DNA of 62,932 nucleotides, counting the filler, from Welwitschia mirabilis (Eukaryota), in the NCBI GenBank assembly GCA_051453625.1. It is 6 parts of one record of this genome, joined end to end, with 100 filler letters (N's around TTAATTAATTAA, not from the genome) between each part and the next. Parts side by side here need not be neighbours in the genome. Positions count along the whole stretch, not along the records: positions 40,360 to 47,591 come from JBOZIK010000001.1; positions 47,692 to 54,933 come from JBOZIK010000001.1; 4 more parts are not named here. One strand, given 5' to 3'. The notes beneath the pieces are model-generated. The model was given only the letters and a program-made list of their open reading frames with translations. It did not search any database and was not told the origin of the DNA. Positions within the stretch are counted from its first letter, which is position 1. Each line of letters starts with the position of its first letter. A program made the translations under genes and the position numbers. Positions 1 through 62,932 of this stretch are shown in pieces.

Positions 1-999
1 CAAATAATATTAGATGCTAAGGTGATAACAAGGAAGAGTATGGTTGTAGTTCCAACTTGTGATTTATATGAAAATAACTATTATGTGATGAAAGATTATC
101 CTTTACTACCAACCCATAAAGAAAAGATTTATGAAGAGGTATGTGCTTTTAATTAAAGATCTTCAAACTTTAGAAATGAAAATCAAAACCAAAATCAAAA
201 TCAAAAAAATTTTCAATTTAGAATGAATGGACAACCAAATTTTTGACCTTTTGAGAATAAACTTAACAACTTTCAAGTAAATCATGCTAATTTCCAACCA
301 TTTAGAAATAGATTTGAGAATTCAAATTTCCAAGCAAGCAACTCTAATTATTAAGCAAGCATATCAAACTTACAAAACCAAAATGATCTATTTAGAAATT
401 CCATTGATGAATTAAGAAATCTTAAGAGAAAATAAATTCCAACATTAAAAATCTTATTAATGTTCTACAACAAACTATGCTTGCTAGTTAAAGACCATAA
501 GGATCACTTGGAACACAACCTTTACTAAAACGTAATAAAGTTTAGAAAAATCGCAAGGTTATAATAAGAAGTAGAAATGATACAACACCTCCTACCTAAG
601 AGGATTTAACATCTACAAATGATAAAAATAATGATAAAGAAAAAGATATTAAATTTTAGAAAATCATTCTTTCCCTTCTCCTTTAAATGATAATAAGAAA
701 AATCCTTCCCATGAAAAAGGTAAGAAACCTGCTACCTCTTGGCTTAATAGATTGAACGCTAATCCTAAATTTGATTAACATCTTAAAGCCTTAATGTAAA
801 ATGTAAGCATCAATTTACCATTTTAGAAACTTTTTCAAGAGAATCATAAATATTCTAAGTTGTAGAAAGGTCTGATTAGGAGGAAATAAAAATAAACTAT
901 ATCTAATAAATCCTTCTTAGACTAATTTATAACTAACTTAGTCTTAGAAAAATGTCCAAAGTTTAAGGGTCTAAGGGTAGCAATGGTTAGTATGACCTT

Positions 1000-3900
1000 A
1001 GAAAGGAAACAAAAAAATAAAGAAAGTCTTGATTGATATAGGAGCAAGTGTTAATATTATCCTTTGCACATTTGTCAATGACTTGGGTTAGAAAGTAGAA
1101 TTGAGCCTATAAGAATTGTCTTAGAATTAGCAGATACATCATAAAGAAATCTTTAGATATGATTAAAGAATTAGTAATTCAAATAGAAAAACCATTTTAT
1201 TCTATAGATTTACTTGTAATTGAAGTTGAGCATAATAGTAGTTATCCATTACTTCTAGGTATAACTTGTTATGTAATAGCCCATTATATTATTGATACCA
1301 AAATGGGAACAATGGCATGTCACTTAGGAAATAAGAAGACTACAATAAGAGTATCTAATTCAACTAAAAAAGACTTAGATTATGACTTGAATGTTGAAGA
1401 AGAGATTAAACCTAGTTTATTTTTACAACATCATCTATTTGAAGAAAAATATTTAGTTCTTTATAAGCTAACTTTGTTTGATGATCCACTTGAATTAGAC
1501 AACTTAAAAGATTTCAATGATGATCAACTTAATTTTGAGCATTTAGAAATTGATTATCTTAATCAAAGAAGTAGAAAAACTAAAACTGTAAATTTTGGAG
1601 AAGTCTAAGATCTAAGAAAAACTAAGATTTCTTATTTTGAGGGAGATTATCCACTACCACTATCTAGATGACAGTCTAAGATAATAGTTAATTTTGATGA
1701 AAATTTAATAGAAACTAAAAATATGAATTTAAATCTAAAACCTTTACTCAGTGGACTGAAATATATCTTCCTGTGTAACGATCAGAATAAACCTTAATAA
1801 TAAATGAGAATCTTTTCCATCAACAAGAGTCAATTTTAATCTCACTTTAAAATCTAAGGTTAATGCGTTTGCTTGATCCTATAAAGATTTAATAGCCATT
1901 GCTATCTCTATTATTCAATAAAAAATCTACCTTGAAAATAATGGAAAACTTGTTGAACAACCCCAATGTAGACTAAATCTAGCTCTTAAACAAATTGTAA
2001 AAAATGAAATCATTAAATTAATAGATGCTAGAATTATTTATGCTATAACTAATAGTGAATGGATTAGCCCTTTGACGGTAGTACCTAAAAATATAGGAAA
2101 TGAAGGATGTGTATTGATTTTAGAAAAATAAATTAAGTAATTAAGAAAGATCATTATCCTTTACCTTTCCTCAATCAGATACTTGATAGAAACCAAAGAC
2201 ATGTTGTTTATTATTTTCTTGATAGGTATAATGATTACAATCAAGTTTGTATTACTAGTGAGAACTAGGTTAAACTACTTTTACTTCACCTTTTAAAACT
2301 TTTGCTTTTAAATATCTACCTTTTGAACTTTATAATGCTTTTTATACTTTTCAATGTGTAATGATGGGTAATTTTTCTAATATACTAGAGGATTCAATAG
2401 AAATTTTTATGGTGACTTCTCAATCTATGATGAAAGCTTTGAACAAATCTTAGAAAGATTAGAAAAATTCCTTGATAGAGGCATTAATAGTGGACTACAT
2501 TTGAATTGGAAGAAAAGTTTCTTTTTAGTTGATAGTGTAATTTTCTTAGGTCACCACATTTCTAATAAAGGAATTAAGATAGACCTTAAAAAAGTTAGTA
2601 TCATTAAAAATCTAACTCCTTTAACTAATGTAAAATAAGTTTAATCCTTTCTTGGTCATTGTTGTTTTTATCATCACTTTATTTAAGATTATGAAAAAGT
2701 TTGTAAATCTCTTTATTTATTACTTGAGAAAGAAGCTAAATTTGATTGAAATGAATCTTGTCAGCTTGATTTTAATACACTTAAAGATAAAATCTCTTCT
2801 GCTCCTATTGTAACGAGACCTAATTGGAATAAAGATTTTGAGTTAATATCTAATACTGGTAATATCATCATGGGTGGGGTGCTTAGTTAAAAATATGAAA
2901 ATGATTTCAAGTTTATATCTTATTCTAGGAAAACTTTATGTAAAGCTCAAATAAATTAACTAACATAGAAAAAGAAATGTTAGTGATTATCTTTTTCCTT
3001 GATATACTTAGATATTATCTTTTAGGCTTTTATACAAATGTCTATATCGATTATGCAATAATTAAATACTTCATAATCAAGAAATATTCTGATGCTAGAT
3101 CTATTAGATTGATCCTCGTCATGCAAGAATTTAATTGAACCATTATTGATAAAGTAGAAAAGCATAATAGTATAGTCAATTATCTAACACATATTTCTTC
3201 CTATCTTGTTGATATCATGTTTAATGAAATTTTGTATAAATAAATTTTTGCTATATCTTTTACTCATCCTTCTCTTAGGATGCTGATATTGTTAATGATC
3301 TTATTACCATAAAAATACCACAACATTAGACTTATAACCAAAGAAAATCCTTTCTCTATAGAATAGATGATTATGAATGGATAGAACCACATCTTTATCA
3401 TAGGTGTAAAGACCAAATCATGCAAAAATGTATCCCTAAATGGAGAAAAAAATCTGGCATCCTTCATCTTTGTCATGGTAATATTTATAAAGGTCATTTT
3501 AGTGGACAAAAAATAGCTATGAAAATCCTTCACTCTGGTTATTATTGACCTACTCTTTTTTAGGATTCTTTTGATTTTGTTAGAAGGTGTAATTCTTGTT
3601 AATGTTATAGTAGTCTTATTCATTTTCATGAAATGGCCCTTAAACTTATTTTTGAATGTGAATATTTTGATTGTCAAGGAATTGATTTTATAAGACATAT
3701 TAAACCACTTTCTAATGATAAGTACTAGATTTTAGTGCCTTCTAATTACATTACTACATGTGTTGATGCTATTCCTATTTCTATGAATGATGCCTGAACT
3801 ATTCATACTTTTTTAAGAACTCATATTTTTCAATGTTTTCATTTTCCTAGGATTATCATTGGTGATTAAGAAACTCATGTTATTAATTAACTTTTTAGAA

Positions 3901-4515
3901 AACTTCTTTTATTGATTTAAATAGAACATAAAGTAGCTTATGCTTATCATCCACAGACTAATGATCAAGCTAAAAATGCAAATAGAGAGGTTAAGAAAAT
4001 GCTATAAGTACTTATCTCTATTGACACAAAATCTTGGGCTTCTAAGCTTAACAATATTCTTTAGGTTTATTGTACTACTTGCCATAATTCACTTGGTTTT
4101 TCACCTTATGAATTTATATATAGAAAAGTTTGTGTTTTACTTATTGATGTGTGTTATAACTCTTATCGTTCTTCTCATCAACTAAATCTTGTAGACTTTA
4201 ATGAGAATATTAAACATAGATTAGCCCAACTTGATCACCTAGATAAAAAATGTACTCATGCTATACATCATTAATTAATTCACAAATCCCAAGCTAAGAT
4301 TAAACATGATAGAAACTTACTTCATAAAAAGTTTAAACTTGGTCAACTTATCCTTTTATACAATACTAGAGTGCATCTTCTACATAACAAGTCGACCTAT
4401 AAATGGTTATGTCCTTATCTTATAGAGAAATTACATTCTAGTGGCCCTATTAAGATTTTTGACTTAGAAACTAAGGAGATTTAGAAATTTAATGGACAAA
4501 GATTGAAAAATATAT
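1000..4515 (+). pseudogene. Gypsy pol remnant (protease, RT, RNase H, integrase) with many stops and frameshifts
   Basis: LIDIGASVNII at 1029; QPQCRLNLALKQIVKNEIIKLIDARIIYAITNSEWISPLTVVPK ~1958-2090; KKDHYPLPFLNQILDR ~2143; decayed EIFM(D)DFS ~2400; YHPQTNDQA ~3945. Confidence 0.9.
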
Positions 4516-6749
4516 GAAAAAATCTTTTGATGCAATCTTGAACATAGTATAAGCAATTGTTTTGGAGGTTTTCCTTAATGAGGAGGACTTCCACCCTATT
4601 GTTGTCTAAATTCTCTCTTAGATTATTCCTTTAGTGAATGTTATAATGTTATTTAATCATCTTTTAAACTTGATTTATATGTTACTTTATGAAGTTTCCA
4701 TAATTAGTATTCGTACTTGGGCATTTTATAGTGACAAGATTGGATTTACCCAATCTTAAGAAATTTCCATGTCTATGAACTTTATTTTAAATAAATATAT
4801 CTTAGTTCTTTTACTTTTTTTTCAATGGTGTAAGGTTTTTGGTTATTTAGGTATGTTCTTTTCTATCTTGCATCTTACTTATTAACCTTTGTCTTTTTAA
4901 GTGTGTGATCATGTGGGAATTATTTGGGGGAAAAAATGAGAAAACAATGACCATGATCTATTATATTTGTGCTAAAAAATACATAGTCACTATGATATCC
5001 CACCACAAAATTTTTCTAAAAGGAACCTTTGGCAGTGTTGGTATTTGTGAAAAATTCACTAGGAAGTTAGTTGACCATGCTTCATATGTCCTTGATTCTC
5101 TAACTGTGGCTGCGCTCCCCTCATTATGGAAAAGTTGTAATAAACTTTGAGGCTATGGGAGTAGTGATGTTTTTGGTATCATTAGAGCCATTTCTTATTT
5201 CCTACACTCTTAGTATTCTCATATGATCATTTTACTTTTAAGAATTTAGATGTGTTTTGGGGTGTGAATAGTGAGTTCATTTCTAAGCAGCTTTTGATCT
5301 TATCATTCATTGTTCTAAGTACTTGATCTTGGGTATCATCATAATCACTACCTTTTTTAGTGAAATTTTATGGATTTAATACATTTTGTCATGCATTTTT
5401 ACTTAGGTAGCTTTATGATGTCTTCTATAGGGGTTTGCTAGGTTAAAATTTAAGATAGGTAAGCACTCTTATTAATGTTTTTTGTGTCTATTTTAATTCT
5501 ACTTTTCCTTGGTTCTTTAATTTATTATTTCAAAGTTGTTTCTATACTTTCTCATACTCACATAGGACTTTATCATTTAGTAGTTTCCCTATTATTATTC
5601 ATGGCATATCATGTTAATTTTCTTTTAGCATTTAATTAAATAAATAGTATTGTATGCTTCTTTTTTTTTTATGAGATTCTTTTGTATTCTTTGGAGTTCT
5701 ATATTTTTTCTTGTTATTTTTTAGTTTAGGCACATTTGTTCAGTATTCTTTATTAATTTTTAACCTACTTAGTATCTTTTCATCAGCTTATTTTTCATTT
5801 ATTTTTTGTTTCTCTTATCATCCTAATTTATCACGACTCTTTATTATTCTTTTTTTCCAAAACTTTCTGATATATTTTGTCACCTTCATGATGATATCTA
5901 AGCCTAAATTTCTTGCTAATATTTTTATTTTCACAACTTTTTTCAAATCCCATCATCCACCTAGTTGTCTAAGCGATATAGTAGGATGACACTGAGATTT
6001 TTTTTAAGAGTCATCCTAGGGCTGTCGGCTGGACAACGTGACTAGATGACATTGTGATAAAATAGTAAGCTCATTCCTTTTTCCTTATTTTTCTTAATTT
6101 CTCTATTATTTTCATTCATTTTCTTGAAAGACGATAGTTCCTTAGTCCCTACTAACTTGCTGGAACTTGTCCCTACTAGATTCACTTACTGGGTTCTTAG
6201 ATTTTTATAGTTTTTCAAAAATGAAGCATCTTTTTCTCTTCCTCATTTTTTTCAATTTTTCTCTTATTTATTAGTCTTTTCACATTTTAATCATTTTTTC
6301 TAGCTCTTTGATTAGGAACTCATGGATTTGATTATCGTTGTGTATTTTAAAAGTTACAAAGAATTGTGCATTTTATGAGATAAAATCAGGTTTTTACTTT
6401 TAACACTCATTTTCTTATAAATCATAAGTTAAAATATAGTAGTCCTTTAGGTAAAATTGATTATTACAATGCATTCTATATTTCTAGTGGATTTTTTTCA
6501 TTTGAATACTCTAATTTTTCATCTTATATGGGGCCCACCTAAAATACACTTTTTATACTTTTAGCACATTTCACACTTTTTTTCACATGACTAGGTAATA
6601 CGGGATGTATGAAACTTTTGATGAGGGGAAAGACATATTTTTATTTTTTCACATTTTTAATCAATTTTTGGGAATGATTTGAGCATTTGCACAACGTATT
6701 CACTATGATCACCAGATCTCGCATGACTTATTGTGTATTTTTAATTGAG

Positions 6750-7850
6750 TAAGACCTACACATGTAAAACTAGATAGGATGAGGTTGAGGTCAAAGCTAT
6801 TGAGCAAGAAGTGGATCTATTAGTACCACTAGAGGTAGAGTGTACAGAGCTGGTGCATCCCCCACCTCAACACGTGAGGTCTCTCACCATTTAGAATGCT
6901 TCTATCCATGTCGAGAGACATTTTGAGGATTGTATGAGCTGAGTGAAGCCTGAGGTAGATTAGAGGCTCATGAATTTATAGCTTTGATAAATTTTAAATG
7001 TGCATGAAGTATATTACATTTCAGAGACCGAGGATTTTTATGCTACCATGCACATAAAGCATTGCCCCGATTCTCGTGGATACCTAATAGACATGATTAT
7101 AGCCATAATTTGAAATCATAAGATTGCAGTTCTCCCAAATCACATTGTAGCACTAATAAATCTTAGTGGTATTAAGAGTATTCACATATATTCTACTGGT
7201 GGATAGAGGAGCATCATACATATGGTATAACATTAAATATACTAGTAGACTTGACTTTAGATAGGTGGGGAGTTTTGGTGATACAATTGACTCCCACTTA
7301 TCAGATTTTAAAAAAAAGTTTGATTCACAACATCAGTCCATCCTTTCATGATAATCATGCCATGATGATTCATTTACAGATTTTGACATCATTCAGGTAG
7401 AGTGAGTAGATGGAGTTATTCACATTTATATGGAAAATACTTAGGTCCATGGTGGAGGCATGACAGATGCTTTGAGATACCAAAGCCTATGGATGAGCAG
7501 TAACTTACACACATATAGACTTTAGCTCACTATTTCTAGGACATGAGTATAAATGTATCAGGAGAGGCAGAGAGACCATAGGTTCAGATCCCTGTAGTTG
7601 GTATTATATTAGAGTATATTCAGATCCTCGTGACAGAGATCACTGAGGCCATCAAAGGTTTCATTAAATGAGGTATTTCAACACTTGAGGATCTAGATAG
7701 TTGAGTAAAGGATTCAGATGATCTTGAGGAGAGTGAAGCACTCTAATAAGCAGCTAGTGGATGTACTTTAGTGCATCCTATCTATTGAGCAGAATGTGAT
7801 AGTCAATCTCCCAGAGGCAGTTCGAGTATAAGAAGATGAGATAGATTGTT
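6750..7850 (+). pseudogene. Probable Athila extra (env-like) ORF remnant
   Basis: Lies between pol and PPT; fragments ETEDFYATM (~7024) and QLTPTYQILKKSLIHNISP (~7284); acidic-codon-rich end ~7680-7740. Boundaries approximate. Confidence 0.5.
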
Positions 7851-8509
7851 CTATCTTGACATCATTAGACTTTTATTTCCCTGTGAACCCTGAGCGTCCT
7901 CCCTTTTCTCCTCCTGCACTTAAGCCTACTATCCATTCTGAGTTCATTATGAGACAACAAAAGAAGTTACTTATTTATTTATGTTATATTTTATATCTTC
8001 CCCTCTGTATATATTGTATAAAAGCTCATGTATATATTATTTTAAGTATCAGCATGGTGTACATTGTTAGTGTTGAATTTCATGCATATCTTTCTTTTCC
8101 CATATCATTTTTACATTTTACAATGAGAATTGTTTATATTACCCATGATCATTTTTTTAATCTACTATGTACTTCAATGGAGGCTATTTATTATCAGTGT
8201 ATTTAATGATTATCTATCTAAAAATTTCTATCATAGATTTCTATTTTTTCAAGAACTTTTTTTTCCTTATCCTGTTGTTCTCAATATCGTCTAGACGATA
8301 ACATAGATGATAGTATGACTAGTGTACCACATAGTGAAATATTCAATTTTTAATTTTTGACAATTTAGTCTACATCTATGAGGTTTATAAAATTCTTTTT
8401 GAGGTTATTTTTCGATAATCAAGTTATTTTTATTGATAGTAAAGTTGGCTTGCAATCATGACTATTTGCCTGGTTTTGTTAGGAACTGACAAGGCTAAGT
8501 GGGGGACTA

Positions 8510-9282
8510 TGTTGCACTGTGAACTTGTATGTATTTGATAGGGTATTTTGAGTAGTTTTTTAGGACATTAGATAGGTTTGTGCTGAATTTCGATGATAAT
8601 GGAGAGCTAAGACAAATGATATAAAAACATGCAATCTTCATTATATTTTATAGCATTTAAAGCAATTTACAATATTTCCTATCTATAGTAAAAATCTTAC
8701 AACTAATGAGACTAATGCGATACATGAAGAACTGTACAAAAGCCTATTATCTATCTAATCATCCAGATGACTGTATGGAAGATAAAATACTTAAGCAAAG
8801 GAGAATGTAAAATAGAATCAATCTGGAAGCTGATGTGAAACTCTTATGAGGCGAGATCGTCTCTTCTATCATCTTGATGATCATTAAGATGACACTAGAT
8901 ATATATTTCATCAAACTTCACCAAACTTTGGCCATTTGTCTTACACTTCTTACATGGTTGTTAAGGTTGTGCCCACGTCTATTAGTCTTGTCTGTTTGTA
9001 GAGTCTATTTTGCAAATAAATACATCCTCCATCCTTGACTCTAATTTATCTTCATTTATATTAGAAATTCTCATGACAGGAGATAGAAAGGCCAGATATC
9101 CATTCATTATTATTACAGAGAAACATCTTCCTTGGTATTGGGTTGTGCATTCTTCATTGAGGTGCTACTACTTTGTAATACGGATGTTAGTTTGAAGTTA
9201 ATTCAAAACTCTATTTCTATTTTTATATCTTTATTTTGGGCACATTTCTTATGGTTTATGTTGCTTTTGATTCTGTGACGAA
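8510..9282 (+). repeat. Athila-like 3' LTR, 5' portion
   Basis: Starts TGTTGC right after PPT 8493-8509; a similar PPT/TGTTG junction recurs on the minus strand at 53737 and 62334. Confidence 0.65.
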
Positions 9283-9442
9283 TGTTATATTATGTTTTGT
9301 TAATTGATATCAAACTAATGTTTTCTATGTAGTAAATTTTGTGTATCTTATGCAGAAGATGTTAAGTACTTACAAGTTACATGCTGAAGCAATGAATGTC
9401 AAAATCTGATAACTAAAAACTTGTCAATTCACTTACCCTCTT

Positions 9443-9845
9443 GAGGGATCGACTAGACTTTCAAAGGGTCAACCGCACTTGGAGCATACTCTTATAAATG
9501 AATTAAATTCAAAGGGGTCAACTAGATTTTTAATGGAGTTAACTGGATCTGTGATCTTGAGAACAGTATCCCTAAACTAAATAATAAGGGATTGACTAGA
9601 CCTTTGATGGGGTCAACCAGATTTATAGGCTAAGAATAGTATTCCTAAACTGATGTTAAGGGGTCAACTGAACCTATGATGGGGTCAACCAGATCTATAA
9701 ATCTTAGAACAATATTCCTAAAGTGATTATTAAGGGATCAACTAGACCTTTAAAGGGGTCGACTGGACCTGAGCACTGTGTAGGTAATATCCCTGAGTTA
9801 ATTATTATGGGATCAACTAAACACCTAAAGGGGTTAACTAAACTT
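9443..9845 (+). repeat. Array of ~57-60 bp degenerate units with palindromic GGTCGACC-like cores in the SIRE LTR
   Basis: Recurrent GGG(A/G)TC(A/G)ACTAGAC...GGGGTCAACCAGAT; homologous arrays in LTRs at ~13.5-13.8, 22.7-23.0 and 35.3-35.8 kb. Confidence 0.75.
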
Positions 9846-10434
9846 GATGTAGGAAATTAAAATGATCTTTTATCAGGACTAGCAAATGACTAGACAGAAT
9901 TGCGAGCGACCATATGGGGATGGATTATATGCAAAGCTGTAAGAAACTGAGGTGACTGAAAACTTCACTCAGGCAACCTTTGTAAGTAACGGCATTAGAT
10001 GGGATCGACCGGACTTTTGACAAGTCAACTGGTTAAAACAGAACTAAAATTTTCTTTCATTTTTTATCCATTATGTCTCCATTAGATAGTTATTTTCTAG
10101 CTATTTATAGCTATTGAAAGTGAATTTTCAAATGTAATAAACCCTAAAAACCTTCCAATACAAATAGCTAAGAGAGAAAAGACAAAAGAAGCTTTTTTAA
10201 ATCTTTTGGACTCTTAATCAAAGGACTAAATATTATGATATTTACTGTAGCATCTTGGTTTTGTACTCTTAACCAAGGAAGATCTATCATATGTATTATC
10301 TGTACATTCAAGTTTAGATCTAGTGCTTTATTTGTTATATTATCTATAAGAAAAGAAATTCACCAAAACTATTGTACCACAGATCAAGTGATATCTATGC
10401 ATATTGACACTATTTCATCACTATCTTACTTTGT

Positions 10435-10575
10435 GAAAGATTGAGATTTAGCCTACAAAAGTCCTTTTAAAGGTTAAGAATAAGCTTGGAAAAGTTATTT
10501 AAAGGTTAAGACTAAGCTTAGAAAAGTCCACTTAAAGATTGAGACTAAGCTTGGAAATATTCATTTGTAAAGGTT
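10435..10575 (+). repeat. ~31-33 bp tandem repeat (AAGGTTAAGACTAAGCTTAGAAAAGTCC-like, ~4 units) in the SIRE LTR
   Basis: Visible directly; about three units in reverse complement at ~13000-13100 and ~22235-22325; about one unit at ~28140. Confidence 0.7.
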
Positions 10576-10946
10576 ATAGGTGAACCTGCATACCTAGAGG
10601 AGTAACAAAGATCCGAATCAAGCTTAGTAATAAGCGGATCATTGAAAGTGGAGTAGGGGATTTCTCGAATCACTATAAACCCTGCATGTGTATATTTGGT
10701 ATTTTATGCTTTCATTTAGTTTCATTACTTTAAATACTTTTAGCTTTTATTTGCATGCATGAATTTATTAGCAAATTATTTTGAACAAACATTTGATATA
10801 TCATGAGTTTGTCTAGTTTATTTTGTTTAATTTTTTAAAAGAACCTATTCATTCCCCCTCTAGGGTTCTCGATTCTATCAATTAATATCAGAGATAAGTT
10901 AAGTCTTTCTTTAGATTTTAACTGATCTAGACTTTAAATCCCTATA

Positions 10947-12684
10947 ATGAGTAATCCATCTGACCATTTTTCGACCGGTCGTCCACCTATGTTTAACGAG
11001 TCAAACTATGCATACTAGAAAACTAGAATGAGAATTTGTTTTAGATCTCTAAAAGTTATCTATAAGAGTTATTCTATGGTTATGTTATGAAAAATGGATG
11101 CCAACGATAATACCACTTTAGTTTTCAACCAAGATCAATGAACTACCACTGACAAAACCAAAGCCACCATAGATGTTTATGCTCTTAATACAATATTTTG
11201 TGCAATTAATGCAGATGAGTTTAAACATATAGTGAATTATAATCATGCTAAAGAGGCTTGGGATATTCTTGAGGTAGCACATGAAGGAATGTCAACCGTA
11301 AAGCAAATAAAACTTCAAATTCTTATTTCTAAATTTGAAGACATCCATATGGATGAGGAAGAGACTTTATAGGAATTCTTTACAAGACTCACTTATATTA
11401 TAAACTCTATGGCAAGCCTTGGAAAATGATTAAATGAAAGAAAGATGGTTAGAAAGGTATTGAGATCTTTACCAAAGAGATTTAAACCAAAGGTCATAGC
11501 CATCGAAGATAGCAAGAACATATATGCAATGGCACTAAAAGAGCTACAAGGTAATCTACAAACCTATGAACTTAAATTTATTAAAGATCAAAAAAATATA
11601 TCATTTTGAAATGTGTGCAAGAAGAATATAGGCTAAAAGTTGAATGAGAATTTAAATAATGATGAAGTGGCTCTCCAAGCCAAAAGTTTCAAGAAGTTTC
11701 TACATAGGAAGAAAAAAGAAGGTGAGTTAAGTAGAAACTCAAAAAGAAGTCATCTAAAATACAGAAAGGAGTAAGAAAAAAGTAAAGAAATCCAATGCTA
11801 CTCATGCAAAGGATTTAGTCATATGGAAAATGAGTGCTCAGACGCAAAAAGAGACAACAGAAAAATAAGGAATCCCTCTTTTATTGCAACATGGAATAAT
11901 GAGGATGATGACTATGACAACCGTTTAGGTCTAGATAGAGATAAAAGATTATCCTTCATGGCAATTGTTCCTTCTCTCAAAAACTTACCTAGTGTATCAT
12001 AACCTGATAAATTGGACATAATGGATGAAGAAGAGAATAAATTAGAGGATAAAAGATAAATGATTTGAATAAAGTAGTAAAGTTTCTTACCAAAGAGAAG
12101 GAGGAAATAGGAATGAAGTATAATGTATTAAAATTTGACAACACCAATCTTTTGTCACAGGTAAAAGATCTATCTTTATTTGTTAATAAATCTTTTTAGT
12201 GGTTCTTTTAAGTTAGAATAGATGCTTGGAGTTCAAAAACCTACTAGAGACAAAATAGGTATTAGCTTCATTTTTCAAAATCTAGAAGAATAGGTAAACA
12301 GGAAATGTAAGTTTACTTCTAGAGTTTCCTATAATTTTTTTGATGAAATTGGACATTCAAAGTTATCTTGCAATATTAGAAATTTAATTTTTTTTTTAGA
12401 TTCATGAATTCTTTACCATTTAAATTTGTTCCTAAAAAAAGTGTATCACATAAGTCTAACAAGACTAAGTGGGTAATAGCTAATACTCTTAAAATTCCTT
12501 AAATGCAGATAGCTCTCAATGAATTAAGTGCAAATAGCTAATACTTAGATAGTGGATACTTAAGGCACATGATGGGAGAAAGATCAAATTTTCAACACTT
12601 AAGAAGTATTGATGGAGGAGATGTTACTTTTGAAAATAGTGAAAAGGCAAGAATAGAAGATGTAGGATGCATCAAAGAAGGTAA
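10947..12684 (+). pseudogene. SIRE gag and start of protease (element Y); continues at 23180-23360
   Basis: RPPMFNESNY, AKEAWDILEVAHEG, zinc knuckle CYSCKGFSHMENEC ~11796, YLDSGYLRHMMG ~12542. Confidence 0.85.
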
Positions 12685-13937
12685 TGATAGAATCGAGAAC
12701 CCTAGAGGAGGGGGGGTGAATAGGTTTTCTTAAAAACTTATGCTCAAAATAAAATTAAATCCATCTAAGCACAGTTTACATATGAAAATAATGGAATCAA
12801 GAATTGTTCATACAAAAATGGAAAACTGTAAGTAAAGAATCAAAAGACAAAAAAGCACAAACTACCAATTGTAATGCACACTAGATTTATAGTGGTTCAG
12901 GAACTCTCCTACTCCACTCTTGATGATTAGCTTCTCCCAATCTTGATCTCGGATCTCTGTTACTCCATAGGTTTTCTCAGGTTCACCTGTAACCCTTACA
13001 AGTGGACTTTTACAGGCTAAGTATCAACCTTAATAATGGTCTTTTGTAGCCTAAGTCTTAACCTTAACAATGGACTTTTGCAGGCTAAGTCTTAACCTTT
13101 GAAAATAATAGATGTGATGTAATGATGCCTTGATTGCTCAGATATCAAATGTTCTATAGTAGTACAATGAATGGAGCTCTTCTCCAATAGATCATAATGA
13201 TGGAGCTCTTAGATCTGATTTGAATGAAGCTCTTATGCCAATGATTAATCTCCTAAATTAGATTTGAAGCAATACAATGATACACTGATGAAAGTACAAC
13301 CCAGTATTTCAGATCCACAATGATTACATCAAATACAAATAGTGCCAAAAAGATCTCTAGGTCAACAATAGCATAGCTATTTATAATGGAGGGTTACTAG
13401 GGTTTATTTCAAATGAATTGCGCCTCCAACGGCTTTAAACAGCTAGAAAATAGCTAGGTAATGGCTAAGTAACAAATACATAACATTTACATATTTTACT
13501 TTTCCGTGCTATCCGATAGACCCCATAAAAATTTGGTCGACCCCATTCTGGGTTCGGTCGATCCCTTGCCTCTTGGTCTAGAACTATTTTCTATTAGCTT
13601 TTCAAGGCCGATTGATCCCATGAAAATCTAGTTGACTCCTTTCCTCTCGGTCTGGGATTATTTCCTATCAGTTCCTCAAGTCTGGTCAACTCCATGAAAA
13701 TCTGGTCGATCCCTCTGGATTTAGTTCATTCTTCTTGCGATAGCTTCAGGTGTGGTCGACCCTTTTAGGATCTGGTCGACTCCTATTGGAGGTTAACATA
13801 ACTTAGTAGATTTCTGGTGTATTCTTGGTCTAATTCTTTCACCTGCAAAAACTCAATCTTATCTACACACAAGATATAACATTTTTCACTACATAAGAGA
13901 TATTAGTTTGACATCAATTGGCAAATATAATTTAATA
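12685..13937 (-). repeat. 3' LTR of nested SIRE derivative
   Basis: Colinear with 21919-23174; adjacent to PPT CAAAGGGGGAGAT; TATAAATA box (rc) ~13378-13385. Confidence 0.9.
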
Positions 13938-14275
13938 ATCTCCCCCTTTGACATTGATGGTAAATAATTAAGTGATTTCAAAAATTTAAATAATTTTAAT
14001 ATCATTCACCAAATAATTTTAAGCACACATTAAAACTAAAAATCCCCCTTACATCAAGGCATATAATCATTTAATTAAAAGAGTAAAACTTTCTAAAATA
14101 ATCATTTTCTGCCCTTATTCTCTTCCCCTTTGAATGAATACTTTAAAATAGTACTTTGAAATCTTTTTGAAAAACACTACATCTTCTCTTTCCCTTTGAC
14201 ATCAATGGTAAATAAATATAAAACTTAGATATATGGCTAGACGTATCAAGAATTTTTCTCCCCCTATCTTGATAC
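13938..14275 (-). promoter_or_regulatory. Multiple polypurine tracts (Sirevirus signature)
   Basis: rc AAAGGGGGAGAT at 13938-13949 plus further GGGGA-type tracts near 14042, 14122, 14190 and 14258. Confidence 0.75.
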
Positions 14276-14729
14276 CAAATAATAAAAAAAAGATAAACTA
14301 AAATTTGATACACATTTAGGGTATTTAGAAAAGACAACATTTTTGTGCTTTTAAATGTGACAAGTTTGTTTATGCACAATTTGAAAAAACACAATGATAC
14401 CAAATAATAATACAAAATGTGATAAGAAACACTTATTGCAAATATTTTGGTTTATTTTTAATTGAGATAATGTTTTAATTCTTTTCAAAAATAGGTATAA
14501 TATAATTTTATGCTATAAACTGAGAAATACTAAATGATGAAAAGATTATGCTCAAATAAATAACTAATTTTCATTAAAAAAACAACCATTACAAGAATTC
14601 TAACTGAAAATAAAAACTGTTTAATAAGAGCATACATCTAAAAATTACAAAAAAAAGCATAAATATCTCCTTTTTGATAATAAAAGCAAAAGAGAGAACA
14701 TCAAAACATGATCCGAAAACACAAGAAAT

Positions 14730-15769
14730 TTAATCTGATTCTTCATCTTCTTCTTCCTTCTCTTCAGATTCTTCTTCTAAATCTTCTTCACCTCCACCAG
14801 TACGAGCAAAGCTGGTACCTTTAGCTGAGTTATCTACAATGTCATATCCAGCTGTAATGAGCGCTCCTTTCATGTGTCTAATAGAGGAGTCAATCCATTT
14901 TAGATAAGAAAGAGTCTCATCTAGAGATGTTGCCTTTGGAGTTTTAGAAGGGGATTTTTTTAAAGAGGTAAAGATATGCATGCGAGGTAAAGTTGCACAC
15001 CCAATGGATGACAAAGACTGAAGAGTCTCCAAAGAAGAATGCAGATTAATATGAAAATGGCAACATATTTTAGTGATAAGCACAATGTAGGGTAAAGAGC
15101 TAATTCTGTGATACTCCAACTATGAAGCCATATTTTTTAGTATTATGACAGGAGCATCGATAGAATGTTCAGTTCCTACTAAATACATCAAATATGCCCT
15201 ATAGCTAAAGGCCTCATCACGATGACCAGCTAAAGAAAGAAAATTATAAGTAAAGATCAAATGAATGAAGTGATATTTGGGAGTTAACAAAGAAATATAT
15301 AAGGTGTATTTCCAAGTATGCACTTTACCGCAAAGCTCCTTGTAACTATCGACTTGTCTTCCATAGTATCTCTGAGAGGCTAAAACTCCTCATAGTCTCC
15401 TCATGGAAGATCAGTTATTTTAGAGATGAAGTCTGCTGTTACTTTTATCCTTCTACCCAACACAAGGATTTCTAGAATCTTGGTATCATGGTTAAAAGAA
15501 GTATTACAATAAAAATTTTTTGTAAAAAATGAATAGGCAAGATCTAAAACATCCAAGAAATGGTCCAGATCTTATTCTCTCAAAAGCTAATTGACATCCC
15601 TAAGTTCTTTGAGCTTAAATATGGCCACTGACCACTCTTGACACATAGCTTTCTTCTCAAACTTATCTGAGAACTTGTCAATATCTTCTTCAGACATTCC
15701 ATGGTAGAAGTAAGGAGGTTCCTTTGAAGCACCTTCTTTTGCACGTCTTCTTGGAGAGCTAGCAACCAT
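14730..15769 (-). pseudogene. SIRE env-like ORF, copy B (frameshifted)
   Basis: MVASSPRRRAKEGASKEPPYFYHGMSEEDIDKF..., LLTPKYHFIHLIFTYNFLSLAGHRD, acidic tail EEDLEEESEEKEEEDEESD; homologous to 18961-19279, 23922-24577 and 33638-34693. Confidence 0.8.
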
Positions 15770-16134
15770 CCTAAAACCTTTGAAAGAAATAAGACTAAGA
15801 AAAAACATTGGATCTGGCAGCAAGATCTCTAGGTCTAGAAGGAAACTCACTAGATCTGAAGGCTTGGAGGTACTAGAACACAATAAAATCAAGCTAGGAT
15901 TCTAGCTCTTTTATAGATTGAGGGAAATAGAGTGGATTTGAGAAAGAAATTGAGTCCACTGACTATAATTCCTCACTGCAATCCATCAGGTCTGGCCAAC
16001 TGCTCAACCATCTGGTCGACCCGTTGAGACACGGGTTTATAGTACTGGAAGAGGTCCGGGTGACGGGACTTTGAGGCTAGTCGACCGACTACATCTGCTC
16101 GATCAAATCATAGATCTAGTCGGCTACCCTACAA

Positions 16135-16471
16135 TTAGCCAAGGGACGGTGTACTGACCTCTAGATTTCTTTCATGATAGTTAAATTGATTATGAGGACT
16201 AGGGGTTTCATCAGATTTGACAAAATAACATTCAATTTTATTAAAATATTTCCTAAAATGTTGGTTTGCATGAAATGATTGATCAAGTAATTTAATATCT
16301 AATCTATAAGCATTATTAATATGTTTTGCATGAAAAATAACAACATTCATTTTTTTATTTTTAACTATGCATTTCGATTTATCAAAGACTATCCTATGCC
16401 CTTTATCACAAAGTTGACTAACACTTAATAAATTATGTTGCAAACCATTAACATAAAGTACATTATCAAGG
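16135..16471 (-). pseudogene. Copia protease C-terminal part with non-integrase tail, copy B
   Basis: LDNVLYVNGLQHNLLSVSQLCDKGHRIVF; pol homology stops after NNAYRL. Confidence 0.85.
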
Positions 16472-16571
16472 NNNNNNNNNNNNNNNNNNNNNNNNNNNNN
16501 NNNNNNNNNNNNNNNNNNNNNNNNNNNNNNNNNNNNNNNNNNNNNNNNNNNNNNNNNNNNNNNNNNNNNNN

Positions 16572-18960
16572 TAAATGCTCTATGTGGCATTGGTGAAAAT
16601 CTTTCTGAGGCCAAGTAAGGCAAAAGATTGTTAACTCCTTAACTCCAGAATATAGGCCTAAGATAACAACCATGGAAGAATCAAGAGACTTTAACTCAAT
16701 GAAGATTAAAGAATTACAAAGTGCTCTAATAGCTTATGAGATGAATCTTATTTAAGATGGTGCTTTAAATGAGAAGCCTATTGCTCTTAAAGTCGGTGAA
16801 AATACAAGGCAAGTTTCGAAGGGAAAAACAAAAGGAGGACTAGATGGAGATGACTTTGAAGATGCTGTGGATGAAGAACTTACTCTCATCACAAGTCAAG
16901 TCAAGAGACTTCTCCCATGAAAGAATAACAAAAAGGAGGACTATTGAAAATCATCCAGATTTCAGACTAGAGGTAAGTCTAAAGGTAAAGTTTCTAGTAG
17001 CTCTTCATTTTCTTTCAAGTCTGGTATTTCCAAGTTAGAATGTTGGGTTTGTGGAGGACGAGGACACATAGCCTTCGAATGTCCTAGCTCTAACAGGTTG
17101 CAAAGGAAAGCACAAACAGAAGAATGCAAGAAAAGGAGATCTTTCTTCACAAGATGGAATGATGACGAGGATGCAACTGTAGTAGAAACATCTGATGACG
17201 AAAAAGCTCATCTATCCTACATCGCCATTATACATATGGAAAGGAAAGTGATGAAAGAACAGAAGAACCTGAATTAGACAATGAAGGTGAAACAAGTATG
17301 GAATTTCAAGACAGGTATGATTTAATTTCTAAAGAATTTATTAAGTTGCAAAACGTATGTGCTAAAATGAAAAGATTACTTCATTCCTGTGGATTAGCAT
17401 ATGAACAAGAAAGAGGTTCTTGTAATAAGCTATCATCTGAAAACTCAGCCCTTAATGCTAAGATTTGTAAAGTAATGTGTGAATTAAAGCATGTTAGATA
17501 GGAACTTTCTGACTCAAAAAGAATCAGTGAGAAGTTTACCCAAGGGAAGGAGACTTTAAATATCATGTTTGGACAATGTAGAAGCCCAAATGATAAAAGT
17601 GGTTTAGATCACAATGAAGCTTCCACTATTGCTTTAGCTTCCTTATTCAACAAATGGAATTACAAACCAAGCTATGAGCATATAGTTTATATAAATAATA
17701 TTATCTGTTATTATTGCTACAAACGAGGTCATTATCAGTTTAATTGTCCAATAAAATTCCAAACTAGATATTACACTAACAATGCCAAAAAGCTAAAAAG
17801 TATGGTACAATGGTCTGTGCAGACTAAACCAAAGAAAATATGGATTCCAAATTAAGACTAGCTCTATTAACTCAGATTGCACTATGAGCAGTGAAAAAAT
17901 ACGCATGGTATGTTGACAATGGGTGTTCAAGGCATATGACTGGAGACAAATCCAGCTTTACCACTTTGGTGGAGCAAGACAAAGGAGTGGTCACCTTTGG
18001 TGACAATACAAAGTAGTCTATCAGAGGTATTGGAACCATTGCAGGAGGTAACCTACCTGAGGTAAAAGATGTTTTCTTTGTAAAAGAATTGCAACATAAT
18101 CTGCTAAGTGTTAGTCAGTTATGCGATACAAACTTTTCTATCACTGTTTCAAAAGATGATTGTGTTATCAAAGAACATAACTTGACCAAAGTCTTATTTG
18201 CTGCAATTAGAAAATCTAATATCTACATCACTACTTTACAAGACATTTCTGATAAGGAAACCAAGTGTCTATTAAGTACTATAGGTGAAACAAAGCTATG
18301 GTATAGAAAGCTTGGACACATAAACAAAGACTTGGAAAAAATCTTATCCTTGAAAGAAATGGTAACAAGACTTCCTAAGTTGCAAAGCCTTGATAATCAT
18401 GTTTGTGAGGCATGCCAGAAAGGAAAGCAAACAAGGGTAAGATTTGCTAAGAAGAACATTATCACAACTGAACGTCCTTTAGATCTTTTGCATCTTGGTA
18501 TTGTTGGTCTATCTCCTATAGAACTTCTTAATAAAAAAAGATATTATCTAACTGTTATTGACGACTACTCTCATTTTACATGGGTAGCCTTCCTTGCACG
18601 CAAGGATGAGGCATTTGACTTTTTCTCTAAGCTGTGTATTAGGTTACAGAACCAAAAAGGGTACAAAATCAAGACGATAAGAAGCGATAATGATACTGAA
18701 TTTAAAAATGCAAAGTTCAGAGAATTTTGTGAAGAGTTCAGAATTCTCCACCAATTCTCTACACTAAGAGCTCCACAACAAAATAGAGTTGCTGAAAGAA
18801 AGAACATAGTTCTAAATGAAATGGCAAAAACAATGATGCACGATAAACAGGTTCTTATCCTTTTTTGGCAATGATGCACGATAAACAAGTTCTTATCCTT
18901 TTTTGGACAGAAGCCATCAACACTGCATGTTACATTTCCAATCGAGTTCTGGTAAGACAT
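16572..18960 (+). mobile_element. Internal fragment of a different SIRE-like copia element (gag-PR-INT), no LTR visible
   Basis: Zinc knuckles CWVCGGRGHIAFEC (17041) and CYYCYKRGHYQFNC; WYVDNGCSRHMTG ~17906; integrase ORF 18089-18874 (CEACQKGKQ, IDDYS, IRSDN, PQQNRVAERKN); 38-bp tandem duplication 18831-18906. Confidence 0.9.
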
Positions 18961-19279
18961 TTCTAATCAAAACAAGGGTTTTAAGAGTCCTGGTATCACG
19001 GTTAAAAGAAGCATTGCAATAAAACATCCTAGTAAGAAAAGGATAAGCAGGACTTGAGACATCCAAGAAATGGTCCAAATCTTGATCTCTCAAGAGCTGT
19101 ATTACTTCCCTGAGTTCCCTGAGTTCTGTTGTGGCTACAGACCGCTCTTGGCACACAACTTTCTTTTCAAACTTGTCAGAGAACTTGTCAATGTCTTCTT
19201 CAGACATTCCTTGGTAGAAGTAGAAAGGTTCCCTTGAAGGAGCCTCTTTTGCACCTCTCCTGGAAGAGCTAGCAGCCAT
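18961..19279 (-). pseudogene. SIRE env-like ORF 5' part, copy A (truncated at junction with plus-strand copia)
   Basis: MAASSSRRGAKEAPSREPFYFYQGMSEEDIDKFSDKFEKK...FLTRMFYCN. Confidence 0.8.
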
Positions 19280-19562
19280 TCTAAGACCCTTGAAAGAAAG
19301 AGGACTAAGAAAAACACTAGATCTGGAAGCAAGATCTCTGGATCTTGAAAGAAACTCACTAGATCTGAAAGTTTGGAGGCACTTGAACACAATGAAATCA
19401 ATTTAGGGTTCTATCTCTTTTATAGACTGAAGGAAATAGGGCAAATTTGAGAAAGAAATCTGGTCCATCGACTGTACTTCCGCACTGTAATCCACCAGGT
19501 CCGGTCGACCGCTCAAACATCTGGTTGACACGTCGAGACGCGGGTCTATAGTACTGGAAGGG

Positions 19563-19680
19563 GTCCGGGCGACTGGGCTCTCAGTTCGGGCGACCGACCA
19601 CATCCGATCGACCGGATCTATGTCCGGGCGACCGGGCTCTCAGTTCGAGCGACCGACCACATCCGATCGACCGAATCATA
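19563..19680. repeat. 59-bp GC-rich tandem duplication upstream of env-like ORF
   Basis: GTCCGGGCGAC(T/C)GGGCTCTCAGTTCG(G/A)GCGACCGACCACATCCGATCGACCG twice; single unit in copy B (~16053-16110). Confidence 0.9.
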
Positions 19681-19854
19681 GATCCGGTCGACTGCCCTGC
19701 AGTCAGCCAATGGACAATGTCTTAACATCCAGATTACTTCCATGATTGTTAAATTGATTATGAGGACTGGGGGTTTCATCAAAATTTACAAAATAACAAA
19801 AATCTTTCCTAAAGTCTTGATTTGCATGGAATGTTTGATCAAACGATTTGACAT

Positions 19855-21852
19855 CTAATCTTTAAGCATTATCAATACATTTTGCGAGATAGCAACATTT
19901 GTTTTCTCATTCACAACAATGCATTTCGATTTATCAAAAATTATTCTATGCCCTTCGTCACAAAGTTGACTTATACTTAATAAGTTGTGTTTCAATTCAT
20001 TAATATAAAGTAGATTATTAAGTTTAGAGGACATACCTCCTTTGATGCATCCTGTACCTTCTATTTTTGCTGTTTGATTGTTTTCAAATATGACCACTCC
20101 TCCGTTTATGTTCTTCAAGTTTTGAAAACTTGATTTATCTCCTGTCATATGCATTGAACAACCATTGTCTAGATACCAGTTGTTCATGTGTGATCCTCTA
20201 AAATCTATTCATGTCACAAAGCTTTGAAGATTATTAGCTTTAACCCACTTAGTCTTATTTGACTTAGGTGGTACATTTTTCTTTGGAATAAACTTAAAAG
20301 ACAATGAGTTCACATTTTTTAAAAAAAAGCGTTAAACTTCTAACTTTGCAAAAAGTTTTAGAATAACAAAATCTACCACAAACATTGCACAATAGATTAG
20401 GCACAAACTTACTTGTTTGATTTACCTATTTTTGTGATATTAGTGCTCGAAAACCAATACATGATTTGTCTCCATTTGGCTTTTAAATTCCAAGCATCTG
20501 TTCCAATTTAGATAAACTACCAGAAAACTTATTTAAAAAAAATGAAAGATCATTTACCTAAGTAGTTAACTTGATGTTATTAAATTTAAGCAAACTTACA
20601 CTTCTCTTCCACTTTCTCCTTTTCTTTTGTAATGGTCTTTACCATGTTATTTAACTCATTGATTCTCTTGACAAGCTTCTCACATTCTTCATACAACTCT
20701 TGGCATATATCTCCTAACTCATCTTCTTCTTCATCAATCATATCCAAGTCATCTAGTATTGAAGTATTAGGCATATTTTTTAGTGATGGAACTAGATCCA
20801 TAAAGGATAACCTCCTATCTCTGTCTGATTAATGATCTGAGTAGTTCTTCTTATCTTTATCATCTTCATTATTCTAAGTTCCATGAATGAAGAGTTTCTA
20901 GACTTCTTGTTTTCTCTCCTCGTGTTGGGATACTCATTGGTCATATGTCAAAATCCTTTGCATGAGTAGCATTGGATTTTCTTTTCTTTTTCTTACTCTT
21001 TTCTTTGTTTTGGATTGCTTCTCCTTGGATTCCTACTTAATTCTCCTTCCTTTTTCTTGTAAAGAAACTTTTTGAAGTGCCTAGCTAGAAGAGCCACTTT
21101 ATTATCATTGAGTTCTTCATCTAACCTATCAGATCTATAATCCTTCTGCACACATTTCAAAGCAATACCTTTTTTCTATCTTTAGTAAACTTAAGTTCAT
21201 AGGTTTGAAGATTACCTTAAAGTTCTTCTAATGTTATGGCATTGATGTTTTTGCTCTCTTCTATATCTATCACGTTCGGTTTAAATCTCTTGGGTAGGGA
21301 TCTCAGAACTTTTCTTATCACTTTCCTTTTCTCCATGCATTCTCTGAGGCTTGCCATTAAGTTCATAATATTTGTAAGTCTAGCAAAAAAATTCTTGTAA
21401 GGTTTCTTCATCATCCATATGAATATCTTCAAATTTAGAAATAATCATTTGCAGTTTTGCTTACTTAACAGTGGATGTTCCTTCATGTATCACTTATAAA
21501 ATATCCCAAGCCTTCTTTGCATGGTTACAGTTCATAATTCTTTTAAATTCATCTATACATACTGCACAAAAAATAGCATTAAGAGCATGGGCATCAATGG
21601 TGGCTTTTACTTTATCTGTGGGAGTCCATTAATCTCAGGATTTGGAAACTAAGTGGTGTAACCATTTACATCGGTTTGTGTTATCATAGACATGGCATAA
21701 TCTTTGTATATGACTTCCTCTATATCGGCATCTAGGGATTTGAGAAAGATTCTCATCCTAAAGATTCTCATCCTAGCTTTCTAATAGACATAATTTAAAC
21801 CATCGAACATGGGTGGACGATTGGTTGAAAAATCATCAGTCGGGTTACTCAT
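19855..21852 (-). pseudogene. SIRE gag and protease, copy A
   Basis: ATG at 21852 (MSNPTDDFSTNRPPMFDG), RKVLRSLPKRFKP, WYLDNGCSMHMTG...LKHNLLSISQLCD (19855-20187). Confidence 0.9.
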
Positions 21853-21903
21853 TTTTAGGGTTCTTAAATCTAGATCTATAAAAATCTCTCAAAAACTAAC
21901 CTA

Positions 21904-21916
21904 AGCTCTGATACCA
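21904..21916 (-). promoter_or_regulatory. Primer-binding site, tRNA-iMet
   Basis: rc TGGTATCAGAGCT, 2 bp from the LTR end at 21919. Confidence 0.9.
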
Positions 21917-21918
21917 AA

Positions 21919-23174
21919 TGATAGGATTAAGAACCCTAGAAGGGGGATGAATAGGTTCTCTTAAAAACTTATGCCCAAAATAAAATTAAATTTATCTAAG
22001 CACAGTTTACATATGAAAATAATGGAATCAAGAATTGTGCATACAAAAATGGAAAACTATAAGTAAAGAATCAAAAGGCAGAAAAACACAAACTACCAAT
22101 TATGATGCACGCTGGATTTATAGTGGTTTAGGAACTCCCCTACTTCACTCTTGATGATTAACTTCTTTAAATCTTGATTTTAAATCTCTGTAACTCTACA
22201 GATTTTCTCAAGTTCACCTATAACCCTTACAAGCAGACCTTTACAGGCTAAGTCTCAAACTTAATAGACTTTTAGAGGCTAAGTCTCAACCTTAACAACA
22301 GATTTTTGCAGGATAATTCTCAAAGTTTGAAAACAATATATGTGATGTAATGATGCCTTGATTGCTCAGATATCACACATTCTATAGCAGTACAATGAAT
22401 GGAGCTCTTCTCCAATAGATCACAATGATGAAACTTTTAGATCTGGTTTTGAATAAAGCTCTTGTACCAATGATTATTCTCCTAAATCAGATATGAAGCA
22501 ATACAATGATATATCAATGAAAGTACAACTTGATCTTTCAGATCCACAATAATTATGCTGAATGCAAGCAGTGCTAAAAAGATCTTTAGGTCAACAATAG
22601 CATAGCTATTTATAATGGAGGGCTACTAGGGTTTATTTCAAATAAATTCACCTCCAACAGCTATAAATGATTAGAAAATGACTAGGTAATGGATACATAA
22701 TGTTTAGATATTTTACTTTTTCACGTCATCTAGTCAACCCCACAAAAATCTGATTGACCCCATGAGAGCTCAGTCGACCCCATTCTGATTCCGGTCGACT
22801 CCTTGCCTCTCAGTCTGGAACTATTGTCTATTAGCTTCTTAGGTCCAGTCGACCCCATGAAAATCTGGTCGACTCTTTTCCTATCAGTCTGAGACTATTA
22901 CCTGTTAGTTCCTCAAGGCTGGTTGACCCCATGAAAATCTGGTTGACCCCTCTAGGTTTAGTCCATTTTTCTTGTGACATCTTTAGGTGCGGTCAACCCC
23001 TTTAGGATCTGGTCGACCCCTACTAGAGATTAACATAACTCAATAGATTTCTGGTGCTTTTTTAGTTCAATTCTTTCACCTGCAAAAACTCCATCTCATC
23101 TACACACAAGATATAACATTCTGCATTACACAAGAGACATTAATTTGACATCAATTGACAAATATAATCTAACT
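21919..23174 (-). repeat. 5' LTR of nested SIRE derivative
   Basis: Colinear with 12685-13937; PBS on the inner side, TSD on the outer side. Confidence 0.9.
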
Positions 23175-23921
23175 GGTAAGTTACTTAAACTTAATGACAT
23201 GTTATATGTAAATAGTCTGAAGCATAACTTATTGAGTATCAAATAATTGTGTGAAAAAGGTTACAAAGTAGTATTTGAAAAATCAAAATGTGAAATTGTG
23301 AATGTAAAAATTAATGTTGTTATCCTTACTGCAAATCGAGTAGATAATATTTATAGAATAAATACTCGTCTGAATTTATATAATGATTAGTTAAATTATA
23401 TAAACTACAACATTAAAAATGGAAACATTGGCTTAAATTTTAGTAAAACTAAATGTTGTCTGGAAAATTCTAAAGTAAAACCCTATTTCTGCATCTTCTT
23501 ATTGATTACAAACATGAATTAGGGCTTAACTCATCATCCTCTAACTGATTGCATCATGATTGACTAGATCCATGATTTGGTCGACTAGATGTAGTTAGTC
23601 GACCAACTTGAAAGCCTAGTTACCTAGATCTCTTTCTATACTATAGACCTGCATCTCCATGAGTTGACCGAAACTTTGATTGATCGATCGGACCTGACAA
23701 ATCATAGTGTAGAAGTATCATCAGTGGACCCAATTTTACTCTTCAAATCACCCTATTTCATCATCTCTAAAAATGAAAGAGGCTTCTAATTCATTTTTAT
23801 TATGTTTCAGCCCTATCTATCTCTCAGATCTAGAGCTGTTGCTTTTACATCTAGAGTTTTACTCTTAGATCTATAATTTTATCTTATTCTTTTTGCTTTC
23901 AAGCTTTTGAAAAAGGTAGAA

Positions 23922-24577
23922 ATGGCTAAAAGCTTTTAAGGAAGAGAGTCAAGGAAACTCTAGTAAGAGATTGTACTATCTTCTACCAAGGGATCTCTGA
24001 GAATGACATTGAAAGGTTTTTAGAGAAGTTCAAAAAGAAGCTTATTTATCAAGAATGATCTGTGGCAACCTCAGAGCTTAGAGAGCTCAAGGAAGTGATG
24101 TAGCTCCTGAGAAATTAGGATCTTAAATATTTTCTAGATGTTTCTGGTTCCATTTACCTTTTTCTTACTTGTATGTTTTATTACAATTCAACTTATAATC
24201 ATGATTCAGTAACCCTTGGAACCCTTATTTTGGGGAAGCTACTGAGGATTACTACAAACCTCATCTTTAATCTGATTGATCTTCCTAGAGGTGACTATGA
24301 AGAGTTTTGGCCTCTTCATGATACCGTAGAAGATAATCGTAAAGTGACAAGGGTGATCTGTGGTAAGACTCATACTTGGAAACACACCATTTTCACTTCC
24401 TTGCTTACACCTAAGTATTATTTTCTTTATTTGATTTTTACTTCTAATTTTCTATCATTAGCAGGGCATCATGATAAGGCCTCTAGCTATAGAGCATATT
24501 TAATGTATCTGGTAGGAATAGAGCATTCTATTAATGCTCTTACCATCATACTGAAGAATATGGTCTCTCAGTTAAAA
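23922..24577 (+). pseudogene. SIRE env-like ORF of element Y (3'-truncated)
   Basis: ORF 24173-24592 MFYYN...LLTPKYYFLYLIFTSNFLSLAGHHDKASSYRAYLMYLVG matches copy B. Confidence 0.8.
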
Positions 24578-24578
24578 C

Positions 24579-24942
24579 CATTGTTTAAATAGGCGGTGAC
24601 TAAACGCCGTCTAGGTGATTAGTCACCTTGAATTCACACAGAAGACTTTTTTCCAGTTGGCAGTTGGATGAGTGGCGTCTATGGGCGACTAATCGCTGCC
24701 TGTAATGATCTGCGACTAATCGCCGACTAGCATAGAAAATAACAACAATAGTCATGGCGGGAAGGCTTGAAAAATGAGAAAATAACAATTGCTGACGCCA
24801 AAACAGACGAACATTTGTGAAGTTTGGCGCAAACGGAGAGGAGAAACAGTGAGTGTTGGCGCAAAGAGAAGGTTCTTCCGTCATTGGTGCAGCTACAAAG
24901 TTAACAAGGGAAGACAGAAAGTGAACAACAGGTGACGCAAAA
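24579..24942. mobile_element. Possible terminus of a DNA transposon (hAT-like)
   Basis: Abruptly interrupts the env-like ORF with CATTGTTTAAATAGGCG; subterminal GCGACTAATCGC motifs in both orientations; other end not seen. Confidence 0.35.
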
Positions 24943-25042
24943 NNNNNNNNNNNNNNNNNNNNNNNNNNNNNNNNNNNNNNNNNNNNTTAATTAATTAANN
25001 NNNNNNNNNNNNNNNNNNNNNNNNNNNNNNNNNNNNNNNNNN
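24943..25042. other. Artificial contig spacer (N44-TTAATTAATTAA-N44); also 40260-40359, 47592-47691, 54934-55033, 60734-60833
   Basis: The same 100-bp construct, with stops in all six frames, occurs five times. Confidence 0.97.
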
Positions 25043-25560
25043 TGTTTGCATTCATAAAAAAAAAAAAAAAATCGTCAAAACTTCTAATTTGGAATAGTCT
25101 ATCGTTTTTTTAATTTGCGAGTGTCTTTTCTTTATTTTATTATATTATTATTATTTTTATCAGCCAGATTTATAATTTCTTTTTTTATTAGATTTTCATT
25201 TCATCTAAGTTAACTAGTTTAAAAAAATATACAAAAAAAAAAGAGTGCTTAATCTTTTAGATTCATTGAAATTGCAAGTTTTCATTTTTTTTAAAAAAGG
25301 ACTTATGCCAAAAAAAAAACTAATTTCTAGAGTTAATTTTTTAGGATTCCAAACATTATTACATTGGTTACAAAGATAAATTGTCGAATTTAGTTCTAGC
25401 CCTCATAAAAAGAAAATAATAATGCGTGCTAGAATAATTCGATTACCTGTGATTAAGGTTGTGAGAAATTTTAATTCACAAAAGGAAAATTTTAATTTTC
25501 TCATATTGTGAAATTCGAAATCAAACATAATCGTTGTGAAAAAAAAAATTTATCATAACA

Positions 25561-25876
25561 GAGGGTAATAAGATTTCACAGTTGCCAAAGTGTTTATTCA
25601 ATGGCTATACAACGCTTACTGAGCTAAATTATTTGAACAATGTCCTTTCTAAGATACCCAATTCAATTGGAAGTCTTTTCCAGCTCATTCGTCTTGACAT
25701 TCATCAAAATAAAGTATCATCATTGCCTGCATCTATCGTTGGATGTTCTTTACTTGCAGAGCTTTATCTAGGAAGAAATGCTCTGTCCTCATTTCCTATC
25801 AAAATTGGTGGGCTTTTAAATTTAGGAGTTTTAGATCTTCAATCTAATCAGCTTCATGAATTTCTAAAGGAGGCAT
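25561..25876 (+). pseudogene. Intronless fragment of an intracellular LRR gene (LRRC40/PIRL-like)
   Basis: EGNKISQLP...LTELNYLNNVLSKIPNSIGSLFQLIRLDIHQNKVSSLPASIVGCSLLAELYLGRNALSSFPIKIGGLLNLGVLDLQSNQL: about four 23-aa LRRs; no start codon or flanking exons seen. Confidence 0.75.
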
Positions 25877-27542
25877 TTCATGAGTTTTTTTTTTCATGCA
25901 TCCTTCACCCGTTTTGTCTCTCATTTCCTTCACGCAAAACATCCGTCCTACATTGTAAGGTTGTTTGTTTACTATCAGACTTCTCCAGTGGATACTATTC
26001 AAACGTGATTTACAAAGGTTGGCTTATTAGTTATCAATCATAAACTGCCGGTCATCTGCGTTTTTGACATTTGCACAACACAAGCACACATTAACTGAAC
26101 AGGGGCCAACAAAGTAGCATAGAAAGAACATAAAGTAAAGAATAATAAATTAATGGTTATTCAAGAATTGGCATCGAGTATGATCCATGTTTCTCAGCGA
26201 TTCTTTGATATCTGATTCCATTCTGATCTTCATGCTATAAAAATCATGGTAGGAAGTTTCTATGAGTTTTAATCCATGGAGCTTTTGTCTCCTCTACTCC
26301 TTCATTTTAATCAATTTTTCCATCTTTGATTTCATCCTTAGCTCTCGCAATCTGCATGACATCAAGAAGTCAGATGCAGCAGGGTTTAGCTATGTAGAAT
26401 TGTTGCCGATGTTCTCAATAGAGTTTGTGTTTATCTTGAAGATAGACTCTTTAATCACGCATCACAGCCCACCCAAGTGCAGGTCTCAAAAGTAAAGTCA
26501 AATTTCAAACACAGCAGACACATGCATATTTAAATATATTTCTATGAGGTCTGTATTCTTGGGTTTTCCAGAACTAAAAAACACATATATCCTTGTCTTC
26601 AAGGCAACAAAAATCTAAAGCTGAACTCTGTGAGCCTTGGCTAAAGTCTCCATCTTCAGATTCGCCCTTCTCTGAAGAGTTCTTTGATAATTTCCCAAAT
26701 GTTCACTGCTTTGATGATTGTCTGCCTAAAGGTCTTTAATGTAGGAGGTTAAGTCTGTAGTGTTACTCAGCAAATTTAACAGGGCAAATAAAAGAAAATG
26801 GCCTACAAGTGCTTTGGCTTCATCTTCGTGCTCTCGAAGAATCCTTAAAAAATGCATCGACATCCCATGACATCTGGAATCTATTAAGTAAGTCTTTGTC
26901 TACATCTCAAATCCCCGATTTTTTTAAATTCCTTAGCTCATTTTCCTCCCAGAAATCTGGTATCCATCTAGGGTTGCCAATAATTCGAATCATGACATAA
27001 AAATAGCAAAAAGAAAAGTATCAAGAGGGAACAAGATCACAAATAAACAGCGAGGAATACAGGCAAGGAACAAAAAGAATCAGAAGACATTAAGAGGCAG
27101 CGAGAGGAGGATAGTTGATTGCTATCAGCAATCACAGGAATAAAAGAAGAGGAAAAACACACACGACCAACAGAGGAGAGACGACGATCAGGGACAGCGA
27201 AAAATGCCATAATAAGAAGAACGCCAGAATGGAGCAACGGAGAGTAGGCAGAGACAGAACAGCAGACAGTAAAAAAACACCTGAAAAAAGAAGCAGTACT
27301 ACATAAGTGCTGATCACTCTTGAGCAAGAGGACAATGTTCATATGATAGCAGATCGAATGCAACCGCAGTAGAAGAGGGCAATCATTAAAGAAGAGAATG
27401 ACACATCAGATGAAAAGTGATGCAAAAACGATAAAGAAGTGACATTAGAGGGGAAATTAAAGAGAAATGCCAGAACATAGAGAGCAGCGCAGAGATAGGA
27501 AGGAGAAACAACACCAATGACTGTTAAGTGAAAGCATTGCAG

Positions 27543-28463
27543 AGCCAATCAACAAGGAGTTGACTAGATTCCTGATGAGTCAACCAGACTTAGAGTAGAA
27601 AACTATGATGGATTTTATCTAGAGCAAGCCTGATAGATATATGAATGAACGGTTGATTGGAACATGAGGGATTGACTGGACATGAAGCCATAAGAAATTG
27701 GGTCAACCGAAAGAACACAAGGGGTGACCGATTTAAGTTACAATACTAGGTAGTGTTGACTAAAGTTTTGAAGGGTCAACCAACCATGATGGAAATCCAA
27801 TTTTTATAACCATTAGGTATCTATTTTATATTCATTAGAAGAACTTTACACTTGTAAAAATCCTAAAATTCTTCCACTCTATATTACTAAGAGTCAAAAT
27901 CACTACACCAAACCTTAAATCTTTTGAATTTTTCATTGTACTCATTTGCATCTCATTCCTGACCAAAAGACAAATTAAGAACTATTGTATCTTTGCATAC
28001 GTGATTATATCTATAGCACTCTTTGTTTTTAGATTGTACCATCTTCTGAAAAAAATGCTTCAATACTTTCTTAAGCCAAAGATCAAGTGATACCTGTGCA
28101 TTTGGGCATACTATCATCAATACTATGCTTTCTTGCAAAAGGTTGAGACTTAGCCTTTAAAAAAGTCCATTTGTAAAAGTTACAAGTGAACTTGCAATAC
28201 TTGGAAGAGATTAACAGAGATCCAAATCAGGCTTGGATAGAAGCTAATTATCGAGGGTAGAGTAGGGGGTTTTCCTAAACCACTATAAATCTTGTGTGCT
28301 TTTGATTAGTATTTTTATATTTTCTGTTATTTTATTTTATAGAATAGTTTAGTTTTATTGCATAAGTTATTAGTGTTTCATTTAAAGAAAGGTTAATATT
28401 ATAAATTTATTTGAATATTTTTACAAACCTATTCATCCTCCCTCTATGATTCTCAATCCTACA
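27543..28463 (+). repeat. 5' LTR (left-truncated) of autonomous-type SIRE
   Basis: Matches 35707-36583; ends CCTACA before TCTAGTATCAAAGC. Confidence 0.85.
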
Positions 28464-28529
28464 TCTAGTATCAAAGCTTCATTGAGTCCATGTTAAGATC
28501 TTAATAGATCTAGGTTCTAGAACCTAAAA

Positions 28530-31500
28530 ATGAATAACCTGCTAATGGTTCTTCCACTAGTTGNNNNNNNNNNTCCACCTATGTTTGATGAATCAAAATA
28601 TGCATATTGGAAATCTTAAATGAAAATCTTCCTTACATCCCTAGATGCAGATATTAAAAAGGTTATATATAATGGATATACTATGCCTACTTTAATAAAA
28701 ATTAATGCCAGTAGTAATATGTTTTTAATTCAAAAAACCCAAGACCAATGGACTTCTACTGATAGATCCAGAGCTACCATAGATTCCCATGCTCTTAATG
28801 CTATATCTTATGCAATTTGTGCATACAAATTCAAAAAGATTGTAAACTGTGAACATGCAAAAAAGGCATGGGATATTCTTAAATTTGCACATGAAGGAAC
28901 ATCCACCATCAAAACAACTAAACTTCAAATGCTTATCTCCAAATTTAAAGACATTCGTATGGATGAGGAGGAGACTTTACAAGAATTCTTTGCTAAGCTT
29001 ACTAACATTGTAAATTTCATGACAAGTTTAGGTGAAAGATTGGATGAGGTAAAAGTGGTCCAAAAAGTGTTGAGATCCCTTCTAAAGAGATTTGAACCAA
29101 AAGTCACAGTAATTAAAAAAAGAAAAGATATCAACATGATGGCTTTAGAAGTACTACAAAGTAATTTGAAAATATATGTATTAAAATTTTCTAAAGATAA
29201 GAAGAAAGGTATTACCTTGAGGTGTGTATAGTAAAAGTATTGGTCAAATAAATTAGATGAAGATCTAGATGATGATAAAGTTACTCTCCTAGCAAGAAGT
29301 TTCAAGAAATTTTTACACAGAAGAAAGAAGTAAGATGAGCCAAGGAGAGGTATAAGAAGAGGACACTTAAAATTCAAAAAGGATTAAGACAAAGGTAAAG
29401 AGATCTAATGCTATGGATGCAAAGGCTTTAGATACATGGCAAATAAGTGCTCAAACAATAAGAGAAACAAAGAAAATCGAAGACATCTTTATTCATTACA
29501 ACATGGGATAATTTGGATGAGGATGATGATAGTAGTTCAGGTCAAGATTCAAATGGAGACAGAAGACTCTCCTTCATGGCAATTATTTCTTCATTACATA
29601 ACTTGCCTAGCACATCTACACCTAATGATTTAGATGTAATTGAAAAAGATTAGGATGAGCTCAAAGACACTTGTCAGGAAAGATTCTTAGAGTATGAAAA
29701 GTTGGTAAAGTACATAAATGACCTAAACAAGATTGTAAAATATCTCACCAAAGAAAGGAGAAAATGGAATCAAAGTACAAAATGGTTAAATCTGAAAATT
29801 CTGATATTGTATTATAGGTAAAAGATTTATCTGATTATGTTAATAAATTTTCTAGTAATTCAAGTAAATTAAAATAGATGCTTGGAATCCAGAAACTAGT
29901 TCATGATAAGTTAGGTATTGGGTTCATTTCCCAAAGACCAAAAAGTTAGCAAAACTAGATAACTTGGAAAAATAAGTTTATTTTTAAAGTTACTTATCAT
30001 TTCTATGATAAGTCAGATCATTCAAAGCTATTTTACAATGCAATAAAATTAATTTTATTTTTAAATTTAGTTAGTTCCTATCCATTTAAATTTATTCTAT
30101 AAGGAGGTATACCACATCAGTTTAAAAGGACTAAGTGGGTAAGAGCTAATGATTTGAGAATTATTTTGATCTAAATAGCTTTCAAGGTTTTAAATGGCAC
30201 TTATTGGTATTTAGATAGTGGATGCTTATCACATATGATGGAAGACAAAGCTATATTCAAATAGTTGAGTGACTTTAATAGAGAAGAAGTTACTTTTGAC
30301 AATAATGGAAGAGCAAAAATAAAAGGTATCATAAGCATTAGTGTAGGTAACTTACCAAGAATAAATGAAGTATTGTATGTAAATGGTTTAAAGCATAATT
30401 TACTTAGAATTAGCCAAATTTATGACAAAGGTCATAAAGTCATTTTTTATAGTTCTAAATGTGAAGTTAGACATGGCAAAATAAATAATGTTATTCTCAA
30501 AGCAAATAGAATAGATAATGTTTATAGCATAGATCAATTGTTTTCTGCTTATTATTTTTCTAATGTTAATCAAGAATATCTTTGGCATAGACATTTAGGT
30601 CATGTTAATTATGATCATTTAAAAACTATTATTAGAAACAAAATTGTCAAAGGTATTCATAAATTAAAAAACATAGTCTTTATGATGCATGCCAAAGGGG
30701 AAAAAAGAACAGCACACAAGAGTAAAAAGTAAATTTCCACAATTATGACTTTAAAACTCATCTATATGAACTTGATAGATCCTACTCAAACTTAATGTTT
30801 AGGAGGTAAATACTATTTTCTTACTATGGTTAATAATTTTTCTAGATATACATGGATTGCATTTCTTTCAAACAAATCTAAAACTTACAAATACTGGGAT
30901 GAGAAATGCAATAAAATTTAAAAAAAGAAAGGATATACCATAAATAAAATAAGAAATGGTCATAGTAGTGAATTTGAAAATCATTTATTTAAGAAGTATT
31001 GCATTAACAACTATATTGATAATCAATTTCCAACCCCTGAAGTAGCATAACAAAATGGTATTGCTGAAATAAAAAATAGAGTTCTCCAAGAAATGGCAAG
31101 AACTATGTTAAATGGTAAGGAGGCTTTAAAATCTTTTTGGGCTAAAGCCATTAGTACTACATGGTATATTATAAATAAATTTAATCTTAGACCTAGTATG
31201 GATAAAAATCATTATGAGTTATGGAAAGGAAGACAACCAAATATTTCTTATTTTAAAGTCTTTGAAAGTAAATGTTACGTGCTAACCACNNNNNNNNNNG
31301 CTAGGAATATGAAAGAAAGTTGAAATAGCTTTCCTGGGCCTACCACGATGTGCTGTAAGTGTGGTTACATTGATAGAGAACATTTAAGCAAATTTGAATC
31401 TAAAGCCGATGAAGCTATATTTTTGGGATATTCAATTAGAAGTAGAGCTTGACACGTTTTCAACAAGAGAAGTTTAACTATGTAGAAATAAATAAATGCA

Positions 31501-33295
31501 AATTGATAATGTTTGAATAAGGCCTATTTGTTCAAATGACAAGGAATATATATCTTCAAGCATCCCCACAACTAAAGAAATGTATAATAAAAAAGAAGTT
31601 TTGACAAAATAAGTCACAACTAAAAAGTTTAAAGAATTAAAAGATCACCCTTTAGGGTATATTATTGGAGAAGTTAGCTCAAAGATAAAGACAAGAAGTT
31701 TTATGAAGAATATTTATGTTCACATTTATTATGTTTCACAAATAAAACCTAAGAAATTTAAATAAATTGAATCCCATGAAGAATGGATGATGGCCATGTA
31801 AGATGAATTAAGACAATTTAAAAGAAATGATGTTTGGAAGCTTGTAGAAAGGCAAAAACACAAAAATAATATTAGGACTAAATAAATCTTTAAAAATAAA
31901 TGTGATGAAGAAAATAATATCATTAACAACAAAGCAAGATTAATAGCACAAGGCTACAACCAAATTGAAGAGATTGATGTTGGTGATACATTTGCTCTAG
32001 TGGCAAAGTTTAATAGCATGAAAAAGTTTTTATCATTTACAACCTTTAAGAAGATCAAAGTGTATCAAATGAATATAAAGAGTTATTTTTTAAATAAAAC
32101 TCTAAATGAAGAAGTGTATTTAGAACAATGGTAATGGTTTATAGATCCTCATAAATCTTATCATGTTTATAGGCTTAAGAAAGCTTTGTATGGGTTGAAG
32201 CAAGCTCCAAAAGCTTGATATGGAAAGTTAGCCACATTTCTAAATGATAATGGTTATAATCGTGGAATAGTAGATAAGACTTTATTTGTTAAGAACTTAA
32301 AAAAAGATTTTATCATTATATAAATTTATGTGGATGACATCATATTTAGTACTTCTAACTAAGATTTATCAAAAGAATTTTCAAATATTACGACAACACA
32401 TTTTAAGATGAGCATGCTTGATGAAGTAAAAATATTTCTTAGATTACAGATTAAGCAAATAAAGAATGGAATTTTTATTTTTTAATTTAAAAATACAAAG
32501 GATCTAATCAAATGTTTTAAATTGGAGAATGCTAAAACAACTAACACTCCATTGTTAACATCTTGTAAAGTTAGTTTGAATGAAGACGAAAAGTCAGTAG
32601 ATCAAAAGCTTTATAAGAGTATGATTGGAAGTTTATTATATTTAACTATACCTAGACCTAATATCATGTTTAATGTTGATGTGTATGCAAGGTATCAAGT
32701 CCAACCAAAATAATCACACTTATAAGTAGTAAAAAAAATAATTAGATATATAAAAGATACATATAATTATGGTTTGTAATACCCAACCAAGACATCTTTG
32801 AAACTTGCAAGATTCAGTGATGTAGATTGGACTAGATGTAAGGATAATAGAAAGAGCACAAGTGATAATTGTTTTCTATTAGGATTATATTTAATGGGAT
32901 GGATAAGTAAAAAGGAAAATTAAATCTCCCTTTCAATAGCAAAAGCCAAGTATATTATAGCAAGGAGTTGTTCTATTCATCTCCTTTGGATGAAGGAAAT
33001 GCTAAAGAACTTTAGTATAAGTTTTGAATAGATTCCTATTTTCTATCATAATACCAGTATAATAATATTTCTAAATATCCTATTTAGCACTTAAAAACTA
33101 AATACATTAAACTCATATACTTAAAAACTAAATACATTAAACTCATATATCATTCTTTAAGAGATCAAATTGAAAAAGGAAATATTACTATGCATTTTAT
33201 TAGTATAGATCATCAACTTATAGATATCTTTATCAAACTTCTAAATTTTGATAATTATATTCATCTTTTGAATGAACTAGGGGTTATGTTGCTAT
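28530..33295 (+). pseudogene. SIRE gag-pol, heavily disrupted
   Basis: gag ORF 28620-29231; WYLDSGCLSHMM ~30205; MARTML...YELWKGRQPNISYFKVF; LKKALYGLKQAP ~32175; YVDDI at 32327; RNase H DWTRCKDNRKSTS ~32825; 30-bp tandem duplication 33091-33150. Confidence 0.92.
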
Positions 33296-33637
33296 TCTCT
33301 AGCTAACTATAGGGTAGCTGATTAGATCTATAACTTGGTCGACCACAAGTGGTTGGTCGACCGGCCTAAAAGCTTGGTCGCCTACACCCTAATAGTACTG
33401 TAACCCACATCTCGATGGGTTGATTAGAACTCAAACCAGTTGAACAGACTTGTAGGATTATAATGTAGAAGATTCATTAGTGGACCTGATTTGTTTATCA
33501 AAACCAAACTAATTAACCCTCTTTTTAAAAACAAGTAGAGCCCAAACCCTTTTCATTATTTTCTAACCACTTGTCTCCTTCAGATCTAATGTTTCTCTTG
33601 GATTTTCTTATTTCTAATCTCTTCCAAAGTGGTTGAA

Positions 33638-34693
33638 ATGGATGAGGGACCCTTCAAGAAAAGGATAAAGAAGAATACCAACAGAGATCCTTATTTTTTT
33701 CTAATAGGACATGTCTGATAAAGCTTTAGACAAGTTCTAGGAGAAGTTTGAGAAGATGCCAGCTTGTCAGGAAATATCTGTTGCTACTTCAGAGATAAGA
33801 GAGCTTAAAGATGTGATCCAACTCCTAAAAGATCTAGATTTGTTCTTTTTTTTTTGATGTTTTAGATCTTACTTATCCTTTTCTTATTAGGATGTTTTAT
33901 TGTAATTCTTTTTATAATCTTGATACTAGAACCCTTAAAACCCTCATTTTGAAGAAGAAGATGAATGTAATCGTAAACTACATTGTGGCCATTACTAATC
34001 TTCCAAGAGGAAACTATGAGCAGCTCTAGCCTCTTTGTAACTCCATAAAATATAAAGTAGAGGTTATAAGAGATCTTTTGGATAAGTTTCATAGTTGTAA
34101 GCATATTATTTCTACTTCTTTACTTACTCTAAAGTACAAGTTTCTTCACTTAGTTTTTACTTATAATTTCTTTCCTTTGACGAGGTTATTGTGATAAGGC
34201 CTCTAACTATAGGATTTATTTGATGTACTTGGTAGGAACTAGACATTCTATTGATGCCCCTACCATTCTGCTGAAGAATGTGATTTCTCAGTTAGAGTAT
34301 CACAGATCTAGGGCTCTACCTATTCTGTGTTGATTGCAAATTTTTGCTATTCTTATAGGGTCATGTTTCATCCAAAGCTTGAAATCTTTAATACCATGTC
34401 ATCCATTAAGTGTACAACGTTGTCTCACATACATATCGTTGCTAGATCTAAGAAGTCATTTGAATCTTCTGCTCCCAAACAAGCCTCACCAAAAGAGACT
34501 ATTTAATATCTGAGGTGGATTGATTCTGTAACCATACACATGAAAGAAGTTCTAATTGCAGTGGTAGAAGATTGCTAACACTTTAAAGGAATCTAGAAGA
34601 TTAGCATAAAAGGCAGCCAAAGAAGAGGAAAATAAAGAAGAAAAATATTCTAAAGAAGAATTAGAAGAGGAGGAAGTAGAGGAACCTGACTAA
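33638..34693 (+). pseudogene. env-like ORF of autonomous-type SIRE
   Basis: Nucleotide homology to copies A, B and Y (EKFEK..CQE.SVATSE; LLTLKYKFLHLVFTYNF); acidic tail ending EEEEVEEPD*. Confidence 0.8.
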
Positions 34694-35193
34694 ATCTCTC
34701 TTTCTATGCCTATGTTTTTCTTTCATGCTTATGTTTCTTCTCTCTTTTGTCATTAATGTCAAAAGGAAGAATTAGTTAGTTTTTAATATTGATTTTATTT
34801 ATATCTAATCTTGATAAGCACTTTTCTTTGTACTGTTCATCTTTGAATAATAAAAATGGAATTGGCTTTATACTCTATAATTTTTGTCTCAAATTTTTTA
34901 GTACACATCTATTTTCCCTATGAACTTTAATTACTAGTATATGTTATGGTTATTAAATGATTCATGAGAAAAATGTTATTTATATTATATAGTTTGGAAT
35001 TTTTATGTTTTAAAAATTATATTTCAAATTATTTTAATTTTGGCATAAATTTAAAATTTTCTAAAATGTCCTAATTGATATAAAATGATTAATATTTTTG
35101 TAAAAGTTAATAGGCATTTCGTGAGGGGGAGCTTTTATAAATGTAATCTCCTCAATTAAGAAAAAGTTTACCACCAATGACAAAGAAGGGGCT

Positions 35194-36583
35194 TGTTGAA
35201 TTATTATCTGCCAATTGATGTCAAACTAATGTTTTCTGTGTAGCAAAGTTTGTTGTATCTTATGCAGAAGATATTGATCATTTACAGGTTAGAAGATGAA
35301 CTATTGTATGTGACATTTTGATCCTGAAGCTTGTCAAGTTTTAATACCCTTTTAAGGAGTTAACTAAACTTCTAAGGAATCAAGCACACTTGAAGCAAAA
35401 ACACAGAAGAGAATTGAATTCAGAGGAATCAATTAAACCTTTGAGAAGTTGATCAAACCTATGAACCTAAGCACCAGTACTTCTTAGCCAATCATTAAGG
35501 GTTGACTAAACATTTAAGAGGTTTACTAGACTTGAGCACTGTGCATCCAATACTTCTTAACTAATCATTAAAAGATCGATCAGACATCTAAAGAATTGAC
35601 TAGACATGAGCACTATGCATTTGATACTTTTTAGCTAATCATTAAGGGATCAATTGGATACTTGAGGGATTGACCAAACCTATGCAACTGAGTATCAATA
35701 CTTCATAGCCAATCAGTAAGGGATTGACTAGATTCCTGAGGAATTGATTAAACCTAGAACAGAAAACTATGATGGATTTTATCTAGATCAAGTAGGTGAT
35801 CAGATAGATAGGTGGGAAACTAAATAAGTGATCAATCAAATCCTAATGGGTTGATCAGACATGAAGTCATAAGAAACTGGGTCCACCAAAAGAACACAAG
35901 AGTGATTAATTTAAGTAGTAGTACTAGGTGGAGTCAACCATACTTTTGAGGAGTTGACTGAACATGACGGAAATGTAAATTTTTGTAGCTATTAGGTATC
36001 CATTTTATGTCTACTGGAAGAAATTTTTACTTGTAAAAAACTTAAAAGGCTTCTACTATATATTACCAAGAGTCAAAACCACTATGTTGAAATTTTGAAT
36101 CTTTTAGATTTTTCATTATACTCATTTCATATCTCATTCCTAACTAAAATACAAACTAAGACTATGGTATCTTTGCATACACAGTTAGATCTATAAAACT
36201 CTTTGTTTTTAGATTGTACCATCTTCTAAAGAAGTGCTTTAATACTATTCTTGAGCTAAAGATAAAGTAATAGCTATGCATTTGGGCATACTATCATCAC
36301 TACTATACCTAGAAGAAATTACAATACCTGGATGAAATTAATAGAGATCCAAATCAAGCTTGGATAGAAGCTGATCATCAAGAGTGGAGTAGGGACTTTC
36401 CCAAACCATTATAAATCTTGTATGCTTCTGATTGGTATTTTTGTGTTTTCTATTATTTAATTTTTTAGAATAGTTAAATTTTTTCACACAAGTTATTGGT
36501 GTTTCATTTCAAGTAAGGTTAATATTGTGAAGTTATTTGAACATTTTTAGAAACCTATTCACCCCAAGATTCTCGATTCTACA
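35194..36583 (+). repeat. 3' LTR of autonomous-type SIRE
   Basis: TGTTG...TCTACA; start similar to other SIRE LTRs (CAATTGATGTCAAACTAATG); internal ~58-bp repeat array. Confidence 0.88.
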
Positions 36584-39500
36584 AAACACCCATCTTGATG
36601 TAAAGTATTTTTAATGGATCTAGCATGTTAAATATCATGGTCAAGAATAGGTTTAAATTCCTCATAAGAATCATCATTAANNNNNNNNNNNNNNNNNNNN
36701 NNNNNNNNNNNNNNNNNNNNNNNNNNNNNNNNNNNNNNNNNNNNNNNNNNNNNNNNNNNNNNNNNNNNNNNNNNNNNNNNNNNNNNNNNNNNNNNNNNNN
36801 NNNNNNNNNNNNNNNNNNNNNNNNNNNNNNNNNNNNNNNNNNNNNNNNNNNNNNNNNNNNNNNNNNNNNNNNNNNNNNNNNNNNNNNNNNNNNNNNNNNN
36901 NNNNNNNNNNNNNNNNNNNNNNNNNNNNNNNNNNNNNNNNNNNNNNNNNNNNNNNNNNNNNNNNNNNNNNNNNNNNNNNNNNNNNNNNNNNNNNNNNNNN
37001 NNNNNNNNNNNNNNNNNNNNNNNNNNNNNNNNNNNNNNNNNNNNNNNNNNNNNNNNNNNNNNNNNNNNNNNNNNNNNNNNNNNNNNNNNNNNNNNNNNNN
37101 NNNNNNNNNNNNNNNNNNNNNNNNNNNNNNNNNNNNNNNNNNNNNNNNNNNNNNNNNNNNNNNNNNNNNNNNNNNNNNAAGATTTAAGAATAATAGAAGA
37201 TTCCTCTTCATCATTAAGAAAGGTTGAGTTATGCAATGAAAGGAGCCTTTCTTTTAAATAATGATGTTGCACTAACGTGGATGATCTAACCTTTTCTTCT
37301 AGGTCTAATTCATCTTTCATTTCTTTTTTAGTGGCATTGAATACTCTGATACTAAATGTTTTATTCTCTATATGACATTTCATCATCACTGTGTAAATAT
37401 CAATGACATAATGGGCTGTTGCACAAAAGACTCTTCTTAAAAGTGAGGGTATCCTCCATTATGTTTGACCTTAATGATGATCATATATATAGATTATAAA
37501 GCTTTCTCAATTTAAATCACTAAGTCTTTAATTGTCCCTATCAGTTTTTTAATTATTGCATTAGCCAATTCCAACACTATTCTAGTAAGTTCAATCCTTC
37601 CTTATAATTCAAACTTTCTAAAAATGTGCAAAGGAATAATATTTACACTTGCCCCTATGTCTATTAAGGATTTTTTTATTTCTCATTTCCTTCCAAAATA
37701 ATACAAAAAATGACTACCCCTAGATCTTTAAACTGAGGATATTTTTGAGAAATCAATCTAGAAAGGAATTGTATAATGAACACTTTAGGTCCTTTCGAAT
37801 TTTATTGTACTTGGGGTTGTCTTAAATAATCTTCTAAAATGGTAAGCTCATAATGAAATCATTCATAAGTTCCTTCAAATACTTATCATAAGTTGAATTA
37901 GTGCTCAATCTCTCCATCCATGTGGTAGTCTTATTTTTTGAATGTGAGTTATTATTATTGGATTTAGAGTTAAGAGTGGGAGAAACATTTGGTTGATCAA
38001 GAATTTTAACATCATTTTCTTGAGGTACTTCCTTGTCTTTGTTGAAAGTAGTTAAGGGTTCTCCATGAGGAGTGATGTTATGTTCACTTCTGGTAACTAC
38101 TTTCTAATCTTTCTTGACATTATCTAGGTTTGGAATAGTTTAGGTGGTAAGTAATTCTTGAGATCTTTGATTCCCCAACATGTTTTGTCGAAGTAGGTTA
38201 ATAAAATTTTTTAAGTTCTTATTATGGTTTTCTAGGATTTCATTAGTAGTATCCTGTGTCTTTTTGAGTTCTTCCTTGATAGGGTAAGAGTTTTTATCAC
38301 ATATTTTATAATGGATAAGTTGATTTAGTAATTTAGCATTAGTTAATGCTTTTATGTAACTCTCCAAGGTAATAGTAAGATCACTAAGTAGAGTGTTAAC
38401 CTTTGATTATTCTTCTTCACATTGTACTTTTTTGAATCTCTAAGCATTACACCTATAGTTGTAATATCTTTACATGTAGTTTTTAGCCAGTTTTGACTTC
38501 TTTCTATAATGTATTCTAAAAATTTATAAGCATCGTCTAAGGTTAAATGAAGTAAATTTTCACCACATAAAAAATCTATCATTTGTTTAGTTTAACTATT
38601 TAACCCACTATAGAAATGATTAATAAGTTATTCTTTTGCAAACTCATCACTGGGTTGAACAATATGGCTATCAAAAATATTCTATATGTTAAGGAGTAAT
38701 ATTTATGAGGGTATTATTTGAAATTTATTACCTCCTTTTTTTCTTGTCCTCATAACTGTCTCATTCATGAATCATTTGACAAAGACTTCTTGTATTTGGT
38801 TCCATGACTTCAGACTTTTATGTGGAATGGTTTTTAAGCCAAATTTTTACTTTTTCTTTCAAGGTAAATGGGAAGATGATCATGTAGGTTCTATATAAAT
38901 TTTTTGTTTTCATTTCCTGAAGTTAGGATGAGTTATTCAATCTTAGCTGTGTCTTGAAATGGGTCTTCATTAGATTTTCCAGAAAAGGCAGGATAGGCAT
39001 TTAAGTTTTTTAACTCTATGTCATCTCCAGTGGGTAGGTCAAATCGATTTTAAAGTTCCCTCTTTTTGTTAGCTAACATATTCTTTAGAATGACATTTCA
39101 GCTATAGGCTCTTAATATTTTAAGTGAAGTTTTGTTAGATGTCATAGAAGTAAGAGAATTAGGATGATTAAGCAAAAGAGGAGAGGCATGATTTTTAGTA
39201 GAAGTTAATTGATTTTTAGAAATTTTCAAAGGTATAGAAGTATGAAAATAAGAAATAGTAAATGTAGAATAATCTTCTTGCTTAATTAAAGAAGTAAACT
39301 TTTCTTTCTCATCTCGAGTTCTTGAATTAAAGTCCACCAAACATTCTTTTATTGTTTCTTTAAGGAAACATTTTTCATAAGCATTTTTGACTTTTTTTCT
39401 ATTTATCATTACCCTTCAAGGTCAAATTATGTTATACAAACTTCTTTACATTCAAATAGCAATAATTTCCAAGATTAATCAAAGGTACAAGGAGTAGGAT

Positions 39501-40259
39501 ATACCAAATGAATGTAGTAATTACTTAGATTGCATGAAGTGTAAAGTGTAGGCCAAGTTTATTAAAAGTAATAATCAACGTGGTAATCCCCAAGACCACA
39601 TGAAGTACAAGGAGTAGACCTAATGGATTACTAAATTGAAATATAATCCTTTAAATTAAAATTACACTTATAAGTAAAAAAAGAAAGTTGCAAGAAATTA
39701 AACATAAAAATTAAAAATTACAAGAAAATGGAATTCAAGTACACTATAAATGGATAATCAAGTAATATCTTATAGATCAATAGGTAATTAATTAATTATA
39801 AGTAGATCCAAAAGAATAAAATAAAATACCACTTAAATAAATAATCTGAAATGAATTCAAAATACTTATTTCGGTAATGACAATCTTCCTTTTCTCTTGA
39901 AGTCTTCCTTGACAATAGTGCTAAAATACATATTTGTACTTCTAATTCCAATATTCTAGAGATAAAATATGACTTTCAACACCTAAAAAGCTAATAATCT
40001 AATTGCACACAACATAGATTTTTCATAGTGGAATCAATCTAAATGTCATACACTTAGATAAGACTTATAAAAGAGAATTTGGAAAATTGATTTAGAAAGA
40101 GAAGAATAATATATTTTTAAATTTTATGTTATAGATATTAAAATTAAATAATGTAAAGATGAAAATGAAATGCAATGTAGTGAAATGAAATGAAATGAAA
40201 TGAAATGAAATAAAGAATGAATGCAATTCTAATGCAATGAATTAACTAAATTCCCAATC
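36584..40259 (-). mobile_element. 5' part of Athila-like gypsy element (LTR end, PBS, gag, protease), same family as 1-9282
   Basis: rc LIDIGASVNIIPL ~37630-37667; IRVFNATKKEMKDELDLEE parallels IRVSNSTKKDLDYDLNVEE at ~1345; gag AYKFLEYI ~38500; decayed TGGCGCCGTTGCCGGGGA-type PBS ~39905-39925; (TGAAA)n ~40181-40211. Confidence 0.8.
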
Positions 40260-40359
40260 NNNNNNNNNNNNNNNNNNNNNNNNNNNNNNNNNNNNNNNNN
40301 NNNTTAATTAATTAANNNNNNNNNNNNNNNNNNNNNNNNNNNNNNNNNNNNNNNNNNNN

Positions 40360-41889
40360 CAAATCTTGGCAAGGATTTCTATGCAGGGAGAAAGGGTGTT
40401 GAGAGGAAGGGATGATGCATCAATGAGGGGAAACGACGCACGTTATAGAAGATGAATGCATGGAGAGTGGAAGAAATAAGCTTTGAAAGCTGTGGGTTTA
40501 AGGGAGATTAGAAGGAGCGCAAATCATCTCTCAACATTTGAGATGGAGCTGCATCCGATTGTTTTCATTCCTCTATGTTCAACAATTTTTATCATTCCTT
40601 AAGCTGTTCCTATGCCCATTTTCAATTTTGCAGGTTCTGTGATATATCGTCCATGATTCTTGTTTTTAGGACGGATGCCTCCACGGCCATTGAACATGGA
40701 AGCTTCTTCAAAGAAGGTAGTCTACAATGTCATGTTGGATTCAAAAGGAGTGGGAGATACTACATTGAAGATACAGAAATTGAGAAAAAATCTCTTAAAC
40801 TTGTAAAGTGGTTTGAAGAATTTGCCTGTGAAAGCTATGCTCAATCATTTTGCAATGGGACTGGGAAACATTGGCTTCATAATAAAGATTTTAGAACAGA
40901 GTTGGAAAAGCAACATCTGGAGTTACTTTTGAATATCAATGCCGCTGAGCTTGCTTTGATAGAAGAGAAGACAATGGAGCAAATTCACCGTGTATTTGAA
41001 AGGGAAATGCTGTTTAATGGATTAGAAAAATTTAAATGTCCAGATGTGTTGGCTGCAAGATATAAATCCTATGGATGCTGGCTAAGAGAGTGGATTCATG
41101 TCTATTACATAGGTTTTCTGATAGCTACTATAATTGTATTTGCACTTTCTAAATTTACTTTTGGTTGGTATCAGAAGAGAAGGTTTATCAAGAGAGCCGA
41201 GTAGTTGTATCAGTAGGTTTATGAGGTACTAGAGGAGAAGGCAACGATGAAAAGATTAAAGGGAGATAAAGGAGAACCTTGGGTGATATCTTTTTTGATA
41301 AGGGATTACCTTCTATTACCAACAGAAAGAGAGAACATGGCATTTTGGAAGCAGATAGAGTAATTCATATGGGAAGATACTCTCATTGATCAATATTCCA
41401 AATTGATAAGAGGTGAAACAAGGAATGTGCTCGAATGGCAAGTTGAAGAATCCTTTGCACCCAAGGAAGAGATTCAATAAGGCACATCATAGTATGCCAT
41501 CACTAAATAACAGAGATCAAGTGGAAGGGTTACAGTGTAAATCTAAAGTTGCCAACAGTGAATCATCATGAAACATCCCACATATTGATTTTGTAGGATA
41601 TGAATGGTATAAAAATTTATGAAAATAACTAATGCCCTATTTGAGGAGTGTAAAATTCCCATCATTACATGGTATTCTATATCAAATCCATTTGATCATA
41701 TATTTCTACTTGTAGGCAATTTTGTAAATTTATTGAATACTATTTATAAAGTTGAACAAATGAATAACGAAAGGCAAGTTTTATTTATGCTAAAACAACC
41801 AAAAAAAAATATAAATAAAGAAGAAAAGAAAGATGCATTGGCAAACCAATATATATATATTATAATAATAATAATAATATTTATATACA
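40360..41889 (-). repeat. 3' LTR of Tat element (truncated at contig end)
   Basis: Begins rc TGTATATAAA 1 bp after the PPT; colinear with 49723-51279; homology ends exactly at ...TTTATATACA in both copies. Confidence 0.85.
40692..41571 (+). pseudogene. MAN1: Processed, 5'-truncated copy of inner nuclear membrane protein MAN1 (Man1-Src1 C-terminal domain), copy 1
   Basis: EGSLQCHVGFKRSGRY.IED...CESYAQSFCNGTG..W...KCPDVLAARYK, hydrophobic TM segment, EPWVIS.LIRDYLLLPTER, LIRGETRNVLEWQVE; no introns; 3' UTR then A-rich tract ~41792-41832. Confidence 0.88.
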
Positions 41890-41890
41890 G

Positions 41891-41905
41891 TTTGTCCCCT
41901 TTTTT
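41891..41905 (-). promoter_or_regulatory. Polypurine tract of Tat element
   Basis: rc AAAAAAGGGGACAAA-C-TG. Confidence 0.8.
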
Positions 41906-43560
41906 ATGTGAAGCGAAAGAATTGGCTTTACATTAAAAATTTCACGAGATAAGTGATGGAACAAAATTAGGTATGACTTGAATAAGTGATAAAAATGCAA
42001 TTCGAAGAAAATCTAAACATGTGCATAGAATAGATAATGAGTACAAGATTGGTTAACAATGAAAGATTATGAGTGAGGCAATAAGGAAAATAACAGGAGA
42101 AATATGGATGCTTGACCAAATTAGAAACAAAGCAAACTGATTGTATGAGAGATGAGGGGTGGTGAAGTATAAGATAAATGAAGTAAAATTGATGATTAAG
42201 GAAGAGAATTCGACAAGGAAGTCTGGGTACTAATAGTGATGAATCGACTGAAGAGTGGAAACAGTTTTGAATAAATTTAGAGTAAATGTGAGAGATGACT
42301 CTGGGATAATCAACTGTAAATACTAGGAAAAAAGACTAGGTGGAAATGAACAAATAGAGACATGAAGAAGATTGGTTAAACATCTCTAAATGTTACTTTA
42401 GCAATGCCTACTAGTATAAATCATGCAATTATTCAATGTCGTTAACGACGATTCAATGCTAAATAACACAGAGCATCACGTGATTAGGATAGTAATTATG
42501 ACGATGTACATAGTTATTCTGTGGAGCATCGATGTAATGTCAGGACTATAAATCAATCTGATTGTTGGCTGTAACAGTAAATGAAATCTTGATAACTTAC
42601 CATTCAATGATCAATATATTCTGAACGTTCATGAACTCATCACTTCAGAGTCATGGAAAATCAGTCAATGGAATTTTTAGAAATCATCATCTACCATAAC
42701 GAGGGGAGTGCAACCACTGCCAAAGGCATAAGGATTCGCAAGCCGAAGTCAGATCATGACCAACTGATGCCCCGGTGGAGTTCCCATAGATACCATATCA
42801 CACTACCAAAGGCCCCTCTCAGGAATATTTGCCCCAGTGCGCTTGCAGTAGAACATCATGATTATTATTTTTTTCCTTTTTTTTGGTGAATGATATTGAT
42901 ATTTTACCAATTGACTTGAATTATTTTTTTTTTTGGAACATTAATTGATCATTGGAATGGTAAATCGTAAGATTCACTACTGAAAACAAGCATCAGTTTT
43001 AACACAAATCGATACTAGAACAGAAGAACATGAGGCATCGAATGTCATAGATGTGCGAATGTCTTAGGATTGGGTGAAATCCAATCTTATCACAGTAAAT
43101 ATCCCAAAGTAAGAAAACCACTTTTCTGAAACTTGAATGTGGTCTAACATAGGACCAAACGAAATTGACAATCAAATAAGGAAATGACTCTAACCAAGAA
43201 ACTCTGCTAAGGAGCCATTTAGGTAAAGATAACCCAATTGCTTCTACCATGCCAAGAGTATTATAATGATAATTAATGTAAACTCGGCCGTTGTCCATTA
43301 ACACTAAGCTTTTTCTTAGAATCTGAATTGAAAACTCAACGAAGTTATTCAAAATGCATTTCTTTGCAAGATAAGACTTTGACCATTTGACAATTAACTC
43401 ATTGTAAAGATGTACCCAAACATAATGCAACTAAATGATATAAATTAAGTAATAAAAATTTTATTGACAAGTTCAAAAAGGACTGGATACAAAATAGAAA
43501 CTGAAAACTACATGACAAATTATTGAAAGAAAGAGGATGAGTAGGTGAAACATGCTATCT

Positions 43561-43839
43561 TCAGGTGGAAGGATGGATATGTTGCATAACAAGGTAGCAT
43601 AAAATGATTTGTACAAAAGCACAAGTTATAGAAAAGGACAAATAGGTAGTGTCGTAGTGAGGGTCAACATGGTATATAACATCATCATCTTCATCGTTTT
43701 CGATGGGAGGAGCCTCATAAAATGGAATTTCAATCAAGGAATCTTGGTAAGGAATGGGATAATGTCTGCCAGGTGCAGGAGGTTCAGGAGGATCGTCAAC
43801 ATTTAGCCATGCCAGAAGTTGAAGTTTATGATGACTCAT
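43561..43839 (-). CDS. Small (92 aa) extra ORF downstream of Tat pol; Pro/acidic N-half, hydrophobic C-terminal segment; unknown function
   Basis: Open here; homologous copy at 44647-44924 has one TGA; preceded by pyrimidine tract and CAG. Confidence 0.35.
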   Translation of the reverse strand: MSHHKLQLLAWLNVDDPPEPPAPGRHYPIPYQDSLIEIPFYEAPPIENDEDDDVIYHVDPHYDTTYLSFSITCAFVQIILCYLVMQHIHPST

Positions 43840-45638
43840 GATCTGTAAAACTCAGAGAAAGAAAAATAAACATGAAATCTATATGACACTTAAGAAAATA
43901 TTATCCTAAGTAACCAGTATCTATATAAGTGAATTGCATTTTAGCATGACTAAGATGGTAACAATAAATGCATGAAATAAATAGTTCAAATACCACAGAA
44001 AGATGTAAATTATGAAATTTATTGATAATATGGTCAGAGGTAAAATGAGTTTATTGGTTCTTTGTCTTCAATGCCATTCAGACTTTTGAGCTTGTATGTT
44101 CCTTTATTGAATTTTTGTGATATAACAAATGGTCCTAACAGGTTTGGTTAAAATTTTGAGGTTTTCTAAGTTAAGTTTACCTTTAAGATGAGTTCTTCTA
44201 CATTATATGATCATGGATTGATATAATTATTATATGCTTCACTCACTCATTTTTGGTAGAGTTGCGTATGTTGCAATGATTTTATTCTTTCCTCGTCTAG
44301 AGTTCTAATTGAGCGAGTCGTGCTTCTCTTTCAATGTTGGACAATTCAAGATCTTTAACCAAGGTTCTTAGTCTGGGAATTTGGATTTGAGTTGGCAAAA
44401 TCACCTCGGTACCATAAATTAACTAGAATGGAGTTGTTCCCATAGCACTTTTTACTGACATACAGTAAGCCCATAATGCAAGGGGTAATTTTTCATGTCA
44501 TGATTTGTGATTTTTCTATAATAATTTCTTGAGATAGTTTATGATTNNNNNNNNNNNNNNNNNNNNNNNNNNNNNNNNNNNNNNNNNNNNNNNNNNNNNN
44601 NNNNNNNNNNNNNNNNNNNNNNNNNNNNNNNNNNNNNNNNNNNNNNCAGGTGGAGGGATGGATATGTTGCATAAGAAGGTAGCATAAGATGATTTGTGCA
44701 AAAGCATGAGCTATAGAAAAGGACGAATAGGTGGTGTTATAGCGAGGGTCAACATGATATATAACATCATCATCTTCGTCATCTTCGATAGGAGAAGCCT
44801 CGTGAAGTGGAATGTTAATCAAGGAAGTTTCGTAGGGAATGAAATAACATTTGCCAGGTGTGGGTGGTTTAAGAGGATCATCAACACTTAGTCATGCCAG
44901 ACATTGAAGTATATGGTGACTCATGATCTGTAAAACTCAAACAAAGAGATAAAACGTGAAATCTATATGACACATAAGAAAATGCTATTCTAAGTAACCA
45001 ATAGCTATATAAATGCATCACATTTTCGCATGACTAAGATGGTAACAATAAATGCATGAAACAAACAGTTACCATAGAAAATGCCACAGAAAGATATGGA
45101 TTGTGAAATTTACTGATAATATGGTTGAAGGTAAAATGAGTTTATTGGTTCTTTGTCTTTAAGGTCATCCAGACTTTTGAGTTTGTATGTTTTTTTATCG
45201 AATTTTTGTGATATAACAAATGGTTCTAACTAGTTTGGTGAAAATTTTGAGGTGTTCTTAGTTAAGTTTGCCTTTAAGATGAGTCCGCCTACATTGTATG
45301 ATCATGGATTGATATGCTTATTATATGCTTCACTCACTTATTTTTGATAGAGTTGTGTATGTTGCAGTGCTTTTATTCTTTCCTCATCTAGAGTTTCTAA
45401 CTGAGCGAGTCATGTTTCTCTTTCAATGTTAGATAATTCAAGGTCTTTGACCAAGGTTCTTAGTGTAGGAATTTGGATTTGAGTCGGCAAAATTGCCTTA
45501 GTACCATAAACTAACTAGAATGGAGTTCTTCTTGTAGCACTTTTTACCGAGGTACAGTAAGCTCATAATGCAAGAGGTAATTTTTTATGCCATGATTTGG
45601 GATTTTTCTGTAACAATTTCTTGAGATAATTTATGATC
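43562..45638. repeat. ~1 kb diverged direct duplication (43562-44526 and 44647-45638) of integrase C-terminus plus extra ORF, across an N gap
   Basis: Colinear sequence with scattered substitutions and small indels. Confidence 0.9.
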
Positions 45639-47591
45639 ACTTTATTTGTTGCCTCGGCTTAACCATTCACTTGTGGATAACGCGGGGTCGAGAAGGAATG
45701 TTTTATTCCCAATTTAGTCAAGAAGTTCTTTAACTCGACAGATTTGAATTATGGGTCATTATTGCTAACTATGATATAAGGAGTACCGAATCTAGTGATG
45801 ATGTAATCCATGATAAATTTTTGGATTTGTTTTGTAGTTGTTTGATGCAAAGATACTGCTTCTACTGACTTCGAAAAATATTCTGAGAATATAAGCATGT
45901 CGTTCAGACAAGGTCGGTGTAGTTGGACCAATTAGATCCATACCCCATTTTCTACACATCCAAATAGGATTAGATGGAAAAAGTTCAGTAGGCAGTTGAT
46001 GTATTCTAGATGAAAAGATTTGGCAAGTGTAATATGTTTTTACCATCCTAAAACAATCGTGACTCATGGTTTTCCAGAAGTAACTTGATNNNNNNNNNNN
46101 NNNNNNNNNNNNNNNNNNNNNNNNNNNNNNNNNNNNNNNNNNNNNNNNNNNNNNNNNNNNNNNNNNNNNNNNNNNNNNNNNNNNNNNNNNNNNNNNNNNN
46201 NNNNNNNNNNNNNNNNNNNNNNNNNNNNNNNNNNNNNNNNNNNNNNNNNNNNNNNNNNNNNNNNNNNNNNNNNNNNNNNNNNNNNNNNNNNNNNNNNNNN
46301 NNNNNNNNNNNNNNNNNNNNNNNNNNNNNNNNNNNNNNNNNNNNNNNNNNNNNNNNNNNNNNNNNNNNNNNNNNNNNNNNNNNNNNNNNNNNNNNNNNNN
46401 NNNNNNNNNNNNNNNNNNNNNNNNNNNNNNNNNNNNNNNNNNNNNNNNNNNNNNNNNNNNNNNNNNNNNNNNNNNNNNNNNNNNNNNNNNNNNNNNNNNN
46501 NNNNNNNNNNNNNNNNNNNNNNNNNNNNNNNNNNNNNNNNNNNNNNNNNNNNNNNNNNNNNNNNNNNNNNNNNNNNNNNNNNNNNNNNNNNNNNNNNNNN
46601 NNNNNNNNNNNNNNNNNNNNNNNNNNNNNNNNNNNNNNNNNNNNNNNNNNNNNNNNNNNNNNNNNNNNNNNNNNNNNNNNNNNNNNNNNNNNNNNNNNNN
46701 NNNNNNNNNNNNNNNNNNNNNNNNNNNNNNNNNNNNNNNNNNNNNNNNNNNNNNNNNNNNNNNNNNNNNNNNNNNNNNNNNNNNNNNNNNNNNNNNNNNN
46801 NNNNNNNNNNNNNNNNNNNNNNNNNNNNNNNNNNNNNNNNNNNNNNNNNNNNNNNNNNNNNNNNNNNNNNNNNNNNNNNNNNNNNNNNNNNNNNNNNNNN
46901 NNNNNNNNNNNNNNNNNNNNNNNNNNNNNNNNNNNNNNNNNNNNNNNNNNNNNNNNNNNNNNNNNNNNNNNNNNNNNNNNNNNNNNNNNNNNNNNNNNNN
47001 NNNNNNNNNNNAAATTCCAAGTTGAACTCAGCGAGAATCAATGCCCACTTTGTTAGACGAGTACTTCCAATAGAATATTTAAGTAAACGTTTGAGCAAGT
47101 TCTGGTTATTGATTACAATGGTCTTATTTGTTATCATGTAGTGTCGAAATTTCTGTGAAGTGAAGACTAAGCTCAGACATGCTTTCTCTACTTCGATGTA
47201 ATTTTTCTCATATTGATGAAGTATTCTACTAATATAGTAAATGGGGTGATCTCGGTGTAACTCGTCTCGTTGAAAAATCATTGCACTAAGTGATGATGGT
47301 GTGTATGCAAGGTAAAGATAAAAGGGTTGACCAGGTTTTAGTGGACTTAAGACAGGGGTGGATGTCAAGTATTCTTTAATCTTATCAAAAGCCTTTTGGC
47401 AATTTTTGTACCACTTAAATTGGTTGTCCTTCTTGAGCAAATGCATGAAAGGTTTACATCTATCTGTCAAAGTTGAAATGAATTGACGTATGGCTTGCAG
47501 CCTACCTTGGAGGCTACATAATTGTTTCAAGTTGTGGGGTGATGGCATGTCTGTTATTGCTTTGATTTTTTTTGGATCAATCTCGATTCCT
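45115..47591 (-). pseudogene. Tat-type pol: RT C-terminus, RNase H, integrase (gap inside)
   Basis: LKQLCSLQGRLQAIRQFISTLTDRCKPFMHLLKK...AFDKIKEYLTSTPVL, PIYYISRIL, RLTKWALILAEFNL; WGMDLIGP, ITRFGTPYIIVSNN, PRYPQVNG. Confidence 0.92.
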
Positions 47592-47691
47592 NNNNNNNNN
47601 NNNNNNNNNNNNNNNNNNNNNNNNNNNNNNNNNNNTTAATTAATTAANNNNNNNNNNNNNNNNNNNNNNNNNNNNNNNNNNNNNNNNNNNN

Positions 47692-47963
47692 CATTCATTT
47701 ACGAATTCTTGGTTTTCATCGTATTCTTGTGAGAAGGGGTCTTCAGGGAGAATCTTATTCTCATCACCTAAAATTATTAGTTTCTTAATTGTCAAAGAAC
47801 GAATTCTCTGGGTAGGATGGATGAGATAACCCTCCCAATAACTTCTATAGTCGTTCATGACACGAAGTTTGTCAGGAGTGAGAGTCGAAGGGTGTTTTTG
47901 GACAAGTATCTTGTACTCATCTTCAAAGATGCACACTTGTTTCCCGCAGGTGGACATCGACAT
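47692..47963 (-). pseudogene. Start of first ORF (putative gag) of Tat element
   Basis: Open frame MSMSTCGKQVC... ~100 bp downstream of the PBS, running into the spacer; identity inferred from position only. Confidence 0.45.
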
Positions 47964-48063
47964 TATGGCTGTTATGTGTAACAAGATGGTAGGCGAGTTT
48001 AAATGAAAACAAGTGCGATTTGAATAAAACAATAATGAAACAATAAAGGCCTACATGAGGGCG

Positions 48064-48080
48064 CCCTCCTTCTAGCACCA
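48064..48080 (-). promoter_or_regulatory. Primer-binding site, likely tRNA-Asn
   Basis: Plus strand CCCTCCTTCTAGCACCA, one mismatch to the recalled plant tRNA-Asn 3' end CCCTCCTTCTAGCGCCA; 4 bp from the LTR end. Confidence 0.75.
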
Positions 48081-48084
48081 AATT

Positions 48085-51000
48085 TGTTACGACAAATTTC
48101 TTCGCAATGATTAAATTATTTTTTTTCGATTTATAAAGGAAAAATCTTTAAAATTTCTATACAATGGTTGCACATAAAATGGAGTCATAACCATAGTTAA
48201 TCCAAGAAACTATAGAATAATAAAACACAAAAAAAAAAAAAAAACATAGAAAGATGTAGAAAATTAAGAAAATCAATTTGAAATTCAGTCTCACTAAGAT
48301 TCTAAAAAATTATTTGAATATTTGACTTAAAAATACCATACACCTAATTTTAAAAGTTTAAACTCAAATATTATATATAGAAATAAATTTCATAACGGAA
48401 AACATTATGGATTCAACCATTACCCTAAAATTTATAATTACAAAGAAGATGAGAAGTATGTAAAAATTGGAGATTGTAGAATATGGATTTATAGGTGATC
48501 ANNNNNNNNNNNNNNNNNNNNNNNNNNNNNNNNNNNNNNNNNNNNNNNNNNNNNNNNNNNNNNNNNNNNNNNNNNNNNNNNNNNNNNNNNNNNNNNNNNN
48601 NCTAAAATTTATAATTACAAAGAAGATGAGAAGTATGTAAAAATTGGAGATTGTAGAATATGGATTTATAGGTGATCATAGATAAAATATTTTCTTCGGA
48701 TTCTTTAGAGAAATGTCAAATCTAAACGTGAACGAGAGGTTTTAAGATAGAATATGTTTGAAATTCAACCTTATTAGAATTGTAATGGTCATGTATAATA
48801 GTGCAAGAGTGTTAATCAAATTAAAAAAAAATAAGTGCAAGATTTACATAATAAGGAAACTTGAAATTAAATATTCCATGTCGTTTCTAGTAGGCTGGCA
48901 CTGGCTAACGTCTCTGATCAGTTTCCTTGCCATTGCTCAGTTTTGGGGCTCCGATGTGTTGTCGTTCGCCTCTTGTCACTACTATTTTTGGCCTCTTTTT
49001 CTACTATTTACATCCTTTTGTATGCTCCGTTGTTTACTGTCCTCCATGATCTAGTGTCGCTTGCTTCTATTATTTTGGTCTCTCTCTGATCCTTCCTGTG
49101 ATGCCTTGTGTGTCCTTCTCCGGTGTTCCTATGTATATTTCGCTGCATTCCTGGGCCGTTCTTAGTGTTTCTGTCAATCTGTTCCACTGCCGTGATGTGC
49201 TGTTATGTGAATGCCCCTCTGTGTTGCTGTATCGTTTTTTTTCTTTGTTTCTTTTTTCTCTTTGATTTGGTGTTTCTACCATTTCTCTCCATCTCAGTGT
49301 GTTTTGATCCTTGCTTCCTGTGATGAATGCGTCTCGATGCCTCCTGGCGTTACTGAATGTTCTCCCCTCTACCTGATGCCACTCTAGCATTTTTGCTGTT
49401 CTAGTCTTGGTGTTCTCTAATGCATCGTCCCTGCAATGTTTGCGTCTCTCCGATCTTATATTCATGTCATTCTAATGCCATTGTTCTAAGTGCCTCTCTA
49501 TCCCCTGCGTTCTCTTATTTCCAGTCTCTTCACGTTTTTTTTGTTTTTAATTCTGCTGTTCGCTCTATCTTATGCGGGCGTCCCTATTCCATGCCCATTT
49601 TTGGTGTTTCTGGATTCCTCCTTTTGATGATTCTCCTTTTTTTTTTTTTGTCCACCTGCATTCGTTACACTTTTAATGCCTACGATCTTGTTTTCTTGGA
49701 GATTGGCTCCCCTTCTTCTACCCAAATCTTGGCAAGGATTTCTATGCAGGGAGAAAGGGTGTTGAGAGGAAGGGATGATGCATCAATGAGGGGAAACGAT
49801 GCGCATTGTAGGAAGATGAACGCGTGGAGAGTGGAAGAAATGAGCTTTGAAAGCTGTGGGTTTCAGGGAGATTAGAAGGAGTGCAAATCATCTCTTAACA
49901 TTTGAGATGGAGCTGCATTAGATTGTTTTCATTCCTTTGTGTTCAATAATTTTTATCATTCCTTAAGCTGTTCCTGTGTCCATTTTCAATTTTGCAGGCT
50001 TCGTGATATATCGCCCGTGATTCGTATTTTTAGGACGGATGCCTCCACAGTCGTTGAACATGGAAGCTTCTTTAAAGAAGGCAGTCTACAATGTCATGTT
50101 GGATTCAAAAGGAGTGGGAGATACTGCACTGAAGATACAGAAATGGAGAAAAAATTTCTTAAACTTGCAAAGTGGTTTGAAGAATTTACCTGTGGAAGCT
50201 ATGCTCAGTCATTTTGCAATGGGGCTGGGAAACATTGGTTTCATGATAAAGATTTTAGAACAGAGTTGGAAAAGCAACATCTGGAGTTACTTTTAAATAT
50301 CAATGCCGCTGAGCTTGCTTTGGTAGAAGAGAAGGCAATGGAGTAAATTCACCATGTATTTGAAAGAGAAATGCTATTTAATGGATTAGAAAAATTTAAA
50401 TGTCCAGATGTGTTGGCTGCAAGATATAAATCCTGTGGATGCTGGCTGAGAGAGTGGATTCGTGTCTATTACATAGGTTTTCTAATAGCTACTATAATAG
50501 TATTTGCACTTTCTAAATTTACTTTTGATTGGTATCATAAGAGAAGGTTTATCAAGAGAGCTGAGCAGTTGTATCAGCAGGTTTATGAGGTACTGGAGGA
50601 GAAGGCACAAATGGAAAGATTAAAGGGAGATAAAGGAGAACCTTGGGTGATATCTTCTTTGATAAGGGATTACCTTCTATTACCAACAGAAAGAGAGAAC
50701 ATGACATTTTGGAATCAGATAGAGCAATTCATACAGGAAGATACTCACATTGATCAATATCCCAAATTGATAAGAGGTGAAACAAGGAATGTGCTCGAAT
50801 GGTAAGTTGAAGAATCCTTGCACCCAAGGAAGAGATTCAATAAGGCACATCATAGTATGCCATCACTAAATAACAGAGATCAAGTGGAAGGGTTAGCATA
50901 AATCGAAAGTTGCCAATAGTGGATCATCATGAAACATCCCACATATTGATTTTGTAGGATATAAATGGTGTAAAAATTTATGAAAATAACTAATGCCCTA

Positions 51001-51221
51001 TTTGAGGAGTGTAAAATTCCCATCATTACATGGCATTCTATATCAAATCCATTTGATCATATATTTCTAGTTGTAGGCAATTTTGTAAATTTATTGAATA
51101 CTATTTGTGAAGTTAAACAAATGCATAATTAAAGGTAAGTTTTATTTATGCTAAACCAAAAAAATAAATAAATAAATAAATAAAGAAGAAAAGAAGAAAA
51201 GAAAGATGCATTGGCAAACCA

Positions 51222-51260
<39 letters not shown>

Positions 51261-51279
51261 TTTATAATATTTATATACA
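48085..51279 (-). repeat. 5' LTR of Tat element (~3.0-3.2 kb)
   Basis: rc TGTATATA...GTCGTAACA; PBS on the inner side; 49723-51279 matches the 3' LTR. Confidence 0.82.
50056..50932 (+). pseudogene. MAN1: Processed MAN1 copy 2
   Basis: ORFs 49939-50346 and 50371-50805 are in the same frame, separated by one TAA; RAEQLYQQVYEVLEEKA...EPWVISSLIRDYLLLP...IQEDTHIDQYPKLIRGE. Confidence 0.88.
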
Positions 51280-51899
51280 CTAACTAAACTAAATAAATAA
51301 AATATTTATTAGCTAGATATTAGTGATGCAAATCCATGTAGAAAAAGGAAAAAAATCAATGTACAAAAAGTGTTTATAATGAACCTTAGGATTGTCATGA
51401 AGGAGTACTAGCCTATAAGAGATATTAAGGATAAGACTGCTCCCTTTCTATATATAAATCCAAATATATATGGGTATCCAAAGTTTTATAGTGAATCCCT
51501 TTATCAATTATCCATAATCATCTATTAGTAACCTCAATTACTAAGCATAAAAAACCCTTAATTTCTTCCTACTGTCTTGGTGAGAGCTAAGGGGAGGAAT
51601 AATTTTTATAATATAATGTCATAATAAAAATAAACAATAGACTAATGCAATATTTTAATACTCTGGTAGAATCTTAAGAGTGATCATCATATGGATAATT
51701 TAAATAAACTAGATTACTTGGATATATTAGTTATTCCTTAGTAGATAAAGATTGATGAAGTTCTAAGCTCAAGAATCCCTAGATCTAAGCTTCTAAGTTC
51801 TTACCACTTAGTTTTTAAGTTCTAAGATTTAAAGACCCAATATTCCAAGTTTCAAGCTCTATAAGCATGAGAATGAAAAGGAAGAGAGATGAAAGAAAG

Positions 51900-54800
51900 A
51901 AATGCAATTACATGAAAAAGGAAAAGTATGCCCCCATTTGTTTTTTTAAGAGAGGAGAGTATCTTTATTTATATATAAATAATAGATTAAAGGCATGTAA
52001 TCCAAGATCATAAGATTACATGATTTATCATTAATAAGTAGGATAAGTAATAAATGACATTAGAGTATGAAAAAAAACACTATATTTATACTTCATTTGC
52101 CTAGCTAAGCCGAGTAATTTTTTTCCTTTCATTACTAAAGTTAATTACATGCATCATTTTCTCATGATAGCTCCTTCTTAATTCCTCATAGGCTTTAGGC
52201 ACATTTAATTAATTCAAGACATGTATTAAAATAATATATGCAAAAATTATAAAGCTTTCATGCAACATAATGAGATAAGCCTCTTTAATTATAATAAAAA
52301 AATAATTAATATGTTATAAATCAAGTGCTATTATATATCTTAAGAAGATAAAGATTATAGTGGAGTAAATATAATCATTTATCATTTTTGGTTCTAGGTA
52401 AGAGTGCATGCACTTATTCACATACTCATTTATTTTATAATACATAAAATCTATCAATCATGTAACACAAAAGAAGATGTCTATTCATAATTAGGCATAG
52501 TATATCTATAACATTTACTAATAAATTTAAATAAGTAAATAAAATATCATGTTATGGTATAAATTTATGTAATCCTTAAGTCCTTTAAACATACATGTAA
52601 ATCAAAATACTTGTAGAAAAACACACACTAGTATAGATGCAAGTTAACCCAAATGTTGTAGTCCATTGAAAGCACTAGGCTAAAAGTTAGAGAATTCATT
52701 TCTAAGGGTATGTTGGTGTTTTATCTTTTAATAAATGAAAGTAAATAAATATCAAAATATAATGCAATGATGAATGAAGATGAAATGCAATGGATGAAAT
52801 GTAAATGAGATGAGTTCTATTTTGTCTTATTTCTCTTATCACAAGGACTAGCTCTCTATAATTCAAATTAATTAAGAAGATTTTATCACTTGTTTCTAAT
52901 CAAATAGAATATGGAATAAGGATGTGAAATGGAAATGAAATAGCAATGGAAATATAAACTAAGATAATCACCCTTAACAACGGTTACTTTTATGACCTAA
53001 ATAAATTATAAAATTATCACTAAACTATAATCATCTTAAACGATAAGGGACATAAACAAAATTGTAGTGAAAAGAGTAATTGAATTAATTATAAAACTTT
53101 TACATCCACTTACAACAAAGTAGTAGCATCTTAATGGAGGATACTCAACCCAACACTAAGGTAAAATTCTCTTTGTGGCTACCAGATGAACCTCTTGTTC
53201 TTTAGTCTTCCATCATAAGAACATCAAGTATAAAAGATAAAAATGGAAGTGAAGGAAAGGAAGGGTATTTATAGTTTTACATTCAAGTTTTAAAATCTCA
53301 ACCCTAGAAGTCAGAGAAGAAATCATAGTAGCCCAAATGGGTCCTATAACCTCATTACAAAGATAATTCTTTCCATCATAGAAAATATTTATCATCTTAA
53401 CTATCGTGGAGATAACAATGGGGATGTCACTCCATATCAAAAGGTGGTCCATTAGCTTTAGGCCCCGCAGTTAACTCTGTAACCTCTATCCATATCAACA
53501 GTGCTATCATCTTGCCTATAATGGGGATAACAGNNNNNNNNNNTAGCAAATCCTTCTTTTAAAGTGTGGAGTATTAGAATAAGCCTGAAAAGCCTCCAAA
53601 TATGCTAAGAATTACATTTTTTGGTGATCATCCTATCAGTCCTTCATAATTAGTAGAATTGCATCCAAACCTATATAAATTTCCTATAAAATAATTCAAA
53701 ATACATCATCAAATTTATAAAAATTAACATCACAACATAGCCTCCTACTTAGCATTTTTAGTCTCTAACAAAGTAAGTAATTAATTATATTGCGAGCCAA
53801 TTTGACTAAGATAAATAGAAACTATAAAAATATAATTCAAGTTTAATTTTACCATGTAGGCATAAGTATCAAAAAAAGTTTAACTAACGCAAATACTGAC
53901 ACTTTCCTAAGCCCTCCACTTAAACATATCACCATAGAATGAATGAATGTCATACACATAAAAAAATCATAAAATATAACAACGGTAGCTTAGAAAATGA
54001 TAATGTATATGAATGATGCAAGATAGTGATATTAGACTAATGTGAAAAACTTAAGTAGTACTAGTCTCAAAAGAATGATGCATCTAAATTCATTACTATA
54101 ATCAACAAGGGACAAGGTACAAGAGTAAATATAGTATTCTTTTCTTTTTAGATGATCCAAAAACATAGCTATAAGAAACCTTTATGAGTGTGATACCCTG
54201 CTCCTATAAGATAAAGTCCCTAAATTTTATTCAAATAATAGAAAATCATATCCAAATAACTAATCATAGATATGTATCGTGAAAGCTCAAAGAAATGCAG
54301 TTACATGAAAAAGGAGGAGTATGCCCCCATTTGTTTTTTTAAGAGGAGAGGATCTTTATTTATAGATAAATAATAGATTAAAGGCATGTAGTCCAAGATC
54401 ATAGGATTACATGATTTCTCATTAATAAGTAGGATAAGTAATAAATGACATTAGAGTATGAAAACAAACACTATATTTATACTTCCTTTATCTAGCTAAG
54501 ATCAGTAATTTTTTTCTTTCATTACTAAAGTTAATTACATGCATCATTTTATCATTCTAGCTCCTTCTTAATTCCTCATAGGCTTTAGGCACATTTAATT
54601 AATTCAAGACATGTATTAAAAGAATATATGAATAAATTTTAAAGTTCTCATATGACATAATGAGATAAGCCTCTTTAATTATAATAAAAAATAATTAATA
54701 TGTTATAAATCAAGTGCTATTATATATCTTCAAAAGATAAAGATAATAGTGGAGTAAATATACTCATTTATCATTTTTGGTTCTAGGTAAAAGTGCATGC

Positions 54801-54933
54801 ACTTATTCACATACTCATTTATTTTATAATACAGAGAATCTATCAATCATGTAATACAAAAAAGGAGATGTCTATTCATAATTAGGCATAATATATCTAT
54901 AAAATTTACTAATAAATTTAAATAAGTAAATAA
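51900..54933. repeat. ~640-bp direct repeat (51900-52540 and 54292-54933), probably Athila-like 3' internal sequence
   Basis: Colinear from AATGCA(A/G)TTACATGAAAAAGG to AATAAGTAAAT. Confidence 0.85.
52550..53737 (-). repeat. Athila-like LTR with PPT at 53738-53753
   Basis: rc GCTAAGTAGGAGGCTA-TGTTG resembles the 8493-8514 junction; shares CCACTTACAA...CTTAATGGAGGATACT with ~61461-61500. Left boundary uncertain. Confidence 0.55.
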
Positions 54934-56313
54934 NNNNNNNNNNNNNNNNNNNNNNNNNNNNNNNNNNNNNNNNNNNNTTAATTAATTAANNNNNNNNNNN
55001 NNNNNNNNNNNNNNNNNNNNNNNNNNNNNNNNNAGAGAGACAGAGAGAGAGAGAGAGATAGAGAGAGAATCAAGTTAAAAATAGATGAATTTGACAAAAT
55101 TTATAAGAATAATTTGCATGCGTGAATTATATAACTAGAGAATGAAGAGTTTACTTTGCAGTAGAGATGATGGATAATAATTGAACATTTACTATGGGAT
55201 AATACTAATGAAATTTAGATCACTATTATGTTTTTTAAGAAAACATGTCATAGTCCATACTTATTATAACTAGATTACAAAAGAAACTATATTTCAACAT
55301 TAGCAATCTATCCATAATATATAGATGCTACTAAATAGTAATCCTAAATAAAATATGAAATAGATCATGGTAATCATCTATGATTAGATTGAAAGGAATA
55401 AATGAAAGATAAAAAAGATAATTAGAATATATGTGAGGTATTTAACATACAATGATATGTTTATGATTGAGGGCAAATATTATGTACAAGTTCTTCTAAT
55501 CAATATCCATGTAATTCCTATTGTTCATGATGTTGAATTGATCATTTAATAATACTATAAGTAGATTAAGGAGTTCATATTCTATCAAGCACTAGAAATA
55601 GCTACAACTACTCATAGTAGACATATTTTCTAAATAAAATATTTCATTCCTTGCATGTAGATTATGAATGCCTAATTAATACAAAGTTATTCTTCTACAA
55701 AGTGATAACATTGCAAGAAGTTCTTCTTTTGATTCTTGTAGGTAGTTTAATAATTATGAATATTAATTAATGTAGTTATTCTAATATATACTCTAAAATA
55801 AAAATCTTACTACTTATCTTAACTAACCTAATTAATATGAAGTATCACAAAGTTTTAAATATCTCATGAAATGACTATGTTAATTTTTATAACATATTAA
55901 TTGTATAATTCTTTATTTTATTTTTATTTTTATTTATCTTTTTTGGTTTTAATATATGTGTTCATGTGCACATGTGTGCATGTGGAGGAGTAAGGAATGA
56001 TGTGGGTATTAAATAATACTTCTGTACAATGTTTATTGTAAGTAATATAAAAACATTTTAAGTCCTTATAAAGTTTAAGGAAGAAAAGTCTTAAGTCATA
56101 TGAAAACCTTGGTTGATTTTGCAAGTCTACTTATAAAAAAGCATTATAAAACTCAAGATAAAAAGTCTTTCAACAAAACATTAGGGGGAGGGGATGGGAA
56201 GAAGAGAAAGAGANNNNNNNNNNNNNNNNNNNNNNNNNNNNNNNNNNNNNNNNNNNNNNNNNNNNNNNNNNNNNNNNNNNNNNNNNNNNNNNNNNNNNNN
56301 NNNNNNNNNNNNN

Positions 56314-56385
<72 letters not shown>
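56314..56385. repeat. (AG)n microsatellite (imperfect copy at 55034-55068)
   Basis: Direct observation; both copies abut gaps. Confidence 0.95.
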
Positions 56386-56388
<3 letters not shown>

Positions 56389-56430
56389 CTCAAGTTAAAA
56401 ATGGATGAAGTTGACAAAATTCATAAGAAT

Positions 56431-59400
56431 TGTTGAGAACCTATTGTTATTGATTAAATTAACAAGTTTTTGTAGTTAGTCAATTGTACAAAGATTTTCC
56501 AGCATCAGGCAATTAATTCACATCTCTTGGCGACCGATCTATTAAGAACTATGAAATTACTTTAAGTTCAGGTGATAGAACCTATCATACCAGGCAACCA
56601 AACTGATACATCAAAAAGAAGATCGGCAATCAAGTGTATCCTACTAGGCAACCGAGCTGATACATCAGGAAGAAGACAGGTTTCAGCACAGGCAACCATG
56701 TAAATCTCTTCGAGCGACCTAGTGAAAACTTCTATAAAAAGACTAGGGCAAACACAGACGACCACTCCAAAGTTCAAGGGCAATCACATTATAATCTACT
56801 GACTTCAGTTTCACGATAGGCTGAGTGACCGACTAGTCAGATACGGGTGATTGCACTACAATCTGTGAAATTTCGGTATCGTAATAGTACGGGTGACTGA
56901 ATAGGTATATACGAGTGACCGCATGACAATCGATAAAATTTTAGTCTCCTGACAGTAAGGGTGACCAAATTATAGTTGATTGCAGATTTACATAAGGGTG
57001 ACTGAATGTTTATCCATTTTCATACGAGAAATCCGTGGCAAACAAGGATGATAGAAGTAAAGAAAGAAGGGTGACTAGATACAAGAGTAACCAAGTTAGT
57101 TTCCAGGTCGATCGTACATATTACAAATGTAACCTTTATGTTTATCAAAAAGCGCAAAATGTTACAATGGTTCGCTTCTCTTCTATCAAACAGTTACCTC
57201 GTGTACTTTTACTATTTAAGCTTCCTTTAATTCAAAAGGAAGGCACCTCTTTTTGTCATACCATTGAATACGAAAAGAAAACTATCACACCATTCTACCA
57301 TTGTATCTGAACGAGCTATAAGTTCAGATTCCTATTTGAGGATCTCATTGCATCATCTATTGTGAAGAGATTACTGTATCATTGAAATCATATTTATACA
57401 TTAGTGCATCCATTCTACTTCCTTTCTTCTGTGGTTAAGGATCAGTCCTAAAATCCTTAGATGTTGGAATAGGTTTTTGGTGAGCCTGACAATTAATCTT
57501 AGAAGTTAATATGTGCCAACTAGGGACAAGAGGTCTAAGGGGTTGAAGGGTGGTGTCTATCCACCATTGAAATATCTCGCTTTTGTATTTTGTATATTTG
57601 TGTGTTTTATTTTCAAGTTTGAAGAGGACGAAGATTGGTATTAAAACCTATTCACCCCCCTTTAGGATCGATTCATACTTACCAATTAGTATCAGAGCGA
57701 GGTTGAGCAACAGATCCTAACAGATATCTACTCCATCTAACCCTAAAAAATGAGTCAGCCCATAGAAGAAAATTCTCTCACAAGGCCTCCCTTCTATGAT
57801 GGAACTAACTATGGTTATTGAAAGGCAAATATAAGGGTCTTTGTTTAATCCAGAGACCTTAAAATATGGGAGTCTATTACTAATGGATATTTTCTTCCCA
57901 CTGGCAGGAACCGGTAATAAAGTTAACTACTCCAAAGAGCAAGGACAACTGGATGCTTAACAAAAAATTAGCAACAACTTATAACTTCAAAGAACTAAAT
58001 GCCATTTTCTGTGCCATAGGTTCTAAAGATTTTAAAAGAGTAGTAAAATTGCACCACTGCAAAAGAAGATTGGAACATCTTAGATACCGCTTATGAGAGA
58101 ACTAACCTAGTAAAGTAGGCTAAGCTTCAGATGCTTATCATTCAGTTTAAAGATCTCAAGATGGAAGATGATGAAGGTATTAATGATTTCTTTGCAAAGC
58201 TAACAGATATTATTAATTCTATGCATGGATTAGGTGAAATCATCAAGGAATCAAGAGTAGTTCGTAAAGAATTGAGATCTCTACCCAAAAGGTTTGAATT
58301 CAAGGTAACTACCATTGAAGAAAGCAAGGACCTAAACATCATAAAGATGGATGAACTTTAAGGGAACTTTCACATATTTGAGCTCAAGTTTGGAAAACAA
58401 AAGAAGAAACTTATGGCTTTGACTATTACTCATGAAATCTCTGAGATCAAGGATGGATCTGACTTAGAACCAGAAGTAATAATGAAATGGCTCTTTTAGC
58501 CAAAAGATTTAGATGCTTCATACAGAGACATTAAACTAGAGGTTAATCTAGGAGACCACCAAGAAGAAAAGAGGAAGGATAATGAAAAATTTAGTGCTAT
58601 TGCTACAAAGATTTTGGTCACACATCAAGTGTCTGCCTAAATAACAGAAAGAATGATAAACGAAAAGAAAAGAAAATCTTGTCAGCAACATGGGACGATG
58701 AAGAGAGCGAGAGTAAACAAAACTCAGATTCAGAATGAGGTGAAATCTCATTCATGGCCATTATAGATGAAAAGATATGCTCCTCTCCTCTTATTGATTT
58801 AGTTGTTGATAATGATACGTTAAATGATATAGAAATGGAATTGTATATGGAATGTTAAAATCTGGCTCATGGAGTAAACAATCTAAGGAAAGAAAATAAA
58901 AGTCTACTAAATAAGATTGAGAATAGAGAGAAGGAAATTAGAGATCTAAAGAATAACCTTGCCTCTACTTGCTCTCAGAGTAAATGAATGTCTAGCAAAT
59001 CGTTTTCTAGCTTTTTTTACTCTTATCAAAGTTCGTATCTCAAACCTTTGTTTAAATTAAGCTTTAAATACCCTTTAGCAAATATTACATGTCATTATTG
59101 CAATAAAAAAGATCATTCTAAAATTGATTGTATTTTTCAAAAGAGTTGGTTTCCTCACTCCTTGTTAGGGTCTAAATTTACTTTTTCTCCAAAATTAAAT
59201 CAATATGAGAGTAAAAACAGATGCTTGAGGTGGATTCCAAAATCCTCAAACAAAAGCCTATTAATCCAAATGGATTTAAAAGTAACTAATTATTCTTGCT
59301 AGTATCTTGATAGTGATTTCTCTAGACATATGATAGGTGACAAGTCCAACTTCATTAAATTTAAGGAATATAATGGAGGAGAAGTGACTTTTGGAGACAA

Positions 59401-60733
59401 AGAAAGAGCTCAAATTAAAGGCATTAGAAGCATTGGTGGAGGTAACTTACCTAATATTAATAATGTGTTATTTGTGAATAGGTTAAAGCATAATTTGTTA
59501 AACACTAGTCAAATTTGCGATAAAGGTCATAAAGTATTTTTTGATGAAAATAAATATATTGTAAAACATTGTTAAATAGATTAACTTTTACTTGTAGCAA
59601 ATAGACACGAAAATGTGTATTACATAAATCAATTCAATGATTCTACTTATCTCTCTTCTCATACTTAAGAAGACATCATCTAGCATCAATGTTTAGGTCA
59701 CATTAGTTTTGATTCGTTAAAGAAATTATGTCATAATGAGATAGTCAGAGGTCTTCCTAAAATCTCTTTCTCTCACAAAGAGTTATGTGACGCTTACCAA
59801 AAAGAGAAACAAACTAGAATATCTCATAAAAAGATTAGCGATATTACCACTAGAAAATCATTAGATTTAATTCAGATGGATTTGGTTGGGCCTATTGAAA
59901 CTGCTAGTTTATCTAAAAAAAGATATTTTCTTATTTTGATTGATGACTTTTCTAGATTTTTGTGGGTAGCTTTTCTTCATGTAAAATTTGATGCATATGA
60001 AAATTTAGTTAGAATTCGCAAGAATCTTCAAACTGAAAAGAGGTATGTAATCAAGAAAATCTGAAGTGATCATGGTGGAGAGTTTGAAAATGAAAGATTT
60101 GAATTGTATTGCAACTCTAGTAGAATTGACCATGAGTTCTTAGCTCCTAAAACCCCTCAATAAAATGGAATAGTTGAAAGGAAAAATTGAACTTTACTAG
60201 ATATGACAAGAGTTATGTTAAATGATAAGGATATTCCAAAATGGTTTTGGGCTGAAGCAATGAACATGACTTGTCATATTTCAAACAAAGTGTATTTAAA
60301 GCCCAAAACTTCTAGAACTTCTTATGAGCTTTGGAAAGGAAAGAAGCTGAATATATCTTATTTCAAAACCTTTGGAAGTAAGTGCTTCATTATGAGAGAT
60401 AGAGAAGAATTAGCAAAATTTAATTTTAAATCTAATGAAGGAATCTTTTTGGGGTACTCTCAATCAAGTAAAGCTTATAGAGTATTTCACAAACGTACTC
60501 TACATATGGAAGAATCTATAAATGTAAAAATCCATGATGTTTTAGATACCACGAAATCCATTGAACTTGATAAAAATATAATTCCCTTCTCTTCTATCTA
60601 TCAAAATGAAGATAACTCAAGAGATAAGGTAATCTCAGAAATCAAGGAACTCAAAAATCATCCTCTAGACTCTATCATTGGAAATGTTCAGTAAGGCATT
60701 ATCATTAGGAACTCTCTTAAAAAATTTAGTACT
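56431..60733 (+). mobile_element. Another SIRE-family element: 5' LTR 56431-57684, PBS, gag-PR-INT, cut by spacer
   Basis: TGTTG...TACCA with CCTATTCACCCCCC motif; TAGTATCAGAGC; gag MSQPIEENSLTRPPFYDGTNY at 57750; MDLVGP...IDDFSRF; WFWAEAM...YELWKGKK...GIFLGYS. Confidence 0.9.
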
Positions 60734-60939
60734 NNNNNNNNNNNNNNNNNNNNNNNNNNNNNNNNNNNNNNNNNNNNTTAATTAATTAANNNNNNNNNNN
60801 NNNNNNNNNNNNNNNNNNNNNNNNNNNNNNNNNCATAAAATAGCAAATTATGGGGCTAGTAGCAATTACATACTACAATTGAACACAATCGGAATAGTCA
60901 ACAAAAACATATGAGCCCACATACAAAATAGCTAATGTT

Positions 60940-62334
60940 ATTATGAAAAGGAACAAAAACAATTTGTGCCTCTTACAAATGAATTTGATTTGATATTTTT
61001 TGTTTCTCTTAGCGTGTATCAACAATCTTTATCTTCAATATAAATCCAACCTATTTATATGAGACACACTAGTATAGGGCACAATCCAAATGTCATAAAC
61101 TGGTGAACTAATCAATCAACATTCAAAGGTTAATCCATTCCAAAGGAAGAAAGCATGTAATACTTTTGGTATTTTATATTTAGGAATTGAAATTAAAAAT
61201 GCAAATTATGTAATGAGATGAATGACATGAAATAAAGATGAGATGTAAATGAACTGAGAATGTTTGATCCTAATGTAATCAATTACCAATTTTACCAACT
61301 TGTTGTCACCTAAGTTGGCCCTTATATTTTATATCAAAATCAGTTTCAATTCATTAAAGCATTAAATTGACGTCAACCTAAAGGACAAGGAATATCAGGA
61401 GATAGAAATTTGAGAGAAAAGGTGCGCTTTATTAATCCAACAAAATGTACTTAATTATGTCCACTTACAAGCAACAACTCCTTAATGGAGGATACTTAGC
61501 CCCACACCTAGGAAGGCTCTTCTTTCAAGTGAATGGATCCCTTGCCCAAGATGTTGCAAATGTCACAAATTGCTTTGATGCAAAAGTTGATAAATAGGAT
61601 GCCTAAGGGGGGTATCTATTATTTTGCTTTGATGGTTTGGGTCAGTAGATAGTTGGAACCAAAGGGTGTGACTAATTAAAAATTAGTTATAATTTGATTA
61701 ATTTTTGAATAGTTTATGATTGCCGTTCTCTAAGCTTCCTTTAGACAAAATGGCAGGATGAAGGATCAAATGACCAATAACTGGCTGCCATTTGACCCAA
61801 CCAAATTTGGCTTGGAATGAGGCTTCATCTCAGTTGTCTTAGGTACTTTGTCTACATGACCCTGTGGACAATCCTTCCTTGATCATGAATTAGGGTTTTG
61901 GTGATAGTTGTCTAAGTACTTTGTCCAACGACAAGGGAGATGATCCTCCAATTTAATCTTTTGATCCTCAAATAAGTCCCATCGATCATTAGCTGACTTT
62001 ATCTGATCTCAAAGCATTAGAATCATCTTCAAAAACATCCCAAATAGTCATGTTGGCTTCCATCAGGTATTGTGATGATGGGTGGAGCATCTCCATGTTA
62101 TTAAATTTTTCTCATGCTCTCATCAATTCACTATCATAACTTTGTCAAAAGGACCACAAATGGATCATGCCTCGAAAGTCATCTAGAAAGGGTCAGAAAT
62201 GTTGGAAAATTGCACTCTTTTGATCATTGGGATGACTAATCAACTTTTGCCCTTTTTCATCAAAAAACCTACCGAACAAGCCTGAAATATATTCCAACAA
62301 TGATGTTAAATACAACCAATTTAGCCTTGCAACA
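60940..62334 (-). repeat. Athila-like LTR with decayed PPT (62335-62349); 3' internal sequence continues to window end
   Basis: rc GCTCAGTGAGTGCTA-TGTTGC junction; blocks shared with 52620-53160. Left boundary uncertain. Confidence 0.5.
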
Positions 62335-62932
62335 TAGCACTCACTGAGCATTTGTTAGTCCCTAACAAAGCAAACGGATTAATAAGTAGTGCGCCAGATT
62401 GACAAGATAAATAATCAAATCAGGCACAAAAAGTGAATTTAGTAATCTTACTGAGGGGCACCAACCTAACTCTCCACTTCCGGGGGATCCCTTGCTCTCT
62501 GTCCTCCACCTTCTCCCCTTCTTTTCTTCCCCCTTCCTTCTCCTCCCTACCTTTTTTCCTGTCCCTTTTCCTCCTTTACCTTTTTCTTTCCCCTTTCTCC
62601 TCTTTGCCTCTGCCATTTCCCCTTCTTCTCACCTCACTCATCCCAGGATTAGGCATGGAATCCTAGCTAGATCCATGCCTTGGGTGTGGAAGGGTAAGGA
62701 ATTGCACGACCAAGGTGTGGAATACACTTAGGAACTCAAGTCCTCCCCTCTCTACTATTATCAATGACACCCCAGCTCCCTTCAATCACAAAATGCTCAG
62801 ATCTAAGTACAAGGTTGAGGTCTTTTCCTACTACATCAACCTTCTGAGGAAACAGTGAGATAATTCAATTGAAGTTTTATCAATAGATTGATATGCTGGC
62901 TTAGATTCACAGTCTTGCAAAAGCTGTTTCTG

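Follow-up and report, generated by a model that had tools for sequence, protein, structure and literature searches.

An antisense MAN1 retrocopy in the long terminal repeats of what is likely one old, defective Ty3/gypsy element in Welwitschia mirabilis

The capture of gene fragments by LTR retrotransposons is well known in plants. Maize Bs1 is one example, 425 intact maize elements contain fragments from at least 189 captures, and captures by Sireviruses have also been described in maize (PMC2774510; PMC13317346; bioRxiv 10.1101/777037). In the portions of these sources dealing with the subject, Sirevirus captures prefer 3' exons (64.2%), and it has already been proposed in print that captured fragments yield siRNAs that cross-talk with the donor gene. 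LTRs themselves can be remodelled by foreign sequence. The BARE-2 LTR holds Wis-2 sequence, and long variants of the Veju TRIM exist; the account given there ascribes such changes to aberrant template switching (PMC13317346). The donor family of interest here is MAN1. Plant MAN1, as described for AtMAN1, is an inner nuclear membrane protein with two transmembrane helices and an MSC domain, and has no LEM domain (PMC9980628).

The locus lies in a stretch of 62,932 nucleotides of Welwitschia mirabilis DNA, filler included, which was analysed as a whole and is called the window below. We consider it likely to be a single old and defective Ty3/gypsy LTR element on the minus strand, probably of the Tat clade, which transposed after a MAN1 retrocopy had entered its U3. 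As in the maize Bs1 and Sirevirus captures that have been described, a cellular gene fragment is found inside an LTR retrotransposon and was copied along with it, and the 3' part is favoured. The MAN1 fragment differs in that it sits in the LTR (U3) instead of the internal region, and in antisense, and its host here would be a single decayed Tat-clade gypsy element, not Bs1 or a Sirevirus. Like the BARE-2 and Veju variants, the locus shows foreign sequence that has become part of the LTR in a subgroup and is passed on to both LTRs (PMC13317346). There, the foreign sequence came from other retroelements or from unknown DNA, whereas the donor here is a polyadenylated cellular mRNA, and the antisense orientation of the insert and its A-rich tail speak against a simple switch to a sense mRNA. 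The insert resembles processed pseudogenes made by LINEs in being intron-free and 5'-truncated, with an A-rich tail and neutral decay. It differs from them in that no flanking target-site duplication was found and in that the copy was duplicated as part of an LTR. The locus is an ordinary example of the well-known capture of gene fragments; nothing points to a spreading family or to activity. If our reading is right, it is a textbook illustration of how a host mRNA copy in U3 reaches both LTRs and thereby shows movement after the capture, and a nuclear-envelope gene is added to the many genes that plant LTR retrotransposons have sampled.

The two MAN1-bearing repeats are similar over their assembled length. 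With blastn, 40360-41885 aligns to 49723-51257 at 92.66% identity over 1539 columns. Aligned to the common end with MAFFT, they share 1432 of 1527 ungapped columns (93.8%), with 33 gap columns; the differences comprise 73 transitions and 22 transversions, and the K2P distance is 0.066. Both terminate in TTTATATACA, at 41889 and 51279, with the same final base and unrelated sequence beyond, as the first-pass annotation had stated. Beyond 41889, a single contig holds first a polypurine tract (PPT), AAAAAAGGGGACAAAC (41890-41905, minus strand; 14 of 16 letters are purines), directly upstream of the TG of the 3' LTR, where it had been placed before, and then non-coding sequence adjoining the C-terminus of an integrase. 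Beyond 51279 lies an unrelated, high-copy flank, which starts with CTAAC at 51280.

On the minus strand, a TG...CA unit starts with the TG at 51279 (TG is also found at 41889) and ends with GTAACA at 48085. This complete 5' LTR (48085-51279, minus strand) measures 3195 bp in all, or 3018 bp once a 100-N gap (48502-48601) and an exact 77-bp duplicate at the edges of the gap are discounted, in agreement with the unit of about 3 kb proposed earlier. The 3' LTR is assembled for 1.53 of about 3 kb, namely its first part in element sense (40360-41889, minus strand; 93.8% identical to 49723-51279). Its scaffold ends at 40360, and the part to the left of it, with the outer end, is unassembled. This missing part probably exists, given that all three public DNA runs contain contigs with 87-89% identity to 48851-49636 (X1 record 2, X5 record 11, X7 records 17 and 18) among the 24 pieces listed of about 97,550.

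Four nucleotides past the CA of the LTR, a TGG-start 17-mer, TGGTGCTAGAAGGAGGG (48064-48080, minus strand), resembles a primer-binding site (PBS); tRNA genes were not found in the window. The border is marked by a step in summed word depth near 48082, from 1010 (47887-48081) to 140 (48082-48276) in X1, a pattern that recurs in X5 and X7; such depth is not copy number, and estimates derived from it are orders of magnitude only. The repeat thus behaves as an LTR because its shared end meets the PPT and integrase-bearing sequence in one contig and a foreign flank in the other, and because the TG...CA unit ends at the PBS-like site with a roughly 7-fold change in word depth. In read placement, the junction at 51151-51311 is masked as repeat, and the 5' end of the LTR is without independent read support.

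A reading that dispenses with an LTR altogether was weighed against these observations. According to it, an ordinary MAN1 processed pseudogene lies in a low-copy segment that was duplicated, or mis-assembled beside gypsy fragments, and the likeness to a PPT and a PBS is due to chance. It would account for an apparent LTR far rarer than the adjacent leader, for the fragmentary assembly with its unmerged overlaps, for a PBS that is only a PBS-like motif, for a leader ORF without relatives and for the lack of a visible target-site duplication. Nonetheless, the repeat breaks off at the same base in two independent contigs, one of which continues into PPT plus integrase-bearing sequence and the other into foreign flank, and the termini are TG and CA. 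Moreover, the TGG motif and the depth step both fall at the other end of the unit, and the PBS-proximal 800 bp are multi-copy (6-9 variant contigs per site in X1), as expected of an LTR family. This reading is therefore judged very unlikely.

Whether both LTRs belong to one element depends on the assembly. Artificial 100-bp linkers of the form N44-TTAATTAATTAA-N44 are found at 40260-40359 and 47592-47691, so that 40360-47591 and 47692-54933 are separate, linker-joined scaffolds, with one LTR copy on each. The first of them is partly chimeric, with two 86%-identical versions of the integrase C-terminus on either side of a 100-N gap. Because of these joins and of the two integrase versions, membership of both LTR copies in one element is unproven. 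The same anatomy could come from two different insertions, either two elements or an element and a solo LTR, and at least two members of a MAN1 subfamily would then exist. Besides the linkers and the mixture of two family copies, the presence of four contigs over 50435 in X5 speaks for such a case, and an LTR-LTR divergence of 6% is high, though possible, for a single element. However, in both order and orientation the two scaffolds match a single element exactly: 3' LTR, PPT, integrase, RNase H, leader, PBS, 5' LTR. The scaffolds of the window are not sorted by length, which suggests that some mapping evidence lies behind their order. In addition, the X1 depth of 11-20 over 49057-49836, the unique part of the LTR outside MAN1, corresponds to about 2-3 contig-equivalents, whereas two full elements need at least four LTRs. 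Two insertions are thus a real but rather unlikely alternative. The earlier statement that each contig supports the LTR location by itself holds for the PPT side and the PBS-like side, with the qualification that these contigs are separate scaffolds, one of them partly chimeric. As a lesson for annotation, the scaffold joins here, with artificial linkers, unmerged overlaps and a chimeric integrase, do not deserve trust.

The copy number of the insert was estimated, as an order of magnitude, from the public DNA contigs. The MAN1-bearing part is present in few copies, the PBS-proximal part of the LTR in tens and the adjacent leader in hundreds. In X1, summed word depth is 5-20 over 49057-51201, with single exact contigs at about 5-6, against 52-140 over 48082-48471 and 1010-2465 in the leader. 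A depth of 5-20 fits only the two LTR copies and the parent gene. The MAN1-carrying family suggested by the first-pass annotation thus finds no support, and no amplified family of this kind was seen in the public DNA contigs. A metagenome scan with the parent protein gave 27 pattern matches, none of them confirmed, and a scan with a 30-nt LTR/insert junction gave no match. No further copy of the LTR, the leader or the internal region was found elsewhere in the window. The neighbouring leader outnumbers the LTR by a factor of at least 7, which takes a variant or recombinant LTR to explain.

Each LTR carries an antisense, processed MAN1/MSC fragment, which covers residues 132-404 of the expressed 404-aa parent (P0002), followed by 3' UTR and an A-rich tract. 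The family assignment rests on a Pfam MSC match (PF09402) at 50347-50805 (E 3.5e-9; 37 bits against a cut-off of 29.7), which covers only profile positions 214-334 of 337, and P0002 and three further relatives all carry PF09402. In tblastn, P0002 is 82% identical to 50035-50895 and 74-77% identical to 40626-41568. The donor gene accordingly belongs to the plant MAN1 family; unlike MAN1 genes, the LTR copies are interrupted by stop codons and retain no more of the protein than the second transmembrane helix and the MSC part. The coding homology of the copy in the 5' LTR extends over 50074-50895 (plus strand; parent residues 132 to about 392), and that in the 3' LTR over 40710-41568 (plus strand). 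In the former, sequence like the parent's 3' UTR and the A-rich tract follow at 50896-51204 (plus strand), with 75 bp left to the LTR end, and RNA depth fades in the bin 51007-51201. A-rich tracts after the 3' UTR are found in both copies, at 51156-51204 and 41799-41831 (68-74% A; 68% over 51146-51205). The insert lies 75-130 bp inside the 5' (U3) end of the LTR.

Reads of parent-type RNA overhang at 50074, and the overhang translates to P0002 residues 122-131; the copy is therefore 5'-truncated. Truncation, antisense orientation, A-rich tract and a position in the U3 end had all been noted in the first-pass annotation and are borne out. The same is true, by indirect evidence, of its description of the copy as intronless. 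P0002 residues 132-404 are collinear with 50074-50895 without an intron-sized gap, spliced mRNA reads of the parent are likewise collinear with the copy from 50074 to 50894, and among the matches listed, no RNA overhang occurs between 50074 and 50894. In turn, genomic contigs with the variants of the RNA reads lose their likeness to the left of about 50312-50377 and continue with 328-1816 unlike letters (X1 record 5; X5 records 14 and 15). This points to a parental intron, at one junction, that would be absent from the copy. As for a target-site duplication of the insert, the junction zones share no word of 9 nt or more; one 8-mer was found in one copy and none in the other.

The most likely course of events is that of an element that moved after the capture. 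Reverse transcription of a polyadenylated MAN1 mRNA may have yielded a copy that entered, tail first, the U3 of one LTR in a mother element. During LTR replication, reverse transcription copies U3 into both LTRs. The full-length RNA of the mother, including the U3 of its 3' LTR, would thus have been reverse-transcribed, and strand transfers would have put the insert in both LTRs of a daughter. The daughter integrated into another repeat, the very high-copy sequence seen beyond 51279. Since the insert is present in both LTRs, it should be older than the last reverse transcription, and the earlier claim that the element transposed after capturing the mRNA is upheld to the extent that it follows from this presence. 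Alternatively, the retrocopy could have entered one LTR after integration and been copied to the other by inter-LTR gene conversion or unequal exchange, and no later transposition would be needed. Only about two insert-bearing LTR copies were seen, with no sister element carrying the insert and no evident mother copy, which speaks for such an origin. Conversion of a tract of 1.2-2.2 kb that includes a large insertion is, nonetheless, known to be much rarer than the automatic duplication of U3, and divergence is about equal across the insert and non-insert parts (identities of 92.0%, 94.4% and 94.1% in three segments). Conversion or exchange is thus highly improbable as the source of the second copy.

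After integration, both LTRs decayed neutrally to about 6% divergence and acquired their stops separately. In the 5' LTR, the MAN1 frame is interrupted by two in-frame stops (50344, 50803) and has lost 2 bp near 50895. The copy in the 3' LTR has three, at other places, and a 1-bp frameshift near 41454; each copy is thus frameshifted near its end. The 43 differences between the copies in 735 nt of this frame fall evenly on the codon positions (16/13/14). A truncated MAN1 protein, as once envisaged, finds no support in these frames, and the MAN1-like ORFs should not be annotated as genes.

Expression was assessed with one poly(A) RNA run, in which all reads over the insert have the variants of the parent gene and none of the 238 placed reads is at least 99% identical to the window, so that no match to an LTR copy was obtained. 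The antisense RNA proposed in the first-pass annotation thus finds no support in this run. The insert-bearing LTR, with no amplification and no sign of transcription in the run, is an inert relic today. Transcripts of the element, or of its lost mother, with about 1.1 kb of antisense MAN1 in the 3' U3 might have paired with MAN1 mRNA or fed siRNAs, in the past or by way of small RNAs, but we give this idea hardly any credence. If it were true, a retrotransposon would hold down a protein of the inner nuclear membrane that has ties to the organisation of perinuclear chromatin, which would amount to a counter-defence of a transposable element. Beyond annotation, the locus has little import: the insert is pseudogenised, low-copy and unseen in RNA in the one poly(A) run, and both capture and possible siRNA cross-talk are already in the literature.

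The internal region of the element is incomplete. An open stretch of 193 aa at 47012-47590 (minus strand) holds the end of the reverse transcriptase and the RNase H (Pfam RT_RNaseH_2, E 2.2e-24). The C-terminal part of the integrase lies at 44067-44546 (minus strand), in one contig with the PPT and the MAN1-bearing LTR (tblastn, P0066 residues 1360-1510, E 2e-20). A second contig, 44647-46089 (minus strand), contains integrase sequence with frameshifts and stops; as 43562-44546 recurs in its first 990 bp with 86% identity, it comes from another family copy or a real tandem duplication. The 990-bp direct repeats (43562-45637) were also considered as LTRs of a nested element and rejected, as neither is bounded by TG/CA and each matches the C-terminal part of the P0066 integrase. 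On the minus strand, RNase H (47590-47012) precedes integrase (46043-45167 and 44509-44067), which gives the domain order RT-RH-INT by relying on scaffolding across gaps. The earlier placement of these domains between the LTRs in matching orientation is therefore right for the minus-strand orientation of RNase H and integrase, while their position between the LTRs depends on scaffolding, because of the artificial linkers and the partly chimeric scaffold. The gag-protease region is absent from the assembled sequence and would fall between the scaffolds.

The lineage of the element is probably the Tat clade of Ty3/gypsy, within which Ogre and Retand are indistinguishable here. Tat elements are marked by a second, archaeal-type RNase H (aRH) between RH and INT, and a long non-coding stretch from integrase to PPT is common in the Athila/Tat superclade, according to the sections of PMC6317226 on these lineages. 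RT_RNaseH followed by RVT_3 was found in three of the four nearest polyprotein relatives scanned, and these relatives share the order RH, aRH, INT with the Tat clade (PMC6317226). In the element itself, the place of aRH falls inside a 922-N gap (46090-47011). The former label Tat/Ogre is thus supported in part, as probable Tat on account of the relatives. Like the Tat elements (Ogre/Retand) described from angiosperms, this one has long LTRs and a long non-coding stretch, of about 2.1 kb, between integrase and PPT (41906-44066, minus strand; PMC6317226). The leader downstream of the PBS-like motif (47692-48063, minus strand) is present in very high copy in the public DNA runs and contains a 119-aa open frame. 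Ogre elements are characterised by an intron between the GAG-PROT and RT ORFs, by an extra ORF on the 5' side, which often has a plant mobile domain, and by a PBS type of their own. The 119-aa frame has no Pfam match, be it to a domain of such an extra ORF or to any other; none of 62 homologue candidates passed, and the top score in the ESM Atlas (0.84) was uninformative. Among eight further ORFs from the LTR and the internal region, no Pfam match rose above the cut-off, the best being Integrase_H2C2 with 15.4 bits against 25.5, and Rfam returned only a chance match to mir-787 (E 0.99) over 40360-53533.

Sequence beside the insert was examined as well. The letters just upstream of 50074 were considered as a retained parental intron or an upstream exon and rejected, since the parent RNA overhangs differ from them and RNA depth is zero on 49642-49836. 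A homologue search with a 40-aa minus-strand ORF over a 66-nt block beside the truncation point (50007-50072) gave no candidate, and thus no second captured coding fragment. RNA reads that match this block run out into different sequence to its left and right (loose ends at 50007, 49983 and 50072), and a third locus matches 49671-49996 (X5 record 12). To judge from these matches, the block and the third locus show U3 to be a patchwork, incompletely explained; indeed, the outer 2.2 kb or so of the LTR look lineage-specific.

The locus is most simply explained by one old gypsy element, probably of the Tat clade, that lies on the minus strand and has a polyadenylated MAN1 retrocopy in its LTR. 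The window contains 19 N runs. Five of its joins are identical, with the structure N44-TTAATTAATTAA-N44 (44 N, a six-frame stop linker, 44 N), and are located at 24943-25042, 40260-40359, 47592-47691, 54934-55033 and 60734-60833. These are artificial joins between scaffolds. The window is a scaffold concatenation, and neighbourhood across the join points therefore gives no physical evidence. Consequently, the MAN1/LTR finding spans two scaffolds, S_b (40360-47591, internal gaps 44547-44646 and 46090-47011) and S_c (47692-54933, gaps 48502-48601 and 53534-53543). As the scaffold lengths (15217, 7232, 7242, 5700) are unsorted, their order probably reflects some mapping evidence, with adjacency unproven. 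The gap 48502-48601 is spurious, since the 77-bp exact duplicate on either side of it (48425-48501 and 48602-48678) is an unmerged contig overlap.

The two LTR copies are 92.66% identical over 1539 columns (blastn, 40360-41885 vs 49723-51257). Aligned to their common end (MAFFT), they differ at 95 of 1527 ungapped columns (73 transitions, 22 transversions; K2P 0.066), and 33 further columns contain gaps. With this distance and the common plant substitution rates of ~0.7-1.3e-8 per site per year, the insertion of the element dates back roughly 2.5-5 million years. Both copies end in ...TTTATATACA, at 41889 and 51279, and diverge completely beyond. Past 41889 on the minus strand, a polypurine tract (PPT) of 16 nt (41890-41905, 14/16 purines) stands directly before the TG of the repeat. 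The S_c repeat extends down to ...GTAACA at 48085 (minus strand), and a PBS-like 17-mer starting with TGG is found four bases further on that strand (48080-48064). The unit 48085-51279 measures 3195 bp as assembled, and 3018 bp net because of the 100-N gap and the duplicate inside it. The first-pass annotation had described a repeat pair with an identical end, a PPT, a TG...CA-type unit and an adjoining PBS-like motif, and this description is correct. The location of the insert-bearing repeat in an LTR is supported as well. In the first S_b contig (40360-44546) alone, the MAN1-bearing repeat and the PPT are connected to an integrase C-terminus across 2.1 kb of non-coding sequence, and a sharp step in the word depth of the public DNA run X1 at ~48082 coincides with the proposed LTR/PBS border. 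In view of both, it is very unlikely that the repeat is not an LTR at all.

As for the coding part, Pfam identified RT_RNaseH_2 and RT_RNaseH (E 2.2e-24) in an open 193-aa stretch at 47590-47012 (minus strand). A full HMMER scan of 1.84 billion representatives returned 44,614 matches to this RT-RH fragment at E <=0.001, the best being 40-50% identical. Nine polyproteins from the HMMER list were compared with the window by tblastn. The integrase was found at 46043-45167 and again at 44509-44067 (residues 1360-1510 of the relative P0066, E 2e-20). A 990-bp direct repeat, 86% identical (43562-44546 and 44647-45637), flanks a 100-N gap; since both halves align to the same part of P0066, it holds the integrase C-terminus and downstream sequence twice. 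The two S_b contigs come from two different family copies or, less probably, from a real tandem duplication, and S_b is thus partly chimeric. Linkage within the contig 40360-44546 stays solid despite the chimeric scaffold. Of the arrangement proposed earlier, with RT, RH and INT between the LTRs, the presence and minus-strand orientation of RT-RH and integrase hold, while their order between the LTRs relies on scaffolding. The element is dead, as its integrase frames contain stops and frameshifts.

RT_RNaseH is followed by RVT_3 in 3/4 close relatives (P0066, P0151 and P0051; Pfam). Among these three, rve was seen in P0066 only, at 20.9 bits, below the Pfam cut-off of 32.6. The Tat clade is marked by an additional RNase H of archaeal type (aRH), which sits between RH and INT in the angiosperm Ogre and Retand subclades (Neumann et al. 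2019, PMC6317226). Because the corresponding position in the window falls inside the 922-N gap, the element is only likely to belong to the Tat clade, and Ogre and Retand are indistinguishable. P0151 and P0051 also have a G-patch domain match upstream of RT (E 1e-6 and 1.4e-5), an additional domain that is unusual in retrotransposon polyproteins. Elsewhere in the window, at 1931-4478 (+), lies another Ty3/gypsy element with RT, RNase H and integrase, unrelated to this one and ~24-35% identical to the same polyprotein relatives.

The MSC domain (PF09402) of the insert is detected at 50347-50805 (E 3.5e-9, 37 bits vs a cut-off of 29.7; Pfam). A word-indexed search with the S_c copy, its TAA read as Q, gave 4 matches among 334 candidates, with PF09402 in 4/4. 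The best was P0002, a 404-aa transcriptome protein (81% identity). In tblastn, P0002 is 82% identical to 50035-50895 and 74-77% identical to 40626-41468 and 41440-41568; real likeness begins at its residue 132 (K), i.e., at 50074 in S_c and 40710 in S_b. Plant MAN1 proteins are described as having two transmembrane helices and an MSC domain, without a LEM domain (PMC9980628). Of these features, the LTR copies retain the MSC part and the second helix. Thirteen residues of that helix, present in both LTR copies (50497-50535 and 41133-41171) and in the protein P0003, are missing from P0002, which may represent a splice isoform of the parent. In both copies, the 3'UTR is followed by an A-rich tract (51156-51204 and 41799-41831, 68-74% A), 75 bp (S_c) and 58 bp (S_b) from the LTR end. 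The fragment reads along the plus strand and is therefore antisense to the minus-strand element; within the LTR it is located at the putative U3 end.

Both copies are pseudogenes. The MAN1 frame is interrupted in S_c by in-frame stops at 50344 and 50803, with a 2-bp deletion close to the end, and in S_b by three in-frame stops at other positions, with a 1-bp insertion. The copies differ at 43 sites in 735 coding nt, and the decay is neutral since the differences are spread 16/13/14 over the codon positions. The suggested truncated MAN1 protein is therefore not supported.

Logan contigs of three public DNA runs (X1 and X7, labelled organism A; X5, labelled organism B) and raw reads of the poly(A) RNA run X17 (organism A, ~25% read) were placed on 47692-53533 at a likeness of >=85%. 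Of 238 placed RNA reads, 0 were >=99% identical, 51 were at 95-99%, 129 at 90-95% and 58 below 90%. Within the insert, every RNA read has the other letter at the variant sites listed, except at 50435 (0/23). At 50344-50345, T>C and A>G occur in 6/6 and 9/9 reads, giving CGA (Arg) as in P0002, where S_c has TAA and S_b CAA. The parent gene is thus expressed, and no LTR-copy transcripts were seen in this single tissue and library, which looks unstranded with strand unreadable. These reads do not support antisense RNA from the LTR copy, another suggestion of the first-pass annotation.

The same data bear on the processed nature of the copy. Eleven RNA reads overhang at 50074, and their consensus translates to CLPCPENGIC, residues 122-131 of P0002. 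The parental mRNA therefore extends upstream of 50074 and the copy does not, which bears out the proposed 5' truncation. A 2089-bp X1 contig (record 5, depth 3.83) fits the window over 50377-50649 only, the rest being unlike; ten variant sites at 50467-50619 with a uniform other RNA letter each have depth 3.83 in one X1 contig. X5 records 14 and 15 lose their likeness to the left of 50312 and 50349, for 328 and 368 letters respectively. Among the best-supported 24 of ~4,520 loose ends, no RNA overhangs were found between 50074 and 50894. Taken together, this points indirectly to a parental intron near 50312-50377 that is absent from the copy, so that intron loss, as claimed earlier, is indicated for one junction only.

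The genomic RNA of an LTR element includes the U3 of the 3' LTR, which reverse transcription places at both ends of the new copy (PMC13317346). As the insert is in both LTRs, the capture came before the reverse transcription from which this element copy arose, and the view that the element transposed after capture is supported. Two separate insertions, each with one of the two insert-bearing copies, are improbable; inter-LTR conversion, which would spread it from one LTR to the other, is scarcely credible. In the single-capture reading, the antisense retrocopy would have entered the LTR ~75-130 bp inside its 5' end, by DNA-level retro-insertion of MAN1 mRNA into a mother element. The antisense orientation and A-rich tail favour this route and speak against template switching onto sense mRNA. 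We infer the step, since a target-site duplication was looked for at the insert's flanks and not found.

Ever since Bs1, plant LTR retrotransposons have been known to capture gene fragments, and such capture is common. In maize, 425 intact elements hold fragments from at least 189 captures (PMC2774510), and large sets are reported in rice and sorghum (PMC13317346, PMC3726574). Sireviruses prefer 3' exons, and the cross-talk of captured fragments with their donor genes through siRNAs has already been analysed (bioRxiv 10.1101/777037). LTR remodelling by foreign sequence is recorded for BARE-2 and Veju (PMC13317346). A full-text literature search, judged by title and abstract, turned up no estimate of the share of captures located within LTRs. 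The present case, an inert copy, is of the same known kind and adds a MAN1 donor and an antisense placement within the LTR, which are mildly unusual.

Regarding copy level, word depth is not a copy number and was used for orders of magnitude only. In X1, the summed depth is 2465 at 47692-47886 and 1010 at 47887-48081 (both leader), 140 at 48082-48276, 52 at 48277-48471, 73 at 48667-48861, 26 at 48862-49056, 5-20 in every bin from 49057 to 51201, and hundreds to 34,000 in the flank past 51280. The profile is alike in X5 and X7. By order of magnitude, this corresponds to hundreds for the leader, tens for the PBS-proximal 0.8 kb of the LTR and a few for the outer 2.2 kb including MAN1. Exact-match contigs of the locus have depth ~5-6 (X1 records 1, 3, 4 and 6). 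The low level fits a single element with its two LTRs, together with the parent gene, and the MAN1-carrying family once envisaged is not evident from word depth in X1, X5 and X7. At 48396-48952, most contigs differ from the window (e.g., 9 contigs at 48679 in X1), the pattern expected of a small LTR family. Among the 24 of ~97,550 pieces listed, 3/3 DNA runs have contigs that match 48851-49636 at 87-89% identity (X1 record 2, X5 record 11, X7 records 17 and 18), and X7 record 20 (92%) spans the point where S_b begins; the unassembled half of the second LTR probably exists. Read placement masked the junction 51151-51311 as repeat, so the read-level data bear on the LTR apart from its 5' end.

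The outer LTR looks like a patchwork in which MAN1 is the sole identified piece. RNA reads (58, 32 and 10 at three ends) cover only 50007-50072 or 49983-50072 and run on at either side into different sequence; the former is a 66-nt block beside the MAN1 truncation point, and no protein relative was found for the 40-aa minus-strand frame over it. A 638-bp contig (X5 record 12) is 88% identical to 49671-49996 only and unlike the window on both sides, which makes it a third locus with this LTR segment. The element is itself embedded in a different abundant repeat. Its very high-copy flank contains a 93%-identical 650-bp repeat (51890-52542 and 54280-54933), and word depth reaches ~45,000 at 51982-53346 in the public runs. 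X5 contigs (organism B) match 49007-49330 and 49322-49635 with 0 differences over 324 and 314 bp, and both organism labels seem to share the insertion.

Follow-up and report, generated by a model that had tools for sequence, protein, structure and literature searches.

It is well established that LTR retrotransposons of plants capture gene fragments, and the majority of these are neutral pseudogenes. In the maize retroelement Bs1 the host fragments are located in the internal region. According to a review, the LTR retroelement Bs1 has transduced pieces of three host genes, and its hybrid frame is transcribed and translated (PMC13317346). In maize B73, a genome-wide survey of gene fragments captured by LTR retrotransposons lists 425 elements and at least 189 captures (PMC2774510); captures have also been described in rice and sorghum, with many of the rice cases given as pseudogenes under neutral evolution (PMC3726574). 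In BARE-2 and Veju, foreign sequence is stated to have entered the LTR by aberrant template switching (PMC13317346).

We analysed a window of 62,932 nucleotides from Welwitschia mirabilis, i.e. the whole stretch to which all positions below refer. It contains what is likely to be a Ty3/gypsy-type element with an antisense MAN1/MSC retrocopy in its LTR, captured before the last transposition and left to neutral decay afterwards. As far as the cited accounts describe Bs1, the two are alike in being LTR retroelements with reverse-transcribed host coding fragments that make a hybrid open frame; unlike in Bs1, the present insert is antisense and within the LTR, both of its copies are interrupted, and two RNA runs showed no transcripts from it. 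It resembles BARE-2 and Veju, by the same accounts, in that the foreign sequence lies within the LTR itself and is copied to both ends at transposition, but their donor was another retroelement or an unknown sequence whereas the donor here was a spliced, polyadenylated host mRNA. The capture sets of maize B73, rice and sorghum, as reported, represent the same phenomenon.

Two long repeats around retrotransposon domains

Two long direct repeats (40360-41889 and 49723-51279; 93-94% identical) surround an internal region. In the repeat comparison, 40360-41879 matched 49723-51251 with 93% identity over 1535 columns, and the aligned copies differed at 95 of 1504 aligned bases (K2P distance 0.067). 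The following features were assigned:

40360-41889, minus strand: probable 3' LTR (copy 1), the 93% repeat; the minus strand opens with TGTATATAAATATT at 41889, and the left part is lost to the gap 40260-40359
48934-51279, minus strand: probable 5' LTR (copy 2), opening with TGTATATAAATATT at 51279; 49723-51279 aligns with copy 1, and the left edge is putative
41890-41907, minus strand: polypurine-tract-like run (minus strand ATAAAAAAGGGGACAAAC, then the TG of the LTR), directly upstream of the 3' LTR in element sense
47012-47590, minus strand: RNase H-like part of reverse transcriptase (Pfam RT_RNaseH_2, 2.2e-24; RT_RNaseH, 3.9e-21)
45670-45880, minus strand: integrase core remnant (Pfam rve, E=2.3e-7; 31.4 bits, just below the 32.6 cutoff, with stops read as X)

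Both copies have the TG end on the minus strand (41889 and 51279); the CA end of copy 1 falls inside the gap. The left edge of the copy-2 LTR would lie near 48934, where CA followed by a TGG... stretch (48934-48921) suggests an LTR end and a primer-binding site, and DNA depth drops close by, near 48913. On the minus strand, RT-RNase H (47590 to 47012) is followed by integrase (about 45880 to 45670), which is the Ty3/gypsy-type order. Pfam found no family in the minus-strand ORFs at 41970-42335, 43002-43430, 43564-43851, 47694-48050 and 49073-49471 or in the plus-strand ORF at 49405-49872, and gag and protease, looked for at 47692-48501, were not found there. A single contig of DNA run X1 (depth 2.6) carried a joint from 49652 to 51487, which could represent an insert-free relative of this LTR.

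The captured MAN1/MSC retrocopy

Each LTR carries, about 57 bp from its tip and antisense to the element, sequence derived from a MAN1/MSC-domain gene. The position would correspond to U3. The parts of the insert are:

40575-40577, plus strand: ATG that opens the ORF of the earlier note on this DNA; GTG at 49939 in copy 2
49998-50072, plus strand: second transcribed host piece, with loose RNA ends ahead of 49983 and 50007 and past 50072; copy 1 equivalent 40634-40708
40710-41571, plus strand: MAN1/MSC-derived coding fragment of copy 1 (parental codons ~132 to stop), with three stops and one extra T
50074-50932, plus strand: MAN1/MSC-derived coding fragment of copy 2 (parental codons ~132 to stop), with two stops and a 2-bp loss after 50894
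50933-51157, plus strand: parental 3' UTR in copy 2, where RNA reads with parental letters reach about 51100-51200; copy 1 equivalent 41572-41800
51158-51205, plus strand: A-rich tract, read as the degenerate remains of a poly(A) tail; copy 1 equivalent 41801-41832

The closest protein to the insert came from the Welwitschia mirabilis transcriptome: copy 2 was 82% identical over 287 aligned columns to one of its proteins, P0003. The insert was colinear, without introns, with a 417-aa isoform (P0154) across 273 codons. Both copies run continuously over a splice joint used in RNA (50493 to 50538, three reads), which corresponds to the 13-aa difference between P0003 and P0154; parental splicing is known here from RNA reads and transcriptome proteins. 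The A-rich tracts start directly where coverage by parental RNA reads ends, in both copies, and the LTR continues for ~57-74 bp beyond them to its tip. The insert, intron-free and with an A-rich tail, is a processed retrocopy of a MAN1/MSC-domain mRNA. A search by eye for a target-site duplication around it gave only a resemblance of 6-7 nt (TGCATT), which is not above chance.

The Pfam MSC family (PF09402, cutoff 29.7 bits) scored above its cutoff in copy 2 (37.0 bits) and below it in copy 1 (25.3 bits), with stops read as X. The copies retain a membrane segment and the C-terminal MSC part, which they share with plant MAN1/Src1-like MSC proteins (PF09402; P0003, P0154 and homologues from Camellia and Psidium). 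Unlike those proteins, the LTR copies are interrupted, lack codons 14-131 and have conserved residues replaced. The missing parental codons cover the first membrane segment and some of the Cys-rich motif. Neither copy encodes a complete protein with both membrane segments, as residues 14-131 are gone and the remainder is broken by three stops and one frameshift in copy 1 and by two stops and one frameshift in copy 2. The 209-aa ORF of copy 1 found no match among predicted proteins of 114-366 aa.

The earlier note had described a 39-aa leader of non-MAN1 sequence at the start of the frame, and this description had to be revised. Homology to the parental mRNA begins at 50074 in copy 2 and 40710 in copy 1, which is codon 46, and RNA reads lying from 50074 onward carry, just before it, the parental codons for CLPCPENGIC. 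Nor is the leader plain non-MAN1 sequence: it holds a second transcribed exon with MEASS codons at its end, which the ORF reads out of that exon's own frame. An acceptor-like ...TTTTGCAG precedes this piece (49998-50072), whose last letters, ATG GAA GCT TCT T (MEASS), are in frame +1 relative to the ORF. Another transcribed sequence matches positions 49983/50007-50072 and diverges past 50072. MEASS corresponds to residues 9-13 of the parental-type protein (the N-terminus of P0154). The piece may or may not be the coding exon with which this MAN1-like gene begins; the one link is this five-residue match ending at the junction (chance ~0.04 by our own rough estimate), and the RNA continuation past 50072 does not encode P0154 sequence. 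The leader was also considered as a frame-scrambled continuation of the parental Cys-rich exon, and this was rejected: parental RNA reads part from the copy exactly at 50074. Aligned in three frames with residues 1-135 of P0003 and P0004, the leader scored at chance level only (21-31).

Private lesions and decay of the two copies

The lesions listed in the earlier note were largely seen again. In the frame from 40575, copy 1 has TAG at 41202, TAG at 41214, TAA at 41361, with one T too many in the run at ~41453-41455; in the frame from 49939, copy 2 has TAA at 50344 and 50803. As had been claimed, the lesions are private and do not overlap, and all stops are of the CAR>TAR type: the other copy reads CAG or CAA in the alignment at every stop, so all five are C>T differences. 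The loss in copy 2, previously given as 4 bp, is one of 2 bp after 50894 (two gap columns, where parental RNA reads insert two letters); the shift in repeat offset from 9364 to 9361 was noted at this deletion. At 50344, DNA contigs, which are not assignable to loci, had C in 4.2 of 14.3 depth units (X1) and in 11.4 of 28.4 (X5).

The ORF itself agreed with its earlier description, 997 nt minus the extra T giving 332 codons including the stop TGA at 41569-41571, and the start codon indeed differs, ATG at 40575 (copy 1) against GTG at 49939 (copy 2). Both copies have an in-frame TGA 12 codons before the ORF start. The ATG of copy 1 probably arose by a G>A change after insertion, as 22 of the 25 polarised private replacements were G:C>A:T and none went in the opposite direction. 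ATG codons 1 and 27 of the frame are both probably derived, and the first ATG common to the two copies is codon 134. The claim that the progenitor LTR had an uninterrupted frame holds by parsimony: each stop or frameshift is private, and the parent has a sense codon or no indel at that place. This was judged site by site against the parental protein and mRNA and not from a built consensus.

Transitions accounted for 73 of the 95 differences between the LTRs. With G/C taken as ancestral, they fell at 15 of 28 CG, 16 of 67 CHG and 42 of 442 CHH sites. The comparison of copy 2 with RNA reads at 102 places pointed the same way (A>G 35 and T>C 25 vs G>A 8 and C>T 10). In the decay of the copies, G:C>A:T transitions at CG and CHG sites predominate. 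Window GC is 18-38%; the Welwitschia genome is reported to have ~29% GC owing to long-term deamination of methylated TEs (PMC8275611).

Expression, selection and origin of the insert

RNA came from two runs (X18 and X21), each read to about a quarter, from libraries that look unstranded. Reads at least 99% alike to the copies numbered 1 of 523 in X18 and 0 of 205 in X21, and essentially all reads carried the letters of the parental gene, which was well expressed in both runs. Among the 40 listed places at which copy 2 and the reads differ (587 further), 36 had RNA coverage, and at 35 the parental letter was found in all or all but one of the reads per strand column; place 50735 was mixed in X21 (7 of 15 and 5 of 7) and parental in X18 (37 of 37 and 30 of 30). 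RNA depth in the two runs was almost nil over 48602-49953, which gives no support to plus-strand transcription upstream of the ORF, about which the earlier note had asked for 48900-49940. No transcripts from the captured copy were seen.

These data bear on the idea that the insert acts as RNA. It lies antisense in LTR sequence that the element RNA includes at its 3' end, so a full-length transcript could carry, via U3 of the 3' LTR, ~1.1 kb antisense to the parental MAN1-like mRNA and could supply small RNAs that silence the parent, a role that has been proposed for certain captured fragments. We regard this as very improbable here, as no reads with the copies' letters were found on either strand, the parent is well expressed in both runs, and the copies are heavily mutated and 6-9% diverged from the parent. 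A different doubt concerns the element itself. Because of five scaffold gaps (40260-40359, 44547-44646, 46090-47011, 47592-47691 and 48502-48601), the assignment of both repeats to one element is no more than likely; these gaps, and a gag/protease region that is absent or unrecognisable, would speak for a segmental duplication or separate elements joined by scaffolding. Against this stand the same TG... terminus on both repeats, the purine tract on the inner side of the left copy, where a minus-strand element should have it, RT-RH-INT between the repeats in matching orientation, and similar loads of derived transitions in the two copies (39 and 34). We consider an origin as separate repeats improbable; that the repeats are the LTRs of one minus-strand Ty3/gypsy-type retrotransposon is likely, as part of the overall explanation.

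The earlier note had further proposed that the frame might have been kept by selection as an LTR-borne antisense gene, i.e. that the progenitor LTR bore a functional gene for a truncated MSC-domain protein, held open until silencing. The MSC domain is still recognisable, and not one stop or frameshift is common to both copies, yet 8 to 14 amino-acid changes preceded insertion; at the post-insertion lesion rate, the probability of this under neutrality is ~0.05-0.16, mildly low and not decisive. The dN/dS-type check, done as sampled non-synonymous to synonymous counts, gave 10:6 for shared changes against 30:10 for codons differing between the copies, the neutral control, nominally lower but not significant (Fisher p=0.51); the shared count includes changes on the parental gene's own lineage, and parental nucleotide states are known for 32 coding positions only. 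Both copies carry the same, pre-insertion replacement at 14 of the 260 codons that could be compared, and these changes show no avoidance of conserved sites: mean conservation was 0.41 for these, 0.38 for post-insertion replacements and 0.36 for unchanged sites (Mann-Whitney p=0.82). Among them, C>Y affects a residue that is the same in 13 of 13 homologues, while L>F, G>E and K>E affect three that are conserved in 11-12 of 13. Also against a selected gene are the probably derived ATG codons 1 and 27, with codon 134 the first common ATG, the native MEASS start out of frame, the loss of codons 14-131 with the first membrane segment, the lack of copy-derived reads and of RNA upstream of the ORF, and the lack of a similar predicted protein for the 209-aa ORF. 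Selection on such a gene thus seems very improbable. A broader version, in which the active element bore an intact U3 antisense frame of at least 198 codons from the shared ATG (codon 134), with the membrane segment and the MSC winged-helix part, and in which this cargo mattered, whether by encoding a truncated nuclear-envelope protein or by regulating the parental gene in antisense, would account for the absence of lesions between capture and last transposition; we give it a small chance. Too little time for decay combined with neutral evolution is favoured over selection, and the open frame is likely to be a leftover of the parental reading frame and not a maintained gene.

The sequence of events that we propose for the neutrally decaying retrocopy is as follows. 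Before its last transposition, the element would have gained a reverse-transcribed host MAN1/MSC-domain mRNA, antisense, in U3 of its LTR. The copied mRNA would have been spliced and polyadenylated yet aberrant or partial, its 5' piece with the terminal MEASS codons fused straight to parental codon ~132; this fusion would put the native start out of frame, and the first membrane segment would be lost together with part of the Cys-rich motif. Transposition would have placed the insert in both LTRs, which then may have decayed independently, mainly by deamination of methylated cytosines giving the CAR>TAR stops and also by small indels. Capture may have occurred when the element's reverse transcriptase switched template onto a poly(A) mRNA during plus-strand DNA synthesis, which would fit the antisense position near the LTR tip, or by LINE-type insertion of the retrocopy into the LTR of an active element.

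The insert is most likely an ordinary captured gene fragment of a known capture type, evolving neutrally, and not a new gene. Private, non-overlapping lesions are expected in the two LTRs of an element and alone are no evidence of a maintained frame. What this locus contributes is a clearly resolved anatomy, with a copy of a spliced, polyadenylated and aberrantly joined mRNA lying antisense near the LTR tip. It is also a clean example of C>T decay driven by methylation, from a gymnosperm genome with very low GC content, and one in which the two LTRs serve as internal neutral controls for one another.

The host element and its surroundings

Self-comparison of the AT-rich window (GC 18-38% in 2-kb windows) gave a direct repeat, 40360-41879 (copy 1) against 49723-51251 (copy 2), with 93% identity over 1535 columns. 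Both repeats open with the same TGTATATAAATATT on the minus strand, at 41889 and 51279, and a purine run, ATAAAAAAGGGGACAAAC, immediately upstream of the left copy matches the polypurine tract expected before a 3' LTR. The domains found between the repeats follow the Ty3/gypsy order. The left part of copy 1 is missing because this copy begins right behind the gap at 40260-40359. For copy 2 we infer a far LTR end near 48934, where a CA stands before a TGG... stretch and the DNA depth shifts, which would make the LTR ~2.3 kb long. It is highly probable that the repeats are the two LTRs of a single element, though five gaps intervene. The draft scaffold contains further N runs of 10, 100, 498 and 922 bases, and with so many joints the order and spacing of the pieces around the element depend on scaffolding.

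Element domains and scaffold joints
47012-47590, minus strand: RNase H-like reverse-transcriptase part, between the repeats (PF17919, 2.2e-24; PF17917, 3.9e-21)
~45670-45880, minus strand, downstream of the RNase H part: remnant of an integrase core (rve; E=2.3e-7, 31.4 bits against a cutoff of 32.6)
24943-25042, 40260-40359, 47592-47691, 54934-55033, 60734-60833: scaffold joints, 44 N, TTAATTAATTAA and 44 N

The two copies showed 95 differences and 24 gap columns, with 1504 aligned bases (K2P 0.067). At 2.2e-9 substitutions per site per year, the rate used for Welwitschia in PMC8275611, insertion would date to roughly 15 million years ago, an upper-range figure because methylated repeats probably mutate faster than this rate assumes.

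Several other repeats were observed. The element's 3' internal region holds a tandem duplication of ~1.09 kb (43562-44545 / 44647-45637, 86% identity, 100-N gap between), whose minus-strand ORFs carry an acidic DEDDDVIYHVDP motif and gave no Pfam match. Right outside the 5' LTR, 51306-51700 is a very high-copy repeat, with summed contig depths of 357-2239 in DNA run X1 and 619-6993 in DNA run X5 against only 3-35 for the LTR; its numerous internal skips point to a family of short, variable-length elements. A single X1 contig (depth 2.6) joins 49652 to 51487 with 3 letters between and leaves out the entire insert together with the tip of the LTR; this may be a relative without the insert, or repeats joined by chance. 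Two contig pieces of X5, a run labelled as another organism, cover 49007-49330 and 49322-49635 with 0 differences to the window, so that either a very close relative shares the locus or the run comes from such a relative. Another, older LTR-like direct pair, 12683-13935 / 21917-23172 (83% identity, 1267 columns, spacing ~9.23 kb), showed no similarity to the MAN1-bearing LTR in the window self-comparison. A direct repeat of ~650 bp (51896-52542 / 54289-54933, 93% identity) has its second copy stopping at a scaffold joint.

Origin of the insert

Both frames match the Man1-Src1p C-terminal domain (Pfam MSC, PF09402; copy 2 37 bits, copy 1 25.3, cutoff 29.7). The closest protein was P0003 (404 aa), which like its 417-aa isoform P0154 is a parental-type protein known from the transcriptome of Welwitschia mirabilis. 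Copy 2 and P0003 share 82% identity across 287 columns, and other plant homologues are more distant (35-50%). We aligned two RNA runs labelled as the same species (X18 and X21, each read to ~1/4; the libraries look unstranded) to 48602-51700, where depth was limited to ~49983-51150. The reads pass the stop codon and enter the 3' UTR, behind which both copies have an A-rich tract (41801-41832; 51158-51205) and then the final ~57-74 bp of the LTR. Three X18 reads skip 50494-50537, which matches the 13 residues by which P0003 and P0154 differ; the parental MAN1-like gene has a minor isoform without 13 residues of the membrane segment. The LTR copies are continuous across this joint, which together with the UTR and the A-rich tract identifies the insert as a processed, polyadenylated retrocopy on the plus strand, antisense to the element. 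Missing from it are parental residues 14-131, a stretch that holds the conserved Cys motif as well as the first membrane segment.

The earlier note had described a 39-aa non-MAN1 leader, a length that did not hold. Reads from 50074 onward carry, just before this position, codons for CLPCPENGIC (parental residues 122-131), and parental homology therefore starts at codon 46 of the reading frame. The leader piece itself (49983/50007-50072) is also covered by RNA at a similar depth; 67 (X18) and 58 (X21) leader reads leave the copy sequence after 50072 and continue into different sequence, and two alternative upstream continuations were seen. An acceptor-like ...TTTTGCAG stands before the piece in the LTR copies, and its end, ATG GAA GCT TCT T, encodes MEASS, residues 9-13 of P0154, in frame +1 relative to the proposed ORF. 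Protein alignment of the leader in three frames gave chance-level scores only. This piece is probably the first coding exon of a MAN1-like gene, either the same one or a paralogue, captured as an exon-skipped or otherwise aberrant transcript, with the MEASS match as the sole sequence link. Whichever exon reading holds, it is host-derived sequence in a foreign frame.

Capture may have occurred when reverse transcriptase switched from minus-strand DNA to a poly(A) mRNA at an early stage of plus-strand synthesis, which would yield an antisense copy with its poly(A) toward the LTR tip; the retrocopy is antisense and its poly(A) end faces the tip. The alternative is a LINE-type insertion of the retrocopy into the LTR of an active element. 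We found no convincing duplication flanking the insert that would set LINE-type insertion apart from the template switch.

Lesions and the progenitor frame

Stops and frameshifts had been claimed not to overlap between the copies, and this was borne out.

Lesions in the two copies
41202 (TAG), 41214 (TAG), 41361 (TAA), plus strand: stops in copy 1, frame from 40575
~41453-41455, plus strand: frameshift in copy 1, one extra T by alignment to copy 2
50344 (TAA), 50803 (TAA), plus strand: stops in copy 2, frame from 49939
after 50894, plus strand: frameshift in copy 2, 2 bp lost by alignment to copy 1

The other copy is intact at each place, reading CAG or CAA opposite all five stops. The parental-type protein has Q at 4 of the 5 places; the fifth, 50344, is an Arg codon in all parental RNA reads (X18: 31/31 and 35/35). 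These reads have two letters inserted after 50894 and no indel at the T run, so that the loss in copy 2 is 2 bp and not the 4 bp proposed near 50895.

Transitions made up 73 of the 95 LTR differences and, with G/C taken as ancestral, affected 54% of CG sites, 24% of CHG and 9.5% of CHH; the CAG>TAG stops fall on CHG sites. Among 102 places where copy 2 differed from parental RNA, 60 had A/T in the copy for G/C in the RNA and 18 the reverse. This A/T excess agrees with the deamination of methylated repeats reported for Welwitschia in PMC8275611.

When private replacements were polarised by the parent, 22 of 25 were G:C>A:T transitions and none were the reverse (sampled synonymous differences add two G>A and one A>G), suggesting that wherever the copies differ as A/G the progenitor very likely had G. 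Both ATG 40575 and the ATG at codon 27 are such differences, with copy 2 reading GTG; a Met at codon 69 occurs in copy 2 alone. The earliest ATG that the parent and both copies share is codon 134, and both 40575 and 49939 are preceded by an in-frame TGA at a distance of 12 codons. The ~331-codon ORF proposed from ATG 40575 thus stands as an open progenitor frame, but probably not as an ATG-initiated one.

Constraint and expression

A comparison of the copies with the parent at codon level covered 273 codons, beginning at KEGS and ending at the 2-bp loss; 260 of them have a P0003 residue. All three sequences were identical at 218 of the 260; 14 had a replacement common to both copies, 16 were private to copy 1 (3 stops included), 9 to copy 2 (1 stop included), and at 3 all three differed, among them the copy-2 stop at 50344. 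Differences between the copies, 30 non-synonymous and 10 synonymous codons, served as an internal neutral control. Shared changes, a class that includes changes from the constrained parental lineage as well, were 10 non-synonymous to 6 synonymous (listed RNA places: 31 positions, 25 codons comparable in register), no different from the control (Fisher p=0.51).

Nor were conserved sites avoided. Across 13 plant homologues, mean identity to the parent was 0.41 at shared-replacement sites, 0.38 at private and 0.36 at unchanged sites, with no conservation bias of shared-replacement sites against the others (Mann-Whitney p=0.82). Among the shared replacements, C>Y affects a residue that is invariant across 13/13 homologues, L>F and G>E fall on sites with conservation in 12/13, and K>E on one with conservation in 11/13. 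The outgroup protein P0004 has the parental residue at 8 of the 14 shared sites, the residue of the copies at 2 and a different one at 4. The LTR lineage had therefore gained no fewer than 8 replacements ahead of the last transposition, at conserved places, which looks like the pattern of relaxed constraint. The absence of any shared lesion is the sole observation against relaxed constraint: at post-insertion rates (5 stops per 30 replacements; 2 indels per 43 differences), 8-13 pre-insertion replacements predict 1.8-3.0 lesions, and the chance of zero is 0.16 to 0.05.

Reads at least 99% alike to copy 2 numbered 1/523 (X18) and 0/205 (X21). At places where the two copies jointly depart from the parental sequence, at most one read lacked the parental letter (e.g. 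50320, 50467, 50585, 50707); among listed RNA-covered places, mixed letters occurred only at 50735 and only in X21 (7/15 and 5/7). The earlier note had proposed looking for a plus-strand TSS in 48900-49940; in the fractions read of X18 and X21 there was next to no RNA over 48602-49953, the required site of a plus-strand promoter.

The open progenitor frame claimed earlier is sound; its maintenance by selection is not supported. Such a frame is close to the prediction of LTR biology anyway. Gene-fragment capture by LTR retrotransposons is well known (Bs1, BARE-2 and Veju are described in the review PMC13317346), with 425 fragment-bearing elements and at least 189 captures reported for maize B73 (PMC2774510), and many captured genes of rice and sorghum are reported as neutral pseudogenes (PMC3726574). 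The MAN1 insert of Welwitschia belongs to this already known phenomenon.
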